From Hormiphora californensis (lineage: Eukaryota; Animalia; Ctenophora): a stretch of DNA of 64,000 bases. The translations under genes were made by a program, and so were the position numbers. The notes under the pieces are model-generated. The model worked only from the letters and a program-made list of their open reading frames with translations. It did no database searches and was not told the origin of the DNA. The stretch lies in the NCBI GenBank assembly GCA_020137815.1, contig CM035361.1, forward strand, positions 1-64,000. The letters are read 5' to 3'. Below, piece by piece: positions 1-64,000 of the stretch (its first letter is position 1; the number at the start of each line of letters is the position of its first letter).

Positions 1-190
1 CGAAGATAGATAGAAAAGATAGAAAGAGAGATAGAGAGATAGAGAGATAGAGAGGAAGATAGGGAGTTAGAAATATAGAAAGATAGAAAGATATAAAGAT
101 AGAAAGAGAGATAGAGAGATAGAGAGGAAGATAGGGAGATAGAAAGATAGAAAGATAGAAAGAGAGGAGAGAGAGAAAGAGAGAGGAGAG

Positions 191-260
<70 letters not shown>

Positions 261-362
261 TATAAAGATAGAAAGATAGAAAGATAGAAAGATAGAAATA
301 GAGAGATAGGAGGATAGAAAGATAGAAAGATAGAAAGATAGAAAGATAGAAATAGAGAGATA
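1..362. repeat. GA-rich simple repeat (GATAGAAA / GA)
   Basis: Purine-rich runs of gatagaaa and (ga)n. Confidence 0.9.
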
Positions 363-716
363 GGATGGCCGATTTGAGTAAACTAAACGGTATCTGATAG
401 AGAACCGATAGCCCTAACCGATAACCCCAAACAAAACCCTAACCCGACCCTAACCAACAGCCCTAACCCGTCTCGACCGCCAAAATCAATGAATTGTTAG
501 CAATGGAAGGCACCCAGATTTTAACGTTTTCCGTCCGGGGACTCTTTGTCTAACGCCTGAGTATGGGACTCTATGTCTACCAAGTCTAACACGGGGGGAC
601 TCTATGTCTAAAAATTTTTGCTAAAAAATCCGGACTATATGTCTAAAGTCTAATGTTAGACTTAGAGTCCGTCAATTTCATATTTAACATTTCATATTTA
701 ACATGTATATTATCAG

Positions 717-956
717 GAGACAGGCTTATATAAAAAGGCAGACATTACGATTTCGTTTCGTTCTCTGGTATCTTCTCCACTCCGCGAGATAATAACTGGC
801 TTCTGGTTGCCTGGATCCAATGAGATGGTGTTCAATGATCTACAGTTGTGGACTTCTTCGAGCGTGTTCGGAGTTGACCTTTCTAGAGTTGCTCTGCATC
901 TGATAGGGCACGCTCTGGGACTGGGGCATTCTAACGTTTCAGTCATGTCACCACTA
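717..956 (+). CDS. MMP-like gene, exon A: catalytic-domain core (ADITISF...FNDLQLWT...HLIGHALGLGHS..SVMSPL)
   Basis: AG at 715-716, GTAAGT donor at 957; matrixin motifs ADIxISF, WT, HxxGHxLGLxH and Met-turn. Confidence 0.85.
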
Positions 957-1700
957 GTAAGTAAGACCGTCAAATATTCCCATATTATATGAGGTATAAA
1001 CTCTGACCACTGGCGCGTTATTTCAGATACCTTTCTCCCAGCGCGCCGCTGGGAGAAGGTAGCTGGAGTTTATCCGCCACTGGCAGATAAACTGGTTTCA
1101 ATCACGACGACGATCCCGAGGCGTAGACGAGGAAGAGGCGGAGGGTTTTAACCCTTTGAGGACCATAACGATTGGCCGAACAGAATTTTCTAATTTTTTG
1201 TGGAGAAGGTCAGGAGTATAGTCTAAGACTATACGAAAAGGGTTTACTGAAATCGGGTTTTAATTTTTGTGTTATGACATGGGTCATATATGACCCAGTG
1301 GTACTTATATGGTACAAAAAGTTTAGAGACGTCCTGTGTGAGCTATACTGTTATCAGGGACAGAAAAACTGGCTCATTGGTATACTAGAGGCATGACTAA
1401 ACTGTTACAACCGGAATATTACGTCTCAGACGGTTTTTTCACTGATTTGGGTCATATATGACCCAGTGGGCCGTTTGGGAAAATTTCAATGATATTGCCG
1501 AAAACTAATGAGTTTCGCTATTTCAACACAAAATAATCATTTGAAAGTTATTAATATGCTATTTAGTGATTGTTTAACCATTCAAATTAGATATTATGGG
1601 AATTTTTACTAGATTTGGGTCATATATGACCCAGTGGGTCGTATAGGAAAAAATCATACTTCGGATTCAAAAACTCAAATTTCAATCTTTATTTCATGTA

Positions 1701-2521
1701 CAGTCAGACCCCGATTTACCGAGCCCCGATTTACCGGAACCCCGATTTACCAGGACGAAACAAGAATTATTGCATTATGTATTCATAATGCGGTGTCTCC
1801 CTGCCCCAGATGGGTGTAAAATTGATAACTAAGCTTCAAAACTGGATTTCGCGATGAATTTTGCACTCAAAGAGCAATTTTTGGCTAATACGATGTTAGT
1901 TGCTATGGTATCCAGGGTGGTTGCTATGGTATTCAAAGCAGTTGCTATGGTAACCAAGGCAGTTGCTATGATAACCAAGACAGTTACTTAGGAGACCATA
2001 GTTGGTTACCAAGTGCTTCAACTTTATATTACCCTCATCTTAACTCCAGTCACTTACAATTATTGTGTGATAGTAGTTTCATGCTTAGAAGACTTGCTAC
2101 CACGTCATGGTACGGCTGTAGGGTACCCAAAGTGATTTCAGGTGAAAGTAGGAAGTGTTATGAGTGAGTAATTGCGCGCCACAATGCGTGTTAATCATTT
2201 CCTTTGTTGCATCAACAAAGTGTGAGCTGAAAGTTTTATGAAGGAGCAGACTTTGTTACTATGCGTAACGGTGGACAGACGGACGGACGGACATTTAGTT
2301 AACTCCACGATCTGCTGATTTCTAAACCCTGAATGATCTTTTTAGCACGTGCGTGCTAAAAACATCATCCCGGGTGAATGCCCTTCGGGCATTCACCCGG
2401 GCAGGGAAAAAATTCCCCCGATCTAGGAAATTAACGGTAATTGACCCCGATATACCGGGCACCCCGATTTACCGGTCAAAACCCTTTCCCCCGAGCATCC
2501 TGGTAAATCGGAGTCCGACTG
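1701..2521. mobile_element. Tc1/mariner-type MITE (CAGTC..ACCCCGATTTA ends), TA TSD; contains a HINE
   Basis: TA|cagtcagaccccgattt ... aaatcggagtccgactg|TA; empty site visible in the opposite piggyBac arm (~4580-4597); relative at 57841-58012. Confidence 0.85.
1759..2412 (+). mobile_element. Helentron-associated non-autonomous element (HINE/DINE-1-like)
   Basis: AACAAG end, tccctgcc/ggcaggga sub-terminal IR, terminal stem-loop ccgggtgaatgcc-cttcg-ggcattcacccgg, GGAC microsatellite, no TSD. Confidence 0.7.
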
Positions 2522-2589
2522 TACAACCAATTACTCGTATCAATACAAATCCAATCAATAATAGTCCAATCATTCTAACTGATGGTGAT

Positions 2590-3137
2590 CATGCCCGTTC
2601 TATACAACTAAAGTCCTAACTATAATACCTCTACAAACTGCCAAACGAAACTCTTTCGAAGTTTCAGTTTTGTTTGGATGGATGGCCTGGTAAGCTATTC
2701 GTGAGTTCATGAGTGATTGATCCAAAAAATTAAACACTAAAAACTAAACACTAGTCTGAGATAGTACCTATGTTTCGACCTCCTATCAGTTCCGCAAGTA
2801 ATAGACAGTCTGTCGTGCAAGTGGACTCCCCCATATAGGCATTGTAGGACTTGATCACTTCTGGGCATGGAAAGGACGTCTTTGTTGCCTTCCCCTTCAC
2901 TCTTCTCAGGGATGTTCCGACTTTTTCACAGCTATTGGCGCTTGTAATGACATGAACAGGCTTGTTGTCGATCCATTTTACCACGTTTATTGCCGTTATA
3001 GATGCTACTGCAGATGCGGCAGGTGACCGGAATATCTTCATCTCTCCACGTGACATGTCCTTATATCTGTAGGAAACGATGGCATTCCTTTTCGACCTTC
3101 GAGAAGATGCGAGAGTAAAACTGGTTGCCTTTATCAA
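2590..3137 (-). pseudogene. Inverted, degraded copy of the piggyBac transposase C-terminal half
   Basis: ORF 2751-3137 repeats ORF 3237-3746 (MSRGEMKIFR...PCPEVIKSYNAY). Confidence 0.85.
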
Positions 3138-3139
3138 TT

Positions 3140-4536
3140 TGCCTTATACACGGGACGGAAAGAATCACATGAGCTGAGGCTAGGCGAATCTGTTGTTGTT
3201 AGTCTCACAGAATCTCTGAAGGACACCTGGGTCAACGTGTACGCCGACAACTACTTCTCAACCCCCGCCCTAGTCCTCAATCTTCTCGAGAATGATATCT
3301 ATTATACCGGGGTAGTTTCAGCAGGTCGAAAAAGAATGCCATCGTTTCCTGCAGATAAGGCCATGTCACGTGGAGAGATGAAGATATTCCGGTCACCTGC
3401 CGCATCTGCAGTAGCATCTACGGCAATAAATGTGGTAAAATGGATCGACAACAAGGCTGTTCATGTCATTACAAGCGCCAATAGCTGGGAAAAAGTCGAA
3501 ACAGTCCTGAGAAGAGTGAAGGGGAAGGCAACAAAGACGTCCTTTCCATGCCCAGAAGTGATCAAGTCCTACAATGCCTATTATATGGGGGGAGTCGACT
3601 TGCACGACAGACTGTCTATTACTTGCGGAACTGATAGGAGGTCGAAACACAGGTACTGTGTCAGACTAGTGTTTAATTTTTTCCCTGCCCGGGTGAATGC
3701 CGAAGGCATTCACCCGGATGCCTTTTTACTTTGTAAAAAGGCATAGCAGGGTTAGAATTCGAAAACGACATTTTGGTATACTAACTAATCGGTAGAGGGA
3801 CATTTTTTGGTCACACTTTCGTTGCGAGGGCAACGGTGTAGCAACTAGAGCCGCGCACACAGTGACGAGCTACTCCTTCATCAAACACCTCATTGACACA
3901 GTTTGATGGACGTGTGTGCGCGCGCCACTCAACAAAACATGAAATGCTCTGCCACACGTTTCGCGTGTTACATATACATTTTCATCTTGCGAGTCGAGTG
4001 TGAGATGTTAGATAAGTAGTTAAGTTGGAATGTCAAAGCTGGATAGTAAGTGTCATGTGATTGGGAGTTAGCTAACTCTAAGCTATGTGAGAAGTATACT
4101 GACAGCTAGATCGTATGCATCTCACATTACATTATGACCAAGCCTTGATCCTGTTGGCAGTGACAATGTCACTGACATGTGAAACGGTAGGGCAGGGAAA
4201 CACAGCATTATGAATACATAATGCAATAATTCTTGTATGGATCAATCACTCATGAATTCACGAATAGCTTACCAGGCCATCCATCCAAACAACACTGAAA
4301 CTTCGAAAGAGTTTCGTCTGGCAGTTTGTAGAGGTATAGTTGGGCACTCCCATTGCAACAGGTCAAGAAGCTCTCTCTCTGGGAGCCATCTTCCAGTTTA
4401 CCTCGAGCAGAGGCGTAGGTGTAATGTTTACAAATCGGACAAGAAAACCTATATTGGTTGTTCGGCTAGTGGTTGTAAAGGGAGGGGGTTTTGTCTGACT
4501 CAAAAGCGAAACTGTTTTATCATCACCATCAGTTAG
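3140..4536 (+). pseudogene. piggyBac (PGBD-like) transposase remnant, 5'-truncated and split by a HINE
   Basis: ADNYFS, KWIDNK, YNAYYMGGVDLHD, then Cys-rich C-terminal domain in ORF 4237-4536. Confidence 0.9.
3683..4236 (-). mobile_element. HINE-like element inserted in a T-run of the piggyBac ORF
   Basis: Same termini as 1759-2412; the opposite arm shows the empty site gtgtttaattttttggatc. Confidence 0.75.
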
Positions 4537-4791
4537 AATGATTGGACTGTTATTGATTGGATTTGTATTGATACGAGTAATTGGTTGTACATGAAATAAA
4601 GATTGAAATTTGAGTTTTTGAATCCAAAGTATGATTTTTTCCTATACGACCCACTGGGTCATATTTGACCCAAATGTAGTAAAAATTCCCATAATATCTA
4701 ATTTGAATGGTTAAACAATCACTATATAGCATATTAATAACTTTCAAATGCTTATTTTGTGTTGAAATAGCGAAACTCATTAGTTTTCGGC

Positions 4792-6334
4792 GGCAATTTT
4801 GCATTTGCGGGCATCGCACTATAGACGCAGTACCCACGTACTATAGACGCATTATAAACGCATTATAAACGCATTATAGACGCATTATAGACACACGCAA
4901 TATAGACGCAATTTCGTAAGCAGCACTATAGACGCAATATAGACGCATTATAACAGCAATATAAACGCATTTTTATAGACGCGACGCAGTATAGCCGCAT
5001 TATAGGCGCACTACCCACCCCAAAATCACCTTATAGACGCACTATAGACGCATTATAGACTGACTATAGTAGCACCATAAACGCTACATAGACCCATATA
5101 GACGCATGATAGAAGCATTATAGACGCAAATCGCTTTTTATAGACGCCGCGTCTATAAAAAACGTGCTTTTTTAAGAAGCACTATAGACGTACTCAGACG
5201 CACGCTGCCATATTTGAGGCGCAGTTGGGCGAACTATAAACGCATTTTTGTCGCATATAAAAGGAAGCAGTATAGACGCATTATAGACGCATTATAGACG
5301 CATGTGTGCGAAATCGATAAAGACGCAATATAGACGCAATTAATAAGAAGGAGAGGGAGAGAGACTAGAGGGAGGGAGGGAGGGAGGGAGAGGGAAGGAG
5401 AGGGAAAGAGGGAGGGATACAGAGACAGATCAGACAGAGACAGATGGACACAGATCTGAGACAGACGGACAGAGTAAGATGGGGAGAGATTAAGATGGAG
5501 AGTGGAGAGAGAGAGTGAGACAGAGAGGGAGATAGTAAGCGCGTGTTTGTCCGTCCATCTGTCTCTGTCCGTTTGTTTCCATCTCTGTCTTTTTCTGTCT
5601 CACTCTTTTTATGTCTCACTCCGTCCCTATATCACTATCTTTCCATCTTACTCTCTTTCCATCTTACTCTGTCCTTCTGTCTCAGATCTTTATCCGTCTG
5701 TTTCTGTCCCTGTACCCCTCCCTCAGTCCCTCCCTCTCCTTCCCTCTCCCTCCCTCCCTCGTCTCTCTCTCCCTCTCCTTTTTATTTTGCGTCTATATTG
5801 CGTCTTTATCGATTTCGCACACATGCGGCTATAATGCGTCTATAATGCGTCTGTACTGCTTCCTTTTATATGCGACAAAAATGCGTTTATAAAACGCCCA
5901 ACTGCGCCTCAAATATCGCACTGTAGCCTGGAGTACGTCTAAAGTGCTTCTTTAAAAAGCACGTTTTTTATAGACGCGGCGTCTATAAAAAGCGATTTGC
6001 GTCTATAATGCTTCTATCATGCGTCTATATGGGTCTATGTAGCGTTTATGGTGCTGCTATAGTCAGTCTATAATGCGTCTATAGTGCGTCTATAAGGTGA
6101 TTTTGGGGTGGGTAGTGCGCCTATAATGCGGCTATACTGCGTCGCGTCTATAAAAATGCGTTTATATTGCTGTTATAATGCGTCTATATTGCGTCTATAG
6201 TGCTGCTTACGAAATTGCGTCTATATTGCGTGTGTCTATAATGCGTCTATAATGCGTTTATAATGCGTTTATAATGCGTCTATAGTACGTGGGTACTGCG
6301 TCTATAGTGCGATGCCCGCAAATGCAAAATTGCC
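4792..6334. mobile_element. MULE-like foldback, GGCAATTTTGCATTTGCGGGC family
   Basis: Long inverted arms of TATAGACGC sub-repeats; 9-bp TSD gttttcggc. Confidence 0.9.
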
Positions 6335-6725
6335 GTTTTCGGCAATATCATTGAAATTTTCCCAAACGGCCCACTGGGTCATATATGACCCAAATCAGTG
6401 AAAAAGCCGTCTAAGACGTATTATTCCGGTTGTGGCAGTTTGGTCATGCCTCTAGTACACCAATGACCCGGTTTTTATGTCCCTGATAACAGTATAGCTC
6501 ACACAGGACGTCTCCAACCTTTTTGTACCATATAAGTACCACTGGGTCATATATGACCCAATTTTTGAAATCGCTATAGCTCAGTCAATTTTTAATATTT
6601 TTTGATGCGGCTTTTTTCTTGCAGTTCTAGTTGGTCTTCTTCTAAAGTGTTTAAAATTATAGAAAATTCGTAGGAGGCGTTTAAAAATGGCATCAAAAGT
6701 TAAAAAATGACCAAAATGAACATCA

Positions 6726-7882
6726 GGCAGGTGAGTAGAACTTCGCTCCTAATAAAAGGCTGCAATAAAAGGCTGCATTAAAAGGCTGCAATAAAAGGCT
6801 GCATTAAAAGGCTGCAATAAAAGGCTGCAATAAAAGGCTGCAATAAAAGGCTGCAATAAAAGGCTGCAATAAAAGGCTGCAATGGATCACGTATCCAACT
6901 GGACTAAAGCAGGAGATAGACCGAATCGTCCTCCCTTAATAGTGTTTCGTATCACGTATCGGTCTCTACCATAAGCGGTAGAGAGACCGAATCACCCACC
7001 CCTAATTATAGTGATTCGTGCCATGTATCCAACTAAACCATAGGCGGTAGATAGACGGAGATAGAGAGTTAGAGAGGTGAGAGTGAGAGATCCGAATCAT
7101 GGACGACTAATCAAGTATTGTATCACGTTTCATGATATCCTCTAATTAATTAAATGAAAGGCGGTTACCTATAATTTGACCTAATCGGTGCCAATACGTG
7201 ATTACTGATTTTCTACCGTTATTCGCCAATAGTCTTTATGTACACAATTCAGTAGAGCGGAATCACACATAATACTATGACAAGTGAACCAAGTGGTTGG
7301 GTGGTTCACCTGTCATTGTGCTACACGCTCAATCAATAGATCTACCCTACCTCATTAGACCAACACTCTCAGTAGTTACTGACTACCTCTACTGAATCGT
7401 GGATCGATACGGAAGGACTAATGGAGAATACATAGCGGTAGAGAATCACGTATCGCCGTATCGGGACCGATGAGGTCTTATTGTCAATTGGTAACCGCTT
7501 TTCATTAGAGGATACCATGGTACATGATACCAAACCGTGATTCTGATTTTTCACTCTCTCAGTTCTCACTCGTACTCGCTCTCTATCTCGGTCTTTCTAT
7601 CGCCTATGGTCTAGTTGGATACGTGACACGAATCACTATAATTAGGGGAGGGTGATTCGGTCTCTCTACAGCCAATACACGATACGAAACACTATTAGGG
7701 GAGGACGATTCGGTCTATCCCCCGCTTTAGTCTGGTTGGATACGTGATCCCTTGCAGCCTTTTATTGCAGCCTTTTATTGCAGCCTTTTATTGCAGCCTT
7801 TTTCTGCAGCCTTTTATTGCAGCCTTTTATTGCAGCCTTTTATTGCAGCCTTTTATTAGGAGCGAAGTTCTACTCACCTGCC
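6726..7882. mobile_element. Foldback, GGCAGGTGAGTAGAACTTCG family, with 13-bp tandem repeats (aataaaaggctgc)
   Basis: TIRs; 8-bp TSD gaacatca. Confidence 0.85.
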
Positions 7883-8236
7883 GAACATCATTTGGACCCA
7901 ATTATCTAAACCTTAACATCAATGATTGCGCATGAAACTTGGATTTTTAGGTAGAGAAATGTCTAAACTATCGTTTAGGCTTTAGTTTGGGCTCAAAAGT
8001 TAATCCTGAAGCTGGGAAATGAGTCTTTAGTGCAATGGGTCATATATGGCCTGTGGTCCTCAAAGGGTTAAACCAATAACGTGCCAGTGGTCAGAGTTTA
8101 TAGGTTATATATACCCTGCTTTAGTTGATTGTTTCAAGTATTACTAAGAGAGAGAGAGAACACTAATCAAAACACACAAAGAGAACTGAGAAACAGTCAA
8201 AAACACCTCACAATTGAGTGTATATTGTTTGGTAAT

Positions 8237-11042
8237 CAGGGTGTGAACTGCATGTCGTGTTTGCTAGTCGCGAGCGCGCTTGCGAGACAAGCAAACACGT
8301 CAAGGTTCATTAACAAGCATGCTGCTCAGTCATTTTAGATTTAATACACAATGTAAGGATACCATGTAATAGGTGAGACTCTTGCCGTCACCCTCGTTCA
8401 AGTCCCGTGAAAAACGGAGCAGTACACGCAAACTGATGCCCATTTTCCTCGCGTGACCCCGATTCAGCAGTTTGAGACACCAACTCTTTAGGGGGCCATA
8501 TCTCAGGAACCAGACAAGATAGGAAAAATCGCCGTCTAACGAGGCGTACAGTTTTTAATCTAGTTTACCACTGTACCGGCCGTTTCACTCTCCGACCTAA
8601 AACAAAAATCGCAACCCCACAAAACTTCAAAATAATGAAATTCGCATCTCGCATGTCGTGTTGCATGTCGTGTTGCATGTCGTGTCATGTTATTGACGCA
8701 CTCGCGTTCAACTCTCACACAGCAGCTGCAGAACATGGCGGGAAACATCGAGGAGTAGAGAGAGGGTCGGTGCCGAATCAAATATTTCTTGATCTTGATC
8801 TACTCCATCTCTCAGCTATCCTACCCCTCATCAACTCGATCTCTCAGCTACCCTACCCCTCATCTACTCCATCTTTCAGCTACCCTACCCCTCATCTACT
8901 CCATCTTTCAGCTACCCTACCCCTTATCTAGTCCATCTCTCAGCTACCCTACTCCTCATCTACTCCATCTCTCAGCTTCCCTATTAGGGAAGCATAAAGA
9001 TGGAAACGATTAGGGGTAGGGAATCCCTATCCATAATCGTTTCCATCTCTATGCTTCCCTAGCCCTCATCAACTCCATCTTTCAGCTACCCTACCCCTAA
9101 TCTAGTCCATCTCTCCGCTACCCTACTCCTCATCTACTGCATCTCTCAGCTACCCTACCTCCCATTTACTCCATCTCTCAGCTACCCTACCTCCCATTTA
9201 CTCCATCTCTCAGCTTCCCTACCTCCCATTTACTCCATCTCTCAGCTTCCCTACCTCCCATTTACTCCATCGCTTACCTTCCCTACCTCCCATTTACTCC
9301 ATCTCTCAGCTTCCCTACCTCCCATTTACTCCATCTCTCAGCTTACCTACCTCCCATTTACTCCATATCTCAGCTTCCCTACCTGCCATTTACTCCATCT
9401 CTCAGATACCCTACCTCCCATTTACTCCATCTCTCAGCTTACCTACCTCCCATTTACTCCATCTCTCAGCTTCCCTACCTCCCATTCACTCCATCTCTCA
9501 TTTATCCTAACATTCCTACCCCTGAGAGATGTAGTAAATGGGAGGTAGGGAAGCTGAGAGATGGAGTAAATGGGAGGTAGGGAAGCTGAGAGATGGAGTA
9601 AATGGGAGGTAGGGTAGCTGAGAGATGGAGTAAATGGGAGGTAGGGAAGCTGAGAGATGGAGTAAATGGGAGGTAGGGTAGCTGAGAGATGGAGTAAATG
9701 AGAGGTAGGGAAGCTGAGAAATGGAGTAAATGGGAGGTAGGGTAGCTGAGAGATGGAGTAAATGGAAGGTAAGGTAGCTGAGAGATGGAGTAAATGGGAG
9801 GTAGGGAAGCTGAGAGATGGAGTAAATGGGAGGTAGGGTAGCTGAGAGATGGAGTAAATGGGAGGTAGGGAAGCTGAGAGATGGAGTAAATGGGAGGTAG
9901 GGTAGCTGAGAGATGGAGTAAATGAGAGGTAGGGAAGCTGAGAAATGGAGTAAATGGGAGGTAAGGTAGCTGAGAGATGGAGTAAATGGGAGGTAGGGTA
10001 TCTGAGAGATGGAGTAAATGGCAGGTAGGGAAGCTGAGATATGGAGTAAATGGGAGGTAGGTAAGCTGAGAGATGGAGTAAATGGGAGGTAGGGAAGTTG
10101 AGAGATGTAGTAAATGGGAGGTAGGGTAGCTGAGAGATGGAGTAAATGGGAGGTAGGGTAGCTGAGAGATGGAGTAGATGAGGAGTAGGGTAGCGGAGAG
10201 ATGGACTAGATTAGGGGTAGGGTAGCTGAAAGATGGAGTTGATGAGGGCTAGGGAAGCATAGAGATGGGAACGATTATGGATAAGGATTCCCTAACCCTA
10301 ATCGTTTCCATCTCTATGCTTCCCTAATAGGGAAGCTGAGAGATGGAGTAGATGAGGAGTAGGGTAGCTGAGAGATGGACTAGATAAGGGGTAGGGTAGC
10401 TGAAAGATGGAGTAGATGAGGGGTAGGGTAGCCGAGAGATCGAGTTGATGAGGGGTAGGATAGCTGAGAGATGGAGTAGATCAAGATCAAGAAATATTTG
10501 ATTCGGCACCGACCCTCTCTCTACTCCTCGATGTTTCCCGCCATGTTCTGCAGCTGCTGTGTGAGAGTTGAACGCGAGCGCGTCAATAACATGACACGAC
10601 ATGCAACACGACATGCAACACGACATGCGAGATGCGAATTTCATTATTTTGAAGTTTTGTGGGGTTGCGATTTTTGTTTTAGGTCGGAGAGTGAAACGGC
10701 CGGTACAGTGGTAAACTAGATTAAAAACTGTACGCCTCGTTAGACGGCGATTTTTCCTATCTTGTCTGGTTCCTGAGATATGGCCCCCTAAAGAGTTGGT
10801 GTCTCAAACTGCTGAATCGGGGTCACGCGAGGAAAATGGGCATCAGTTTGCGTGTACTGCTCCGTTTTTCACGGGACTTGAACGAGGGTGACGGCAAGAG
10901 TCTCACCTATTACATGGTATCCTTACATTGTGTATTAAATCTAAAATGACTGAGCAGCATGCTTGTTAATGAACCTTGACGTGTTTGCTTGTCTCGCAAG
11001 CGCGCTCGCGACTAGCAAACACGACATGCAGTTCACACCCTG
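8237..11042. mobile_element. 2.8-kb near-perfect foldback with an inverted 32-bp minisatellite core
   Basis: CAGGGTGTGAAC...GTTCACACCCTG, flanked by GTAAT on both sides; unit tactccatctctcagcttccctacctcccatt. Confidence 0.9.
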
Positions 11043-11456
11043 GTAATAGCTACTAAGGAGAGAAATATCATGATAAGGGGCATGTCAGACATAACAGAGA
11101 GGAGTTGAGATAGTGAGACAGAAGGGGAGATGAAGAGAGAGAGAGTAATTGACGGAATGTGTTGTTTCTTACTCTCCAATGGGTTGGTTGGTTGGTTGGA
11201 GCGGCTGGTGCTTTTTGGAGCCTTTGTTAGAGGCTCCTTGTTGACCAAGAGAGGCTTACCAGCTTTGGAATTTACCGCCGCTGGGGGTTTAATAGTGCAC
11301 GTGAGTGACTTCGGAGGTGAAGAACTTGCTTGCCACCGAGAGGTCGAGTTGCCATGGGGCGTCTCGAGGGATTTGAGGTGAGTTTAGTGATGACCGGGGG
11401 CTCCCATGAAGGTGAAGAAAAAAGGGGTGGCCCCGGTTTGTAACACTTCATGAGGC

Positions 11457-11588
11457 ACACAAAGGAAAACTACTGTTTAGTTTGGTTTCGAAGTAAACCT
11501 CTCATCAGTACAAACTATACAAATACTAAAAAACCGTACTCGCATCTGCATCACAATGCTCCTTCTAAACAGTAGTTTTCCTTTGTGT
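11457..11588. mobile_element. Small MITE-like inverted repeat
   Basis: acacaaaggaaaactactgtttag ... ctaaacagtagttttcctttgtgt. Confidence 0.55.
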
Positions 11589-11992
11589 AACTAGCTCTCC
11601 GACACCTGTCGAGATCGAGCACTCTCCTGCTGGAACAGGACTACTACTATACTTCATGAGGCTCCTATTTCCCATCCTGGGTGGTGTGGCTGGTATGTTG
11701 CCAAGCTGCTTCGGCCCAAGGAGACTCGGGGAGCTGGTGCTACACCAGGTCACATTTGATTCCGCCCTTTTATATGTCCCTACTGATTGCTCTCCCTTTT
11801 CAAACCTTCTAGAATATTTACGTCACGATTTTGTTTTACTAGGCTCTATTATATCTGTTACTACCGCGTTTCACATTTTTACGCTCTGGGGTTGGGTGTT
11901 GCCTTAGACTGGTGTCCTCGCGCCTTACTGCTATGTTCATGATATTGCCCGGGATTTTTGTCCTGGGCACCCTTCTTTATTAGTAATCTTAA

Positions 11993-13227
11993 AGTGAGAG
12001 TGGACCGAATCAGAATTGGACAAGTTTGTTGTAGGTAGTAGAGATTAGCTTTCTGAGCATTTTGCGTTTTTGCCGCTCAAAATCGACCCACTCATCACTG
12101 AGATATTTTTGTTATGTTGGGAGAACTCCTGTTTAATCAGTATGTATAAAACAGAATAGAAACAATCGTGGTTTTTTACTAACACATTATGAATATAAGC
12201 AGTGAGGTTGACATGTCCATGCACAGAAGCAGGGCAATGCAAGCCAGAATATTAAGAATTTAAAGAATGTGTTAGTAAAACACAAGGATTGTTTCTATCC
12301 TGTTTGATAAATACTGATCCAGCAGGAATTCTCCCAACATAACAAAAATATCTCAGTGATGGGTGGGTCGATTTTGAGCGGCAAAAACGCAAAATGCTCA
12401 GAAAGCTAATCTCTACTACCTAACGGGTGACAACTAAAAATCTGGACAATTTTCTGTGAGCTCTAGCGCCGGCCCCGCTTGAGATACAGCTTCAGGCCTG
12501 AAATAGAACGATTTTTCAGACAATTTTGAATCAGAATAACACAACGGGAAAAACTAAAAAGTTCATTTTCATTGCGATATCGCATCATTTCCTCTTGACC
12601 CACCAAAGCATGTAGTACTTGAAATATACACACTTTTCTAGCACCTCTAGCGCCTGTTCTTTTTGAGATACAGCTTCGGGGCAGCGATAGAATGATTTTT
12701 CAGACGATTTTGAACGAAATTAACTTTGTTTCACACTCCGATAATCTCAATTCTAATCACAGAATCATCTGTTGCAAACCCTTCGAAGCGTAGTTTACAG
12801 GTAATTTGAGAAATCGCCATTTTGACGATCTCTCGAAACATTTATGACGTGGAAAACCAGCTTCCCGATAAGCTAAAATGTTGAAACTTGGCAGTTATGT
12901 TGGTTATGGCATGAACAACCATTATTTCAAATTTGAGAATTTTATCTCATCGGGAAGGTCGTTTCTGATCACACAGAAATTTCAAATCTCCGTACACATG
13001 CTTTGGTGGGTCAAGAGGAAATGATGCGATAACGCAATGAAAATGAACTTTTTAGTTTTTTCCGTTGTGTTATTCTGATTCAAAATTGTCTGAAAAATCG
13101 TTCTAGCTCAGGCCTGAAGATGTATCTCAAGCGGGGCCGGCGCTAGAGCTCACAGAAAATTGTCCAGATTTTTAGTTGTCACCCGTTACAACAAATTTGT
13201 CCAATTCTGATTCGGTCCACTCTCACT
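11993..13227. mobile_element. TTAA-flanked non-autonomous DNA transposon (Kolobok-like ends)
   Basis: TTAA|AGTGAGAGTGGAC ... GTCCACTCTCACT|TTAA; second copy at 21460-23824. Confidence 0.75.
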
Positions 13228-13521
13228 TTAATGTGTAAAATTAATGTTTTGGCGTGTCCTAATTTTCTTGAGTTTTATGTAAAGTAATAATTTGTCAGAT
13301 ATCATCCCTTTACGGGCATCATCCCATTACTGGGCACCATCTTGTCAGACACTGACTGTACATCGGCCTATCTCGAGAGAGAGCAGAGATATCTATCTAG
13401 AGATATATATGCGCTATTATCTAGCTCTCTAGAGAGACTATAGGTCTCTCTCCTCACTCCGTCTCGTCGATACAAGTCGCTGGCATCTCATCTCTATCTC
13501 TCTCTCTACTATCTCTCTCAA

Positions 13522-13574
<53 letters not shown>

Positions 13575-13723
13575 TCTCTGTCTATCTCTCCCTATGTCTC
13601 TCTCTTTCTCTCAATACCTATCTATTTTTCTCTATCTATATATCTCTCTGTAGTATCTCTCTCCCTGTGGCCACATGCGTAGGATCACATCACACAATCA
13701 CACAAATTGCTTGGTGGCTAGTA

Positions 13724-15088
13724 GGGGAGCCACAGGTAATATGGGAAATTTGGTAAAATGGGAAATCGGTGTTTTGAAAAGATTGGCCATGTTACAGGCT
13801 CATAAATAGTTAATAACTCTTATTAATGATCTTAGATTAGTTCTGAAACCGTTTATAGCCTTGGTGGGAAGTGTTTAGATGGTACACTAATACCCTCGTC
13901 ATCTTAAAATAAGGAAAGTGAAAAATCAGGTCACTTTTCTCATTTGGTACACACGTCTCTGTTTCTTTGAGAAATTATCGATTGGCTTAGTTTATGAGCA
14001 AGATATTTATTAGCGATACCTGAAGAGATCAGAGCAACAGAATGAACGCGTCTAATTATAATTAGCTAATTATAGAAACTCACGATTTTGGTATAATGGG
14101 ATACTTTTATTTTACTGAAATGGGATACCCCATTTTACCAAATTTTCACTATCCCATTTTTCCAAAACATGTTTTTGAAAAATGGGATACTGGAATTTTG
14201 GCTGTTTAAACGGCCATTTTAAACGCAAACTTCTCAGTTACGATAATAATATAGCCTATTTTCGCTCATAACTCGAAAAAACTTGTATTCTCTGAACAAA
14301 AATGCACCGAGTGACAACTGCAGAATACGACTACACGTGTGGATATAATTATTCAATTCTCATTAATCTAATCTTCTATTATACGTAGACACCAAAAGGT
14401 TTCTGGTATCCGTGTAGCTTTTTTAGTTTAGCAGTTACTAAATATTATCCACATTAATGTGTTAACGATCAACTCTTTGGTCCCCAAATCTTTAGAGAAT
14501 TTTAGAGAATTTCTAAATTTTGGACCCGTCTGAAATTATATACAGGTAGAACCCCGGTAGTAAATGAACCTGTTCACGGTTTTACCCCTCCTGTTGAACT
14601 TAGTAGTGTAAAATAAGGCTTTAGGGACCCGTTGGTGAAGAAATTAGGTAGCTTGTTCCTAACTTTTAATGATTTCACGGCTGCCGGCTATTATAAGGCC
14701 TTCAGACCATTGACTAATTATAAACAAAACTTGAATACCATTACAAACTAGTTTAATCCGAGCAAAGTGCAACTTAAAGTAACCATATTCTGACAAAAAA
14801 TTAATTTTGATAAAATGGGATACCAATTTTTTGATAAAATGGGATATCCCATTTTCGTTAAAAATGGGTATCCCATTTCACCAAAATAAAATTCCACTGC
14901 AAATTTTCAAGGTAATATGGGATAGTGCCAGATCTCCGTTGTGGAGCATTCGTTGGGGTAATTTTGGTGGTAATGTGTTAGCCTGGTCCAAATAAGACAC
15001 ACCCATGAAGACGGCGTGACTTTATTGTCATCTGAAAAAAAAATATGGCCAAAAGTTGTTAGGTATCCCATATTACCTGTGGCTCCCC
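13724..15088. mobile_element. Non-autonomous TIR element with AAATGGGATA sub-repeats
   Basis: TA|ggggagccacaggtaatatggga ... tcccatattacctgtggctcccc|TA. Confidence 0.8.
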
Positions 15089-15151
15089 TATGTGAGATCT
15101 GATCCTGGGTGGGCCTGGGATGTGATACGATCCTAGAGGGATGAGATCTGA

Positions 15152-15398
15152 TCGGTAGAGCAATTATGGACGCGAAACCCAGAGGTTGTCGGTTCGAGCC
15201 CGGCCCTCGCCAGATATTTTTCTAATTTTCCTCCCTATTTAATCCTGAACAGATCTCATTCATTGATAATTAACCAATCCATTCTTCCACAACCGTGATC
15301 TGCCCGCTGTATGTTTCCCCTTCACTGTTGAACATTAGGGCGTGTATGTGTGAGAGAGAAAGTGAGATTAGCAGCCAGAGAAGATATTAAAAATCTTG
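15152..15398 (+). mobile_element. tRNA-derived SINE
   Basis: A-box-like ggtagagc, B-box ggttcgagccc, head ending in CCA, then a body shared with 21530-21790 (-). Confidence 0.7.
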
Positions 15399-15638
15399 TT
15401 CCGATCTGATTAATGACGGGAATTTTTGGAACCCTCATCATGCATCAGGGGGATCAAGTTTTACCCCTTTTCGCATTATATAGTAAGAAAGCTCGTGGGA
15501 CAACATTGCCAGCAGGCGAAGGCTCTCTTGTTGCCCGTCCAATCCAAAGCCGCTTGGGTCTATCTTGTACCGTTCTCTCACAGCAACCAGATTAATATTG
15601 GATGGCCTATACAGTATACCTATATATTTCTTTTCCAG

Positions 15639-15756
15639 GTTAACAACTGGGGTCTAACAGCTAGTGATTTTACAAGAATTCAACGACTTTATGGAGACAA
15701 CCCATGTTTACCCGTAAACCCATGTAAAAATGGCGGTCGCTGTACTAAAGACCTCA
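15639..15756 (+). CDS. MMP-like gene, exon B: end of catalytic domain (LTASDFTRIQRLYG) and start of EGF domain
   Basis: ttttccag acceptor, gtgagt donor; MMP C-terminal helix motif DxxxIQxLYG; CLPVNPCKNGGRC. Confidence 0.85.
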
Positions 15757-15777
15757 GTGAGTTATAGCCCACACTAA

Positions 15778-16288
15778 GGGGAAACTCTAACTGAATGGCA
15801 TCCTATTAATGGTATCCCATCAACAGTAAAACTTTAACTGATAATGGACCACAGTGATGGTTCTTTCTCTGTATTCTCTCTGTAGGCAGTACATTGGGCA
15901 TGCCCGGGCATACACAGAGAGAATACAGAGAAAGAACCATCACTGTGGTCTAGTGTCTGACGGTGTATAAGGTCCAAATGAGGCACGGAGGTATTCTGAA
16001 TCAGCTTTTCAAGACGAATCCAACGCAACCGGAATTAGCTTTCTATCTTAACGGGAAGGTGTGGTTCACTCACACTCATTTTTAGTCATTTTTGCCGCGC
16101 GGCAAAAATCCCGATAAGATAGAAAGCGAATTCCGGTTGCGTTGGATTCGTCTTGAAAAGCTGATTCAGAAAAGCTCCGTGCCTCATTTGGACCTTATAC
16201 ACCGTCAGACAGTGTGGTCCATTATCAGTTAGAGTTTTACTGTTGATGGGATCCCATTAATGGGATGCCATTCAGTTAGAGTTTCCCC
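15778..16288. mobile_element. PIF/Harbinger-type MITE, GGGGAAACTCTAACTGAATG family, with a nested IR element
   Basis: TAA TSD; TIRs; nested element ~15954-16211 also seen at ~19695-20010. Confidence 0.85.
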
Positions 16289-16431
16289 TAAGGGCGCGCA
16301 CAGATTGCCCATGCTTGACCATGACCATATGTGATCAATATTTTGACCAAGTCGCACAGACTGACCAAATTTTTTAATTTGACCAAGCTTGGAGAGTAAA
16401 AACGGAAACTAATTCATAACATATCGAAAAC

Positions 16432-16989
16432 GGTGGGCGGACTCTAGTGCTAACGGACTCTTTATCTAAATCCAAGGCGGACTCTACCTATATCTAAAAA
16501 CGGACTCTTTATCTACAGTTAGATTTTGAAAAAAGTTTAGATAAAGAGTCCTCCCTGTGTAGACTTTTTAGATAAAGAGTCCGCCCTGTGTAGAATTTTT
16601 AGATATAGAGTCCTCTAGTACATTTTGGCGCCAAATCCTCCAACCCGGACTCTATGTCTAAAATCCTAACCAAAACCTAACCCTAACACTAACCCTAACC
16701 CTAACCTCGAACCCAAATAACGGCCCTAACACTTCTAAATTAGTATAGGGGTAGAGCAAACTCTCGTTTCCGGCCTAACGGCCGAAATCTCGAGTTCGCG
16801 GCGAAAGATTTATGTAGATATAGAGTCCACTTTGTTTAGACTTTTTAGATAAAGAGTCCGCCCTGTGTAGACTTTTAAGATAAAGAGCCCTCCTAGAGTT
16901 TAGAATTATTTGGACTCTTTATCTAAATCTAAATTTATAGATATAGAGTCCTCTTTAGACTTAGAGTGTAGCACTAGAGTCCGCACACC
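16432..16989. mobile_element. MULE-like MITE, GGTGGGCGGACTCTAGTGCTA family
   Basis: 9-bp TSD atcgaaaac; GGACTCT sub-repeats; CCCTAA-like core. Confidence 0.85.
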
Positions 16990-17578
16990 ATCGAAAACCA
17001 CTGAACCCCACTAATTTTGATACGCTGAATCACCTAAGCAACTTTTCCAATCCGTCTGAGATCGGAAAAGTGTCCTAATTGAGTATAGTTGGGTCTTAAT
17101 GACCCCATTTACAACTGTTCACCTGGAAATGATAGATGCTTATGTGAGGGCACTTTTCCGACTAATTTTGATACACTGAATCACGTGAGCAACTTTACAA
17201 TCCCTCAGAGGTCAGAAAAGTGCCTTAATTGAACAATTAAGGCCAATTAGACCCAAGTATACTCAATTAGGGCACTTTATCGACCTCTGAGGGGTCTGTC
17301 TGGCGCCGCGACCCATCTGAGCGCACTGTCGGTATGGGGTATGGCGCCGCCATACAGTGAGGGGTTGGAAAAGTTGCTTACGTGATTCAGCGTATCAAAA
17401 TTAGTCGGAAAAGTGCCCCTACATAAGCATCTATCATTTCCAGGTGAAAAGTTGTAAATAGGGTCATTATGACCCAATTATGCTCAATTAGGACACTTTT
17501 CCGATCTCAGACGGATTGGAAAAGTTGCTTACGTGATTCAGCGTATCAAAATTAGTCGGGTTTATTGGTTTTTCGCTA
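16990..17578. mobile_element. Foldback element (family also nested at ~31275-32820)
   Basis: Inverted arms actaattttgatacgctgaatcac / gtgattcagcgtatcaaaattagt. Confidence 0.7.
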
Positions 17579-17729
17579 CAAAAAGGTGATTTTCACTGTT
17601 CTTGGTAACGGGGGTTCTACTTGCGAGGTTCCCTATACTAGTTATATTGTATTATCATTATTATTATATTGTATTATGTAGTAATTTCTGTAAATAATTC
17701 CTGCAAACAAAGTTTTTAATACTCTTCAG

Positions 17730-17842
17730 GTCGTAAAGGATACGAATGTTTATGTGTTAGTGGATGGAAAGGTAAAACGTGTTCTAAAGATTCAGGTCGA
17801 GGAAAGACAGTGTGTCGAGCTATCAACATCCAGAATGGCCAG
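17730..17842 (+). CDS. MMP-like gene, exon C: EGF C-terminal half (YECLCVSGWKGKTC) and start of sushi 1
   Basis: Phase-1 junction with exon B completes a 6-Cys EGF domain. Confidence 0.85.
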
Positions 17843-18087
17843 GTCACACGCATTGTACTATAAAATCTGTTGAGGCAAAGCACCTATACACCTAATTTCT
17901 CCCACGATCAACGAAGCACAAAGTCATCTTCACCACTTTGTACTGCTTATACGTGAAAACAAAAACACTAGACCTTTAGTTCAAGAGCCTGCGAGTGCTA
18001 CTAAGTGTAGCTACCTCACGAGCCTACGAGTGATGTTGTTTTACTCTGCTTATAATAGTAGTTTTGTGAAATTGATGTTACTTGCAG

Positions 18088-18212
18088 GTGGCACCAACTG
18101 GTAGAATTAGAGCTTGGGATAATGTTTTGGTGACTTGTGATACTGGATTCCAGTTGGTGGGAGTAGACACATTGAAATGCACTCCCCGAGGAAACTACCA
18201 GCCAAACCCAAG
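18088..18212 (+). CDS. MMP-like gene, exon D: sushi/CCP 1 (VTCDTGFQLVGVDTLKC)
   Basis: cttgcag acceptor, gtataa donor; CxxGFxLxGxxxxxC pattern. Confidence 0.85.
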
Positions 18213-18465
18213 GTATAATGTAGCGAACTCGAACTTTGATTCTTATCCATCAAGTCGGATAATAAAAGTTTGCAGAAGGCTTTTATGTATCTACTACTTT
18301 TCCGTATATTGATTATTGGTGTAAAAAGAGTATCATGATCAGTATCATAACTTTTGGACGACTTAATTACTACGATTGTTATCGGAGAAACTCTTTATTT
18401 TCAGTTTCAGTTTCTCACACTTCACAGAGTACAGACTATTTATATGTTAACCCAACTTTCATAAG

Positions 18466-18570
18466 GAACGCACAGTGTGTGCAGAATGTTATGTGCCCAT
18501 CTCTTATGCTGCAGAATGGTACAGTTTATCCAACAACCCAGACTAGACCTCTGACCGTCATCACTTTTAG
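18466..18570 (+). CDS. MMP-like gene, exon E: end of sushi 1, start of sushi 2 (CPSLMLQNG)
   Basis: Phase 2-2 compatible; gtgagc donor. Confidence 0.75.
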
Positions 18571-18584
18571 GTGAGCATTATTAG

Positions 18585-20210
18585 GGCAATTTCTCATTTG
18601 CCGCATACGGCGTCCAGACGGCGTCAAAACGCGGTCTAGACGGTGTCTAGACGGTATACCGTCTAGACGGGGTTTGATAAAATCAGCTTAAAACGGTGCC
18701 AAAATTGTTTGAAACGGGTTATAGACGGTATCCGACGGGTTATAAACGGGTTATAGACGCTATCAGACGGTGTTGCGACGGTATCAGACGGTCTCTAGAC
18801 GGTACCGTCCCGGTGTCTAGACAAAGTCTAGACGGTCTCTAGATGGTATCCGTTCAAAGTTGAGACGGCACGTCTGAAAATTGTACCAGACGTTGAGACG
18901 GACTTTTACAACCCCGTCTGTAATTCAGACGGAGTTCTAAAAGTACGTTTAAACGCAGTCTATAGGAAAATCGATGAACGTACCGTCTAAACAACGTCTC
19001 AATTGAAACCGGTAAACATACCGTCTAAACAACGTCTAAGCAAAATCTCGCGATTCAGTTTCAAATACCGTCTTAACAACTTTTCGATACGAATACCGTC
19101 TCAACAACGTCTAGACACCGTCTTAAGCGAATACGATACAAATACCGTCTAAACAACGTCTCAAGTACTTGTAAGTGATACCGACACTATCACTGATAGT
19201 ATCAGCGATAGAAAAAATGTGTGCCTTTTTGATAATGAAAATGATGTACAGTTGCAGTCGGACCTCGATTTATTTGAAGTTGGATAAGGAAAATTACCGG
19301 GAGGATAAACTTTCTCCGATATAGGAAGTTCATGGGGCCCCGAGTTACCGGGCAAAACCCCTTTCCCGTCCCCGAGCATCGCGGTACGACTGTGCAATGT
19401 GCATGCACTACATAATTTTCATTCAATTATTCAATCAACAATAGGCACACATCCACCACTAATTCCAACTGGCATGGGTAATCCAGGATGTTCTTCGAAA
19501 ACGGTCGAGTCTAGACATCGTTCTTTGAGACGTTGTCTAGACGTTGTTTAGACGGTATTCGTATCGAAAAGTTGTTAAGACGGTATCTGAAACTGAATCG
19601 CGAGATTTTGCTTAGACGTTGTTTAGACGGTATGTTTACCGGTTTCAGTTGAGACTGCGTTTAAACGTACTTTTAGAATTCCGTCTGAATTACAGACGGT
19701 GTATAAGATCCAGATGAGGCACGGAGCTTTTCAAGACGAATTCAACGCAACCGGAATTAGCTTTCTATCTTATCGGGAAGGTTCGGTTCACAAACACTCA
19801 TTTTTAGTCATTTTTGCCGTGCGAGCCAATCAGAGGCCAGAATTTCGAAATCCAGCCCTCTGATTGGCTCGCGCGGCTAAAAATGAAAAAAGTTAACCAC
19901 ACCTTCCCGATAAGATAGAAAGCTAATTCCGGTTGCGTTGGATTCGTCTTGAAAAGCTGATTCAGAAAAACTCCGTGCCTCATTGGGACCTTATACACCG
20001 TCAGACACTACAGACGGGATTGAAAAAGTCCGTCTCAACGTCTGGTACAATTTTCAGACGTGCCGTCTCAACTTTGAATGGATACCGTCTAGACGCTGTC
20101 TAGACACCGGGACGGTACCGTCTAGAGACCGTCTAGAGACCGTCTGATACCGTCGCAACACCGTCTGATACCGTCTATAACCCGTCTATAACCCGTCTGA
20201 TACCGTCTAT
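18585..20210. mobile_element. MULE-like foldback, GGCAATTTCTCATTTGCCGC family, right arm truncated
   Basis: TAGACGG sub-repeats in inverted arms; complete copy at 26355-27692. Confidence 0.8.
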
Positions 20211-20356
20211 AAGGGGAAACTCTAACTGAATGGCATCTCATTAATGGGATCCCATCAACAGTAAAACTCTAACTGATAATGGACCACAGTGAAGTTGGGC
20301 AGGGAAATACAACACTATACTATCATGGGTACATAATGAAAATAATTCTTGTTCAG

Positions 20357-20448
20357 GTGTAACGAAGGTTTTCGGTTGCAGGGGTTCACTTACATTACAT
20401 GTGAAACAAACGGACACCTTAGTAGAGCCCAACCATCTTGCCTTCCAG
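20357..20448 (+). CDS. MMP-like gene, exon F: sushi 2 C-terminal half (CNEGFRLQGFTYITC...PSC)
   Basis: gttcag acceptor, gtattt donor; phases fit both neighbours. Confidence 0.85.
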
Positions 20449-20818
20449 GTATTTATAAATATAGCTACATATATGTCGTCTTCATATTACCGGACTATAA
20501 TAGTCCGGTAATATGAAGAAGCTTATTCCACTTCTAGGGTACTCTATAGGGTCCCTAGAAACACCCCATGAGTTTTTTTGCAAAATCGGCGATGGAGAAC
20601 TTGACTTAATTGGTTACAGCTGGGTGATTTCAGCCTGAAGCCAAAACCATAAGTACCTTTAGAATAGGAGTAGCGTAAAAATGGGGGCTCTAAAGTGATC
20701 AGCGTCTTCACATTAGTGGGTGTAGCAGGTAGCTGCTGGAATTAAGTCTATCTCATCTGGTAAATTAGATAATTGGATAATTAGGTTTGCGCATAACCGT
20801 TTTTTGGTTATATGGCTA

Positions 20819-21201
20819 CCTTACTCACTGTAAATCAGCGAACCGTTAATTATCGCTTCTAAAATTAAGAATAACATAATTAAGAATAAGTTTTCTAGCG
20901 AAGAATATGACCAAAATTTGGATAAAAAGGCTAAAATACAATCTATACTTGTTTCAAATTGCCATTGAAGCAAAGGGGTCAACCAAATCATTTACAACAC
21001 TGTCACTACGTGCACTCTTCAACGCATCAATGATGCCAGCTGCTCTCCAGCCACTCTCCATGATACGCTTTCCCTTATCAGAGTGGAAGAAGTTGTAAGA
21101 TTGTAGAAAAATAAGGAACTCTAAAATTAAGAATAACAAAATTAAGAATATTTTTTGGCCATATTCTTAATTTTAGGTTCGCTGATTTACAGTGAGTAAG
21201 G
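20819..21201 (-). mobile_element. pogo/Tigger-like deletion derivative carrying a transposase C-terminal fragment
   Basis: TA-flanked TIR ccttactcactgtaaatcagcgaacc; minus-strand peptide IMESGWRAAGI. Confidence 0.6.
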
Positions 21202-21529
21202 TATAGCCACTTAGGAAAGGAAAAGAGACAAAACCGAGGGCACTAAATTGATCAGCATCCTCGAATTAGTGGGGGTAGGTGCTGAAATTAAGTCTTTATC
21301 TCATCTAGTGAATTAGATAATTGGATAATTATGTTGTGCATGACCTTTTTTAGCTATATATAGCTATAATAGCCATGGTTTAGAGACTTTTCATTGGTGC
21401 CATTTGTGAGAATTATGGGGGGGGGGGGGGGGGGGGGGGGGTCGACGTCGGACTTTTAAAGTGAGAGTGGACAGAATCAGAATTGGACAAGTTTGTTGGA
21501 GGTTGTAGAGATTAGTTCTATGAGCCAGA

Positions 21530-21905
21530 GCAAGATGTTTAATATCTTCTCTGGCTGCTAATCTCACTTTCTCTCTCACACATACACGCCCTACTGTACA
21601 ACAGTGAAGGGGAAACATACAGCGGGCAGATCACGGTTGTGGAAGAATGGCTTGGTTAAATATCAATGATGAGATCTTGTTCAGGATTAAATAGGGAGGA
21701 AAATTAGAAAAATATCTGGCGAGGGCCGGGCTCGAACCGACAACCGGTTGCAACCTCTGGGTTTCGCGTCCATTGCTCTACCATTGCTCTACCTCAATAG
21801 GTAGAGCAATGGACGCGAAACCCAGAGGTTGTCGGTTCGAAACCGGCCCTCGCCAGATATTTTTCTAATTTTCCTCCCTATTTCCTGAACAAGATCTCAT
21901 CAATG
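21530..21905. mobile_element. Divergent inverted pair of tRNA-derived SINE copies
   Basis: Minus copy ~21530-21790 and partial plus copy ~21800-21905 of the 15152 SINE. Confidence 0.7.
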
Positions 21906-22087
21906 ATAGTTCTATGAGCATTTTGCCTTTTGCCGCTCAAAATCGACCCATCCATCACTGAGATATTTTTGTTACTCTCGGGGAATTCCTGTTTAATCAG
22001 TATGTGACAAACAGAATAAGAAACGATCGTCGTGTTTTACTAACACATTCTGAATTTAAGCAGTGAGGTTGACATGTCCATGTACAG

Positions 22088-23589
22088 GGCAATTTTGCAT
22101 TTGCGGGCATCGCACTATAGACGCAGTACCCACGTACTATAGACGCATTATAAACGCATTATAAACGCATTATAGACGCATATAGACACACGCAATATAG
22201 ACGCAATTTCGTAGCAGCACTATAGACGCAATATAGACGTATAAACAGCAATATAAACGCATTTTTATAGACGCGACGCAGTATAGCCGCATTATAGGCG
22301 CACTACCCACCCCAAAATCACCTTATAGACGCACTATAGACGCATTATAGACTGACTATAGCAGCACCATAAACGCTACAAGACCCATATAGACGCATGA
22401 TAGAAGCATTATAGACGCAAATCGCTTTTTATAGACGCCGGTCTATAAAAAACATGCTTTTTAAAGAAGCACTATAGACGTACTCCAGGTTACAGTGTGA
22501 TATTTGAGGCGCAGTTGGGCGTTTTATAAACGCATTTTTGTCGCATATAAAAGGAAGCAGTATAGACGCATTATAGACGCATATAGCCGCATGTGTGCGA
22601 AATCGATAAAGACGCAATATAGACGCAAAATAAAAAGGAGAGGAGAGAGAGAGGGAGGGAGAGCGAGGAAAAGGGAAGGAGAGGGAGGGACTGAGGGAGA
22701 GATACAGGGACAGAAACAAAGACAGACGGATAAAGACCTGAGACAGAAGGTCAGAGTAAGATGGAAAGAGAGTGATATAGGGACGGAGTGAGACAGAAAA
22801 AGACAGAGATGGAAACAAACGGACGTCGGACAGAGACAGACGGACGGACAAACACGCGCTTACTATCTCCCTCTCTGTCTCACTCTCTCTCTCTCTCTCT
22901 CTCTCCATCTTAATCTCTCTCCATCTTACTCTGTCCGTCTGTCTCAGATCTGTGTCCATCTGTCTCTGTCTCAGTGTCTCATGATATGTCTCTGTATCCC
23001 TCCCTCCCTCCCTCCCTCTAGTCTCTCTCCCTCTCCTTCTTATTTTGCGTCTATATTGCATCTTTATCGATTTCGCACACATGCGGCTATAATGCGTCTA
23101 TAATGCGTCTATACTGCTTCCTTTTATATGCGACAAAAATGCGTTTATAGTTCGCCCAACTGCGCCTCAAAATTCGCAGCGTGCGTTGAATACGTCTATA
23201 GTGCTTCTTTAAAAAGCACGTTTTTTATAGACGCGGCGTCTATAAAAAGCGATTGCGTCTATAATGCTTCTATCATGCGTCTATATGGGTCATTGTAGCG
23301 TTTATGGTGCTGCTATAGTCAGTCTATAATGCGTCTATAGTGCGTCTATAAGGTGATTTTGGGGTGGGTAGTGCGCCTATAATGCGGCTATACTGCGTCG
23401 CGTTATAAAATGCGTTTATATTGCTGTTATAATGCGTCTATATTGCGTCTATAGTGCTGCTTACGAAATTGCGTCTATATTGCGGTGTGTCTATAATGCG
23501 TCTATAATGCGTTTATAATGCGTTTATAATGCGTCTATAGTACGTGGGTACTGCGTCTATAGTGCGATGCCCGCAAATGCAAAATTGCC
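22088..23589. mobile_element. MULE-like foldback, GGCAATTTTGCATTTGCGGGC family
   Basis: 9-bp TSD catgtacag. Confidence 0.9.
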
Positions 23590-24220
23590 CATGTACAGAA
23601 GCAGAGCAATGCAATTCAGTATATTAAAAATTTGTAGAATTTGTTAGTAAAACACAAGGATTGTTCCTATCCTGTTTGATAAATATTGATACAGCAGAAA
23701 TTCCCCGAGAATATCTCTGTGTTGGTTGAGTCGATTTTGAGCGGCAAAAAGGCAAACTGCTCGTAAAACTAATCTCTACTACCTCCAACAAACTTGTCCA
23801 ATTCTGATTCTGTCCACTCTCACTTTAAGCGCTATTTTACTTCAGATGCTCAAAATTGGGCTTTTTACCGTTTTTGCTCATTTTGAGCATCTTTAAAGCC
23901 AAATATCGGCTACACGGTTGAAGATAGAGCTTAAAAGTCCGACGTCGACCCCCCATAACTTGGCTATTGCCTTGTGCTGTTGCATATATATATATTACAT
24001 ATATATATTTTATATAGTACATAACTCCCTCCCGCGCGGGCAGATAATCAATAGACGCACTGCAGAGCAGTGCGTCTATTGAGCTGTAATGCACGGGTCC
24101 CGAAGGGACCGTGCGTTACAGCCCTGTAAATCCCGAGCGTCAGCGAGGGGTTTACAGGTATATCTGCACGCAAGGGAGGGAGTTGTGTTCTATAGACCCC
24201 GCTGCCGGGCACCTAGAATA

Positions 24221-25029
24221 GTTAGGAACACTATTGGTGCGCGGTCGTGCCCACGGAAGGAGTGCTTGGATCATCTTGAAACCGGTTTTAAGTTAACTAA
24301 TGCATATCCAAAAGTGTCTGTAGCTATTTGGGTGATGTTCTGCCAATCAAATCACGAGTTATGACGAAAAAACAGTCAAAAAAGACGTTTTAAAATGACA
24401 AAAAGGAGGACCTGAACACAGCCCTTATATGAAGGGTTGGGGCTATGAAACTTCTGTGGACAGAGAATCGTCCAAATTTGCAGTGCCAACTTTGGAATAG
24501 TTTCTATCTTTTGTAGTTATCAATTAGAGCCGTTAAAACATGTGAGACGATGCTGCAGGGGCCTCTAATACAGGTATTTTGCTTGTGAAGTGATCATTCG
24601 AGATTTACCCAATTAGAGAGCAGAATTAAAGCCATACAAGCGGGTGAGAGCAAGCAAAATGGGGCGGAAACAGTACCAAATCACCCTGTTTTGCAGATCG
24701 TCTCACATGTTTGAACGGCTCTAATAGATAAACTACAAAGTAGAAACACTATTCCAAAGTTGGCACTGCAAATTTGGACGATTCTCGTCCACTCAAGAAG
24801 TTTCATAGCCCCAACCCTTCATATAAGGGCTGTGTTCAGACCTCCTTTTTGTCACTTTAAAACGTCTTTTTTGACTGTTTTTCGTCATAACTCGTGATGG
24901 ATGGTCAGAAACATCACCCAAATAGCTATAGCACATGTTGGTTATATGCATTAGTTAACTTAAAACGGTTTCAAGATGATCCAAGCACTCCTTCCGTGGG
25001 CACGACCGCGCACCAATAGTGTTCCTAAC
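24221..25029. mobile_element. TA-flanked foldback MITE (CACTATTGGTGCGCGG family)
   Basis: Arms of roughly 330 bp; second copy at 51600-52416. Confidence 0.85.
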
Positions 25030-26188
25030 TAAGAAGCAAAACAAGCACAATTTACGTGGTTCTCAAACAGAGAGCTCACACAAAACGGGTCAAATAGTTG
25101 GAATTGAAGCTACAAAGTGCTCTCTACATTCCTACACACTCGTACCAATCGTTTATTTAACAAATCAAAAGGGTGGAATGCAGAGAGAGATAACAGTTAA
25201 TTGTGGGTCAAGAGGAACAGTTGCCAACAGACTGGCGGGCGCAATATGACAGAGAGCTTAGTGTTTGTACACACACTCCCTCTGTGTTGTCATGTCATTT
25301 TATCGTGTTTCCAGTGATTCTTTGTGATCTTTACACAAATCTGTCAGAGGGCGTGCGTCTATCGATGGTTTCTGAAAGTTCAGACAATTCTCTTTCCATG
25401 ATATAGTCTTCGATTTTCGATTAGAATCCGTCTTCAGGGTGTAAAATGAGCTCAAAGAATTTTAATCAGAGTCTGAAAAATGACGATTAAGACGTTCTGT
25501 AGGACGTTCCTGGCAATGAAAAGGGATCTCACATCGATAATGCACACAACCAGTGATCTACCAGCTGTGAAAACGAGAAGTTTCTATCTCTTTTCGTTTG
25601 GCGTGAATATGGTTTATAAAAAGCGTCTCTCCTACGCGCGGACGCGCGCGCGCACATGCATATGTGTTACACTGAATCTAGGGCAAATGGGACCTGTCTG
25701 TAACTCAGTTTCAGATGAGATAGAGACTTGAAATTTTGAACTTAAGTAATGACCCCAAGCCGGGTTACATTCCAAATTCAAGTCAAACGGATGAATTGGA
25801 GCCATGCTATAGCCTTCTGAAATCTGGGGTTTCAGTCAAAACACCCATAAAACTTATAACTGCGTTTCTGGCGGCGCTTTGCTGTTTGGGGGAGGGGGAA
25901 TGGCAACCTTTGCGCTTGCCAGCGCAGTGATATATATAAAAAATAATAGTATGAACAATACAACTATTGCCTACAAAATGGCACCAATGAAAAGTCTCTT
26001 AACCATGCCTAAGTGGCTATAGCCATTATATAGCCAAAAATGGTCATGCACAACCTATTTATCCAATTATCTAATTAACCAGATGAGATAGAGACTTAAT
26101 TTCAGCACCTACCTCCACTAATTCGAGGATGCTGATCATTTTAGTTCTCTCGGTTTTGTCTCTACTTCTTTCCTAAGTGGCTATAGCC

Positions 26189-28147
26189 GGTGGGCGGACT
26201 CTAGTGCTAACGGACTCTTTATCTAAATCCAAGGCGGACTCTATATCTAAAAACGGACTCTTTATCTACAGTTAGATTTTGAAAAAAGTTTAGATAAAGA
26301 GTCCTCCATTGAGTATACTTTTTAGATAAAGAGTCCGCCCTGTGTAGAATTTTTGGCAATTTCTCATTTGCCGCATACGGCGTCGCACCGCCGTCTAGAC
26401 GGTATACCGTCTAGACGGGTTTTGATAAAATCAGCTAAAAACGGTACCAAAATTGCTTGAAACGGGTTATAGACGGTATCAGACGGTCTCTAGACGGGTT
26501 ATAGACGGTATCAGACGGTGTTGCGACGGTATCAGACGGTCTCTAGACGGTCTCTAGACGGTACCGTCCCGGTGTCTAGACGGTGTCTGGACGGTCTCTA
26601 GACGGTATCCGTCCAAAGTTGAGACGGCACGTCTGAAAATTGTACCAGACGTTGAGACGGACTTTTAGAACTCCGTCTGTATTTCAGACGGAGTTTTAAA
26701 AGTACGTCTCAACGCAGTCTAAAGGAAAATCGATGAAAGTACCGTCTAGACAACGTCTCAACTGAAACCGGTCAGCATACCGTCTAGACAACGTCTAAAC
26801 AGAATCTCGCGATTCAGTTTCGAATACCGTCTAGACAACGTCTCAATACCGACACTATCTATCACTGATAGTATCAGCCATAGACAGTATCTCACAGTTG
26901 TATTACAACGCGATAGCTGGATGTAAGAGTGAATGTGGAGATTGCCTTGTTATAAAATAAAATAAAAAAGGTTTGAACAAAACAACTGTTTTGGTATCTC
27001 CACATTCACTCTTACATCCAGCTATCGCGTTGTAATACAACTGTGAGATACTGTCTATGGCTGATACTATCAGTGATAGATAGTGTCGGTATTGAGACGT
27101 TGTCTAGACGGTATCTGTATCGGATTCGCTTAAGACGTTGTCTAGACGTTGTTTAGACGGTATTCGTATCGAAATTGATGGAGAAGTTGTCTAGACGGTA
27201 TTTGAAACTGAATCGCGAGATTCTGTTTAGACGTTGTCTAGACGGTATGTTGACCGGTTTCAGTTGAGACGTTGTCTAGACGGTACTTTCATCGATTTTC
27301 CTTTAGACTGCGTTGAGACGTACTTTTAAAACTCCGTCTGAAATACAGACGGAGTTCTAAAAGTCCGTCTCAACGTCTGGTACAATTTTCAGACGTGCCG
27401 TCTCAACTTTGGACGGATACCGTCTAGAGACCGTCCAGACACCGTCTAGACACCGGGACGGTACCGTCTAGAGACCGTCTAGAGACCGTCTGATACCGTC
27501 GCAACACCGTCTGATACCGTCTATAACCCGTCTAGAGACCGTCTGATACCGTCTATAACCCGTTTCAAGCAATTTTGGTACCGTTTTTAGCTGATTTTAT
27601 CAAAACCCGTCTAGACGGTATACCGTCTAGACACCTTCTAGACGGTGGTGCGACGCCGTCTAGACGCCGTATGCGGCAAATGAGAAATTGCCGAATTTTT
27701 AGATATAGAGTCCTCTAGTACATTTTGGCGCCAAATCCTCCAACCCGGACTCTATGTCTAAAATCCTAACCCAACCCAAAACCTAACCCTAACAGTTAAC
27801 ACTAACCCTAACCCTAACATCGAACCCAAATAACGGCCCTAACACATCTAAATTAGTATAGGGGTAGAGCAAACTCTCGTTTCCGGCCTGACGGCCGAAA
27901 TCTCGAGTTCGCGGCGAAAGGCGGACTCGAGTCTATATCTAATTTAGATTTATGTAGATATAGAGATTTATGTAGATATAGAGTCCACTTTGTTTAGACT
28001 TTTTAGATAAAGAGTCCGCCCTGTGTAGACTTTTTAGATAAAGAGTCCTCCTAGAGTTTAGAATTATTTGGACTCTTTATCTAAATCTAAATTTAGATAT
28101 AGAGTCCTCTTTAGACTTAGAGTGTGTAGCACTAGAGTCCGCACACC
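26189..28147. mobile_element. GGTGGGCGGACTCT-family MITE with a nested foldback
   Basis: 9-bp TSD gctatagcc. Confidence 0.85.
26355..27692. mobile_element. MULE-like foldback, GGCAATTTCTCATTTGCCGC family
   Basis: 8-bp TSD gaattttt; almost fully palindromic. Confidence 0.9.
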
Positions 28148-28289
28148 GCTATAGCCATATAGCCAAAAACTGGTTATGCGCAAACCTAATTATCCAATTA
28201 TCTAATAAACCAGATGAGATAGAGACTTAATTCCAGCACCTTCCCCCACTAATGGGAAGACGCTGATCACTTTAGGGCACTCATTTTTT

Positions 28290-28729
28290 CCCTGCCCGGG
28301 TGAATGCTGAAGGCATTCACCCGGATGCCTTTTTGCTTTGCAAAAAGGCATAGCAGGGTTAGAATTCGAAAACGACATTTTGGTATACTAACTAATCGGT
28401 AGAGGGACCTTTTTAGTCACACATTAGTTGCGAGGGGCAACGGTGTAGCAACAAGAGCCGCGCAAACAGTTACGAGCTGCTCCTTCATAAACCACTTCAT
28501 TGGCACGTTTTCAGGAAATGTGTGGCGTGCAATGTGGCGGCGTGGCGCGCAATTTAGTGCTACTAAAACACAAGGATTTGCTCTATACTGTTTGTGCGAT
28601 GTATAAATGATCGGGATTTTGTGTCCCGCTTGCTGCTACAGCGGACCTGGTCATGATTTCCTTTCTTCATAGATTCACATGGCAGGGAAATTCAGCATTA
28701 TGTTAGAACATAATGCAATTAATCTTGTT
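28290..28729 (-). mobile_element. HINE-like element
   Basis: Same termini and hairpin as 3683-4236. Confidence 0.75.
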
Positions 28730-28892
28730 ACGCTACTCCTATTCTAAGGGTACTTATGCTTTTGGCTTCAGGCTGAAATCACCCTGTATCCAATTAGGCC
28801 GAATTATGTTCTCCATCGCCGATTTCTATTGACCCTATAGAGTACCCTAGAAGTGGAATTAGCTCGAGAGCGATTATGCCGAAAACTTGCCG

Positions 28893-28948
<56 letters not shown>

Positions 28949-29139
28949 AAGGGACCCTTTTAGATAATAGGGTAATACAGATAATAATAATCAATAAGGT
29001 AATTCAGCGCTGACAAGTGCACAGCTCTCTCATGGGAACTCGAGAATTCTGCCGATAGACCGGATACGAGAGTTCACTGGTTCATATTCCGCCTGGTCAA
29101 CTAAACATCAACGAGGATCTTGAGAACGAGTTCAGCGCC

Positions 29140-30942
29140 GTGTGTGGTGACATGGCCAAGTGGGTCACCAGCACAATATCACTTGACAAGGATAAGCTAA
29201 CCTACAAGCAGCTGAATCATGAGCTGACGTCAGCCACCACCCAGAGGTTCGAATCTCTCAAACTCTGTTGTGTAGATATCAGCGTTACCTCAATACCTCC
29301 AAAAACAACATCCCATGCGCTCGAACCACCAGGCCAGAATTCCAACTATCCACTAACCATTTTACTAGTTGGTACTAAAAATCACGTTCTACAACTCCGC
29401 CCACACCAAGGAACAGACATTCCGCTCACCGAAATTAACGTGTGCCCAGGTAATGTTATAATAATCCCACGTGAAATAGCATCTAGCATTTCTCTCTACG
29501 TGAGATGCGACGCCATACCAGGCTCCGTAAGAGATAGCCGTCACTTCTGGATATCGCCAGTATTTTCATCTAGTGATGAAATAACTCCTCTGCCCACAGA
29601 ACTGGGCAAACCAAAAATCAATGATGTTAGCATTTACAGCTCAACAGATAATGACTCTAGCATCACCTCCAGGTCGGCCACGACACACGATTCCTTGCTT
29701 ATCGTTATCCCTACTAACAAAACCCCTGAAACCATCATCCCTGATGATCTACACAATCAAAATGATACCGGTCTTGATGACATCGCTACCACGGGACCTA
29801 GCAACATAGCTGTGACTCCCGACACGAAACACAACCTAAAAATAGAGGATAACTACTGTCTCAAGACACCAAGACTAGGTCACCCAAAGCAACCTAGTCC
29901 GGTTAAAACTCCCACAATTGATAGGTCCAGTATAGCGAACGAATTGCCCGCCCTCATGGATCCAGCGCACCAGGGTTGTCCCCTAGATGCAAACAATACC
30001 AATCTTGACAGGGCTACCAAATACCGAACCAGTCAATCCCAATCTCCGAAAGAAGAGCCCACCCAGCTACCTCACGGACCTTCGAAAGAGGACTCAATCA
30101 TCCAGAAGTCACCAGCTTCAACTAATCAGGAGCATACAACTTCCTTGTCCGTAGTCGATAAGACCACGAAGGAGAAGAACACAGCTAACAGACACCTCGA
30201 CCTACTCCTCAGGGCGGTTGACTCGTTTACCAATAGGCAAGCCAAGCCGCTAAGTAAAATCCTGAAAAAATGCAATATTAATCCCTCACCTAAGCTGGAT
30301 GACAATAAGGCGCTCCTCAAACAAGTTCTGACTGAAAAGTGCTCCACCGAGCCCTGTCCCCCCGCCTTGCCGACTGAGTTTCTTATCCTAAAACTAAATG
30401 ATCCTGCAGTGAAGAAAGAACTCAATAATATGAACATTTCACCGGCTAACAACAGCCACTCGAGGAAACAACAACTAATTGATCTAATGTTGGGTGAAAA
30501 CAAGATCAACATGGATGGATCCTTGTCTCCCGACATAACAAGCTCTCTTAACTCATCCACCTTGAAAAAGAGACAACGCAGACGGATGAAAAAGATCCTC
30601 TCCCAATCTACTCTAACCGAAGCCCCATCCAACACAAACCACCCCAACCCGGAAGAAACAGAAGACCCCTCAACGAGTACCAAGTCACCGCAAGTAGAAA
30701 AACCAACAAACACCATTGAGTCACCGACTACACCCTCAACAAACGAGGAAAACCACCAAACCTCCAAGCCCGCATCTTCACACATCCCAGCAAGTACTGG
30801 TAACATTCAGAAATGTACATGCTCGGAGCAGGCCTCGGAGCAGGCCTTGAGACCCCTGAAAGCCCTGGAAAATGGAATACTCAGTCTCAAAGAGGTTGTT
30901 GAGGAAAACAGTCAAAAGATCGACTCTCTAGTAGGTAAGACT
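29140..30942 (+). pseudogene. LINE ORF1-like coding region, cut by a foldback insertion
   Basis: ~600-codon open frame, low-complexity S/T/P linkers, basic patch KKRQRRRMKK, coiled-coil-like end. Confidence 0.65.
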
Positions 30943-33154
30943 GTGGTGGGAGAAATGGCTCACCCTAGAACAATTGCAAGTTAATAGCAAAAATGCATAA
31001 TAACCTGTAAATCACTTGTAATTCGAAGTTCAAACTATAAGTTTTGAAATAGTTTTGAATTTTTTTTAGAAAAATTTTAATTTTGAGATAGCTTTTGAAA
31101 TAGTTTTGAAATAGCTTTTGAAATAGTTTTGAAATAGCTTTTGAAATAGCTTTTGAAATAGCTTTTGAAATAGCTTTTGAAATAGCTTTTGAAATGGCTT
31201 TGGACGGGTGGTAGAAATGGGTCATGTGGCTCATCTGGCAGCTGCACGATCATTATGAACACAAGGACATTCATATAAAAGCGAAAACCAGTGTACCCGA
31301 CTAATTTTAATACGCTGAATCACGTGAGCACCTCTGGCAAGCGCTCAGATGTGAAGAAAGTGCCCTAATTGAGCATAATTGGGTGTAATTGACCGGACTT
31401 ACAACTTTTCTCCTGAAAACGCTAGAAGTTAATGTGAGGGCACTTTTCCGACTAACTTTGATACGCTGATTCACGTAAGCAACTTTTCCAAGCCCTAAGA
31501 GGCGGGGAAAGTGCCCTAATTGAGTCTGATTGAGTCTAATTGACCATAATTGCTCAATTAGGGCACTTTCTTCACCTCTGAGGGCTTGGAAAAGTTTTTT
31601 ACGTGATTCAGCATATCAAAGTTAGTCGGAAAAGTGCCCTCACATTAACTTCTAGCGTTTTCAGGAGAAAAGTTGTAAGTCCGGTCAATTACACCCAATT
31701 ATGCTCAATTAGGGCACTTTCTTCACATCTGAGCGCTTGCCAGAGTTGCTCACGTGATTCAGCGTATTAAAATTAGTCGGGTTCACTGGTTTTCGCTTTT
31801 ATATGAATGTCCTTGTGTTCATAATGATCGTGCAGCTGCCAGATGAGCCACATGAGCCGTTTCTACCACCCGTCCAAAGCTATTTCAAAAGCCATTTCAA
31901 AAGCTATTTCAAAAGCTATTTCAAAAGCTATTTCATATAAAAGCGAAAACCAGTGTACCCGACTAATTTTAATACGCTGAATCACGTGAGCAACTCTGGC
32001 AAGCGCTCAGATGTGAAGAAAGTGCCCTAATTGAGCAATTATGGTCAATTAGACCCAATCAGACTCAATTAGGGCAATTTCCCCGCCTCTTAGGGCTTTG
32101 AAAAGTTGCTTACGTGAATCAGCGTATCAAAGTTAGTCGGAAAAGTGCCCTCACATTAACTTCTAGCGTTTTCAGGAGAAAAGTTGTAAGTCCGGTCAAT
32201 TACACCCAATTATGCTCAATTAGGGCACTTTCTTCACATCTGAGCGCTTGCCAGAGTTGCTCACGTGATTCAGCGTATTAAAATTAGTCGGGTTCACTGG
32301 TTTTCGCTTTTATATGAATGTCCTTGTGTTCATAATGATCGTGCAGCTGCCAGATGAGCCACATGAGCCGTTTCTACCACCCGTCCAAAGCTATTTCAAA
32401 AGCCATTTCAAAAGCTATTTCAAAAGCTATTTCAAAAGCTATTTCATATAAAAGCGAAAACCAGTGTACCCGACTAATTTTAATACGCTGAATCACGTGA
32501 GCAACTCTGGCAAGCGCTCAGATGTGAAGAAAGTGCCCTAATTGAGCAATTATGGTCAATTAGACCCAATCAGACTCAATTAGGGCAATTTCCCCGCCTC
32601 TTAGGGCTTTGAAAAGTTGCTTACGTGAATCAGCGTATCAAAGTTAGTCGGAAAAGTGCCCTCACATTAACTTCTAGCGTTTTCAGGAGAAAAGTTGTAA
32701 GTCCGGTCAATTACACCCAATTATGCTCAATTAGGGCATTTTCTTCACATCTGAGCGCTTGCCAGAGGTGCTCACGTGATTCAGCGTATTAAAATTAGTC
32801 TGGTACACTGGTTTTCGCTTTTAAATGAATGTCCTTGTGTTCATAATGATCGTGCAGCTGCCAGATGAGCCACATGAGCCATTTCTACCACCCGTCCAAA
32901 GCCATTTCAAAAGCTATTTCAAAAGCTATTTCAAAAGCTATTTAGAAAGCTATTTCAAAAGCTATTTCAAAACTATTTCAAAAGCTATTTCAAAACTATT
33001 TCAAAAGCTATTTCAAAACTAAAATTTTTCTAAAAAAATTCAAAACTATTTCAAAACTAGTTTGAACTTCGAATTACAAGTGATTTACAGGTTATTTTGC
33101 ATTTTTGCTATTAACTTGCAATTGTTCTAGGGTGAGCCATTTCTCCCACCACAG
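30941..33154. mobile_element. Foldback with 11-bp sub-repeats (agcttttgaaat-like) and an internal 511-bp tandem duplication
   Basis: CTGTGGTGGGAGAAATGG...CCATTTCTCCCACCACAG; duplicated target TAAGA (up to GTAAGACT, boundary ambiguous). Confidence 0.85.
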
Positions 33155-33771
33155 TAAGACTGCCCAATCTACGGGTAAAGCTCGAAAAACCTCTTCAGGA
33201 AAAGAAGTGCAGTCCCAAAACCATAACCACAACTACAATCAGCTTATGGATATGCTCTCACAACTAATGGAAAAAGTGGATGCAGCGGATCTAAACCACC
33301 AAGTGACGCACATTCTTACTGAAGCGGCCAATACAGCGCTGGCGAGATCCAAATCACTTCCCGGGAAATCCAAATGGTTTGACGATGACTGCTGGCTTCT
33401 CAGGACGAAGCTCCGGAACGCCTCCCGGCGCCTTTCCAGACATCCCAGTAACCCTCAACTTCGTACCGAGTTTTACAATGCCAAGAGGGAGTATAGACGA
33501 ACAATACGGTCAAAAAAGTATAGTTTTCTATTCGAACTCAATGCCAAAGTGGAGAACTGTAAAACCATTGACTGGACGGCCTTCAAGAGACTCAAAAGAG
33601 AAAATAGCCAAACCGATCAATTCGATCTACTGGATCTACATAATTTCTTTGTCTTCTTCAAGAACTTGTACTCAAGTAAATGTCTCAAGCAATCTGAAGA
33701 TCACCCGGACAAGTTGATCTCTAGCAATGCACCAACACCAGCTGAACTGGAGATCCTCAACAGATCTATTA

Positions 33772-34024
33772 GGGGAAACTCTAACTGAATGCCCGCGCAG
33801 TAATGGCGTCCCATCACTGGTAAAAATCTAACTGATAATGGGAGTCATCACTCTGTGCGCGTCAGGATTTGCCACAAATTTTGCCAAAAAAAGGCTTTTA
33901 CGTAGGGCGCGATGACAAACACACGAGCATGGTCGCGCGTTCTTCCATCATTCCTTCCATTCAATTAGAGTTTTACCAGTGATGGGACGCCATTACTGCG
34001 CGGGCATTCAGTTAGAGTTTCCCC
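33772..34024. mobile_element. Harbinger-type MITE (GGGGAAACTC family)
   Basis: TIRs; flanks TTA/CTA; removal restores NRSITQEEL. Confidence 0.9.
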
Positions 34025-34258
34025 CTACTCAAGAGGAACTCAATGAAGCTATCTCTTCTCTGAAATCTAACAAAAGTGCCTCCCTTGATCTAATAAGGAA
34101 CGAAATGCTTAAAAATCTATCTAGTGATATGAACGCTCTAACTCTTAAGCATCTAAATGGCTGTCTCAGAACAGGTTGCTACCCATGGAATGCCTCAGTT
34201 ACAACCGTTCTACACAAAAAAGGTGACAAAGAGGATCCAGACAATTACCGTGCCATAA

Positions 34259-34512
34259 GGGGAAACTCTAACTGAATGGACGCGCAGTAATGGCAGCCCA
34301 TCAACTGTAAAAATCTAACTGATAATGGGAGCCATCACTCTGGGCGCGCCAGGATTTGCCACATTCTGCTCGTAAAAAAGGCCTTTACGTAGCGCGCGAT
34401 GACAAACACACGGACATTGTCGCGCGTTCTGTCCATCATTCCTTCCATCCAGTTAGATTTTTACGGTTGATGGGACGCCAGTACTGCGCGTCCATTCAAT
34501 TAGAGTTTCCCC
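34259..34512. mobile_element. Harbinger-type MITE (GGGGAAACTC family)
   Basis: TAA TSD; removal restores NYRAITLGS. Confidence 0.9.
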
Positions 34513-36009
34513 TAACACTCGGTAGCTGTCTTGGTAAGCTATTCTCATCATTATTGCTTAGTCGCCTCATATCATTCAGGGCGAAAGTTTGTCCAGATAC
34601 TAGCAACCAGCTAGGCTTTTGCAAAGGAGGACAAACTTCGGATCATCTCCTAGTTCTGAAGACCATATTGGACAAATATCTTAAGAAAAAGAAGGTCAAG
34701 GTGTACTCATGTTTTATCGACATGCGAAAAGCCTTTGACCGCGTCTGCAGGCAAGGCCTCCTAAAAAAGCTAGCGGACATGGGGGTCGGCGGTAACTTCT
34801 TTTCCTGTCACCAGAATATGTACGAGGGATCAACTACGTGCATAAGGCTGGCGGACAAACTGTCTGAGTCGTTCTGCGTCCTAATCGGCACCGAACAGGG
34901 GCACCCCTTATCCCCCGAACTATTTAAAATGTTTGTTCACGAGCTATCCCATCTTCTCAACGAAACACCAGGAACTTTCCCCCAACTTGACAACAAGCCA
35001 ACCAATAACCTGATGTGGGCGGACGACATTGTGGTCCTGGCTCTCAACAAGACTTCTTTACAGTCTCTTCTAGACACCCTGGGTCACTACACAAGGACGT
35101 GGGAACTTGAAGTTAATATTGACAAAACCCAGGTGTTAGTTTTTAACAAACAGGGCAGACTTCTACCGGAAAGCTATGGATTCAAGCTAAATAACAAATC
35201 CCTTCAACCAACTAAGCACTATTGCTATCTGGGCCTGATCTTCTCCGCAACAGGTTCCCTCAAACCAGCAATTGAAAACTTATCAACTAAAGGGAAACGT
35301 GCATGTCTAGTTCTCAAACGTACAATAAACTCACAGGCTCTCTCGGGCTGGAGTCTGATGAAGCTATTCGACCACCTAATTGCTCCCATCCTAACTTACG
35401 GAATACCGGTGTGGCTACCCACCACTCAAGCGGCAAGAGCGAGAACCAGAGGAGATCATCTAGACCATAAAGGATACTTCAAGAGACTATCTACCGATCA
35501 TTTTGAACGAGTACACCTTGGATTTCTCAAATGGGTACTGGGTGTGCACAGCAAAACAACCAACACGGCAGTGTACGGAGAAACGGGAAGAGCACCCCTA
35601 TCAATCTCGGTCCATCAGCAGTGCTCGAAATATTTCATTAGAGCCCTGTCAAAAGCATCAGATGACCAAGACTCATCTCTACTCGCCCTCGCCGTCCGTG
35701 AACAACGCACTCTCAACCTGGAGTGGTTTGACTTTTGGGACTCCACCCTAAGGATAGGCGGCAGAGACCAACTTGAACATCAACATGTTCACCACTGGGA
35801 CGCACTGCGCAGCACCCAATCCAAACTCAGTTTCTTCAACACGATTAAACAAGAGTATGGATACTCCTAATACCTGGATCTACGAAGACAAGACAGAACA
35901 CACGTCGCCAAACTGAGACTTAGTGCTCACGACCTCCTTATCGAAACAGGTCGTTACACGGGTGACCTGCGCACATGCCGTTACTGTGTTGACAGATCAA
36001 ACGCCGATA

Positions 36010-36299
36010 GGGGAAACTCTAACTGAATGGCATCCCATTAATGGGATCCCATCAACAGTAAAACTCTAACTGATAATGGACCACAGTGATGGTTCTTTCT
36101 CTGTATTCTCTCTGTAGGCAGTACATCTATGTACTGCCTACAGAGAGAATACAGAGAAAGAACTATAGGGCATGCCCGGGCACGGGCGTGCACACAGAGA
36201 GAATACAGAGAAAGAACCATCACTGTGGTCCATTATCAGTTAGAGTTTCACTGTTGATGGGATCCCATTAATGGGATGCCATTCAGTTAGAGTTTCCCC
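36010..36299. mobile_element. Harbinger-type MITE (GGGGAAACTC family)
   Basis: TIRs; flanks ATA/TTA; removal restores the reading frame. Confidence 0.9.
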
Positions 36300-36621
36300 T
36301 TACTCTCAACCAGCTACCTATGGCGGACCCTATCTTTGAGGATGAAACACACGCTCTATTTGACTGTCCCGAGTACGAGGAACTGAGAAAGAACACGCCA
36401 GAACTTCTCCAAATATCACTCAAATCCAAAAGCACATCACACATCTTCAATCCCGAACTGATCACACCACTCAACAAATTTCTGGCCGCATGTCGCACAC
36501 ATAGATCTGAAAGTCCTGGGCCCGGCTAACTGCCTCAGGGCGAAGAACCGGTTCCACTGATAAATCTTCATGTCCGGTGAAGAGTTGCAGCCCACGTTTA
36601 TCTAACTCTACCTGCATGCTT

Positions 36622-36972
36622 GGGTGTGTGTGTGAGTGTGCGTGTGTGTGTGTGTTCGTGTGTGTGTGTGTGTGTGTGTGTGCGTGTGTGGGCTTGACCG
36701 GTATGTACTGTGTTAGTTGGTGATTTTTTTTTTGTGCAATATTGCAGTCTCGTTAGAGTTTAGTGGGAGCGTTTTTTGGTGTTTTCGGGTGATTGTGAGT
36801 CCGAGTGGGCGCGTGTGCGTGTACGCGTGTGGGTGATTGTATGCGTGTGTGTTGTGTGTCCGTTTTTTGTGTGTGTGTGTGCGTGCGGGGGTGTGAGTGT
36901 GTGTGAGCGTGTGTGAGTGGGTGTGTGTGTGTGTGTGTGCGTGCGTCTGTGTGTGTGTGAGTGTGTGTGTGT
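36622..36972. repeat. GT-rich simple repeat in the LINE 3' region
   Basis: (gt)n runs. Confidence 0.85.
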
Positions 36973-37140
36973 ATATTCTTTTCTTCCTTTTTTTAGTCCG
37001 AACGAGGTGGTACAATTATTTATTAATTCTCACTGTTTTTTGTTCCATTTATTTTAAACTAAAAAAAAAACTAATGCTGTTCTCCTCCACTAAAGATGTG
37101 TTATAAATCTCACAATTTTATAATTTTAATGTTTGTATAG

Positions 37141-37267
37141 AACCCACAGAGCAAAAAGTACAGTTGAACGAAGACTGCCCAGAGTCCCTCGATGCATTGG
37201 TCAGCAGATCTATATCAGACCGTCTCGTCTTCGCATTCTACGGAAGTCGCTACTGGATTTATAAACG
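37141..37267 (+). CDS. MMP-like gene, exon G: hemopexin blade 1 (CPESLDAL...VFAFYGSRYWIY)
   Basis: tttgtatag acceptor, gtatgg donor; phase 1-2; hemopexin DA...FxGxxYW motif. Confidence 0.85.
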
Positions 37268-37687
37268 GTATGGTCTCTATGTTTTAGGCTTCCTGGTGAT
37301 GATCAATGTGGCGAAAATCCCAGTTCAGAAAAATTGGTAGATGTATTATATGTGCTATAACACCGGTGTGTATCTGTATATCGCCTCCCGCGCGGGAGGC
37401 GATGTTCCCGCATATCGGCCCCTTGCGGAGCAAGGGGACGATATGCAATATATCGCCCCGAACGTAGTGAGGGCGATATATTTGATACACATAAGGTGTT
37501 ATAGCATATAACGCCCACTGCAAGCAAGGAGAGAACAACACTATACTAATAGTTTTTCAACTCAATTTGACATATTATTCAGCATCATCACAGTTCAACA
37601 ACAAATGATTACACAGAGAGAGATGCAACACAACTCATGTCACTCCTTCAAATATGTTCCCCTTGCAACTGCAGACATGTCTAGACA

Positions 37688-38420
37688 TTGGTGACATTGA
37701 CACCTAGTGCGTGCGAGATCGAGCTCAATCTTGGTCGCGCACGGTGTCTTTGGGGGACCACATACAGCACTGTACTGAAATTCGCACCGCCGTATGTGGT
37801 GCCTCTAACTTCAGTTCTCACTAGCACATATAACACTTTCGGTGCAAACTCCAGTACGCACTGCCGTATGTGGTGCCTCTTACTGATAAATATCGGTGGG
37901 ACTATCAGTACACAATCTCACGTGAGCTTAGCTCAGAAAAGATCAGTACGGTGCTGTATGTGCTCTTCGTACTGAACTGAAAGGTCACGTGGGGGTCACG
38001 TGCGCGCACTAGCCAATGACAGACCTGCATCTCACAATACACACACACACACCCACACCACAGCAACCAATAAGAGGCGCACGCACTCTCACTACGATAG
38101 AAAGGGCCACACCTAGAACAAGGGCGAGATTATCCGACATATCGAGAAAATATGTGCTGCAATCGGGAAAGATAAGAGAGAGATAAGTGGAGAGAAACAT
38201 AACAAGAGAGATAAAAGGAGGTAGAGAGAGTTCGGTATTAGTGAGAGGAAGATATTTCACAAAAAAATTACGTGTTTTTAGCTTATTTTGAAGGTTTTTT
38301 ATTGATTGTTCAGTAAGAGGCACCACATACACTCACTGTACTGAAGTTTCCACCGACAGTATGTGGTGCGACGTTCTGGAGTTCGCACCGGTGCTGTATG
38401 CGGTCCCCCTTTGTCACCAA
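37688..38420. mobile_element. Short TTGGTGACA-ended element (9-bp TSD gtctagaca) containing a GGGGGACCACATACAGCAC MITE (37751-38409, TTT TSD)
   Basis: TIRs and TSDs; relatives at 57523-58348 and ~59423-60076. Confidence 0.75.
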
Positions 38421-38881
38421 GTCTAGACACTCACACACACACAAGCGAACTATTGGGGCTAATTATAAAGTAGAGAGATAACGAATGCCAATGTCTTTCT
38501 TGTTTCTCTCTTGTGTTAATCTATACACACTCCCTATCCCTAAATTTCTTCTTCCTTAATCAACAGTGTGTTACACAGTACACACATACACACATAAGAA
38601 AGGATTTCACACCTTTTTTGAATGAATTCTTGTGTGTAATAAACTACACTTTTGGAGCGTGTGATATGAGATTTATCACCTCGGATGCCCGAATAGTAGA
38701 GTCGATAACTACATCGACCTCTCCCAATTGTTCCAGTTTTTGTCACATCTGTTTGGAGCCTCGACACGACCTCTAAACAGGTGTTACTTTTTCACAAACT
38801 GTTTTCATCTTGGTGTAATCAGCATTTGAAATGTTGCTGATCATAACAAAAACCTAACTATTTTTTTTCAACTTGGGGTAA

Positions 38882-39225
38882 TGGTGTAGTTATGCCTCCG
38901 ACATCATCGGGATACGCGTGTTGGTGTGTGTTTTATCTGTGCGTGTGTGTGTTAGTTGTCATAGAGACGGACCCTGTGCTGCGCGAGATTGTAATGAAAG
39001 CACAGCATTCAGCGCGCGGCGCATCACACGAGGTATGCGCCGCGCAGTTCTCACGATATTTTCTGAAATGGTCCGAGTTTTTGAAACCCGAGAAATTTGT
39101 CAGTTCCTTTTTTACCACTTTACATTCACGAAACCAAGATCCGTGTTTTAAACTTCGTCTCAATCTAACTGGTGTACCCGGCTGCGGCAGCGCCCCCCAT
39201 TACCCCAAGTACCATCCTTACACCA
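38882..39225 (+). repeat. 5' LTR
   Basis: Direct repeat of 47893-48235. Confidence 0.93.
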
Positions 39226-39227
39226 AC

Positions 39228-39240
39228 TGGTGGCAGAGGA
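39228..39240 (+). promoter_or_regulatory. Primer-binding site, probably for initiator tRNA-Met
   Basis: TGGTGGCAGAGGA 2 nt after the LTR; one G:U difference from the complement of the animal tRNAi-Met 3' end (TGGTAGCAGAGGA). Confidence 0.7.
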
Positions 39241-39253
39241 AACATCAGCCAAT

Positions 39254-40736
39254 ATGTACACCAGATCCATGCGAAGGCAGGGTATCCAAGAGCCATTGCC
39301 GAGGATTGAAAGGAGTTTGTCCTATGATTTAGCAATCAGACGACCGATATCCATCAGCTCCCGACTTTCTACTATCAGCATAAGATCAATCACAGATGAG
39401 AATCTTGTACCACGACCGGCTCCAGAGATTAGCCCCCAAGCGAGGAATGCCTCTATCGAGAGATGGCGCGAACAGAGTCAACCGTCCATCTACAGTCGTG
39501 ATCGTGTGGCACATCCCAGAGAAGTGTATCAGCAACGTCGACCAAGTAGCCCGGAACAGAGTCAACTGTCCATCAACAGTCGTGATCGTGTGACACATCC
39601 CAGAAGAGTGCGTCAGCAACCTCGACCAAGCAGTCCAGAACAGAGTCAAGCGTCCATCTACAGTCGTGATCGTGTGGCACATCCCAGAGGAGTGCGTCGT
39701 CGACATCGATCAAGCAGCCCGGAGTCCTCCACAGAGAGCGAAAGATCCTCCCGTTACTCTAAGAAGAAGCACAGGACCAGTAAGCCTAAGTACGAGGGAG
39801 GAAAGAAAAAGTTTGACATCTTTCTGCGCCGTTTTAGACGTTACGTGAACCAGAAAAAGAGAAGAAACGATCTACATGAAGTTCTCCTGGATTGCATACT
39901 CTGCGACGACAAGTTCAGAATGATTGAGAGACTCCAATTCTCCGAGGAGGAAAAGAAAGACGTCGATAAGCTGATTGAGTATGTCCGATTCGCCACCCAG
40001 ACTGAGAGGCTCGCCCCCGAGGCATGTAGGGTAGAACTTACAACTATCCGACAGGGGGAATATGAGGAATACAACGATTTCCTCGAAAGAATCAGAGAAC
40101 TCGCCGAAGAGGCTTACTCGGAAGCGGATCCTATAGTCAGGCAAGATAGGATGAATTACCAGATGCTAAACTCTCTGCAAGATGGCCTATTCGACAGAGG
40201 AGTGGCCAAGACCATCTCGAAGTGGCGTGACGAAAACCCCAGAATCGACTTTGAAAGTGTAGCAGCAGCGGCACACAAGAAGCTAGTAAAGAACAAGATA
40301 TTCTTGCCTGAGAGAAAGAATCAGAAGTCTCTAAACGTCTACGCTATAGGAACGGCTGAGAGCAGTTCTAAACCCAGTACTGGTGCAAGTGACATTCCCA
40401 ACTGCACATTTTGTGGGAAGAGAGGCCACACTATCAACGAGTGCTTCCGGAAACAAACCTGCCAGCTATGTAACGAGAAGGGTCATACTGGACCCCGCTG
40501 CAGAAAGTTTACGATTCAGAGAAGGCACCAGATACCCAACGGAGCAGGGCACAATACCAGAAATAGGCAGCAAGCAGAATCAGAAGAAGGACTTAACCTG
40601 TTGGAACTGCAATGAAGAGGGCCACGTCAAGAGATATTGTCCCAAGCCGATCAGTGACCAGACACCACAAGGGAAGCAGTTAAACGGCCAAGCGGTCGAG
40701 GCAGGAAGGCAAGCTCAGTTCCTCGGCCGCAAGTAG
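39254..40736 (+). CDS. gag: Gag with three CCHC knuckles; the third is in the +1 frame
   Basis: PKYEGG, RQGEYE..DFLERI, CTFCGKRGHTINEC, CQLCNEKGHTGPRC; CWNCNEEGHVKRYC in ORF 40383-40736. Confidence 0.85.
40679..40730 (+). promoter_or_regulatory. Probable -1 ribosomal frameshift signal (gag-pol)
   Basis: G TTA AAC, 6-nt spacer, stem gcggtcgagg/cctcggccgc; pol frame is -1 and open from 40658. Confidence 0.7.
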
Positions 40737-43700
40737 ATGCAGAGATCATGCCGCCGGGGGAGCGTGAAGGGGAGAAGAAGGTACGGGTGGCCGACCTCTC
40801 CATCCCGCCGGCACAGAAATCCTGGTATTCTCCTAACCAGGAACACGTGATACAGAATGATGACACTCAGACCACACCGATCTCAGGACAAGACCCTACT
40901 TGCCAGAAGGTGACCGTCCAGGATGACAAGTTGGTAAAGTGTACAGAACCAGCATCAAGACCGGATGAAACGGTTCCTAGTTCTGATCAAGAAAAGGAGA
41001 CACTGACGAAAAAGGCCACCCAGAAAAAGAAACGAGGCAAGAAAGTGAAGACACTCACCGCTGATGAAATCAAAAGATCGCAACAAGTTATTGTAGAGGG
41101 AGAGATTACACACTATAATGCGGCACCCTTCAGAGCCCGTTGTTTTCTAGACACAGGTTCACAGATTAACCTCATAAACTGGACCACAGTGTGTAAAATG
41201 GGACTCACTTCGAACGTCAACGAGACCATGCAGAATCTTCGTGATTTCGGAGGGAACTCCATACCGTGTAAGGGGACCATTATGGTGATGTTGAACATAG
41301 GAGGCCTATCCAAATGGCACTCTTTTGCCGTCTGTGAGGGATTGGACACAGACCTGTTGTTAGGAGATCCATTCTTCACAGGACAAGTTGTGATCGATTA
41401 TATAAACGGTGAGCTGAGAATCGAAGGAGCAGATCCAGTTCCGTTTCAACCAAGACCAACCAGTACAGACAAGGTGCACCAGATAAAGTACACAGAAACA
41501 ACATGTATACCACCACATACGATGGTATTTGTGTCGGGGTCCCTAGCAGAAACCCCTACAGGGTCTATTGGACTAATCTCTCCTGACCTAACCAGAGGAC
41601 AAAACGATGTCTATGTTGCAGAAGCTATCGCCGAGGCAAGTGATGAGAAAGTTGTTTTGAAAGTCCTCAACATGACAGGAAACGAAGTTGAGTTGAAGCA
41701 AGGAAGTAGAGCGGCAAAGTTTAGTCCCGTTCCTGATTACGATCCTCATGCCGGAATCAAGTGGGAAGACAGATGCGCCATTGGTTCTGAAGTACCCGAG
41801 AAGGAGAGATGGACCAAAGAAGAGCTCTTTGAGCGTTTGAGTGTAGATGTTGCCATAAGGAACCTGACCGATCTCCAAGCACACGAGTTGAAAGACATTT
41901 TGTGGGAGCATCGACACTGCTTTAGCTATGACGATTACGATTTGGGTTCCTGCACAATGTACACAGCTAAGATCAGGCTAAAAGAGGGTGCAGAGCCGCA
42001 GTGGACACCACCGTTCCCATGTCCATATAAACTGGAGGACGAAATGCAAAGGAATATTGATGAGATGGTACGTACAGGAGTAGTCGAAGTACTGCCAGAG
42101 CGATCTGACTGGAACTCTCCGACATTTCTCGTCAAAAAGAAGACTCCTCCTGGGCAGCCACAACGTTATCGAATCGTAGCGGATTTGAGGAACGTCAACA
42201 AGGTCTCTCTTCCATCCAACTTCCCACTGGCACATCTAGACCACGTACTAGACAAGATTGGAAAGGACACAATCTTTTCCTCTTTCGACTTGTCACGCGG
42301 CTATTGGCAGCTACCATACGATGAAGCTTCAAAGCAGATAACAGCATTTCTCTACAAAAACACCCAATATGCATACGCCAAAACTGTGATGGGACATCGA
42401 TCAAGTGGACCGTCATTTTGTGACATGATGTCCAGGCTCCTTGGATCGTTGCCGATAGAGCAAGTAGTCCAGTTTGTTGATGATCTACTTCTATCATCGT
42501 CGACTGTCAAAGATCATCTTGACCGACTACAAAGGCTCTTGTCTAGGCTGAAGAGTGCAAATTTGAAGGTTTCGCCAGATAAGTCTCAACTTCTACGACA
42601 AGCAGTGGACTTCGTCGGTGTTCGAGTCAGCGGAGGAGGTATCCAGATCACTGAAAGCAGAGTAGCCGATCTCCTCGCTCTACGAGAACCCCGATCCAGA
42701 AAGGAAATTCAGCAAGTGATGGGCGCTATGAACTATGTTCGCAAGTGGATACCTAACTACAGCGCCATTAGCAAACCCATACACGCAGCCTTGCGTGGAG
42801 GTAAAGATAAGAAGTTTCACTGGACTGAGAAATGCAAGGAGGCGTATGAGGAACTGAAACGACTAATTGCCAAAACCACTCAACTGGCAATACCGGATCC
42901 ATCTGACCCTTACAACTCCTATCAAGTTACGATTGACGCATCGATCCACGGTCTGGGTGCGTCTTTGTCCCAAGAACTTGACACTGCTGATGGAGGACGA
43001 GAACGAAGAATAGTCGCCTACTACAGCAAGGCAGTTCCAGAGTACAAGAAACCTAGGGGTCAAACAAGACTTGAGTTTGAAGCCATGTGTGCAGCGCTTG
43101 AACATTGGAAGATATACCTGTACAACACGAAGGAATTTGTTCTCATCACGGACTGCTTATCGCTAGTAAAAGCAGAAGGAACGCTCTTCACACATCCGGA
43201 CGCAGCTGTACTAAACAAGATCCAGAAACTTGCGGAGTTCAACTTTATCTTACGCCATGTGAATGGAGTAGATAACGAAGTTTGTGATTGGCTTTCAAGA
43301 TTCCCCTCCCCACCGATCTTCAGTGAGGCTCAAACCCAAACACCAGTGGAGCCAGATCTTCTGAAGATGCAGACGACAGATCCAGATCTTCCGAAGATGC
43401 AGACTGCAGCTCCAGATCTTCAAGAGATGCAGACGACAGATCCGGATCCTCCAAAGGTACAGAATAAAGATCCAGACCCCTCAAAGGTTCAGACGATCAC
43501 ATCAGTCCCTCTGGAGACTCAACAACACCAGGCTGTCATTGTCGATTTCTTACCGTGCAAAGAATCAAAGGGATTAGAGAGATTCCTGCAGCAGAAAGGG
43601 TTCAGTGTAAGAACCATAGTCGGCAGTACACAAGAAGGACCTAGTTGTGGATACATCGCAGCGAAGGTCGTGGCCAAGATGATCTCCACCCCAGATTGCT

Positions 43701-46273
43701 TCGATGAACGGGTGCAGTTTGATGATTGTACCTACAGTGGAGATCCAGAAGATGACATGGTGGTTACAGGTAACGCCGCCTTGGGCAAACCTAATGAACA
43801 TCATCAGGAACCATCTTTCCTTACTGCCGAGGAGTGTCTACAGTTGATATCGGTATACTTGAAGAAGTACCATTCCATAGACATCCCTGTCAACAGATTG
43901 TGCTCCCAGGCAAACGTCGAAGATGCCATCAGCTTATCCACCTTCAGGTTCAAGACCCTTGAACACGTCAAGAACCGAGATGGAAAGAAGTTCTTCATCG
44001 TCAATAGCTCAGATGACGGTGGCATCCATTGGTTTGCAGTGGCCTTAGGACAAATCATGCAGCAGAAAACAGAACCGTCAGAGGAACCGATCCAGGTAGC
44101 AGAACTAACAGATAACCAGAGTCGCATTTCTAGCGAGGTTATCGATGGAGTTACATCACCTGAAATGGAACCAAAGACTGCAGAATCGTACCAACCTCGT
44201 ACAGTTGGATATGACCCCACAAACTCCAGTGACACAGACTCAGAGACATCTTCGTCTGTCCAGGAAGACCGCAGCTCTAGCGATCTGGACGATAAAGACA
44301 GCAGTATGTCCCTGAGCAGCACGTCAGATACAGCATATTCGTCATGTGAAGAGTCAAAAGCCGTAGAGTACATCTTTGTAGTGAAGAGCACTCAGTATCC
44401 GGAAACAAGCTTCGTGACAGAGTTCGCTGATATCGAGAATGGAGAAGACATCTCATCACGTTCCGGTGAAAAGAGATTGGGAAGTTCAGACAAAGTCAAG
44501 GATGCGCATCCGGATGATAATATTGTTAGTCTGCTGAAGTCAGACTGTCTGAACAGAGGAGTATCAGACTCAACTGAAGACCACATTCACCCTTGTATTT
44601 GTGGAGAAGATGCTGTCCCTGAAGAAATTCTGGAAGTAGCGGCTATACATAACCTCGGGATTGATCACCCTGCGGGTAAGAGCTGGCCAGAATGGGAAGA
44701 GGCACAAGAGTCAGATGATATCCTGAAGATAGTAAGAACGTGGGTCAAAAAAGGTTCGAGAGGTGTGGTACAAGCTAACCGAGCTCCTCCCGATCTAGAT
44801 TCGTTGTGGAGACAGTTTCCATTGCTGCGAATAGAAGATGGTGTCCTGCAGAGACGCTGGAAAGACCTAAAGACAGAGGACATTTTGTGGCCAATTGTCA
44901 TTCCATGGAAGTACAGAGAAGAACTCATAACGAGAGCACATGAGGTCACAACAGGCCACGGAGGGATCCAAACAACCCTCAACAGCCTGCGACGACTATT
45001 CTATTGGCCGAGAATGGAATCACATGTCAAATCCACGGTACAAGCTTGTCTAGTTTGTGCAGCAGTCAATCAACCACGAAAGAAATACCAGGCTGACATG
45101 AGCGAATTTATTTGCCATGAGTTCAATGCAGTGTTGGTGATTGATCACATTGAACCGGAGAAGAAAGGAGCAACCAAGAACGGATTCTCTTCAATTCTAA
45201 CCATGACAGACAGTTTCAGTAATTACCTTGTTGCTGTCCCTACCGTTACTCAAACAAGCCTGGAAAACCGACAACTGATCGAGAAACACTGGATCAATCG
45301 ATTCGGATACCCACGTGAAATAGTGTGTGATCAACATCAGGGTTTCAAAGGTGCTATGTTCAAAGAATACTTTGAGGTGTACGCTGGTATCAAAGTAATT
45401 GCAGGTCAGCCCTATCTGGCTCGTAGCACTGGCCGAGCTGAATCCAGTAACAAACGAGTCGATGATATTCTACGGAAGATATTGTTTGTGGAGTACCCGC
45501 AAGACTGGGACGAGTTTCTGAGCGATGCAGTATTTGTCCTTAACAATTTGAAAAATAGAAGGACAGGTTACACTCCATTCCGACTTGTCCACGGGTTTGA
45601 GGCAAATATCCCAGAAACTATCCGGATGAAACAACTTGCCAGGACCAGAGTCCCGCAAGGAGCAAACATCCATGCCAAAGTACACGAGATGGCCAAGCAG
45701 AGGAAGGAGCTGATTTGGAAAGTACGCCAGAATGCTAACAGAGATTTCGGGTACGCCAGAAAACAGCACAACAAGAGACTCAACGACCCTGAGTTATCGA
45801 TAGGAGACCAGGTGATGATTCGAATTCCGTGTCCAGAGCACAAGTTCTCTCCTAAATACATTGGTCCAATCCAAATCAAAGAAGTTATCAGCCCCTACCT
45901 GTACCGTATCCATCACAACGGGAAAGACAAGGTCGTTGCTGTGTCCAAACTCAAATTGTTCAGACGCAACAGTGCTTCTCTTGATCCAGAACAAGACCCA
46001 GAGTCAAACAGTGCCGATGAATCACCTCCAGACACCATGTCAGTAGAACCCAGTGACGTGGATGAACCTGAACTGAACCAATCTGAGCAAGAAGAAGTGA
46101 GATCTGTTGAAGATAACCAAGAAGAAGTGAGATCCGTTGAAGATGAAGAACTGCAGCCCCAGATACCACCACCACAGCAAACAGATGACCGAGAGGAAAG
46201 ACTGGAACCCGAGTGGAGGGGACGATTACGCTCCACAGTAACCGGAGTGAAACGATTTGCAGCTCAGTTATAA
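40682..46273 (+). CDS. pol: Pol polyprotein: aspartic protease, dUTPase-like region, RT, RNase H, inserted cysteine-protease-like domain, integrase
   Basis: FLDTGS; WNSPTFLV, FDLSRGYWQ, FVDD; IDAS/LEF/ITDC/CDWLSR; H-H-C-C plus D-D-E; uninterrupted ORF (1841 aa from ATG 40748). Confidence 0.95.
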   Translation, partial: KRPSGRGRKASSVPRPQVDAEIMPPGEREGEKKVRVADLSIPPAQKSWYSPNQEHVIQNDDTQTTPISGQDPTCQKVTVQDDKLVKCTEPASRPDETVPSSDQEKETLTKKATQKKKRGKKVKTLTADEIKRSQQVIVEGEITHYNAAPFRARCFLDTGSQINLINWTTVCKMGLTSNVNETMQNLRDFGGNSIPCKGTIMVMLNIGGLSKWHSFAVCEGLDTDLLLGDPFFTGQVVIDYINGELRIEGADPVPFQPRPTSTDKVHQIKYTETTCIPPHTMVFVSGSLAETPTGSIGLISPDLTRGQNDVYVAEAIAEASDEKVVLKVLNMTGNEVELKQGSRAAKFSPVPDYDPHAGIKWEDRCAIGSEVPEKERWTKEELFERLSVDVAIRNLTDLQAHELKDILWEHRHCFSYDDYDLGSCTMYTAKIRLKEGAEPQWTPPFPCPYKLEDEMQRNIDEMVRTGVVEVLPERSDWNSPTFLVKKKTPPGQPQRYRIVADLRNVNKVSLPSNFPLAHLDHVLDKIGKDTIFSSFDLSRGYWQLPYDEASKQITAFLYKNTQYAYAKTVMGHRSSGPSFCDMMSRLLGSLPIEQVVQFVDDLLLSSSTVKDHLDRLQRLLSRLKSANLKVSPDKSQLLRQAVDFVGVRVSGGGIQITESRVADLLALREPRSRKEIQQVMGAMNYVRKWIPNYSAISKPIHAALRGGKDKKFHWTEKCKEAYEELKRLIAKTTQLAIPDPSDPYNSYQVTIDASIHGLGASLSQELDTADGGRERRIVAYYSKAVPEYKKPRGQTRLEFEAMCAALEHWKIYLYNTKEFVLITDCLSLVKAEGTLFTHPDAAVLNKIQKLAEFNFILRHVNGVDNEVCDWLSRFPSPPIFSEAQTQTPVEPDLLKMQTTDPDLPKMQTAAPDLQEMQTTDPDPPKVQNKDPDPSKVQTITSVPLETQQHQAVIVDFLPCKESKGLERFLQQKGFSVRTIVGSTQEGPSCGYIAAKVVAKMISTPDCFDERVQFDDCTYSGDPEDDMVVTGNAALGKPNEHHQEPSFLTAEECLQLISVYLKKYHSIDIPVNRLCSQANVEDAISLSTFRFKTLEHVKNRDGKKFFIVNSSDDGGIHWFAVALGQIMQQKTEPSEEPIQVAELTDNQSRISSEVIDGVTSPEMEPKTAESYQPRTVGYDPTNSSDTDSETSSSVQEDRSSSDLDDKDSSMSLSSTSDTAYSSCEESKAVEYIFVVKSTQYPETSFVTEFADIENGEDISSRSGEKRLGSSDKVKDAHPDDNIVSLLKSDCLNRGVSDSTEDHIHPCICGEDAVPEEILEVAAIHNLGIDHPAGKSWPEWEEAQESDDILKIVRTWVKKGSRGVVQANRAPPDLDSLWRQFPLLRIEDGVLQRRWKDLKTEDILWPIVIPWKYREELITRAHEVTTGHGGIQTTLNSLRRLFYWPRMESHVKSTVQACLVCAAVNQPRKKYQADMSEFICHEFNAVLVIDHIEPEKKGATKNGFSSILTMTDSFSNYLVAVPTVTQTSLENRQLIEKHWINRFGYPREIVCDQHQGFKGAMFKEYFEVYAGIKVIAGQPYLARSTGRAESSNKRVDDILRKILFVEYPQDWDEFLSDAVFVLNNLKNRRTGYTPFRLVHGFEANIPETIRMKQLARTRVPQGANIHAKVHEMAKQRKELIWKVRQNANRDFGYARKQHNKRLNDPELSIGDQVMIRIPCPEHKFSPKYIGPIQIKEVISPYLYRIHHNGKDKVVAVSKLKLFRRNSASLDPEQDPESNSADESPPDTMSVEPSDVDEPELNQSEQEEVRSVEDNQEEVRSVEDEELQPQIPPPQQTDDREERLEPEWRGRLRSTVTGVKRFAAQL

Positions 46274-46570
46274 CCGTTACCACTGACCTTGATCAAGCCC
46301 TATCTGATGTTATGTATAACATTTGCTGGCCAGCTGGATTTGTCTTGATATAGTCACCTGGCACCTGTTTTGGGGTCCTGAATTCCCCAGTACTGCCTGT
46401 CAACTAGCGGCGAATAACTTGCTGTCATTCCTGATTTCCCCTCTATTCCTCGTCCCAACACCACTGCTACTAGGGCTGAATATCTTCAACTCTCCATTGA
46501 GGACCATTTGCTCCAGAAAGCTAAGGTCTGAGAGAGACTCTCACGGCCTACCCTCTACATCCCCACTAAT

Positions 46571-47041
46571 AGTTGAGTGTACTCAACACCCCGTTAAAAT
46601 CTTGGATTTAAACTCATGTTTAAACTCCTGGATTTAAATTCCACAATCCCCAACCAGTTGAGAGTTCTCAACAACACACCACACTTCGCTTTGAATACAT
46701 AATTCACTAACAGTTGAGCTTTCTCAACACCCCATTTTGATCCTGAAATTCACCCCGCTAAAATCTTGGATTTCAGATCCCTGATTTAAATTCTAAAGTT
46801 CACTAGTTGAGCCTTCTCAACATCTCATTTTGATCCTGAAATTCACCCTGCAAAAATCCTGGATTTATAATCCTTGGTTTAAATTCTAAAATTCATCAGT
46901 TGAGTTTCCTCAACACCACATCGACACCTCCTCAACACCACATTTGGATCCGGTAATTCTCCCAAGTTCACCCATGTTCATTACGTTAAAATCCTCTTGG
47001 ATTTAAATATTTATACACACCCAAGTTGAGTATTCTCAACA
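46571..47041 (+). repeat. Array of six AGTTGAG-N4-CTCAACA hairpins in the Gypsy 3' UTR
   Basis: Stems start at 46572, 46657, 46713, 46806, 46899 and 47025. Confidence 0.9.
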
Positions 47042-47892
47042 CAACAACAACAACAGCACTATTGGCCTGTATCTGCTGATATATGCTTGGATGATCCAGA
47101 TACCGTTACTAGGCCGACACCTGATGAGGAGGTTAAATGTGCTACCCAACAATATGCCATAATACCAATCCGCGATACCGGTAAACAGTTCCTGAGAGCA
47201 GAGGTACTATTTTGGCTTCCTTGAGAGACCTGGTGAGGTGAAGAGGAGCAGTGATTTATTGTCGGAGATCAGTGGTGGACAGGGAGCAGTTGGTACTGGA
47301 GTGCGATGCCCCTGAGATACTAGCTCGAGGAGATGGAACATACTGGTATTTGGCCCAGTTGATTTGACATGTGTTTTAATACAGATTAACACAGACTCTA
47401 TGCGTGTGTATATCCACGTAGTGTAAACATTTTAATGACCCAGGTTTTTATCAATCCACGGGTATGTTCGAGTCCGGTTTTTAATATTTTAATCCCAGTA
47501 TTTTATAGTAATTTATTTTTACGGCTCATGGTGTGGTTTATCCTATTTCACACGTGTGTTTTTAACCATTTTTATATGTTTTTATCCCAGGAATTTTGTA
47601 GGAATTGAAGAATCACCCTGTATACAGTATTATTGCCTAATATCACATGTGTATCTTTTCATTTTCATTCATTTCCATCTCATACACCCCTGCGTAGACG
47701 TCATTTCCCTCAGTCACATTACGTGTCACCCTCCCACGTGTGTTTTTATACCCTTTATATCCTAGCCCGAGTTCTTCCTGAGTGTGTTCGTACAGTGATG
47801 GTGTCGTTATGGTTCACCCCCCCTGGGGCAGTGGCGGCCCCCCGATCATTCCATTGGAATTGGTCGGGGAGCCGAAATTGTACTTGGGTGGA

Positions 47893-48235
47893 TGGTGTAG
47901 TTATGCCTCCGACATCATCGGGATACGCGTGTTGGTGTGTGTTTTATCTGTGCGTGTGTGTGTTAGTTGTCATAGAGACGGACCCTGTGCTGCGCGAGAT
48001 TGTAATGAAAGCACAGCATTCAGCGCGCGGCGCATCACACGAGGTATGCGCCGCGCAGTTCTCACGATATTTTCTGAAATGGTCCGAGTTTTTGAAACCC
48101 GAGAAATTTGTCAGTTCCTTTTTTACCACTTTACATTCACGAAACCAAGATCCGTGTTTTAAACTTCGTCTCAATCTAACTGGTGTACCCGGCTGCGGCA
48201 GCGCCCCCATTACCCCACATACCATCCTTACACCA
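47893..48235 (+). repeat. 3' LTR
   Basis: Direct repeat of 38882-39225, followed by the GTAA TSD. Confidence 0.93.
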
Positions 48236-48618
48236 GTAAAACCATGGGTGTCAAAAGTTAGCTCTAGGTCCCCTGAGTAACCATCCGGAGACTCTAAGAG
48301 ATATTTCAAGCCGTTCTCCTGTAATCATTAATCCCGGTAGAGCACATATTTGAGTATGGACGTACGTGCAATTGCCTACAACCTCAACTTTAATGTATAA
48401 CGTTAATGTGCGTCTCTCTCTTTTCTCCCCCTTGAGAAAGAGTTATCTCGCGCGGCGCAACCGCACGTGCGGTTTTTCCAGAGAGAGTGAGAGACATACA
48501 ATAACATGTAAACAGCCTGCCAGCGCTCACGTACGTCCGCATTGTATTTTTTTCTCCACCGGGATTAATGATTACGGGAGAACGGCTTGAAATATCTCTT
48601 AGAGTCTCCGGATGGTTA

Positions 48619-48870
48619 GGGGAAACTCTAACTGAATGGCATCCCATTAATGGCGTCCCATCACGTCCCATCACTAATTGAATGGAAGGAATGATGGAAG
48701 AACGCGCGACCATGCTCGTGTGTTTGTCATCGCGCCCTACGTAAAAGCCTTTTTTTGGCAAAATTTGTGGCAAATCCTGACGCGCACAGAGTGATGACTC
48801 CCATTATCAGTTAGATTTTTACCAGTGATGGGACGCCATTACTGCGCGGGCATTCAGTTAGAGTTTCCCC
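48619..48870. mobile_element. Harbinger-type MITE (GGGGAAACTC family)
   Basis: TTA TSD; empty site visible in the opposite arm (~48271-48286). Confidence 0.9.
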
Positions 48871-49222
48871 TTACTCAGGGGACCTAGAGCTAACTTTTGA
48901 CACCCATGGTTTTTATTATTTACCCCAAGTTGAAAAAAAATAGTTAGGTTTTTGTTATGATCAGCAACATTTCAAATGCTGATTACACCAAGATGAAAAC
49001 AGTTTGTGAAAAAGTAACATCTGTTTAGAGGTCGTGTCGAGGCTCCAAACAGATGTGACAAAAACTGGAACAATTGTGAGAGGTCGATGTAGTTATCGAC
49101 TCTACTAGAAGTCTAGACGGTCCCAGAGAGATGTGGGAAGTAGCGATCCCACTATATCTTGCCAGTGCCTCAGCCCCATACCCCGCCAGTGATTAGCTAA
49201 ATTGAGCCTGCTCAATGTGTGT

Positions 49223-51089
49223 GGGACAGTCCATGGCTCTCACTCAGACGACACACGCCTTTGAACAACGAAAAAAGTATGAAAAAAATAACAACAAATA
49301 AAAACTAAATGTTCCAAAATAAGGCCATGGGTGTCATCTATATCATCAAAAAAGTTCATACACATCCTGCTTTTGGTTAAAAAAATATAACCGAAAAAGT
49401 GCCTCCTCTCACTCAGACGTGTGAATGTTTTTTTTTGGAGCAACTTTTTCTTATCACATATCCCTGTGAATTGGTACTAGATACGGCGATAATTTTCATA
49501 TGGGGTATAAAGAATTATCTCTAGTTTATGCAGCAACTTGATTTTTGTAAAAAGATGGTACCACTTGGGAGAAATTCACGATTTAAGTTTTTGTCCAAAA
49601 TCTCACTCAGACAGACAGTCTTGCTCTGTGACGTCTGAGTGAGATTTTAACCCTCTTAATGTACCTGGATACCCATGCCCCCTTAGTATTTCGTACTTTG
49701 ATCGATTACCTAGCTCAACATAGCTTTTTTTAGTTTCAAGTGTCAAGGTTTATAAAAAATATCGGATCTGATAGTTAGGTCATTTTGAGGGTTGAAAAAA
49801 TTTATTTATGTGATGTTGTTGGCTAGATGCACTGATCAATAGTATGCTCCTATTATAGCATATAGTAATACAGTAAAAATTAGAGATTTAACGATTCATT
49901 CAGAGAGATATCTTGATATTTTAGTGACCATTTTTCAGTTTTAACCCTCTTAATGTGTCCGGATATCCATAACCACGTCAATATATCGTACGTTGATCAA
50001 TCTTCCAGCTCAACAAAGCTTTTTCTTGTTTCAAGTGTCAAGATTTCAGGATATCTGAATATTTCTCTCTCTCACTCAGACATGAACTGGGACTAAAAAT
50101 GCAACTACCCTTCAGAAAGGAGTATAGATGAAAATAAGGACATTAAACTGTGTAGCGTCCTCGCATTAGTGGGGGTAGACACCCATAAAAAGTTGTTATC
50201 TCATTTGGTTAGTTGTATAATTGGACAATTAAAAAATAATTAATTTGGTGCAATGCGCATAGCAGTATTTTCGATATTATCCGATCTAGGATTTATCTAG
50301 CAGGGTTTTTAGAGTGTATCAAGCTGAGTACTTGCTGAAGCAAACCTTTGAAACTCCTGAAAGTCTCTAGTATTGGTGGGATTGGTGTGAAAAGTGAGAG
50401 AAACAAAAAAATTGGTCAACTTACCAATTATGCCCAATTATACCCAATTAAGGCAAAATTAGACACTTTTTCATACTTCTGAGTCTCATTTTATGGTCAT
50501 GATCGTGTTCAGCAATGGAAAAAGGTCGTATTTCAGCGTTTTAATGAACTTGTTACTCTCACTCAGACATTGCATCTCACTCAGACACGGTCACCAGTGT
50601 CGTAATCTGGAAAATATCTTCAACTGAATCTTCCCACTCACCAGTTGAGTTTGTTTCACTAAAAATCACAGCTTCTAACAAGTTTTATCCTCAGATTGTG
50701 TTTTACATAGACACAAAAAAACTTTTCTATCTCTAAATTATCTCACTCAGCCACGATATTTGAACATTTTTCCTGGTTTTCGTATGCTTCTCCATGGGCT
50801 ATCTCGTGTTCGAGTAGTTACTTTATGGCCTTGCCTAATAACCTGGGGTGGTTCTACAAGTTGAACCCTTTTTTTGGAAAATCTGGAGCTATTTAGAAAA
50901 GTGTGCCCAAATTTGGCAAGAATTTGACACAACTTTGGATAACTCTCATGGATTCATCTTTTGGGTTTTGGACCTAAAACAAGTTGCAATCAATAGCCCA
51001 AACAATTCCCTTCACCCCTATACCCAGCAAAACCCTTCAAATGCCATTTTAATTTTCCTGAAAAATTCATCTGCGCCATGGACTGTCCC
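49223..51089. mobile_element. Non-autonomous TIR element with dispersed CTCACTCAGAC motifs
   Basis: gggacagtccatggc ... gccatggactgtccc, flanked by gtgtgt. Confidence 0.6.
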
Positions 51090-51267
51090 GTGTGTATGTT
51101 TACTGATCTTCCTCCTGGTGTTCCAACCCCCTCTACTAACACCTCGGATGCAGTCATATCAGCCCGCTACCGCGCGGGTGATATTTGTCTAAAAAAAGCG
51201 CAGTGGGCGTTATACTTTAGGTATGTCGCGCCAATTGGCGCGGCACGCCTAAAGTATGCATCTACCG

Positions 51268-52467
51268 AACAAGAATAACTGCATTATGTTTCATAATGCT
51301 ATGTTTCCCCGCCAACCTCTATTTTCATAACTATCTAAATCTAATGTGAAGGCGGGCCAGACATTTTTCATCATTTATCAATCACTCAAACCGTATGGAA
51401 CTTGTTCTTGTGTTTTAGTAGCACTTTAGTGCCACAATACGCGGCTCACATTTCCTGAAAACGTGCCATTGAAGTATTTGATGAAGGAGCAACACCGTTG
51501 TCCCTCGCAACTGAGCGTGTTACAGCCAGTTTTGTGACCGGAACACCTCACTAGTATGTACACTTCGAATTCTAAACCCCTATGCCTTTTTACAAAATAG
51601 TCAGGACCACTATTGGTGCGCGGTCGTGCCCACGGAAGGAGTGCTTGGATCATCTTGAAACCGGTTTTAAGTTCACTAATGCATGCCCAAAAGTGTCTGT
51701 AGCCATTTGGGTGATGTTCTGACAATCCAATCACGAGTTAAGACCGAAAAACAGTCAAAAAAGACGTTTTAAAGTGACAAAAAGGAGGATCTGAACACAG
51801 CCCTTATATGAAGGGCTGGGGCTTTGAAACTTCTTGTGTGGACAGAGAATCGTCCAAATTTGCAGTGTCAACTTTCAGATAGTTTCTATCTTTTGTAGTT
51901 ATCTAATTAGAGTCGTTTAAACATGTGAGAAGTTGCTAAAAGGCTCTATAATACTGCTTGTGAAGTGATCACTTGACGAGATTTGCCCAATTAGAGAGCG
52001 GATTAAAGCATACAAGCGGTGAGAGCAAGCAATATGAGACGGAAGCAGTACCTAATCACCCTGTTTTGTAGGGTCATATAGGTTGTCTCACATGTTTAAA
52101 CGACTCTAATTAGATAACTACAAAAGATAGAAACTATCTGAAAGTTGACACTGCAAATTTGGACGATTCTCTGTCCACACAAGAAGTTTCAAAGCCCCAG
52201 CCCTTCATATAAGGGCTGTGTTCAGATCCTCCTTTTTGTCACTTTAAAACGTCTTTTTTGACTGTTTTTCGGTCATAACTCGTGATTGGATTGTCAGAAC
52301 ATCACCCAAATGGCTACAGACACTTTTGGGCATGCAGTAGTGAACTTAAAACCGGTTTCAAGATGATCCAAGCACTCCTTCCGTGGGCACGACCGCGCAC
52401 CAATAGTGGTCCTGACTAAAAGGCATCCGGGTGAATGCCTTCGGCATTCACCCGGGCGGGGAAAAAA
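51268..52467 (+). mobile_element. HINE-like element interrupted by foldback MITE 51600-52416
   Basis: AACAAG end and terminal stem-loop; nested TA-flanked element. Confidence 0.75.
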
Positions 52468-52508
52468 TTAATGGTTGGCCACTAAAGTATCCTTCCAAAT
52501 ATTCCTAG

Positions 52509-52646
52509 TAAAGAAGCGAGTGGAGGATTAAAGCCATTTGCTCAACAAGCAACAGCGACTTCATTGACATTTCCATCTGAACTCGGGAAAATTGACGCAG
52601 CATTTTCATATGCAGTAAATGATAGCAGATACTTTGCCTTCATAAG
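52509..52646 (+). CDS. MMP-like gene, exon H: hemopexin blade 2 (FPSELGKIDAAF...YFAF)
   Basis: ttcctag acceptor, gtactg donor; phase 2-2; IDAAF motif. Confidence 0.85.
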
Positions 52647-52699
52647 GTACTGAAGTCGAATATATGTCCCTATTCAAAGTTCATTGATTTATTTTTCAG

Positions 52700-52807
52700 T
52701 GGTTCTTTGGTTCATTTCGTTGGACTGAAAACACTACAGAAAATTGAACAAACGGAGGATGTTGGGAAATATTTTGGAATAACGGAGCAAATAACAGCAG
52801 CAGCAAG
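52700..52807 (+). CDS. MMP-like gene, exon I: hemopexin (YFGITEQITAAA)
   Basis: 53-nt intron upstream; phase 2-2. Confidence 0.8.
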
Positions 52808-52822
52808 GTTTTTATTATTTAT

Positions 52823-53738
52823 ACAAGATTATTTGCATTATGTTCTAACTCCATTAGCGCCACGTAAATGGCGCTAATAATTGCTTTGGCGCTTTTCATG
52901 TGGCGCTTTTATGTGGTGCTTTTATGTGGCGCCAAATATTGGCGCTGTACACCGGAAATTCAAAAAAACACGTGGCGCTAAAATCAACTAAAAAATCCAT
53001 TGACGCCATCCTCTCAAAAATTGGCCACGTCCTGAGATTAGCGCCACGTCCTGAGGCCAAAAAAATTAACGCCAATCTGAAGCGCCAATTTCGACTATTA
53101 ACGCGGTAGAAGGGCCATGGCCCTAGAACACCGCCACGTGGCGGTTTTAACCGCCACGTGGTGGCGGGACGTGGCGTCAATCTCAGGACGTGGCGTCAAT
53201 GAGCCTTTTTGGCGGAGTTCATGTGGCGTTAATAGTCGAAATTGGCGCTTCAGATTGGCGCTATTTTTTTTTGGCCTCAGGACGTGGCGTCAATCTCAGG
53301 ACGTGGCGTCAATTTTTGAGAGGATGGCGTCAATGGATTTTTAGGACAACGCCCACTATCACCTGAAATCACTTTGGGCGCCCTACAGCCATGCTATGAA
53401 GTGATAGAACATCTTCCAAGCATGAAACATTGAAACTACTGTCACACTAGTGACTCGAGTTGAGATGCGGTTAAAGTTGAAGCACTTGGTAACCAACTGG
53501 GGTCTCCTAAGCATTTGCCTTGGTTACCATAGGAACTGCTTTGGTTACCATAGCAACTGCCTTTGGTTACCATAGCAACTCACCTAGTTACCTTAGTAAC
53601 CAACATTGCATCAGCCAAAAAATGCTCTTTGAGCACAAAATTCATCAGGAAATCCAGTTTTGAAGCATATTCATCAATTTTAAATCCATTTGGCAGGGAA
53701 ACACCACATTATGAATACATAATGCAATAATTCTTGTT
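52823..53738. mobile_element. Two opposed HINE ends enclosing a TGGCG-rich inverted repeat
   Basis: acaagattatttgcattatg at 52823; ~53355-53738 is the reverse complement of the 1759-type HINE. Confidence 0.6.
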
Positions 53739-53986
53739 TAGCTATTAAAAGTATACTATATTAGTCTGTTTGTCCGTAGTGTGTGAGAACTGTCTGTGTA
53801 TGAATTTTTATAGTATTTTGAGGTGTAAGCGCTCCGTCTATATTGACACTCCGTCAATAGGAGCCAACCGGGATATTGTCTTTATATATTGTATATCAAT
53901 TTTTATCCTTTTTCAAATCAAATCAAATCAATTCAACCTCCAAATTTCAAGTCTCCTAACTAAAATTGTATTATGTATTTATACAG

Positions 53987-54182
53987 GTGGGATAAAGATA
54001 CAGTGTTGTTTTTTACTAACAACTGGAACTATCACCGACACTCAATGGTTAGAGGAGCTACTTCCGGTGCAGAACGAATATCACAAATGTTTCCTACTCT
54101 CCCTGAGAACGTCTTAGTGATCGCAGCAGGAAAAACTTTTACAGAATGGAGCAAAACAGCTTTGCTATTCTTAGAAAATAAG
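53987..54182 (+). CDS. MMP-like gene, exon J: hemopexin blades 3-4 (WDKDTVLFF...ISQMFPTLPEN)
   Basis: atacag acceptor, gtttga donor; phase 2-0. Confidence 0.75.
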
Positions 54183-54243
54183 GTTTGAATATCAGCGCTC
54201 GTTATTTATTAGTGTTGTAAACTTTTGGTGTGTATTATATGTG

Positions 54244-55801
54244 GGCAATTTTGCATTTGCGGGCATCGCACTATAGACGCAGTACCCACGTACTATAGAC
54301 GCATTATAAACGCATTATAAACGCATTATAGACGCATTATAGACACACGCAATATAGACGCAATTTCGTAAGCAGCACTATAGACGCAATATAGAGGCAT
54401 CATAACAGCAATATAAACGCATTTTTATAGACGCGACGCAGTATAGCCGCATTATAGGCGCACTACCCACTCCAAAATCACCTTATAGACGCACTATAGA
54501 CGCATTATAAACTGACTATAGCAGCACCATAAACGCTACATAGACCCATATAGACGCATGATAGAAGCATTATAGACGCAAATCGCTTTTTATAGACGCC
54601 GCGTCTATAAAAAACGTGCTTTTTTAAGAAGCACTATAGACGTACTTCAGGCTACAGTGCGATATTTGAGGCGCAGTTGGGCGTTTTATAAACGCATTTT
54701 TGTCGCATATAAAAGGAAGCAGTATAGACGCATTATAGACGCATTATAGCCGCATGTGTGCGAAATCGATAAAGACGCAATATAGACGCAAAATAAGAAG
54801 GAGAGGGAGAGAGACTAGAGGGAGGGAGGGAGGGAGGGAGAGGGAAGGAGAGGGAAAGAGAGGGAGGGACTGAGGGAGGGATACAGGGACAGAAACAGAG
54901 ACAGACGGATAAAGACCTGAGACAGAAAGACAGAGTAAGATGGAAATTAGAGAGTAAGATGGAAAGAGAGTGATAGGTATATAGGGACGGAGTGAGACAG
55001 AAAAAGACAGAGATGGAAACAAACGAACAGGGACAGACAGACGGACAAACACGCGCTTACTATCTCCCTCTCTGTCTCACTCTCTCTCTCCATCTTAATC
55101 TCTCTCCATCTTACTCTGTCCGTCTGTCTCAGATCTGTGTCCATCGTCTCTGTCTGATCTGTCTCAGTATCCCTCCCTCTTTCCCTCTCCTTCCCTCTCC
55201 CTCCCTCCCTCCCTCCCTCCCTCCCTCTAGTCTCTCTCCCTCTCCTTCTTATTTTGCGTCTATATTGCGTCTTTATCGATTTCGCACACATGCGGCTATA
55301 ATGCGTCTATAATGCGTCTATACTGCTTTCTTTTATATGCGACAAAAATGCGTTTATAGTTCGCCCAACTGCGCCTCAAATATCGCAGCGTGCGTCTGAG
55401 TACGTCTATAGTGCTTCTTAAAAAAGCACGTTTTTTATAGACGCGGCGTCTATAAAAAGCGATTTGCGTCTATAATGCTTCTATCATGCGTCTATATGGG
55501 TCTATGTAGCGTTTATGGTGCTGCTATAGTCAGTCTATAATGCGTCTATAGTGCGTCTATAAGGTGATTTTGGGGTGGGTAGTGCGCCTATAATGCGGCT
55601 ATACTGCGTCGCGTCTATAAAAATGCGTTTATATTGCTGTTATAATGCGTCTATATTGCGTCTATAGTGCTGCTTACGAAATTGCGTCTATATTGCGTGT
55701 GTCTATAATGCGTTTATAATGCGTTTATAATGCGTTTATAATGCGTCTATAGTACGTGGGTATTGCGTCTATAGTGCGATGCCCGCAAATGCAAAATTGC
55801 C
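54244..55801. mobile_element. MULE-like foldback, GGCAATTTTGCATTTGCGGGC family (no TSD)
   Basis: Same TIRs as 4792-6334. Confidence 0.9.
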
Positions 55802-56491
55802 ATACCCGCCGATTCATCACGATGCGAAATGAGGCGGTAATTGACGTTTGAGTAGTGCTAGGTCAGCTAAAAAGGTCTCCCAAAACAGTCTGTCGCGCGG
55901 GATTTGCTGAAAAACGTGCTTTACATCGTGCACTCGCGGTATATATTACCCCGATAGCTGATATCAGTCGTTTGATAATTTTACGCACACACGTTAACTG
56001 CGAGCTGGGTTTTTACACAACCTGCTCGCGATTTAACAGACCAGTTCCCTTTTTCACGCGTTTCTCTTCATTTGAATAACATGCGTGTAAAATTCAGAGT
56101 AGGGTATATACCGGGATAATTTGGACGGTGGGGCAATGTGGTCACAGGACGGGGCAATGTGGACTAGTGATTTATATGGGACTTTTAAATTGTGGTGTTT
56201 AGTGTGAAATAACGAAAAATAACGACTTTAAAGTTTAACTTTATTTCGGTAAACTTAATTATGATAATCTCTATTATAATTTGGAGATGAACGACGTCGA
56301 AGTGGTCGTTCGTTAGGCGGTATCTAAGCGACAGACTGCTCCTTCATAAAACACTTTATGTACCCACTTTTGGAACTTCCGGTGGAAGTTTGTTGATATT
56401 TTCGAATGACTTTTAACATGCCAGTCCCCATAGTTACCAATTCAGTTGCCATGGCAACCGTGTTTTTGACGTTGAAAGGGGTGAAAAGAAC

Positions 56492-56558
56492 CACCCGGCG
56501 AAGCCGGGTGGATTTTCAAAATGCCCTTACTTGAGACGCACCCAATGGGTGCGCTAGT
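56492..56558 (+). mobile_element. Helitron-like 3' end
   Basis: Hairpins ccacccggc-gaa-gccgggtgg and cgcaccca-a-tgggtgcg followed by CTAG|T. Confidence 0.5.
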
Positions 56559-58348
56559 TATTTGAATTATGGGTCAGAATTTCATAATACATATGATATT
56601 TTTCTATCCATCTTCATCATCAAAATGACATTCGCTTTCGATTTAATTAGCTAATTAGCATTTTAATGAAGCGGGGCAATTCGGAAAATTTGGGGCAATT
56701 CGACCGAAAAATGCACGAAGCTTATTAGCAGTAGGAGACTATACGAGATATGGAACATGATTCGAGGAAGCCAATCAAGAGTGTTTATAGACGATATGAG
56801 ACACGATTCGGGGAAGGTTTCTATCGCTTTCCATCTCTATGACCCTATCCACATCTCTGTGTCTCTCTTTCTTTCTCTTTCTTTCTCTATCTCCCTCTTT
56901 CTCTCTCACTTTCTCGAAGGGAGAAAGAGAAACATGGAGAAAGAGTGATACCCATAACTTACCGAATGATATGAGAAAAGACATGGTTTAGCCATGCGAA
57001 TTGAATGTATGATATCTTCTTGACCTCCCTGACCATTAGTCCTTCAATGCCGCCACCTCCTTCCAATCCGGTTTCTCTAGCTAAACCGACAATCTGCAAG
57101 AAACGACCGAGAGGCTAGGTGCCTACATCTGGTAGGCGGACTCTAGTGCTAACGGACTCTATATATAAACCCAAAGAGGACTCTATATCTAGCCCTAACC
57201 TTTACACTAAACCCTAACCTCGAACCCAAATAACAGCCCTAACACTTCTAAACGAGTATAAAGGCACAGCAAACTCTCGTTTCCGGCCTAACGGCCGAAA
57301 TCTCGAGTTCGCTTTTCGTGATTTTAGCACTAGAGTCCGCGGCAGGTCGGTAGAACTTCGACAGAATTTAGGGCAGGTCTGAATTTAGGGCAGGTCTGTA
57401 TTTAGGGCAGGTCTGAATTTAGGGCAGGTCTGAGTACTAAGCATGTGAATGCGATTCGGGGAAGCTTATTAGCGGTGTGAGACGATACGAGATATGGAAC
57501 ATGATTCGGGGAAGCCAATCAGTTGGTGACATTGACACCTAGTGCGTGCGAGATCGAGCTCGCACATAGGTGTCTGCTCCGCCCCCTAAAAAAGGGTCGT
57601 GTCTTTCAAGCCAAATTGCACGTGATCCACTGGACCGATTTACATCCCACTTGTCGCAAAAGACTGCAAATTGGTCCTAGTTTACTGGAAAATACCCGAG
57701 AAGTTTGTCTGTCAACAGGTGGGTCAAAATTGACACTAAAGTCAAATCTATAATCTGGCTTCCGAGCCTTTTTGCACCACTCTCAGACGGTTTAGAATGA
57801 ATCTGAGGGTATCAGAAGATAGGTTGAGGCCTTGTAAGTACAGTCGGACCCCGATTTAGGGCCCCCGATTTAGTGGCACCACGATTTAGGGACAGGATTT
57901 TTTTCCCCCCGATATAGGAAATTAACCTTATTTGACCCCGATTTAGTGGACACCCCGATTTAGTGGACAAGAGCCTTTCCCCCGAGGGTGTCCCTAAATC
58001 GGGGTCCGACTGTACTGGAAAATACCCGGCATCAAATTCTGATGCTAATTGCATCAACATATCTCCCAATATCTTCTAAACCGCATGGGCGAAGTGCAGA
58101 AACTCTCGGAAGCCAGATTATAGGTTTGACTTCAGTGTCAATTTTGACCCAATTCCTGTTGACAGACAAACTTCTCGGGTATTTTCCAGTATATTATGAT
58201 CAATTAGTAGTCTTTTGCGACAAACCGGATGCAAATCGGTCCAGTGGATCGCGTGCAACATCCCTTGAAAGAAACGACCCTTTTTGGGGCGGAGCAGACA
58301 CCTGTGTGTGAGCTCAATCTTGGTCGCGCACGGTTTCTATGTCACCAA

Positions 58349-58740
58349 GCCAATCAGGAGTGTTCGACGATGGATATGAGACACGATTCGGGGAAGGGTT
58401 CTATCGCTTTCCATCCCTAGACCCTATACCCCTCTCTGGAACATGATTCGGGGAAGCCAATCAGGAGTGTTCGACGATGGATATGAGATACGATTCGGTG
58501 AAGGGTTCTATCGCTTTCCATCCCTAGACCCTATACCCCTCTCTGGAACATGATTCGGGGAAGCCAATCAGGAGTGTTAGACGATATGAGACACGATTCG
58601 GTGAAGGTTTCTATCGCTTTCCATCCCTAGACCCTATCCCCCTCTCTGGAACATGATTCGGGGAAGCCAATCAGGAGTGTTAGACGATGGATATGAGATA
58701 CGATTCGGGGAAGGGTTCTAAATCGCTTTCCATCCCTATA
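58349..58740. repeat. ~105-bp tandem repeat, about 3.7 copies
   Basis: gccaatcaggagtgtt recurs at 58349, 58457, 58563 and 58666. Confidence 0.85.
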
Positions 58741-58839
58741 TATAAGCCATTGGTTAGATAGCAACATGGGACAGCCCTACCTTTGTAGACTGTACTCATG
58801 GTGTACATGCGGTATACAAGCGTTAATATTATTATTATT

Positions 58840-58870
58840 ACTAGTGGACCCAGGCCATCCTACGGATGGC
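58840..58870 (-). mobile_element. Helitron-like 3' end
   Basis: Minus strand: GCCATCC-GTA-GGATGGC hairpin, 9 nt, then CTAG|T. Confidence 0.5.
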
Positions 58871-58889
58871 ATAAAACGGATCCAAGGTT

Positions 58890-59091
58890 TTAGAGAGAGA
58901 GCGCTCAGTGAATCGAGAGCAAGAGGAGGTAAGGAAGTAGAGAGAGAGAGAGAGAGAGATAGAGAGACGGATAAGAGTACGAGTGAGGAGAGAGAGAGAG
59001 AAAGAGAGAGAGAAACGAGCGAGAGAGAGAGAGAAGGAAAGAGAGGAAGAGAGAGAGAGGAGAGAGAGAGAGAGAAAGGCGAGAGAGAGTA

Positions 59092-59131
<40 letters not shown>

Positions 59132-59352
59132 CTCTCTCCCTATCTCTCTCTTCTTTCTCTCTATCTCGTCTCTTTCTCTCTCTCTCCCTCCCTCCCTCTC
59201 TCTATCCTCTCTATCTCTTCGCTCTCTCTCTCTCTCTCTTCTCATTCTATCTCTATCTCTCTCTCTCTCTCTCTCAGTCTCTCTCTCTCTCTCTCAGTCT
59301 CCCTCTCTCTCTCTCTCTCAGTCTTTCTCTCTCTCTCACTCTCTCCCTCTCT
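58890..59352. repeat. (GA)n followed by (TC)n simple repeat
   Basis: Direct inspection. Confidence 0.9.
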
Positions 59353-61904
59353 GATACTCACTGGGATGATCTGATAGTCACTGGGGTGATCTGATCATGG
59401 GTGGGGTGATCTGATCCTCTATGGGGGACCACATACAGCACTGTACTGAAATTCGCACCGCCGTATGTGGTGCCTCTAACTTCAGTTCTCACTAGCACAT
59501 ACAACACTTTCGGTGCAAACTCCAGTACGCACTGCCGTATGTGGTGCCTCTTACTGATAAATATCGGTGGGACTATCAGTACACAATCTCACGTGAGCTT
59601 AGCTCAGAAAAGATCAGTACGGTGCTGTATGTGCTCTTCGTACTGAACTGAAAGGTCACGTGGGGGTCACGTGCGCGCACTAGCCAATGACAGACCTGCA
59701 TCGCACAATACACACACACACCCACACCACAGCAACCAATAAGAGGCGCACGCACTCTCACTACGACAGAAAGGGCCACACCTAGAACAAGGGCGAGATT
59801 ATCCGACATATCGAGAAAATATGTGCTGTAATCGGGAAAGATAAGAGAGAGATAAGTGGAGATAAACATAACAAGAGAGAGAAAAGGAGGTAGAGAGAGT
59901 TCGGTATTAGTGAGAGGAAGATATTTCACAAAAAATTACGTGTTTTTAGCTTGTTTTGAAGGTTTTTATTGATTTTTCAGTAAGAGGCACCACATACACT
60001 CACTGTACTGAAGTTTCCACCGACAGTATGTGGTGCGACGTTCTGGAGTTCGCACCAGTGCTGTATGTGGTCCCCCTATGGGATGATCTGATCTTGGGTG
60101 GGGGATCTGATCCTCAGTGGGGTGATCTGATCATGCATGTGGGGTGATGTGATCTGAACTCACCCCAGCTCTTATCATGCTACTTGTTACGTGATCTGAT
60201 CTTGATGACGACGATTTAGGGACCACCAAACATGCATGGGTGGGATCAAGTTTCGGGTGTTTTTGCATTATATAGTAAGATTATTATCCCCCTCTCTGTT
60301 CGCTATGTCTCTCTTTCTTTCTCGTTCTTTCTCTTTCCTTTTCTATGACGGGAGAAAGAGAGACATGGAGAAAGAGAGATACCCTTAACTTTTTACCGAG
60401 AGTCGAGATAGAAAGACTGTTGAGCTCCTCCGTGGAAATTGGTTTCGCCGCTTTCCCATCAGGTATATGTAGGCAGCTCTCGGTCGGTGGCTAAACATTG
60501 TCTTTTCTCTCTCGGTAAAAAGAGCCGCCTACATCTACAATTCCTACGTGCTTTCCTAGCAGTCAAAAAGTTAAGGGTATCTCTCTTTCTCCCTCTGAGA
60601 AAGTAAGAGAAATTGAAAGAGAGCAGAGCGAACAGAGAGGGGGATAGGATCTAGGGATGGAAAGTGATAGAAACCTTCACCGAATCGTGTCTCATATCGT
60701 CGAACACTCCTGATTGGCTTCCCCGAATCATGTTCCATATCTCGTATCGTCTCACACCGCTTATAAGCTTCCCTGAATTACATTCACATGCTTAGTACTC
60801 AGACCTGCCCTAAATTCAGACCTGCCCTAAATTGACCTGCCCTAAATTCAGACCTGCCCTAAATTGACCTGCCCTAAATTCTGTCGAAGTTCTACCGACC
60901 TGCCGAGTCCGCTTACCGCCTACATCTACCTGCTAGGAAAGCGACGAAACCTATTTCGACGGAGCTCAACTGTCTTTTCTCATTCGAAAGAAAGAGAGAC
61001 AGACAGAGAGACACAGCGATGTGGATAGGGTCATAGGGATGGAAAGCGATAGAAACCTTCCCCGAATCAATGGTAATGTATTAATTGCACTGAACTGCTG
61101 TAGACATCACCCACCTCATATAGCAGTACGGCAAATAATATCTTTGTATCAGAATTCTCAGAATGAACAGTTGGGCTATAGCAGTTGATCACGTCATATT
61201 AATTGTCTTCCCCGAATCGTGTCTCATATCGTCTAACACTCTTGATTGGCTTCCCTGAATCATGTTCCATATCTCGTATCGTCTCCTACTGCTAATAAGC
61301 TTCCCCGAATCACATGGTTCATATCCCGTATTGTCTCCCACTGCTAATAAGGCGTTCCAGAATCGTATCACATGTCCATCCCCCTCATTAGCATTTGAAA
61401 TACATATATATTTGAAATACATATATATTTCAGTTGAAATAGACATGTGTATTTGAAATACATATGTATTTGAAATACATATATATTTCGGTGTCGAGAT
61501 TCTTCCGACCTGCCCTTTTTTCACTTCACTTTTTTTCACTTCACTTTTTTTGACTACACTTTTTTTCACTTCGCTTTTTTTTCACTTCACTTTGTTTTCA
61601 CTTCACTTGTTTCACTTCACTTTGTTTTCACTTCACTTTCTTCGGGCTGCACGGATCATGAACAGAAACCATATTACGGGGCTGTGTGTAACACGAGCAT
61701 TCATCCACACATTCACACTAATTAGCAATAGACATGGAGAGAGATCAAGTGATGTCTCGTTTGGGGACAAAAAACGCCCTCGGGAAAAAAAATGCCTGCA
61801 TGCGGGCATTATTTTTTGGGGACAAAAGTGGGGACAATTGTCCCCAACGTGGGGACAATTGTCCCCAAAACCATGAAAAATGTCCCCATGGAACAGGGGG
61901 GTTA

Positions 61905-62428
61905 GTAACGGGCGGCCACGCCGCGCCTGGCCATGAGCTGGTTTCCACATAAGTAGTTCATGTCCCACTAGGTCATCGTGTCTAGCAAGGTGCCCTGCCA
62001 TTCTCAGTCTCTGGCTTCTAATCTTCTCAGTTACACGAGGAATATCTTGGAAAACCACGGCATTTGACACTCTGTCCGCGCACCTGATGTTCAGTGCTGC
62101 CCTCAACATCCTCGAGTAACACCCATCAATCTTCTTGCCTAGGCTCTTGGTTATAGTCCACGTTTCAGATCCGTAGAGAAAGATAGTCTCGACAGTGGAT
62201 CTGAATAACCTCACCTTCATCTTCCTAGACATCTTAGACTTCCAGACTCTGTTCATCCTATTAAGGGCACTCCATGCCTTAGCCTTCCTAACTTCGAAAT
62301 CTTTCACACTGTTTGCAATCCATGATCCCAGGTATACAAAGTCATCCACTTCATCCAGCAACTGTCCATCAGATGCTCTGATACCGTTGTGATCTGGACC
62401 AATGCTGTTAGCCATGTACTTCGTCTTA
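61905..62428 (-). pseudogene. RTE-clade LINE ORF2 C-terminal fragment
   Basis: KTKYM..VDDFVYLGS, LYGSETWT, RMLRAALNI, RLRMAGHLAR, RRGRP. Confidence 0.85.
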
Positions 62429-63321
62429 TAGTCTAATATAGTCTAATATTATATATAGTCTAATATTATATTAATAATACGGATTTAATGGGTGAATTTG
62501 GAGCAAGTAAATAATAAATTACTGCAAATTCGCCGGTTGCTAGGGTAACAAACTCCGTTGCTATAGCAACCCCAGGGAATTGCATTGAGTGGGAATCAAC
62601 CACGAACATGATTTATTAGACTGGATCCCCATAATAGAAATTTCAGGCCTTGTATAGACTAGCAAACACGACATGCAGTTCACACACTGAATATGGTGTG
62701 TCGCGGTCACGTGATTGAATGCGCGCATTGTGATTGATGTAGAAGCCACTAGTCCAAATTGCCTCGTGTCTCGCGATCGAAATTGTTCCGACTTACCTTT
62801 ATTAACAAGGTTAATTAGCTATCTAAAAGTTATGCTTTCGGTGTAAATTTGTTGAGGCTCTAGATAAAGGTTCAGTTGCACAAATTGAGTAGCTAACTAA
62901 TTGATTAAGTAAATAAATGGCTCTTGAAATACCAGTTGAATGCCAAAAGTGGTCCAAATTACCCCGGTATACCCTAATGAAAATGTGTGTAAACACACAG
63001 TTCTGTCAACAAAAGAGAAGGGAAACATGTTTGCAACCCTAATCAATGTTATCTCTCTCATAAAGAGTCAAAAGAATCGCATTCCTATCTTTTCTCTCTC
63101 CCGTTACATTGTCTCTCTTACTGTTGATATCTCTCACTGTGTGTATTGGCCCTAATCTGTTGATGGGATCCCATTAATGGGATGCCATTCAGTTAAGGTT
63201 CCCCTAAGGGGGAAACTCTAACTGAATGGCATCCCCATTGACAGGGCTCATGCCTCATCAAGATTACCCATTCTTTTTCCATTGTATGTAACTCGTATGA
63301 CGTTTGTATTTGCAACTGTAA

Positions 63322-63925
63322 GGCTATAAGCATACTGATCGTGATGATCATAATCAGTTAAAAAGATGAAGTGTGCTCATGGTTTTGATCATCATCATCT
63401 GCAAAAAACTACAGTGTGCGGAACATTATGATCATCACGTAAGAGCTGGCCCTGGAGCCGTCTCTTAAGTTGGATGATGATCATCAACACCTAGTGTGCG
63501 CAGGTTTTGATCTTATTCTTGTGGAGGGCTGCACTGTAGTCATGTGATATGTACCACGTGGTACGACTTCGCGCGCGCGAGAGGCTGTTGTACAGGTCAC
63601 GTGATATGCAACAGCCTCTCAGAGCGCGCGACTAGGCAAGGGGGAGCTCCCGGGAGATAGCATCATCATGCTGAGCACACTGGTCATGATGATCATGATC
63701 AAAAGGCAAGTTCCAGCAAGTTGAGCATGGTTTATGATGATCAAACGTGAGCACACTATGGTTCATGATGATCAAACGTGAACACACTATGGTTTGAGAA
63801 CATCATGATGCATCAAGCCTCCATCATGATGATAACCATCAGTGTGTGCGCTCCTTTGATGGTGACCATCAAAACGTCCGCACACTGACCTGATTATGAT
63901 CATCACGATCAGTATGCTTATAGCC
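63322..63925. mobile_element. Harbinger-type MITE with TGATCA/ATGATG sub-repeats
   Basis: TAA|ggctataagcatactgatcg ... cgatcagtatgcttatagcc|TAA. Confidence 0.8.
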
Positions 63926-63928
63926 TAA

Positions 63929-64000
63929 GGGGAAACTCTAACTGAATGGCATCCCATTAATGGGATCCCATCAACAGTAAAACTCTAACTGATAATGGAC
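63929..64000. mobile_element. Left end of a GGGGAAACTC-family MITE (runs off the window)
   Basis: TAA|ggggaaactctaactgaatgg. Confidence 0.85.

Follow-up and report, generated by a model that had tools for sequence, protein, structure and literature searches.

A Ty3/Gypsy retrotransposon of Hormiphora californensis whose U5 tip is complementary to its insertion junction

Introduction

The choice of target by LTR retrotransposons is usually attributed to proteins that tether the integrase to chromatin or to transcription factors, as described, e.g., for Ty1 and Ty3 at Pol III genes. A guided choice is known from the prokaryotic IS200/IS605 elements, which use an HUH transposase. It has also been described for the IS110/IS1111 elements, which employ a DEDD transposase (10.1101/2024.04.26.591405).

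For retroelements, insertion at PPT- or PBS-like sites via single-stranded cDNA ends is reported for integrase-less Tf1 and HIV-1, with truncation of the other end being proposed (PMC11042837). Pairing between the ends of the element RNA is described for Ty3, with its bipartite primer-binding site (PBS), and for Ty1, with CYC5 and CYC3 (PMC11381356). In normal reverse transcription the plus-strand strong-stop DNA is transferred to the 5' end, and the two LTRs come out identical (PMC6894440). In a full-text search, with most subscription journals outside its coverage, we found no U5-guided LTR insertion made by an integrase.

Here we describe an intact Ty3/Gypsy element that is inserted into a high-copy foldback of the ctenophore Hormiphora californensis and that carries, near the end of its 5' LTR, the exact complement of its left insertion junction. 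The window, i.e. the whole stretch of DNA analysed, comprises 64,000 nt (NCBI GenBank assembly GCA_020137815.1, contig CM035361.1, positions 1 to 64,000 of the forward strand) and belongs to a scan of ~250,000 windows. The features of the element and its target are listed in Table 1.

Table 1. Features of the retrotransposon and of its insertion site (positions in the window)
Feature	Position	Strand	Remarks
Host foldback, left arm (MITE-like), received the insertion	38694..38881		98.9% complementary to 48920-49107 over 188 nt
Target flank complementary to the U5 patch	38871..38881	+	7 nt outside the cut plus the 4-nt duplication; present at empty sites
Target site duplication, left copy	38878..38881	+	4 bp; empty-site contigs agree
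5' LTR	38882..39225	+	344 nt, TG...CA ends, 7-bp terminal inverted repeats
gag-like ORF, stop to stop	39152..40615	+	two Cys/His knuckles near the C-terminus, by eye
U5 patch	39197..39212	+	14 contiguous pairs with the left junction; 13 Watson-Crick pairs and 1 G-U pair in 16 positions with the PPT/U3 border
Two-letter LTR difference	39208..39209	+	AG here; CA at 48218-48219
PBS, likely tRNA-Leu	39228..39239	+	two bases past the 5' LTR
pol ORF	40658..46273	+	1871 aa, uninterrupted; protease motif, RT, RNase H, ~190-aa insert, integrase
3' non-coding region	46274..47879	+	long; internal degenerate repeats; without env ORF
Pre-PPT and weak PPT	47880..47892	+	purines at only 8 of 13 positions
3' LTR	47893..48235	+	343 nt; U5 keeps 11 contiguous pairs with the left junction
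Target site duplication, right copy	48236..48239	+	4 bp
Remaining host foldback	48240..49107		nested smaller foldback and right arm; target twin at 48920-48930

Results

Anatomy and classification of the element

The element is a Ty3/Gypsy (Metaviridae) retrotransposon. It shares with this group direct LTRs with TG...CA ends, a tRNA PBS, the order RT-RNase H-integrase and a 4-bp target site duplication, and the HHCC and DDE motifs of its integrase are intact as judged by eye. On Pol, Pfam recognised RVT_1 (493-657), RNase H (722-839), Integrase_H2C2 (1416-1472) and rve (1492-1586), the latter falling under the curated cut-off; the protease was identified by eye from its motif only. The best PDB match of Pol is the Ty3 Gag-Pol (E 3.8e-67). 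Among 66 homologues six Mnemiopsis leidyi proteins are the named close relatives (54-57% identity), and in a quick tree Pol nests in a 25-row clade that includes them, with a support of 100, which by itself makes a ctenophore host likely. The PBS is likely of the tRNA-Leu type, with one mismatch in 12 nt in a comparison by eye with published PBS rows labelled Leu (PMC13524379, supplement). A 4-bp duplication has been reported for animal Helenus elements, which are linked to Gypsy there (PMC10886601).

Troyka, which is defined by a 3-bp duplication and CG...CG termini (PMC12440569), was ruled out by the duplication and termini found here. An errantivirus-like, env-carrying Gypsy element was likewise ruled out, as no env ORF was found after pol (no ORF of at least 120 aa in 46274-47608). 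Neither the gag-like ORF nor a 223-aa frame running into the 3' LTR has a Pfam match.

The element differs from Ty3/Gypsy in its weak PPT, in a U5 that is an inverted copy of both the PPT/U3 border and the target junction, and in the insert of Pol between RNase H and integrase, which is absent from the 66 relatives. In this insert (43523-44122, residues about 956-1155) a Cys motif is followed by a His-Trp motif, resembling by eye a papain- or OTU-type protease. The Atlas search gave a weak lead for the insert (score 0.79, OTU in 19% of the members, with all Atlas matches below 0.9), and its structure model is unusable (pLDDT 39). The comparison of homologues, the Atlas search and this model identified no guide-handling domain in Pol.

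The gag region contains 84-nt tandem repeats (39470-39723), the degenerate repeats of the 3' non-coding region lie at 46564-47052, and the LTR end together with the PBS (39214-39241) is predicted to form a hairpin covering the PBS. Elsewhere in the window there are a large foldback with 715-nt arms around inverted arrays of a 32-nt repeat (8237-11042), a second RT ORF (34326-35870; RVT_1, 514 aa), a DDE_Tnp_1_7 transposase fragment (3054-3746) and a 641-aa open frame with no Pfam match (29059-30984).

The target site predates the insertion

For comparison with other copies we used read contigs from four runs, comprising two samples (S1 and S2) from two studies, one of which may be the source of the window; X7-X11, with shares of 0-0.23, were excluded. 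Statements on other copies are drawn from contig ends under the assumption of 31-letter words, so that the bases given for these copies are deduced ones.

An earlier note on this DNA, made from the sequence alone, had regarded the 11-nt flank as pre-existing target because the other arm of the foldback has it too. The twin motif is indeed present in that arm, and empty-site contigs, which pass from 38881 directly into the right flank, were found in all four runs (4-5 contigs in each), demonstrating that the flank was there before the element. The same contigs fix the duplication as four bases.

Relative to the element body, the depth is about 500-700-fold in the mid-arm of the foldback and 40-370-fold in the bin containing the target site. 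Beside the target motif the right arm (48913-48930) has 8 extra bases as compared with the empty left site, and the empty-site contigs correspond to the short form. In one S2 contig, gag (at 39325) is fused to the beginning of this host foldback, which thus appears to have inserted into a retrotransposon copy in turn, the nesting being mutual. Short foldbacks that form a second family and have their termini in common occur at 48278-48871, 33769-34025, 34256-34516, 15775-16291, 36007-36305 and other positions, and one of its copies is nested inside the target foldback.

U5 is complementary to the left junction, and the LTRs differ only there

The 5' U5 contains, at 39197-39210, the exact reverse complement of the junction (38871-38884; 14 of 14 positions), just as the earlier note had claimed. 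Complementarity of an element sequence to the target plus the element end, as in nucleic-acid-guided systems, is therefore observed here for one insertion. The right junction has no match comparable to the left one, at which the best anchored match is located. A candidate second guide at the right junction (9 nt, 39168-39176) was rejected, as it comprises only 2 flank bases and is mostly terminal repeat.

The observation that the LTRs differ only at the patch also proved correct: 341 of 344 columns are identical, leaving three differences. The AG version of the 5' LTR improves the pairing with the junction from 11 to 14 contiguous pairs, and both versions share 8 nt of the flank complement. 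The third difference is one C in the run 39193-39198 (six C's in the 5' LTR, five in the 3' LTR), a homopolymer that merely overlaps the edge of the patch. Two difference events within 17 nt have a P of about 0.09. The three clustered changes had been taken to suggest a templated event, which may hold for AG, as it fits the flank as inverted template, but not for the extra C; a single inverted template thus does not account for all clustered differences.

U5 also matches the PPT/U3 border of the element

As a competing explanation it had been proposed that U5 is an RNA 5'-3' pairing element and that the flank match is a coincidence. The underlying 9-nt complement (39204-39212 with 47880-47888) is real, no other 9-mer in 39260-47900 being complementary to the U5 tip, and it is part of a stronger match: the patch pairs with the PPT/U3 border in the junction register at 14 of 16 positions. 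In other words, the tip of U5 repeats the element's own border in inverted orientation. For the U5 version of the 3' LTR 12 of 16 positions pair with the border, and the predicted RNA duplex of patch and border amounts to -24.2 kcal/mol for the AG version vs -16.5 kcal/mol. Within the element the pre-PPT is the second-best partner of the patch (top 0.2% of windows), a pol site near 41513 pairing slightly better. In the distant relative L006, one weak case, no U5/PPT complement was found by eye.

The border thus offers a second template for the two-letter change, but the internal pairing leaves the likeness of the target to the border unexplained. The flank is identical to the pre-PPT at 8 of 11 positions in register, 7 of them contiguous (P about 1.2e-3), and the 7 PPT-like nt stop exactly where the duplication starts. 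Target flank, PPT border and U5 complement all share one register relative to the terminal TGG. The inner 8 nt of the flank find their match in both LTRs and its outer 7 nt in the pre-PPT, so that all 11 nt of the site corresponded to element sequence prior to any repair. Copying from the flank can therefore account for AG but not for the match. Flank-templated repair therefore leaves the coincidence in place, a consequence that goes beyond the account of the earlier note, in which quasi-palindrome repair was one of two readings.

Such a repair after insertion, in which the 11-bp inverted repeat of junction and U5 allowed a replication template switch over a 312-nt spacer and the flank was copied into the 5' LTR, is unlikely in our judgement. 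Template switching is described to perfect inverted repeats and to make clustered changes (PMC5453318), and the multi-nucleotide change seen here resembles such an event. Moreover, the 14-bp stem of junction and U5 closes the LTR in both the MFE and the centroid single-strand folds of the 5' end and dominates them (z -2.1 vs -0.1 at the 3' end, which folds no better than shuffles), and AG is apparently restricted to 5' LTRs in X1 (see below). However, the long spacer and the existence of two candidate templates differ from the described quasi-palindrome or short template switches, neither the extra C nor the choice of the site is accounted for, the identity of the outer flank with the pre-PPT is left unexplained, and the coincidence as a whole remains as large. 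A fold-back of U5 onto the PPT primer would span the same 312 nt as one onto the flank, and a switch within it would alter only the 5' LTR. The primer template provides a weaker initial anchor and three bases for realignment after the change, whereas the flank provides 11 pairs and one base. Mixing of two family alleles may be a third route to the difference between the LTRs.

The match as a possible chance event

Anchored on the terminal TGG, the 11-nt flank match has an analytic P of 5.0e-6 per element. Among 109,116 mock sites in the window it was reached four times, all four being the insertion site or its twin arm, so that no unrelated mock site attains it; the 8-nt match common to both LTR versions was found at 38 of the 109,116 mock sites (3.5e-4). 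Owing to the many copies of the foldback, the figure of 5.0e-6 may be about twice as high by our own estimate. The ~250,000 windows scanned may contain 1e4 or more LTR elements, which is a guess, and with this number an event of 1e-5 may be met once by chance. We thus judge the match to be far beyond chance for a single element, but not clearly so across the scan.

A coincidence is in our judgement nearly as likely as the pairing-assisted site choice favoured below. The pairing of U5 and PPT would then be internal to the element, serving RNA end-to-end pairing or primer handling, and the integrase would have chanced on a similar, common foldback site; a fold-back switch or mixed family alleles would, as part of the same explanation, have produced the LTR difference. 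The pairing of U5 with the PPT border does exist independently of the target, the target site has hundreds of times the depth of the element, and the scan is large. In S1 two or more versions of U5 appear to be followed by a PBS, so that alleles to be mixed are available; recombination of co-packaged RNAs is described (PMC6894440), and asymmetric LTRs, mostly due to deletions, are reported from HIV proviruses (PMC9278108). On the other hand, an event of 5e-6 has to fall on an element with a rare in-register repeat of its PPT and with its sole LTR differences at the patch, and identical LTRs are the normal outcome even after recombination (PMC6894440).

Other copies of the element in read contigs

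The 5' LTR version of the patch is found in contigs: record 7 of X1 (62 nt, 39178-39239, depth 104) reaches the PBS with 0 differences, although the X1 sample may itself be the source of the window. An assembly artefact, by which the LTR differences or the junction would be consensus errors or a chimera of copies, is in our view very improbable. The extra C does lie in a homopolymer, and the 3' version as well as the junction itself were not found letter by letter in the contigs. Yet the AG version occurs in them together with six C's, the empty sites confirm flank and duplication, and the match of 11 pairs holds with either LTR.

In X1 and X3 a PBS-side contig starts at 39210, directly past the variant site, suggesting that at least two U5 versions precede a PBS in S1. 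The hidden version has a depth of about 55 vs 104 in X1, where the sums of the bins fit six LTR units of about 52, two with AG and four without; both AG units would lead into a PBS, and AG appears to be confined to 5' LTRs in X1. An X3 contig ends at 39202, suggesting a version that differs at 39203, so that the forks in X1 and X3 disagree. Altogether, contig ends cluster at the patch (39203, 39208 and 39210). A PBS-linked contig of X6 has 3 other letters plus 7 unplaced ones, probably all within the last 30 LTR bases, as compared with 9 changes in 279 nt elsewhere; this excess at the patch is weak (Poisson P 0.017-0.074). Finally, the X5 contig (S2) that carries the full LTR depth, record 19, has its first letter precisely at LTR base 1. 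As the flank in the window and the PPT both end in A, this start suggests that some copy has another -1 base and thus another flank. The contig ends therefore seem to count against a fixed target as well as against an assembly error, and a patch changing along with the flank would be in accord with them, though they do not show it.

These findings also bear on targeting by proteins, i.e. a preference of the integrase or of a host factor for the foldback site, with U5 being an old captured copy of a junction. The 8 nt of flank complement kept in both LTRs, the great abundance of the target and the unexplained Pol insert between RNase H and integrase are in line with it, whereas the other flank suggested by X5 record 19 and the apparently variable patch argue against it, and we consider it improbable.

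Among metagenome contigs we found 15 related loci, with L002 (57% identical) and L001 (44%) being the closest and the other 13, including L006, being 25-33% identical. Neither L002 nor L001 has an LTR pair or an identifiable flank; L002 has long non-coding ends (1-300 and 6790-8113) in its 8.1-kb contig. The viral and prokaryotic collections yielded no relatives of the element, and the LTR-start motif had no match in viral contigs. The U5-end motif gave 120 prokaryotic matches, which were dismissed as chance since none exceeds 23 nt against the LTR.

Discussion

The weights that we give to the different readings are judgements and were not computed. Based on one insertion, we tentatively and by a narrow margin favour a landing site that was selected with the help of base pairing to the U5 patch, the insertion being made by a normal integrase. 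The plus-strand strong-stop DNA, which begins with the PPT primer and becomes the 5' LTR, would likely fold back, bringing U5 into pairing with the primer together with the first three bases of the LTR, and a brief template switch in this fold-back could write the two-letter change into the 5' LTR only. A single-stranded U5 patch, provided by spare strong-stop DNA or by RNA, would then adjoin the end of the LTR, where it would base-pair across the cut with the target's top strand, whereupon the integrase would complete an ordinary concerted insertion.

The low probability of the match per element supports this pairing, as do the single register of the three sequences, the better fit of the AG version to flank and border alike, the high rank of the pre-PPT among the partners of the patch and the depth sums of X1, and since variable patches between copies are to be expected from it, the clustering of contig ends and the differences in X6 fit as well. 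A precedent for pairing between a cDNA end and the target is integrase-less Tf1, which inserts at sites resembling its PPT and PBS (PMC11042837). Against base pairing stand the single insertion, with one patch-flank pair read, and the size of the scan. Moreover, finished cDNA is double-stranded at U5, so that a guide would need a second, hypothetical molecule. The lack of a comparable match at the right flank, the weakness of the X6 excess, the disagreement of X1 and X3 on the fork, the pol site near 41513 as a slightly better partner than the pre-PPT and the absence of an identified guide-handling domain likewise count against it. The earlier note had offered target choice guided by base pairing for a whole type of sites; we retain it as the leading reading for this one insertion, but a strict site preference of the family is doubtful in view of the other -1 base deduced from X5 record 19.

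The comparison with the known systems yields likenesses and differences. In its upstream flank, which is similar to the PPT region in register, the insertion is like those that Tf1 and HIV-1 make without integrase. That route, however, leads to truncated elements without integrase action, whereas the present element has two complete ends, intact integrase motifs and a clean 4-bp duplication, and its flank fits the complement of U5 (11 of 11) better than the PPT. A Tf1-type insertion was thus rejected, as neither an inactive integrase nor a truncated end is found. RNA pairing of the Ty1/Ty3 type could explain the U5/PPT repeat but not the target: the pairing partner here is the PPT/U3 border, and the patch additionally matches the target. 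With IS110/IS1111 and IS200/IS605 the element shares a sequence near its end that is complementary to the target plus a few end bases. Those are prokaryotic DNA elements with other transposases and proven covariation, in contrast to the DDE integrase and the one example described here.

The U5 tip might even be the self-encoded guide of a ctenophore Gypsy lineage: the patch would pair with the target over the cut, the integrase would insert at that place, and the 5' patch would be rewritten while the 3' LTR keeps the version of the parent, with the progeny inheriting the update, although we regard this extension as rather unlikely. If true, it would mean that integration by a retroviral-type integrase can be programmed through base pairing and that a record of the target sites is inherited. 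If base pairing between U5 and the target favoured the insertion, this would parallel the guided insertion sequences of prokaryotes. Even if the match is a coincidence, the locus points to a route by which LTRs may differ at birth, which matters for dating insertions by LTR divergence.

What the first reader, a model, noticed from the sequence alone, without database searches (positions are those of the whole stretch)
43500..44060. Gypsy Pol carries an extra, apparently circularly permuted adenain/Ulp1-type cysteine protease between RNase H and integrase
Seen: roughly 450 extra codons separate RNase H (ends ~43310) from integrase (starts ~44680) with no stop. In the middle is a globular-looking ~175-aa domain with motifs in this order: AVIVDFLP (Asp 43544), LERFL, STQEGPSCGYIA (Gln 43631, Cys 43646), FFIVNSSDDGGIHWFAVAL (His 44027). 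Established: CE-clan proteases (adenain, Polinton/Maverick protease, Ulp1/SENP) have IVN...GxHW, then a strand carrying the acidic catalytic residue, then Q...CG, i.e. order H-D/E-Q-C. Inference: here the order is D-Q-C-H, a circular permutation cut between the His and Asp strands. That would put the new termini side by side, suiting insertion into a polyprotein. An alternative reading is a Josephin-like fold (QEGxxC ... FIxN..HWF). It could be a second polyprotein-processing enzyme or a deSUMOylase/deubiquitinase countering host silencing. I do not know of this architecture in Ty3/Gypsy elements.
Basis: partly seen in the sequence, partly recalled or inferred. Interest (0 to 1): 0.88.

Follow-up and report, generated by a model that had tools for sequence, protein, structure and literature searches.

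The report
Deubiquitinase-like cysteine protease inside Gypsy Pol
A young Ty3/Gypsy retrotransposon carries, between RNase H and integrase, an extra well-folding domain with a conserved Asp-Gln-Cys-His set that belongs to an undescribed protein family otherwise found in Helitron and other DNA transposons, and it is likely a ubiquitin- or SUMO-removing cysteine protease.

Summary
The Pol frame (40658-46273, 1871 codons, no stop) has about 450-530 extra codons between RNase H and integrase. Window 43523-44056 encodes a globular domain (AlphaFold pLDDT 90.7 with 25 sequences). Asp 43544, Gln 43631, Cys 43646 and His 44027 are conserved in 17/17, 18/19, 19/19 and 21/22 homologues.

The domain matches no Pfam model and no PDB sequence. 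Its relatives sit at the C-terminus of Helitron Rep/helicase proteins, beside pogo-like DDE transposases, or behind 2A-like peptides. None of those found is in a retrotransposon.

A profile comparison with bacterial Ulp1/C48 proteases gives a weak, non-collinear match on the His motif (E about 0.003; 0 of 60 shuffles reach it).

Verdict: a real, probably active deubiquitinase/ULP-type module of a new family. "Permuted adenain" is only partly supported. This is a new variant of a known theme, transposon-borne deconjugases.

The parts
38882..39225 (+). 5' LTR (TG...CA), preceded by the 4-bp target-site duplication GTAA (38878-38881)
   Evidence: 344 bases match 47893-48235 with 2 mismatches and 1 single-base indel. 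GTAA is also found at 48236-48239.
39152..40615 (+). gag frame with two CCHC zinc knuckles and 84-nt tandem repeats (39470-39723)
   Evidence: The frame ends at TGA 40613-40615.
40658..46273 (+). pol open frame, 1871 codons: PR-RT-RNase H-[extra region]-IN
41135..41377 (+). aspartic protease region (weak Pfam matches)
   Evidence: gag-asp_proteas E 0.0049, Pol 160-240
42134..42628 (+). reverse transcriptase (RVT_1)
   Evidence: E 1.7e-20
42821..43306 (+). RNase H (Pfam models to 43174; sequence continues to about 43306)
   Evidence: RT_RNaseH_2 E 2.5e-18, RT_RNaseH E 2.8e-13. The end at about 43306 is read from the sequence.
43352..43501 (+). 30-nt (10-aa, PDLxKMQT-like) tandem repeats forming a Pro-rich linker before the domain
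   Evidence: family D4, 4 copies in register
43523..44056 (+). papain-fold cysteine protease-like domain (P0003 residues 16-193). Asp 43544-43546, Gln 43631-43633, Cys 43646-43648, Asn 44003-44005, His 44027-44029, Trp 44030-44032
44057..44902 (+). acidic, Ser-rich stretch with no family match, then the pre-integrase region
   Evidence: no Pfam match. Composition read from the translation. No fold was predicted for it.
44903..45913 (+). integrase: H2C2 zinc finger, DDE core (rve), SH3-like
   Evidence: Integrase_H2C2 E 3.7e-15; rve E 8.3e-7 (below Pfam's cut-off); SH3_Tf2-1 E 0.0047
47893..48235 (+). 3' LTR

Best explanation
The extra domain in this Gypsy Pol is a papain-fold domain with a conserved Asp-Gln-Cys-His set that likely acts as a ubiquitin/ubiquitin-like deconjugase (isopeptidase) travelling with the integrase.

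Shown:
- It is a discrete domain, confidently predicted to fold.
- It belongs to a family without a Pfam model or a PDB relative by sequence.
- Its relatives are accessory modules of other transposons: the C-terminus of Helitron Rep/helicase proteins, proteins with a sub-threshold DDE_1 transposase match, and polyproteins in which a 2A-like peptide directly precedes it.
- Its candidate catalytic residues are near-invariant, and its fold neighbours are cysteine peptidases, led by OTU deubiquitinases.

Inferred:
- Cys57 at the N-terminus of helix 57-70 is the nucleophile.
- Gln52 forms the oxyanion hole.
- His184, at the start of the last strand, is the base.
- Asp23, at the end of the first strand, orients the His.
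- The substrate is the C-terminal tail of ubiquitin or a ubiquitin-like modifier.
- The benefit to the element would be protection of its own proteins (for example integrase or capsid) from ubiquitin- or SUMO-dependent degradation or silencing.
For: - Homologues and conservation.
- Model: pLDDT 90.7. The Cys lies at a helix N-terminus, and the His follows an 8-residue loop between strands 171-176 and 185-193.
- Transposon context: Helitron_like_N plus PIF1 in P0004, P0154 and P0157; PIF1 in P0008, P0155 and P0159; DDE_1 (below cut-off) in P0028 and P0166. A 2A-like DxEENPGP lies directly before the domain in P0014 and P0020.
- Precedents, from passages read: OTU or Ulp1 domains on Ginger1 (Gypsy-integrase-like) transposases, Helitrons and Mutator elements (PMC2836005); active VTD deubiquitinases in Helentrons (PMC9741609); Josephin or OTU domains behind 2A-like peptides on LINE ORF2p (PMC13405545).
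- The element is young and the domain is kept in diverged copies. The LTRs are about 99% alike. DNA contigs only 87-88% alike still cover the domain. None of the 11 variant codons listed in the domain touches Asp, Gln, Cys or His, and the Asn176 codon change is synonymous.
Against: - No activity was tested.
- No match to any Pfam protease family at E<=10 in 24 of 24 members scanned, and none to any PDB sequence by profile.
- Foldseek found nothing at E<=1e-3 in the PDB or BFVD.
- The listed variant codons give no clear sign of purifying selection: 4 synonymous and 7 non-synonymous in the domain. The list was cut (78 differences not shown).
- Some papain-fold and CE enzymes are acetyltransferases, deamidases or transglutaminases rather than proteases.
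Confidence: 0.6

Rival explanations
1. The domain descends specifically from a CE-clan (Ulp1/adenain) protease by circular permutation, cut in the hairpin between the His strand and the Asp strand. Its function would still be deSUMOylase, deubiquitinase or processing protease.
For: - hhalign of the family against 14 and then 134 bacterial C48 sequences aligns the C-terminal His motif (family 146-193) with the C48 His motif at E 0.002-0.003. None of 60 column shuffles reaches this score (maximum 17.7 against 28.6), and the reversed alignment scores 13.4.
- A second alignment places the family helix-strand-Gln-Cys part (28-59) on the C48 part downstream of its His, which is a non-collinear order.
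- The order of elements in the model (strand ending in Asp, helix, strand, Gln-x4-Cys-helix) is the same as in the C48 sequences fetched (HYDS......QQ.N.YDCG).
Against: - The second alignment is not significant (E 0.22-0.29; 7 of 60 shuffles reach 14.9).
- The hhalign probability is only 11-13%.
- Permuting the alignment columns gives one 82-83-column alignment but no gain in score.
- Pfam PF02902 and PF00770 match none of the 24 members scanned.
- The C48 profile was narrow (rhizobial proteins and ElaD only).
- OTU-type enzymes already have the Asp...Cys...His order (PMC10318531, passages).
Confidence: 0.25
2. The domain is a second polyprotein-processing protease. It would cut Pol in cis, for example to free the integrase, as adenain and the OTU-like proteases of RNA viruses do.
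For: - It lies inside a polyprotein, flanked by a Pro-rich repeat linker (43352-43501) and a long acidic linker.
- Viral OTU-like enzymes that both process polyproteins and deubiquitinate are documented. I saw only the search listing and abstracts of PMC3744425 and PMC5695851.
Against: - The element has its own aspartic protease region.
- Most relatives are terminal domains of transposases that need no processing.
- I saw no LxGG-type site in the flanks (read).
Confidence: 0.12
3. It is a papain-fold domain with a non-protease chemistry (acetyltransferase, deamidase, transglutaminase) or a catalytically idle binding module.
For: Such activities exist within the papain-like superfamily and the CE clan (PMC10318531, passages). 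One homologue, P0013, has Tyr in place of His.
Against: The full Asp/Gln/Cys/His set is kept in nearly all members. The best fold neighbours are deubiquitinases.
Confidence: 0.08
4. It is a thioredoxin/DsbA-like redox domain, which is what the top Foldseek rows suggest.
For: The top Foldseek rows in the PDB and BFVD are DsbA, glutaredoxin and thioredoxin.
Against: E>=0.02, TM-score about 0.2 and rmsd 11-15 A over the whole model. There is no CxxC at the conserved Cys, and Cys27 of the window copy is not conserved.
Confidence: 0.02

Closest known systems
OTU-type deubiquitinases, especially the Legionella OTU-like enzymes (PDB 7bu0, 6yk8; MEROPS C119 according to PMC10318531)
   Same: - Order acid...Cys...His, with the acid-bearing strand on the N-terminal side.
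- A large helical lobe between Cys and His.
- OTU domains are known passengers of Helitrons and Ginger1 transposases (PMC2836005).
   Different: - No match to Pfam OTU PF02338 at E<=10 in any of the 24 members.
- A conserved Gln five residues before the Cys, and an invariant His-Trp. From recall, these are typical of Josephin, Ulp1 and papain rather than OTU.
Ulp1/SENP (C48) and adenain (C5), clan CE
   Same: - The VN...G.HW strand-loop-strand His motif (hhalign E about 0.003).
- A strand ending in Asp, then helix, strand and Gln-x(4-5)-Cys-Gly.
- Ulp1 domains are known in Ginger1 and Mutator transposons (PMC2836005).
   Different: - The sequence order is Asp-Gln-Cys-His, not His-Asp-Gln-Cys.
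- No Pfam match.
- No CE structure among the rows listed.
Josephin domain (ataxin-3 type) deubiquitinases
   Same: From recall, the QEGxxC and HWF motifs. Josephin domains were reported behind 2A-like peptides on LINE ORF2 proteins (PMC13405545, passages), the same position as the 2A-preceded members of this family.
   Different: - No Pfam PF02099 match.
- Not among the 50 fold rows.
- Here the protein ends just after the His strand, so the acid cannot follow the His as I recall it does in Josephin (Asn after His).
- I could not obtain Josephin sequences for a profile test: 1 sub-threshold hit in 401 genomes.
VTD (viral tegument-like) deubiquitinases of Helentrons and herpesviruses
   Different: The VTD hallmark, an invariable Asp-x-His (PMC9741609), is Gly-x-His here (Gly182 23/23). 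A profile search of PDB sequences, which I assumed (not checked) to include VTD entries, found nothing.

Membership tests
Ty3/Gypsy LTR retrotransposon (the host element) | Two LTRs with TG...CA ends and a target-site duplication; gag with CCHC knuckles; pol in the order PR-RT-RNase H-IN | tested here: met
Clan CE: Peptidase_C48 (Ulp1/SENP) and Peptidase_C5 (adenain) | Significant match to the family profile (PF02902 / PF00770) | tested here: not met
   none of the 24 members matches at E<=10. ElaD, used as a positive example, matches PF02902 at 1.1e-32.
Clan CE: Peptidase_C48 (Ulp1/SENP) and Peptidase_C5 (adenain) | Catalytic residues in the order His, Asp/Glu, Gln, Cys along the chain | tested here: not met
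   The order here is Asp23, Gln52, Cys57, His184.
Clan CE: Peptidase_C48 (Ulp1/SENP) and Peptidase_C5 (adenain) | Fold superposable on solved CE proteases | tested here: inconclusive
   The aligners used are sequential, so a permuted relative would score low. No CE chain was among the rows shown. hhalign gives a weak non-collinear match.
OTU deubiquitinases | Match to Pfam OTU (PF02338) | tested here: not met
   0 of 24 members at E<=10
OTU deubiquitinases | OTU-like fold with the acid-bearing strand permuted to the N-terminal side of the Cys helix (PMC10318531) | tested here: inconclusive
   [not shown]
Josephin | Match to PF02099; Gln-Cys...His...Asn order | tested here: not met
   No Pfam match. 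The homologues end 12-20 residues after the His, so there is no downstream acid strand. The fold comparison is inconclusive (not listed).
VTD / herpesvirus tegument protease (C76) | Invariable Asp-x-His motif (PMC9741609) | tested here: not met
   Gly182-x-His184, with Gly in 23 of 23 rows.
Papain-like cysteine peptidase superfamily (broad sense) | Cys at the N-terminus of a helix packed on a beta-sheet that carries the His; oxyanion Gln before the Cys | tested here: met
   Secondary structure of the model. 15 of the 50 fold rows are such peptidases. The distances between the catalytic residues could not be measured.

The most novel reading that the evidence does not exclude
This is a previously undescribed family of papain-fold Ub/UBL isopeptidases whose chain order (Asp-Gln-Cys-His) is a third rotation of the same core, lying between the canonical Gln-Cys-His-Asn order and the CE order His-Asp-Gln-Cys. 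The module hops between transposon classes (Helitron, pogo-like DDE, 2A-polyproteins). Here it has been built into a retrotransposon Pol next to the integrase, where it would strip ubiquitin or SUMO from the pre-integration complex or from the host silencing machinery.
Probability: 0.3. Interest if true: 0.75.

Novelty: new variant of a known kind. Interest (0 to 1): 0.55.

Why it matters
Transposons of several classes are known to carry deconjugase domains: OTU, Ulp1, VTD and Josephin. What these domains do for the element is still unsolved.

- This case adds a family without any profile in Pfam.
- It shows the same module in DNA transposons and in an LTR retrotransposon.
- It places the module inside Pol, directly upstream of the integrase. 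That gives a concrete construct (the RNase H-to-IN segment) for testing whether deconjugation serves integration, protein stability or escape from silencing.
- The residue order also bears on how the canonical, OTU-like and CE versions of the papain fold are related by permutation.

Tried and rejected
- Single-sequence AlphaFold gave pLDDT 37 and was unusable.
- phmmer and a profile search against PDB sequences gave 0 hits at E<=10.
- Word-indexed homologue searches gave little. The domain within proteins of 1029-3275 aa found none. The profile against proteins of 682-2000 aa found only P0028.
- The metagenome contig scan with P0003 found 121 pattern matches and no relative.
- No whole genome is held for the window. 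There are no other copies of the domain in the window (tblastn).
- ESM Atlas scores were all below 0.9 (C39, IpaJ; Josephin at rank 17). They are leads only.
- I could not get OTU or Josephin sequences for profile tests. PF02338 was found in 0 of 401 Pseudomonadota genomes. PF02099 gave 1 sub-threshold hit in 401.
- The C48 profile could only be widened with rhizobial Ulp1-family proteins and ElaD.
- Column-permuted alignments did not improve the hhalign score.
- RNA: short oligo-dT metatranscriptome contigs (runs X7, X9) cover parts of 43352-44700 at 99% or more. This is only a hint of transcription, because DNA carry-over was not excluded. The parts without cover mean nothing.
- The earlier-findings index held nothing for this sequence, genome or topic.
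- Literature searches found no paper describing a cysteine protease or deubiquitinase inside a Ty3/Gypsy Pol. The library lacks Repbase Reports and most subscription journals, so this is no proof that none exists.
- PMC5408684 and PMC9940879 were opened by term search and held nothing relevant.

Full report
**The element.** Window 38882-48235 is a 9.35-kb Ty3/Gypsy LTR retrotransposon.
- Its LTRs (38882-39225 and 47893-48235, TG...CA) differ by 2 mismatches and one single-base indel. They are flanked by a 4-bp duplication, GTAA.
- gag (39152-40615) has CCHC knuckles.
- pol is one open frame of 1871 codons (40658-46273).
- Pfam places a weak aspartic protease at Pol 160-240, RVT_1 at 493-657, RNase H at 722-839, Integrase_H2C2 at 1416-1472 and rve at 1492-1586. 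Nothing matches 840-1415.

**The domain is real and belongs to a family.**
- A full-library phmmer search with the 203-aa piece P0003 (window 43478-44086) found 24 proteins at E<=1e-3, 5 at E<=1e-10, and the best at 1.1e-33 with 48% identity. One of the 24, P0017, is a low-complexity artefact.
- A profile search added P0028.
- In the 25-row alignment A4, Asp23 is kept in 17/17 rows that cover it, Gln52 in 18/19, Cys57 in 19/19, Asn176 in 22/22, Gly182 in 23/23, His184 in 21/22 and Trp185 in 22/22.
- With this alignment AlphaFold2 gives pLDDT 90.7 and pTM 0.86. The elements are strand 16-23 (ending in the Asp), helix 28-39, strand 42-48, the Gln/Cys loop, helix 57-70 starting at the Cys, a helical lobe (94-166), strand 171-176, an 8-residue loop, then His-Trp opening strand 185-193.
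- In at least six homologues the protein ends 12-20 residues after the His. An acid residue downstream of the His, as in canonical papain-type enzymes, is therefore not available, and the invariant N-terminal Asp is the candidate third residue. That last step is inference, because no coordinates were returned.

**Where the relatives sit.** The domain is a transposon accessory module.
- P0004, P0154 and P0157 are Helitron Rep/helicase proteins (Helitron_like_N plus PIF1). P0004 and P0008 (PIF1 only in Pfam) carry the domain at the C-terminus.
- P0006 and P0009 begin with what looks like the helicase tail.
- P0028 and P0166 have a sub-threshold DDE_1 transposase match.
- P0014 and P0020 have a 2A-like DxEENPGP directly before the domain.
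- None of the 24 representatives, P0028 or the 8 cluster members scanned has a reverse transcriptase or integrase. The Gypsy setting is unique among what was found, but the libraries are poor in eukaryotes.
- The closest relative (P0004) carries a ctenophore label in EukProt.

**What fold.**
- No member matches any Pfam protease family at E<=10, and no PDB sequence matches the profile.
- Foldseek gives only meaningless DsbA and glutaredoxin rows, with TM about 0.2.
- The exhaustive VIA search over 48,161 chains lists 15 clan-CA cysteine peptidases among its 50 rows. They are six OTU entries, cathepsin L, two staphopains, calotropain, M48, USP11, UfSP2, a coronavirus PLP1 and a C39 peptidase.
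- PMC10318531 (passages read) states that in the OTU-like cluster the strand that normally follows the His is permuted and can still carry the third catalytic residue (Ceg23, LotA). It treats CE enzymes as the group with a permuted Cys helix. The Asp...Cys...His order seen here therefore already exists among OTU-type enzymes.

**Test of the permuted-CE idea.**
- I fetched natural C48 domains: ElaD, and 14 loci from 8 of 401 Pseudomonadota genomes. I widened the set with 120 Ulp1-family proteins.
- hhalign of the unaltered family alignment against them gives two local alignments in non-collinear order.
- The first puts family 146-193 (the VN...G.HW motif) on the C48 His motif: E 0.002-0.003, probability 11-13%, score 27.7-28.6.
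- The second puts family 28-59 (helix, strand, Gln..Cys) on the C48 segment downstream of its His: E 0.22-0.29.
- Sixty column shuffles never reach the first score (maximum 17.7), and the reversed alignment scores 13.4. Seven of the 60 shuffles reach the second score.
- Moving the His segment to the front gives a single 82-83-column alignment without any gain in score.

There is thus a real motif-level likeness to Ulp1-type enzymes in permuted order. It is not strong enough to call descent from CE, and I could not run the same test against OTU or Josephin profiles. The VTD hallmark Asp-x-His (PMC9741609) is Gly-x-His here, so the domain is not a VTD.

**Is it in use?**
- DNA contigs of the coded organism A cover the region at high word depth. 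They include copies only 87-88% alike that keep the domain.
- Of the 11 variant codons listed in the domain, 4 are synonymous and 7 are not, and none touches Asp, Gln, Cys or His. In the linker, 5 of 20 are synonymous. The list was cut, so this is weak evidence.
- Short oligo-dT RNA contigs from two aquatic or marine studies match parts of the region at 99% or more. This is a hint only.

**Mechanism and comparison.** The most likely reading (0.6) is a Cys-His-Asp isopeptidase for ubiquitin or a ubiquitin-like modifier, carried next to the integrase. It would play the role proposed for OTU, Ulp1, VTD and Josephin domains of Ginger1, Helitron, Mutator and LINE elements (PMC2836005, PMC9741609, PMC13405545; passages read). 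The rivals are:
- specific descent from CE by permutation (0.25, compatible with the same function);
- a second processing protease (0.12);
- another thiol chemistry or an idle module (0.08);
- a thioredoxin-like domain (0.02).

It is a new variant of a known kind: a new, profile-less family and a new host context (inside a Gypsy Pol), but not a new principle.

Noticed in passing
window 40350-40740: gag stops at TGA 40613-40615. A second TGA follows at 40655-40657 in the same frame, which is also the pol frame. A third CCHC knuckle (CWNC...C) is readable only in another frame (ORF 40350-40736). Gag-Pol would therefore need two frame changes, or this copy has an indel in gag.
   Followed up: partly
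window 43352-43501: Four to five 30-nt tandem repeats encode a PDLxKMQT-like Pro-rich linker directly upstream of the protease-like domain. One DNA contig of run X1 skips 39 bases here (43372 to 43412), so the repeat number varies between copies.
   Followed up: partly
window 39470-39723: Three 84-nt (28-aa) tandem repeats lie inside gag, 87-88% alike.
   Followed up: no
window 34258-34527, 36009-36314, 48618-48885: Three copies of a short repeat whose two ends are reverse complements of each other (families D5/D6). It looks like a MITE.
   Followed up: no
window 36587-36995: A long imperfect (TG)n-rich low-complexity tract.
   Followed up: no
P0014 and P0020 (homologues): A 2A-like ribosome-skipping motif (DVEENPGP / DIEENPGP) directly precedes the domain. 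P0020 is 1781 aa with no Pfam match at all at E<=0.001.
   Followed up: partly
P0157 (cluster member of P0008): A 3292-aa Helitron protein that also carries a GDSL lipase and a 2OG-Fe(II) oxygenase (AlkB-like) domain upstream of Rep/helicase. P0010 also pairs the oxygenase with the protease-like domain.
   Followed up: no
window 44057-44700: About 215 codons after the domain are acidic and Ser-rich, and no family matches them. Copies differ here mostly by non-synonymous changes and small indels.
   Followed up: partly
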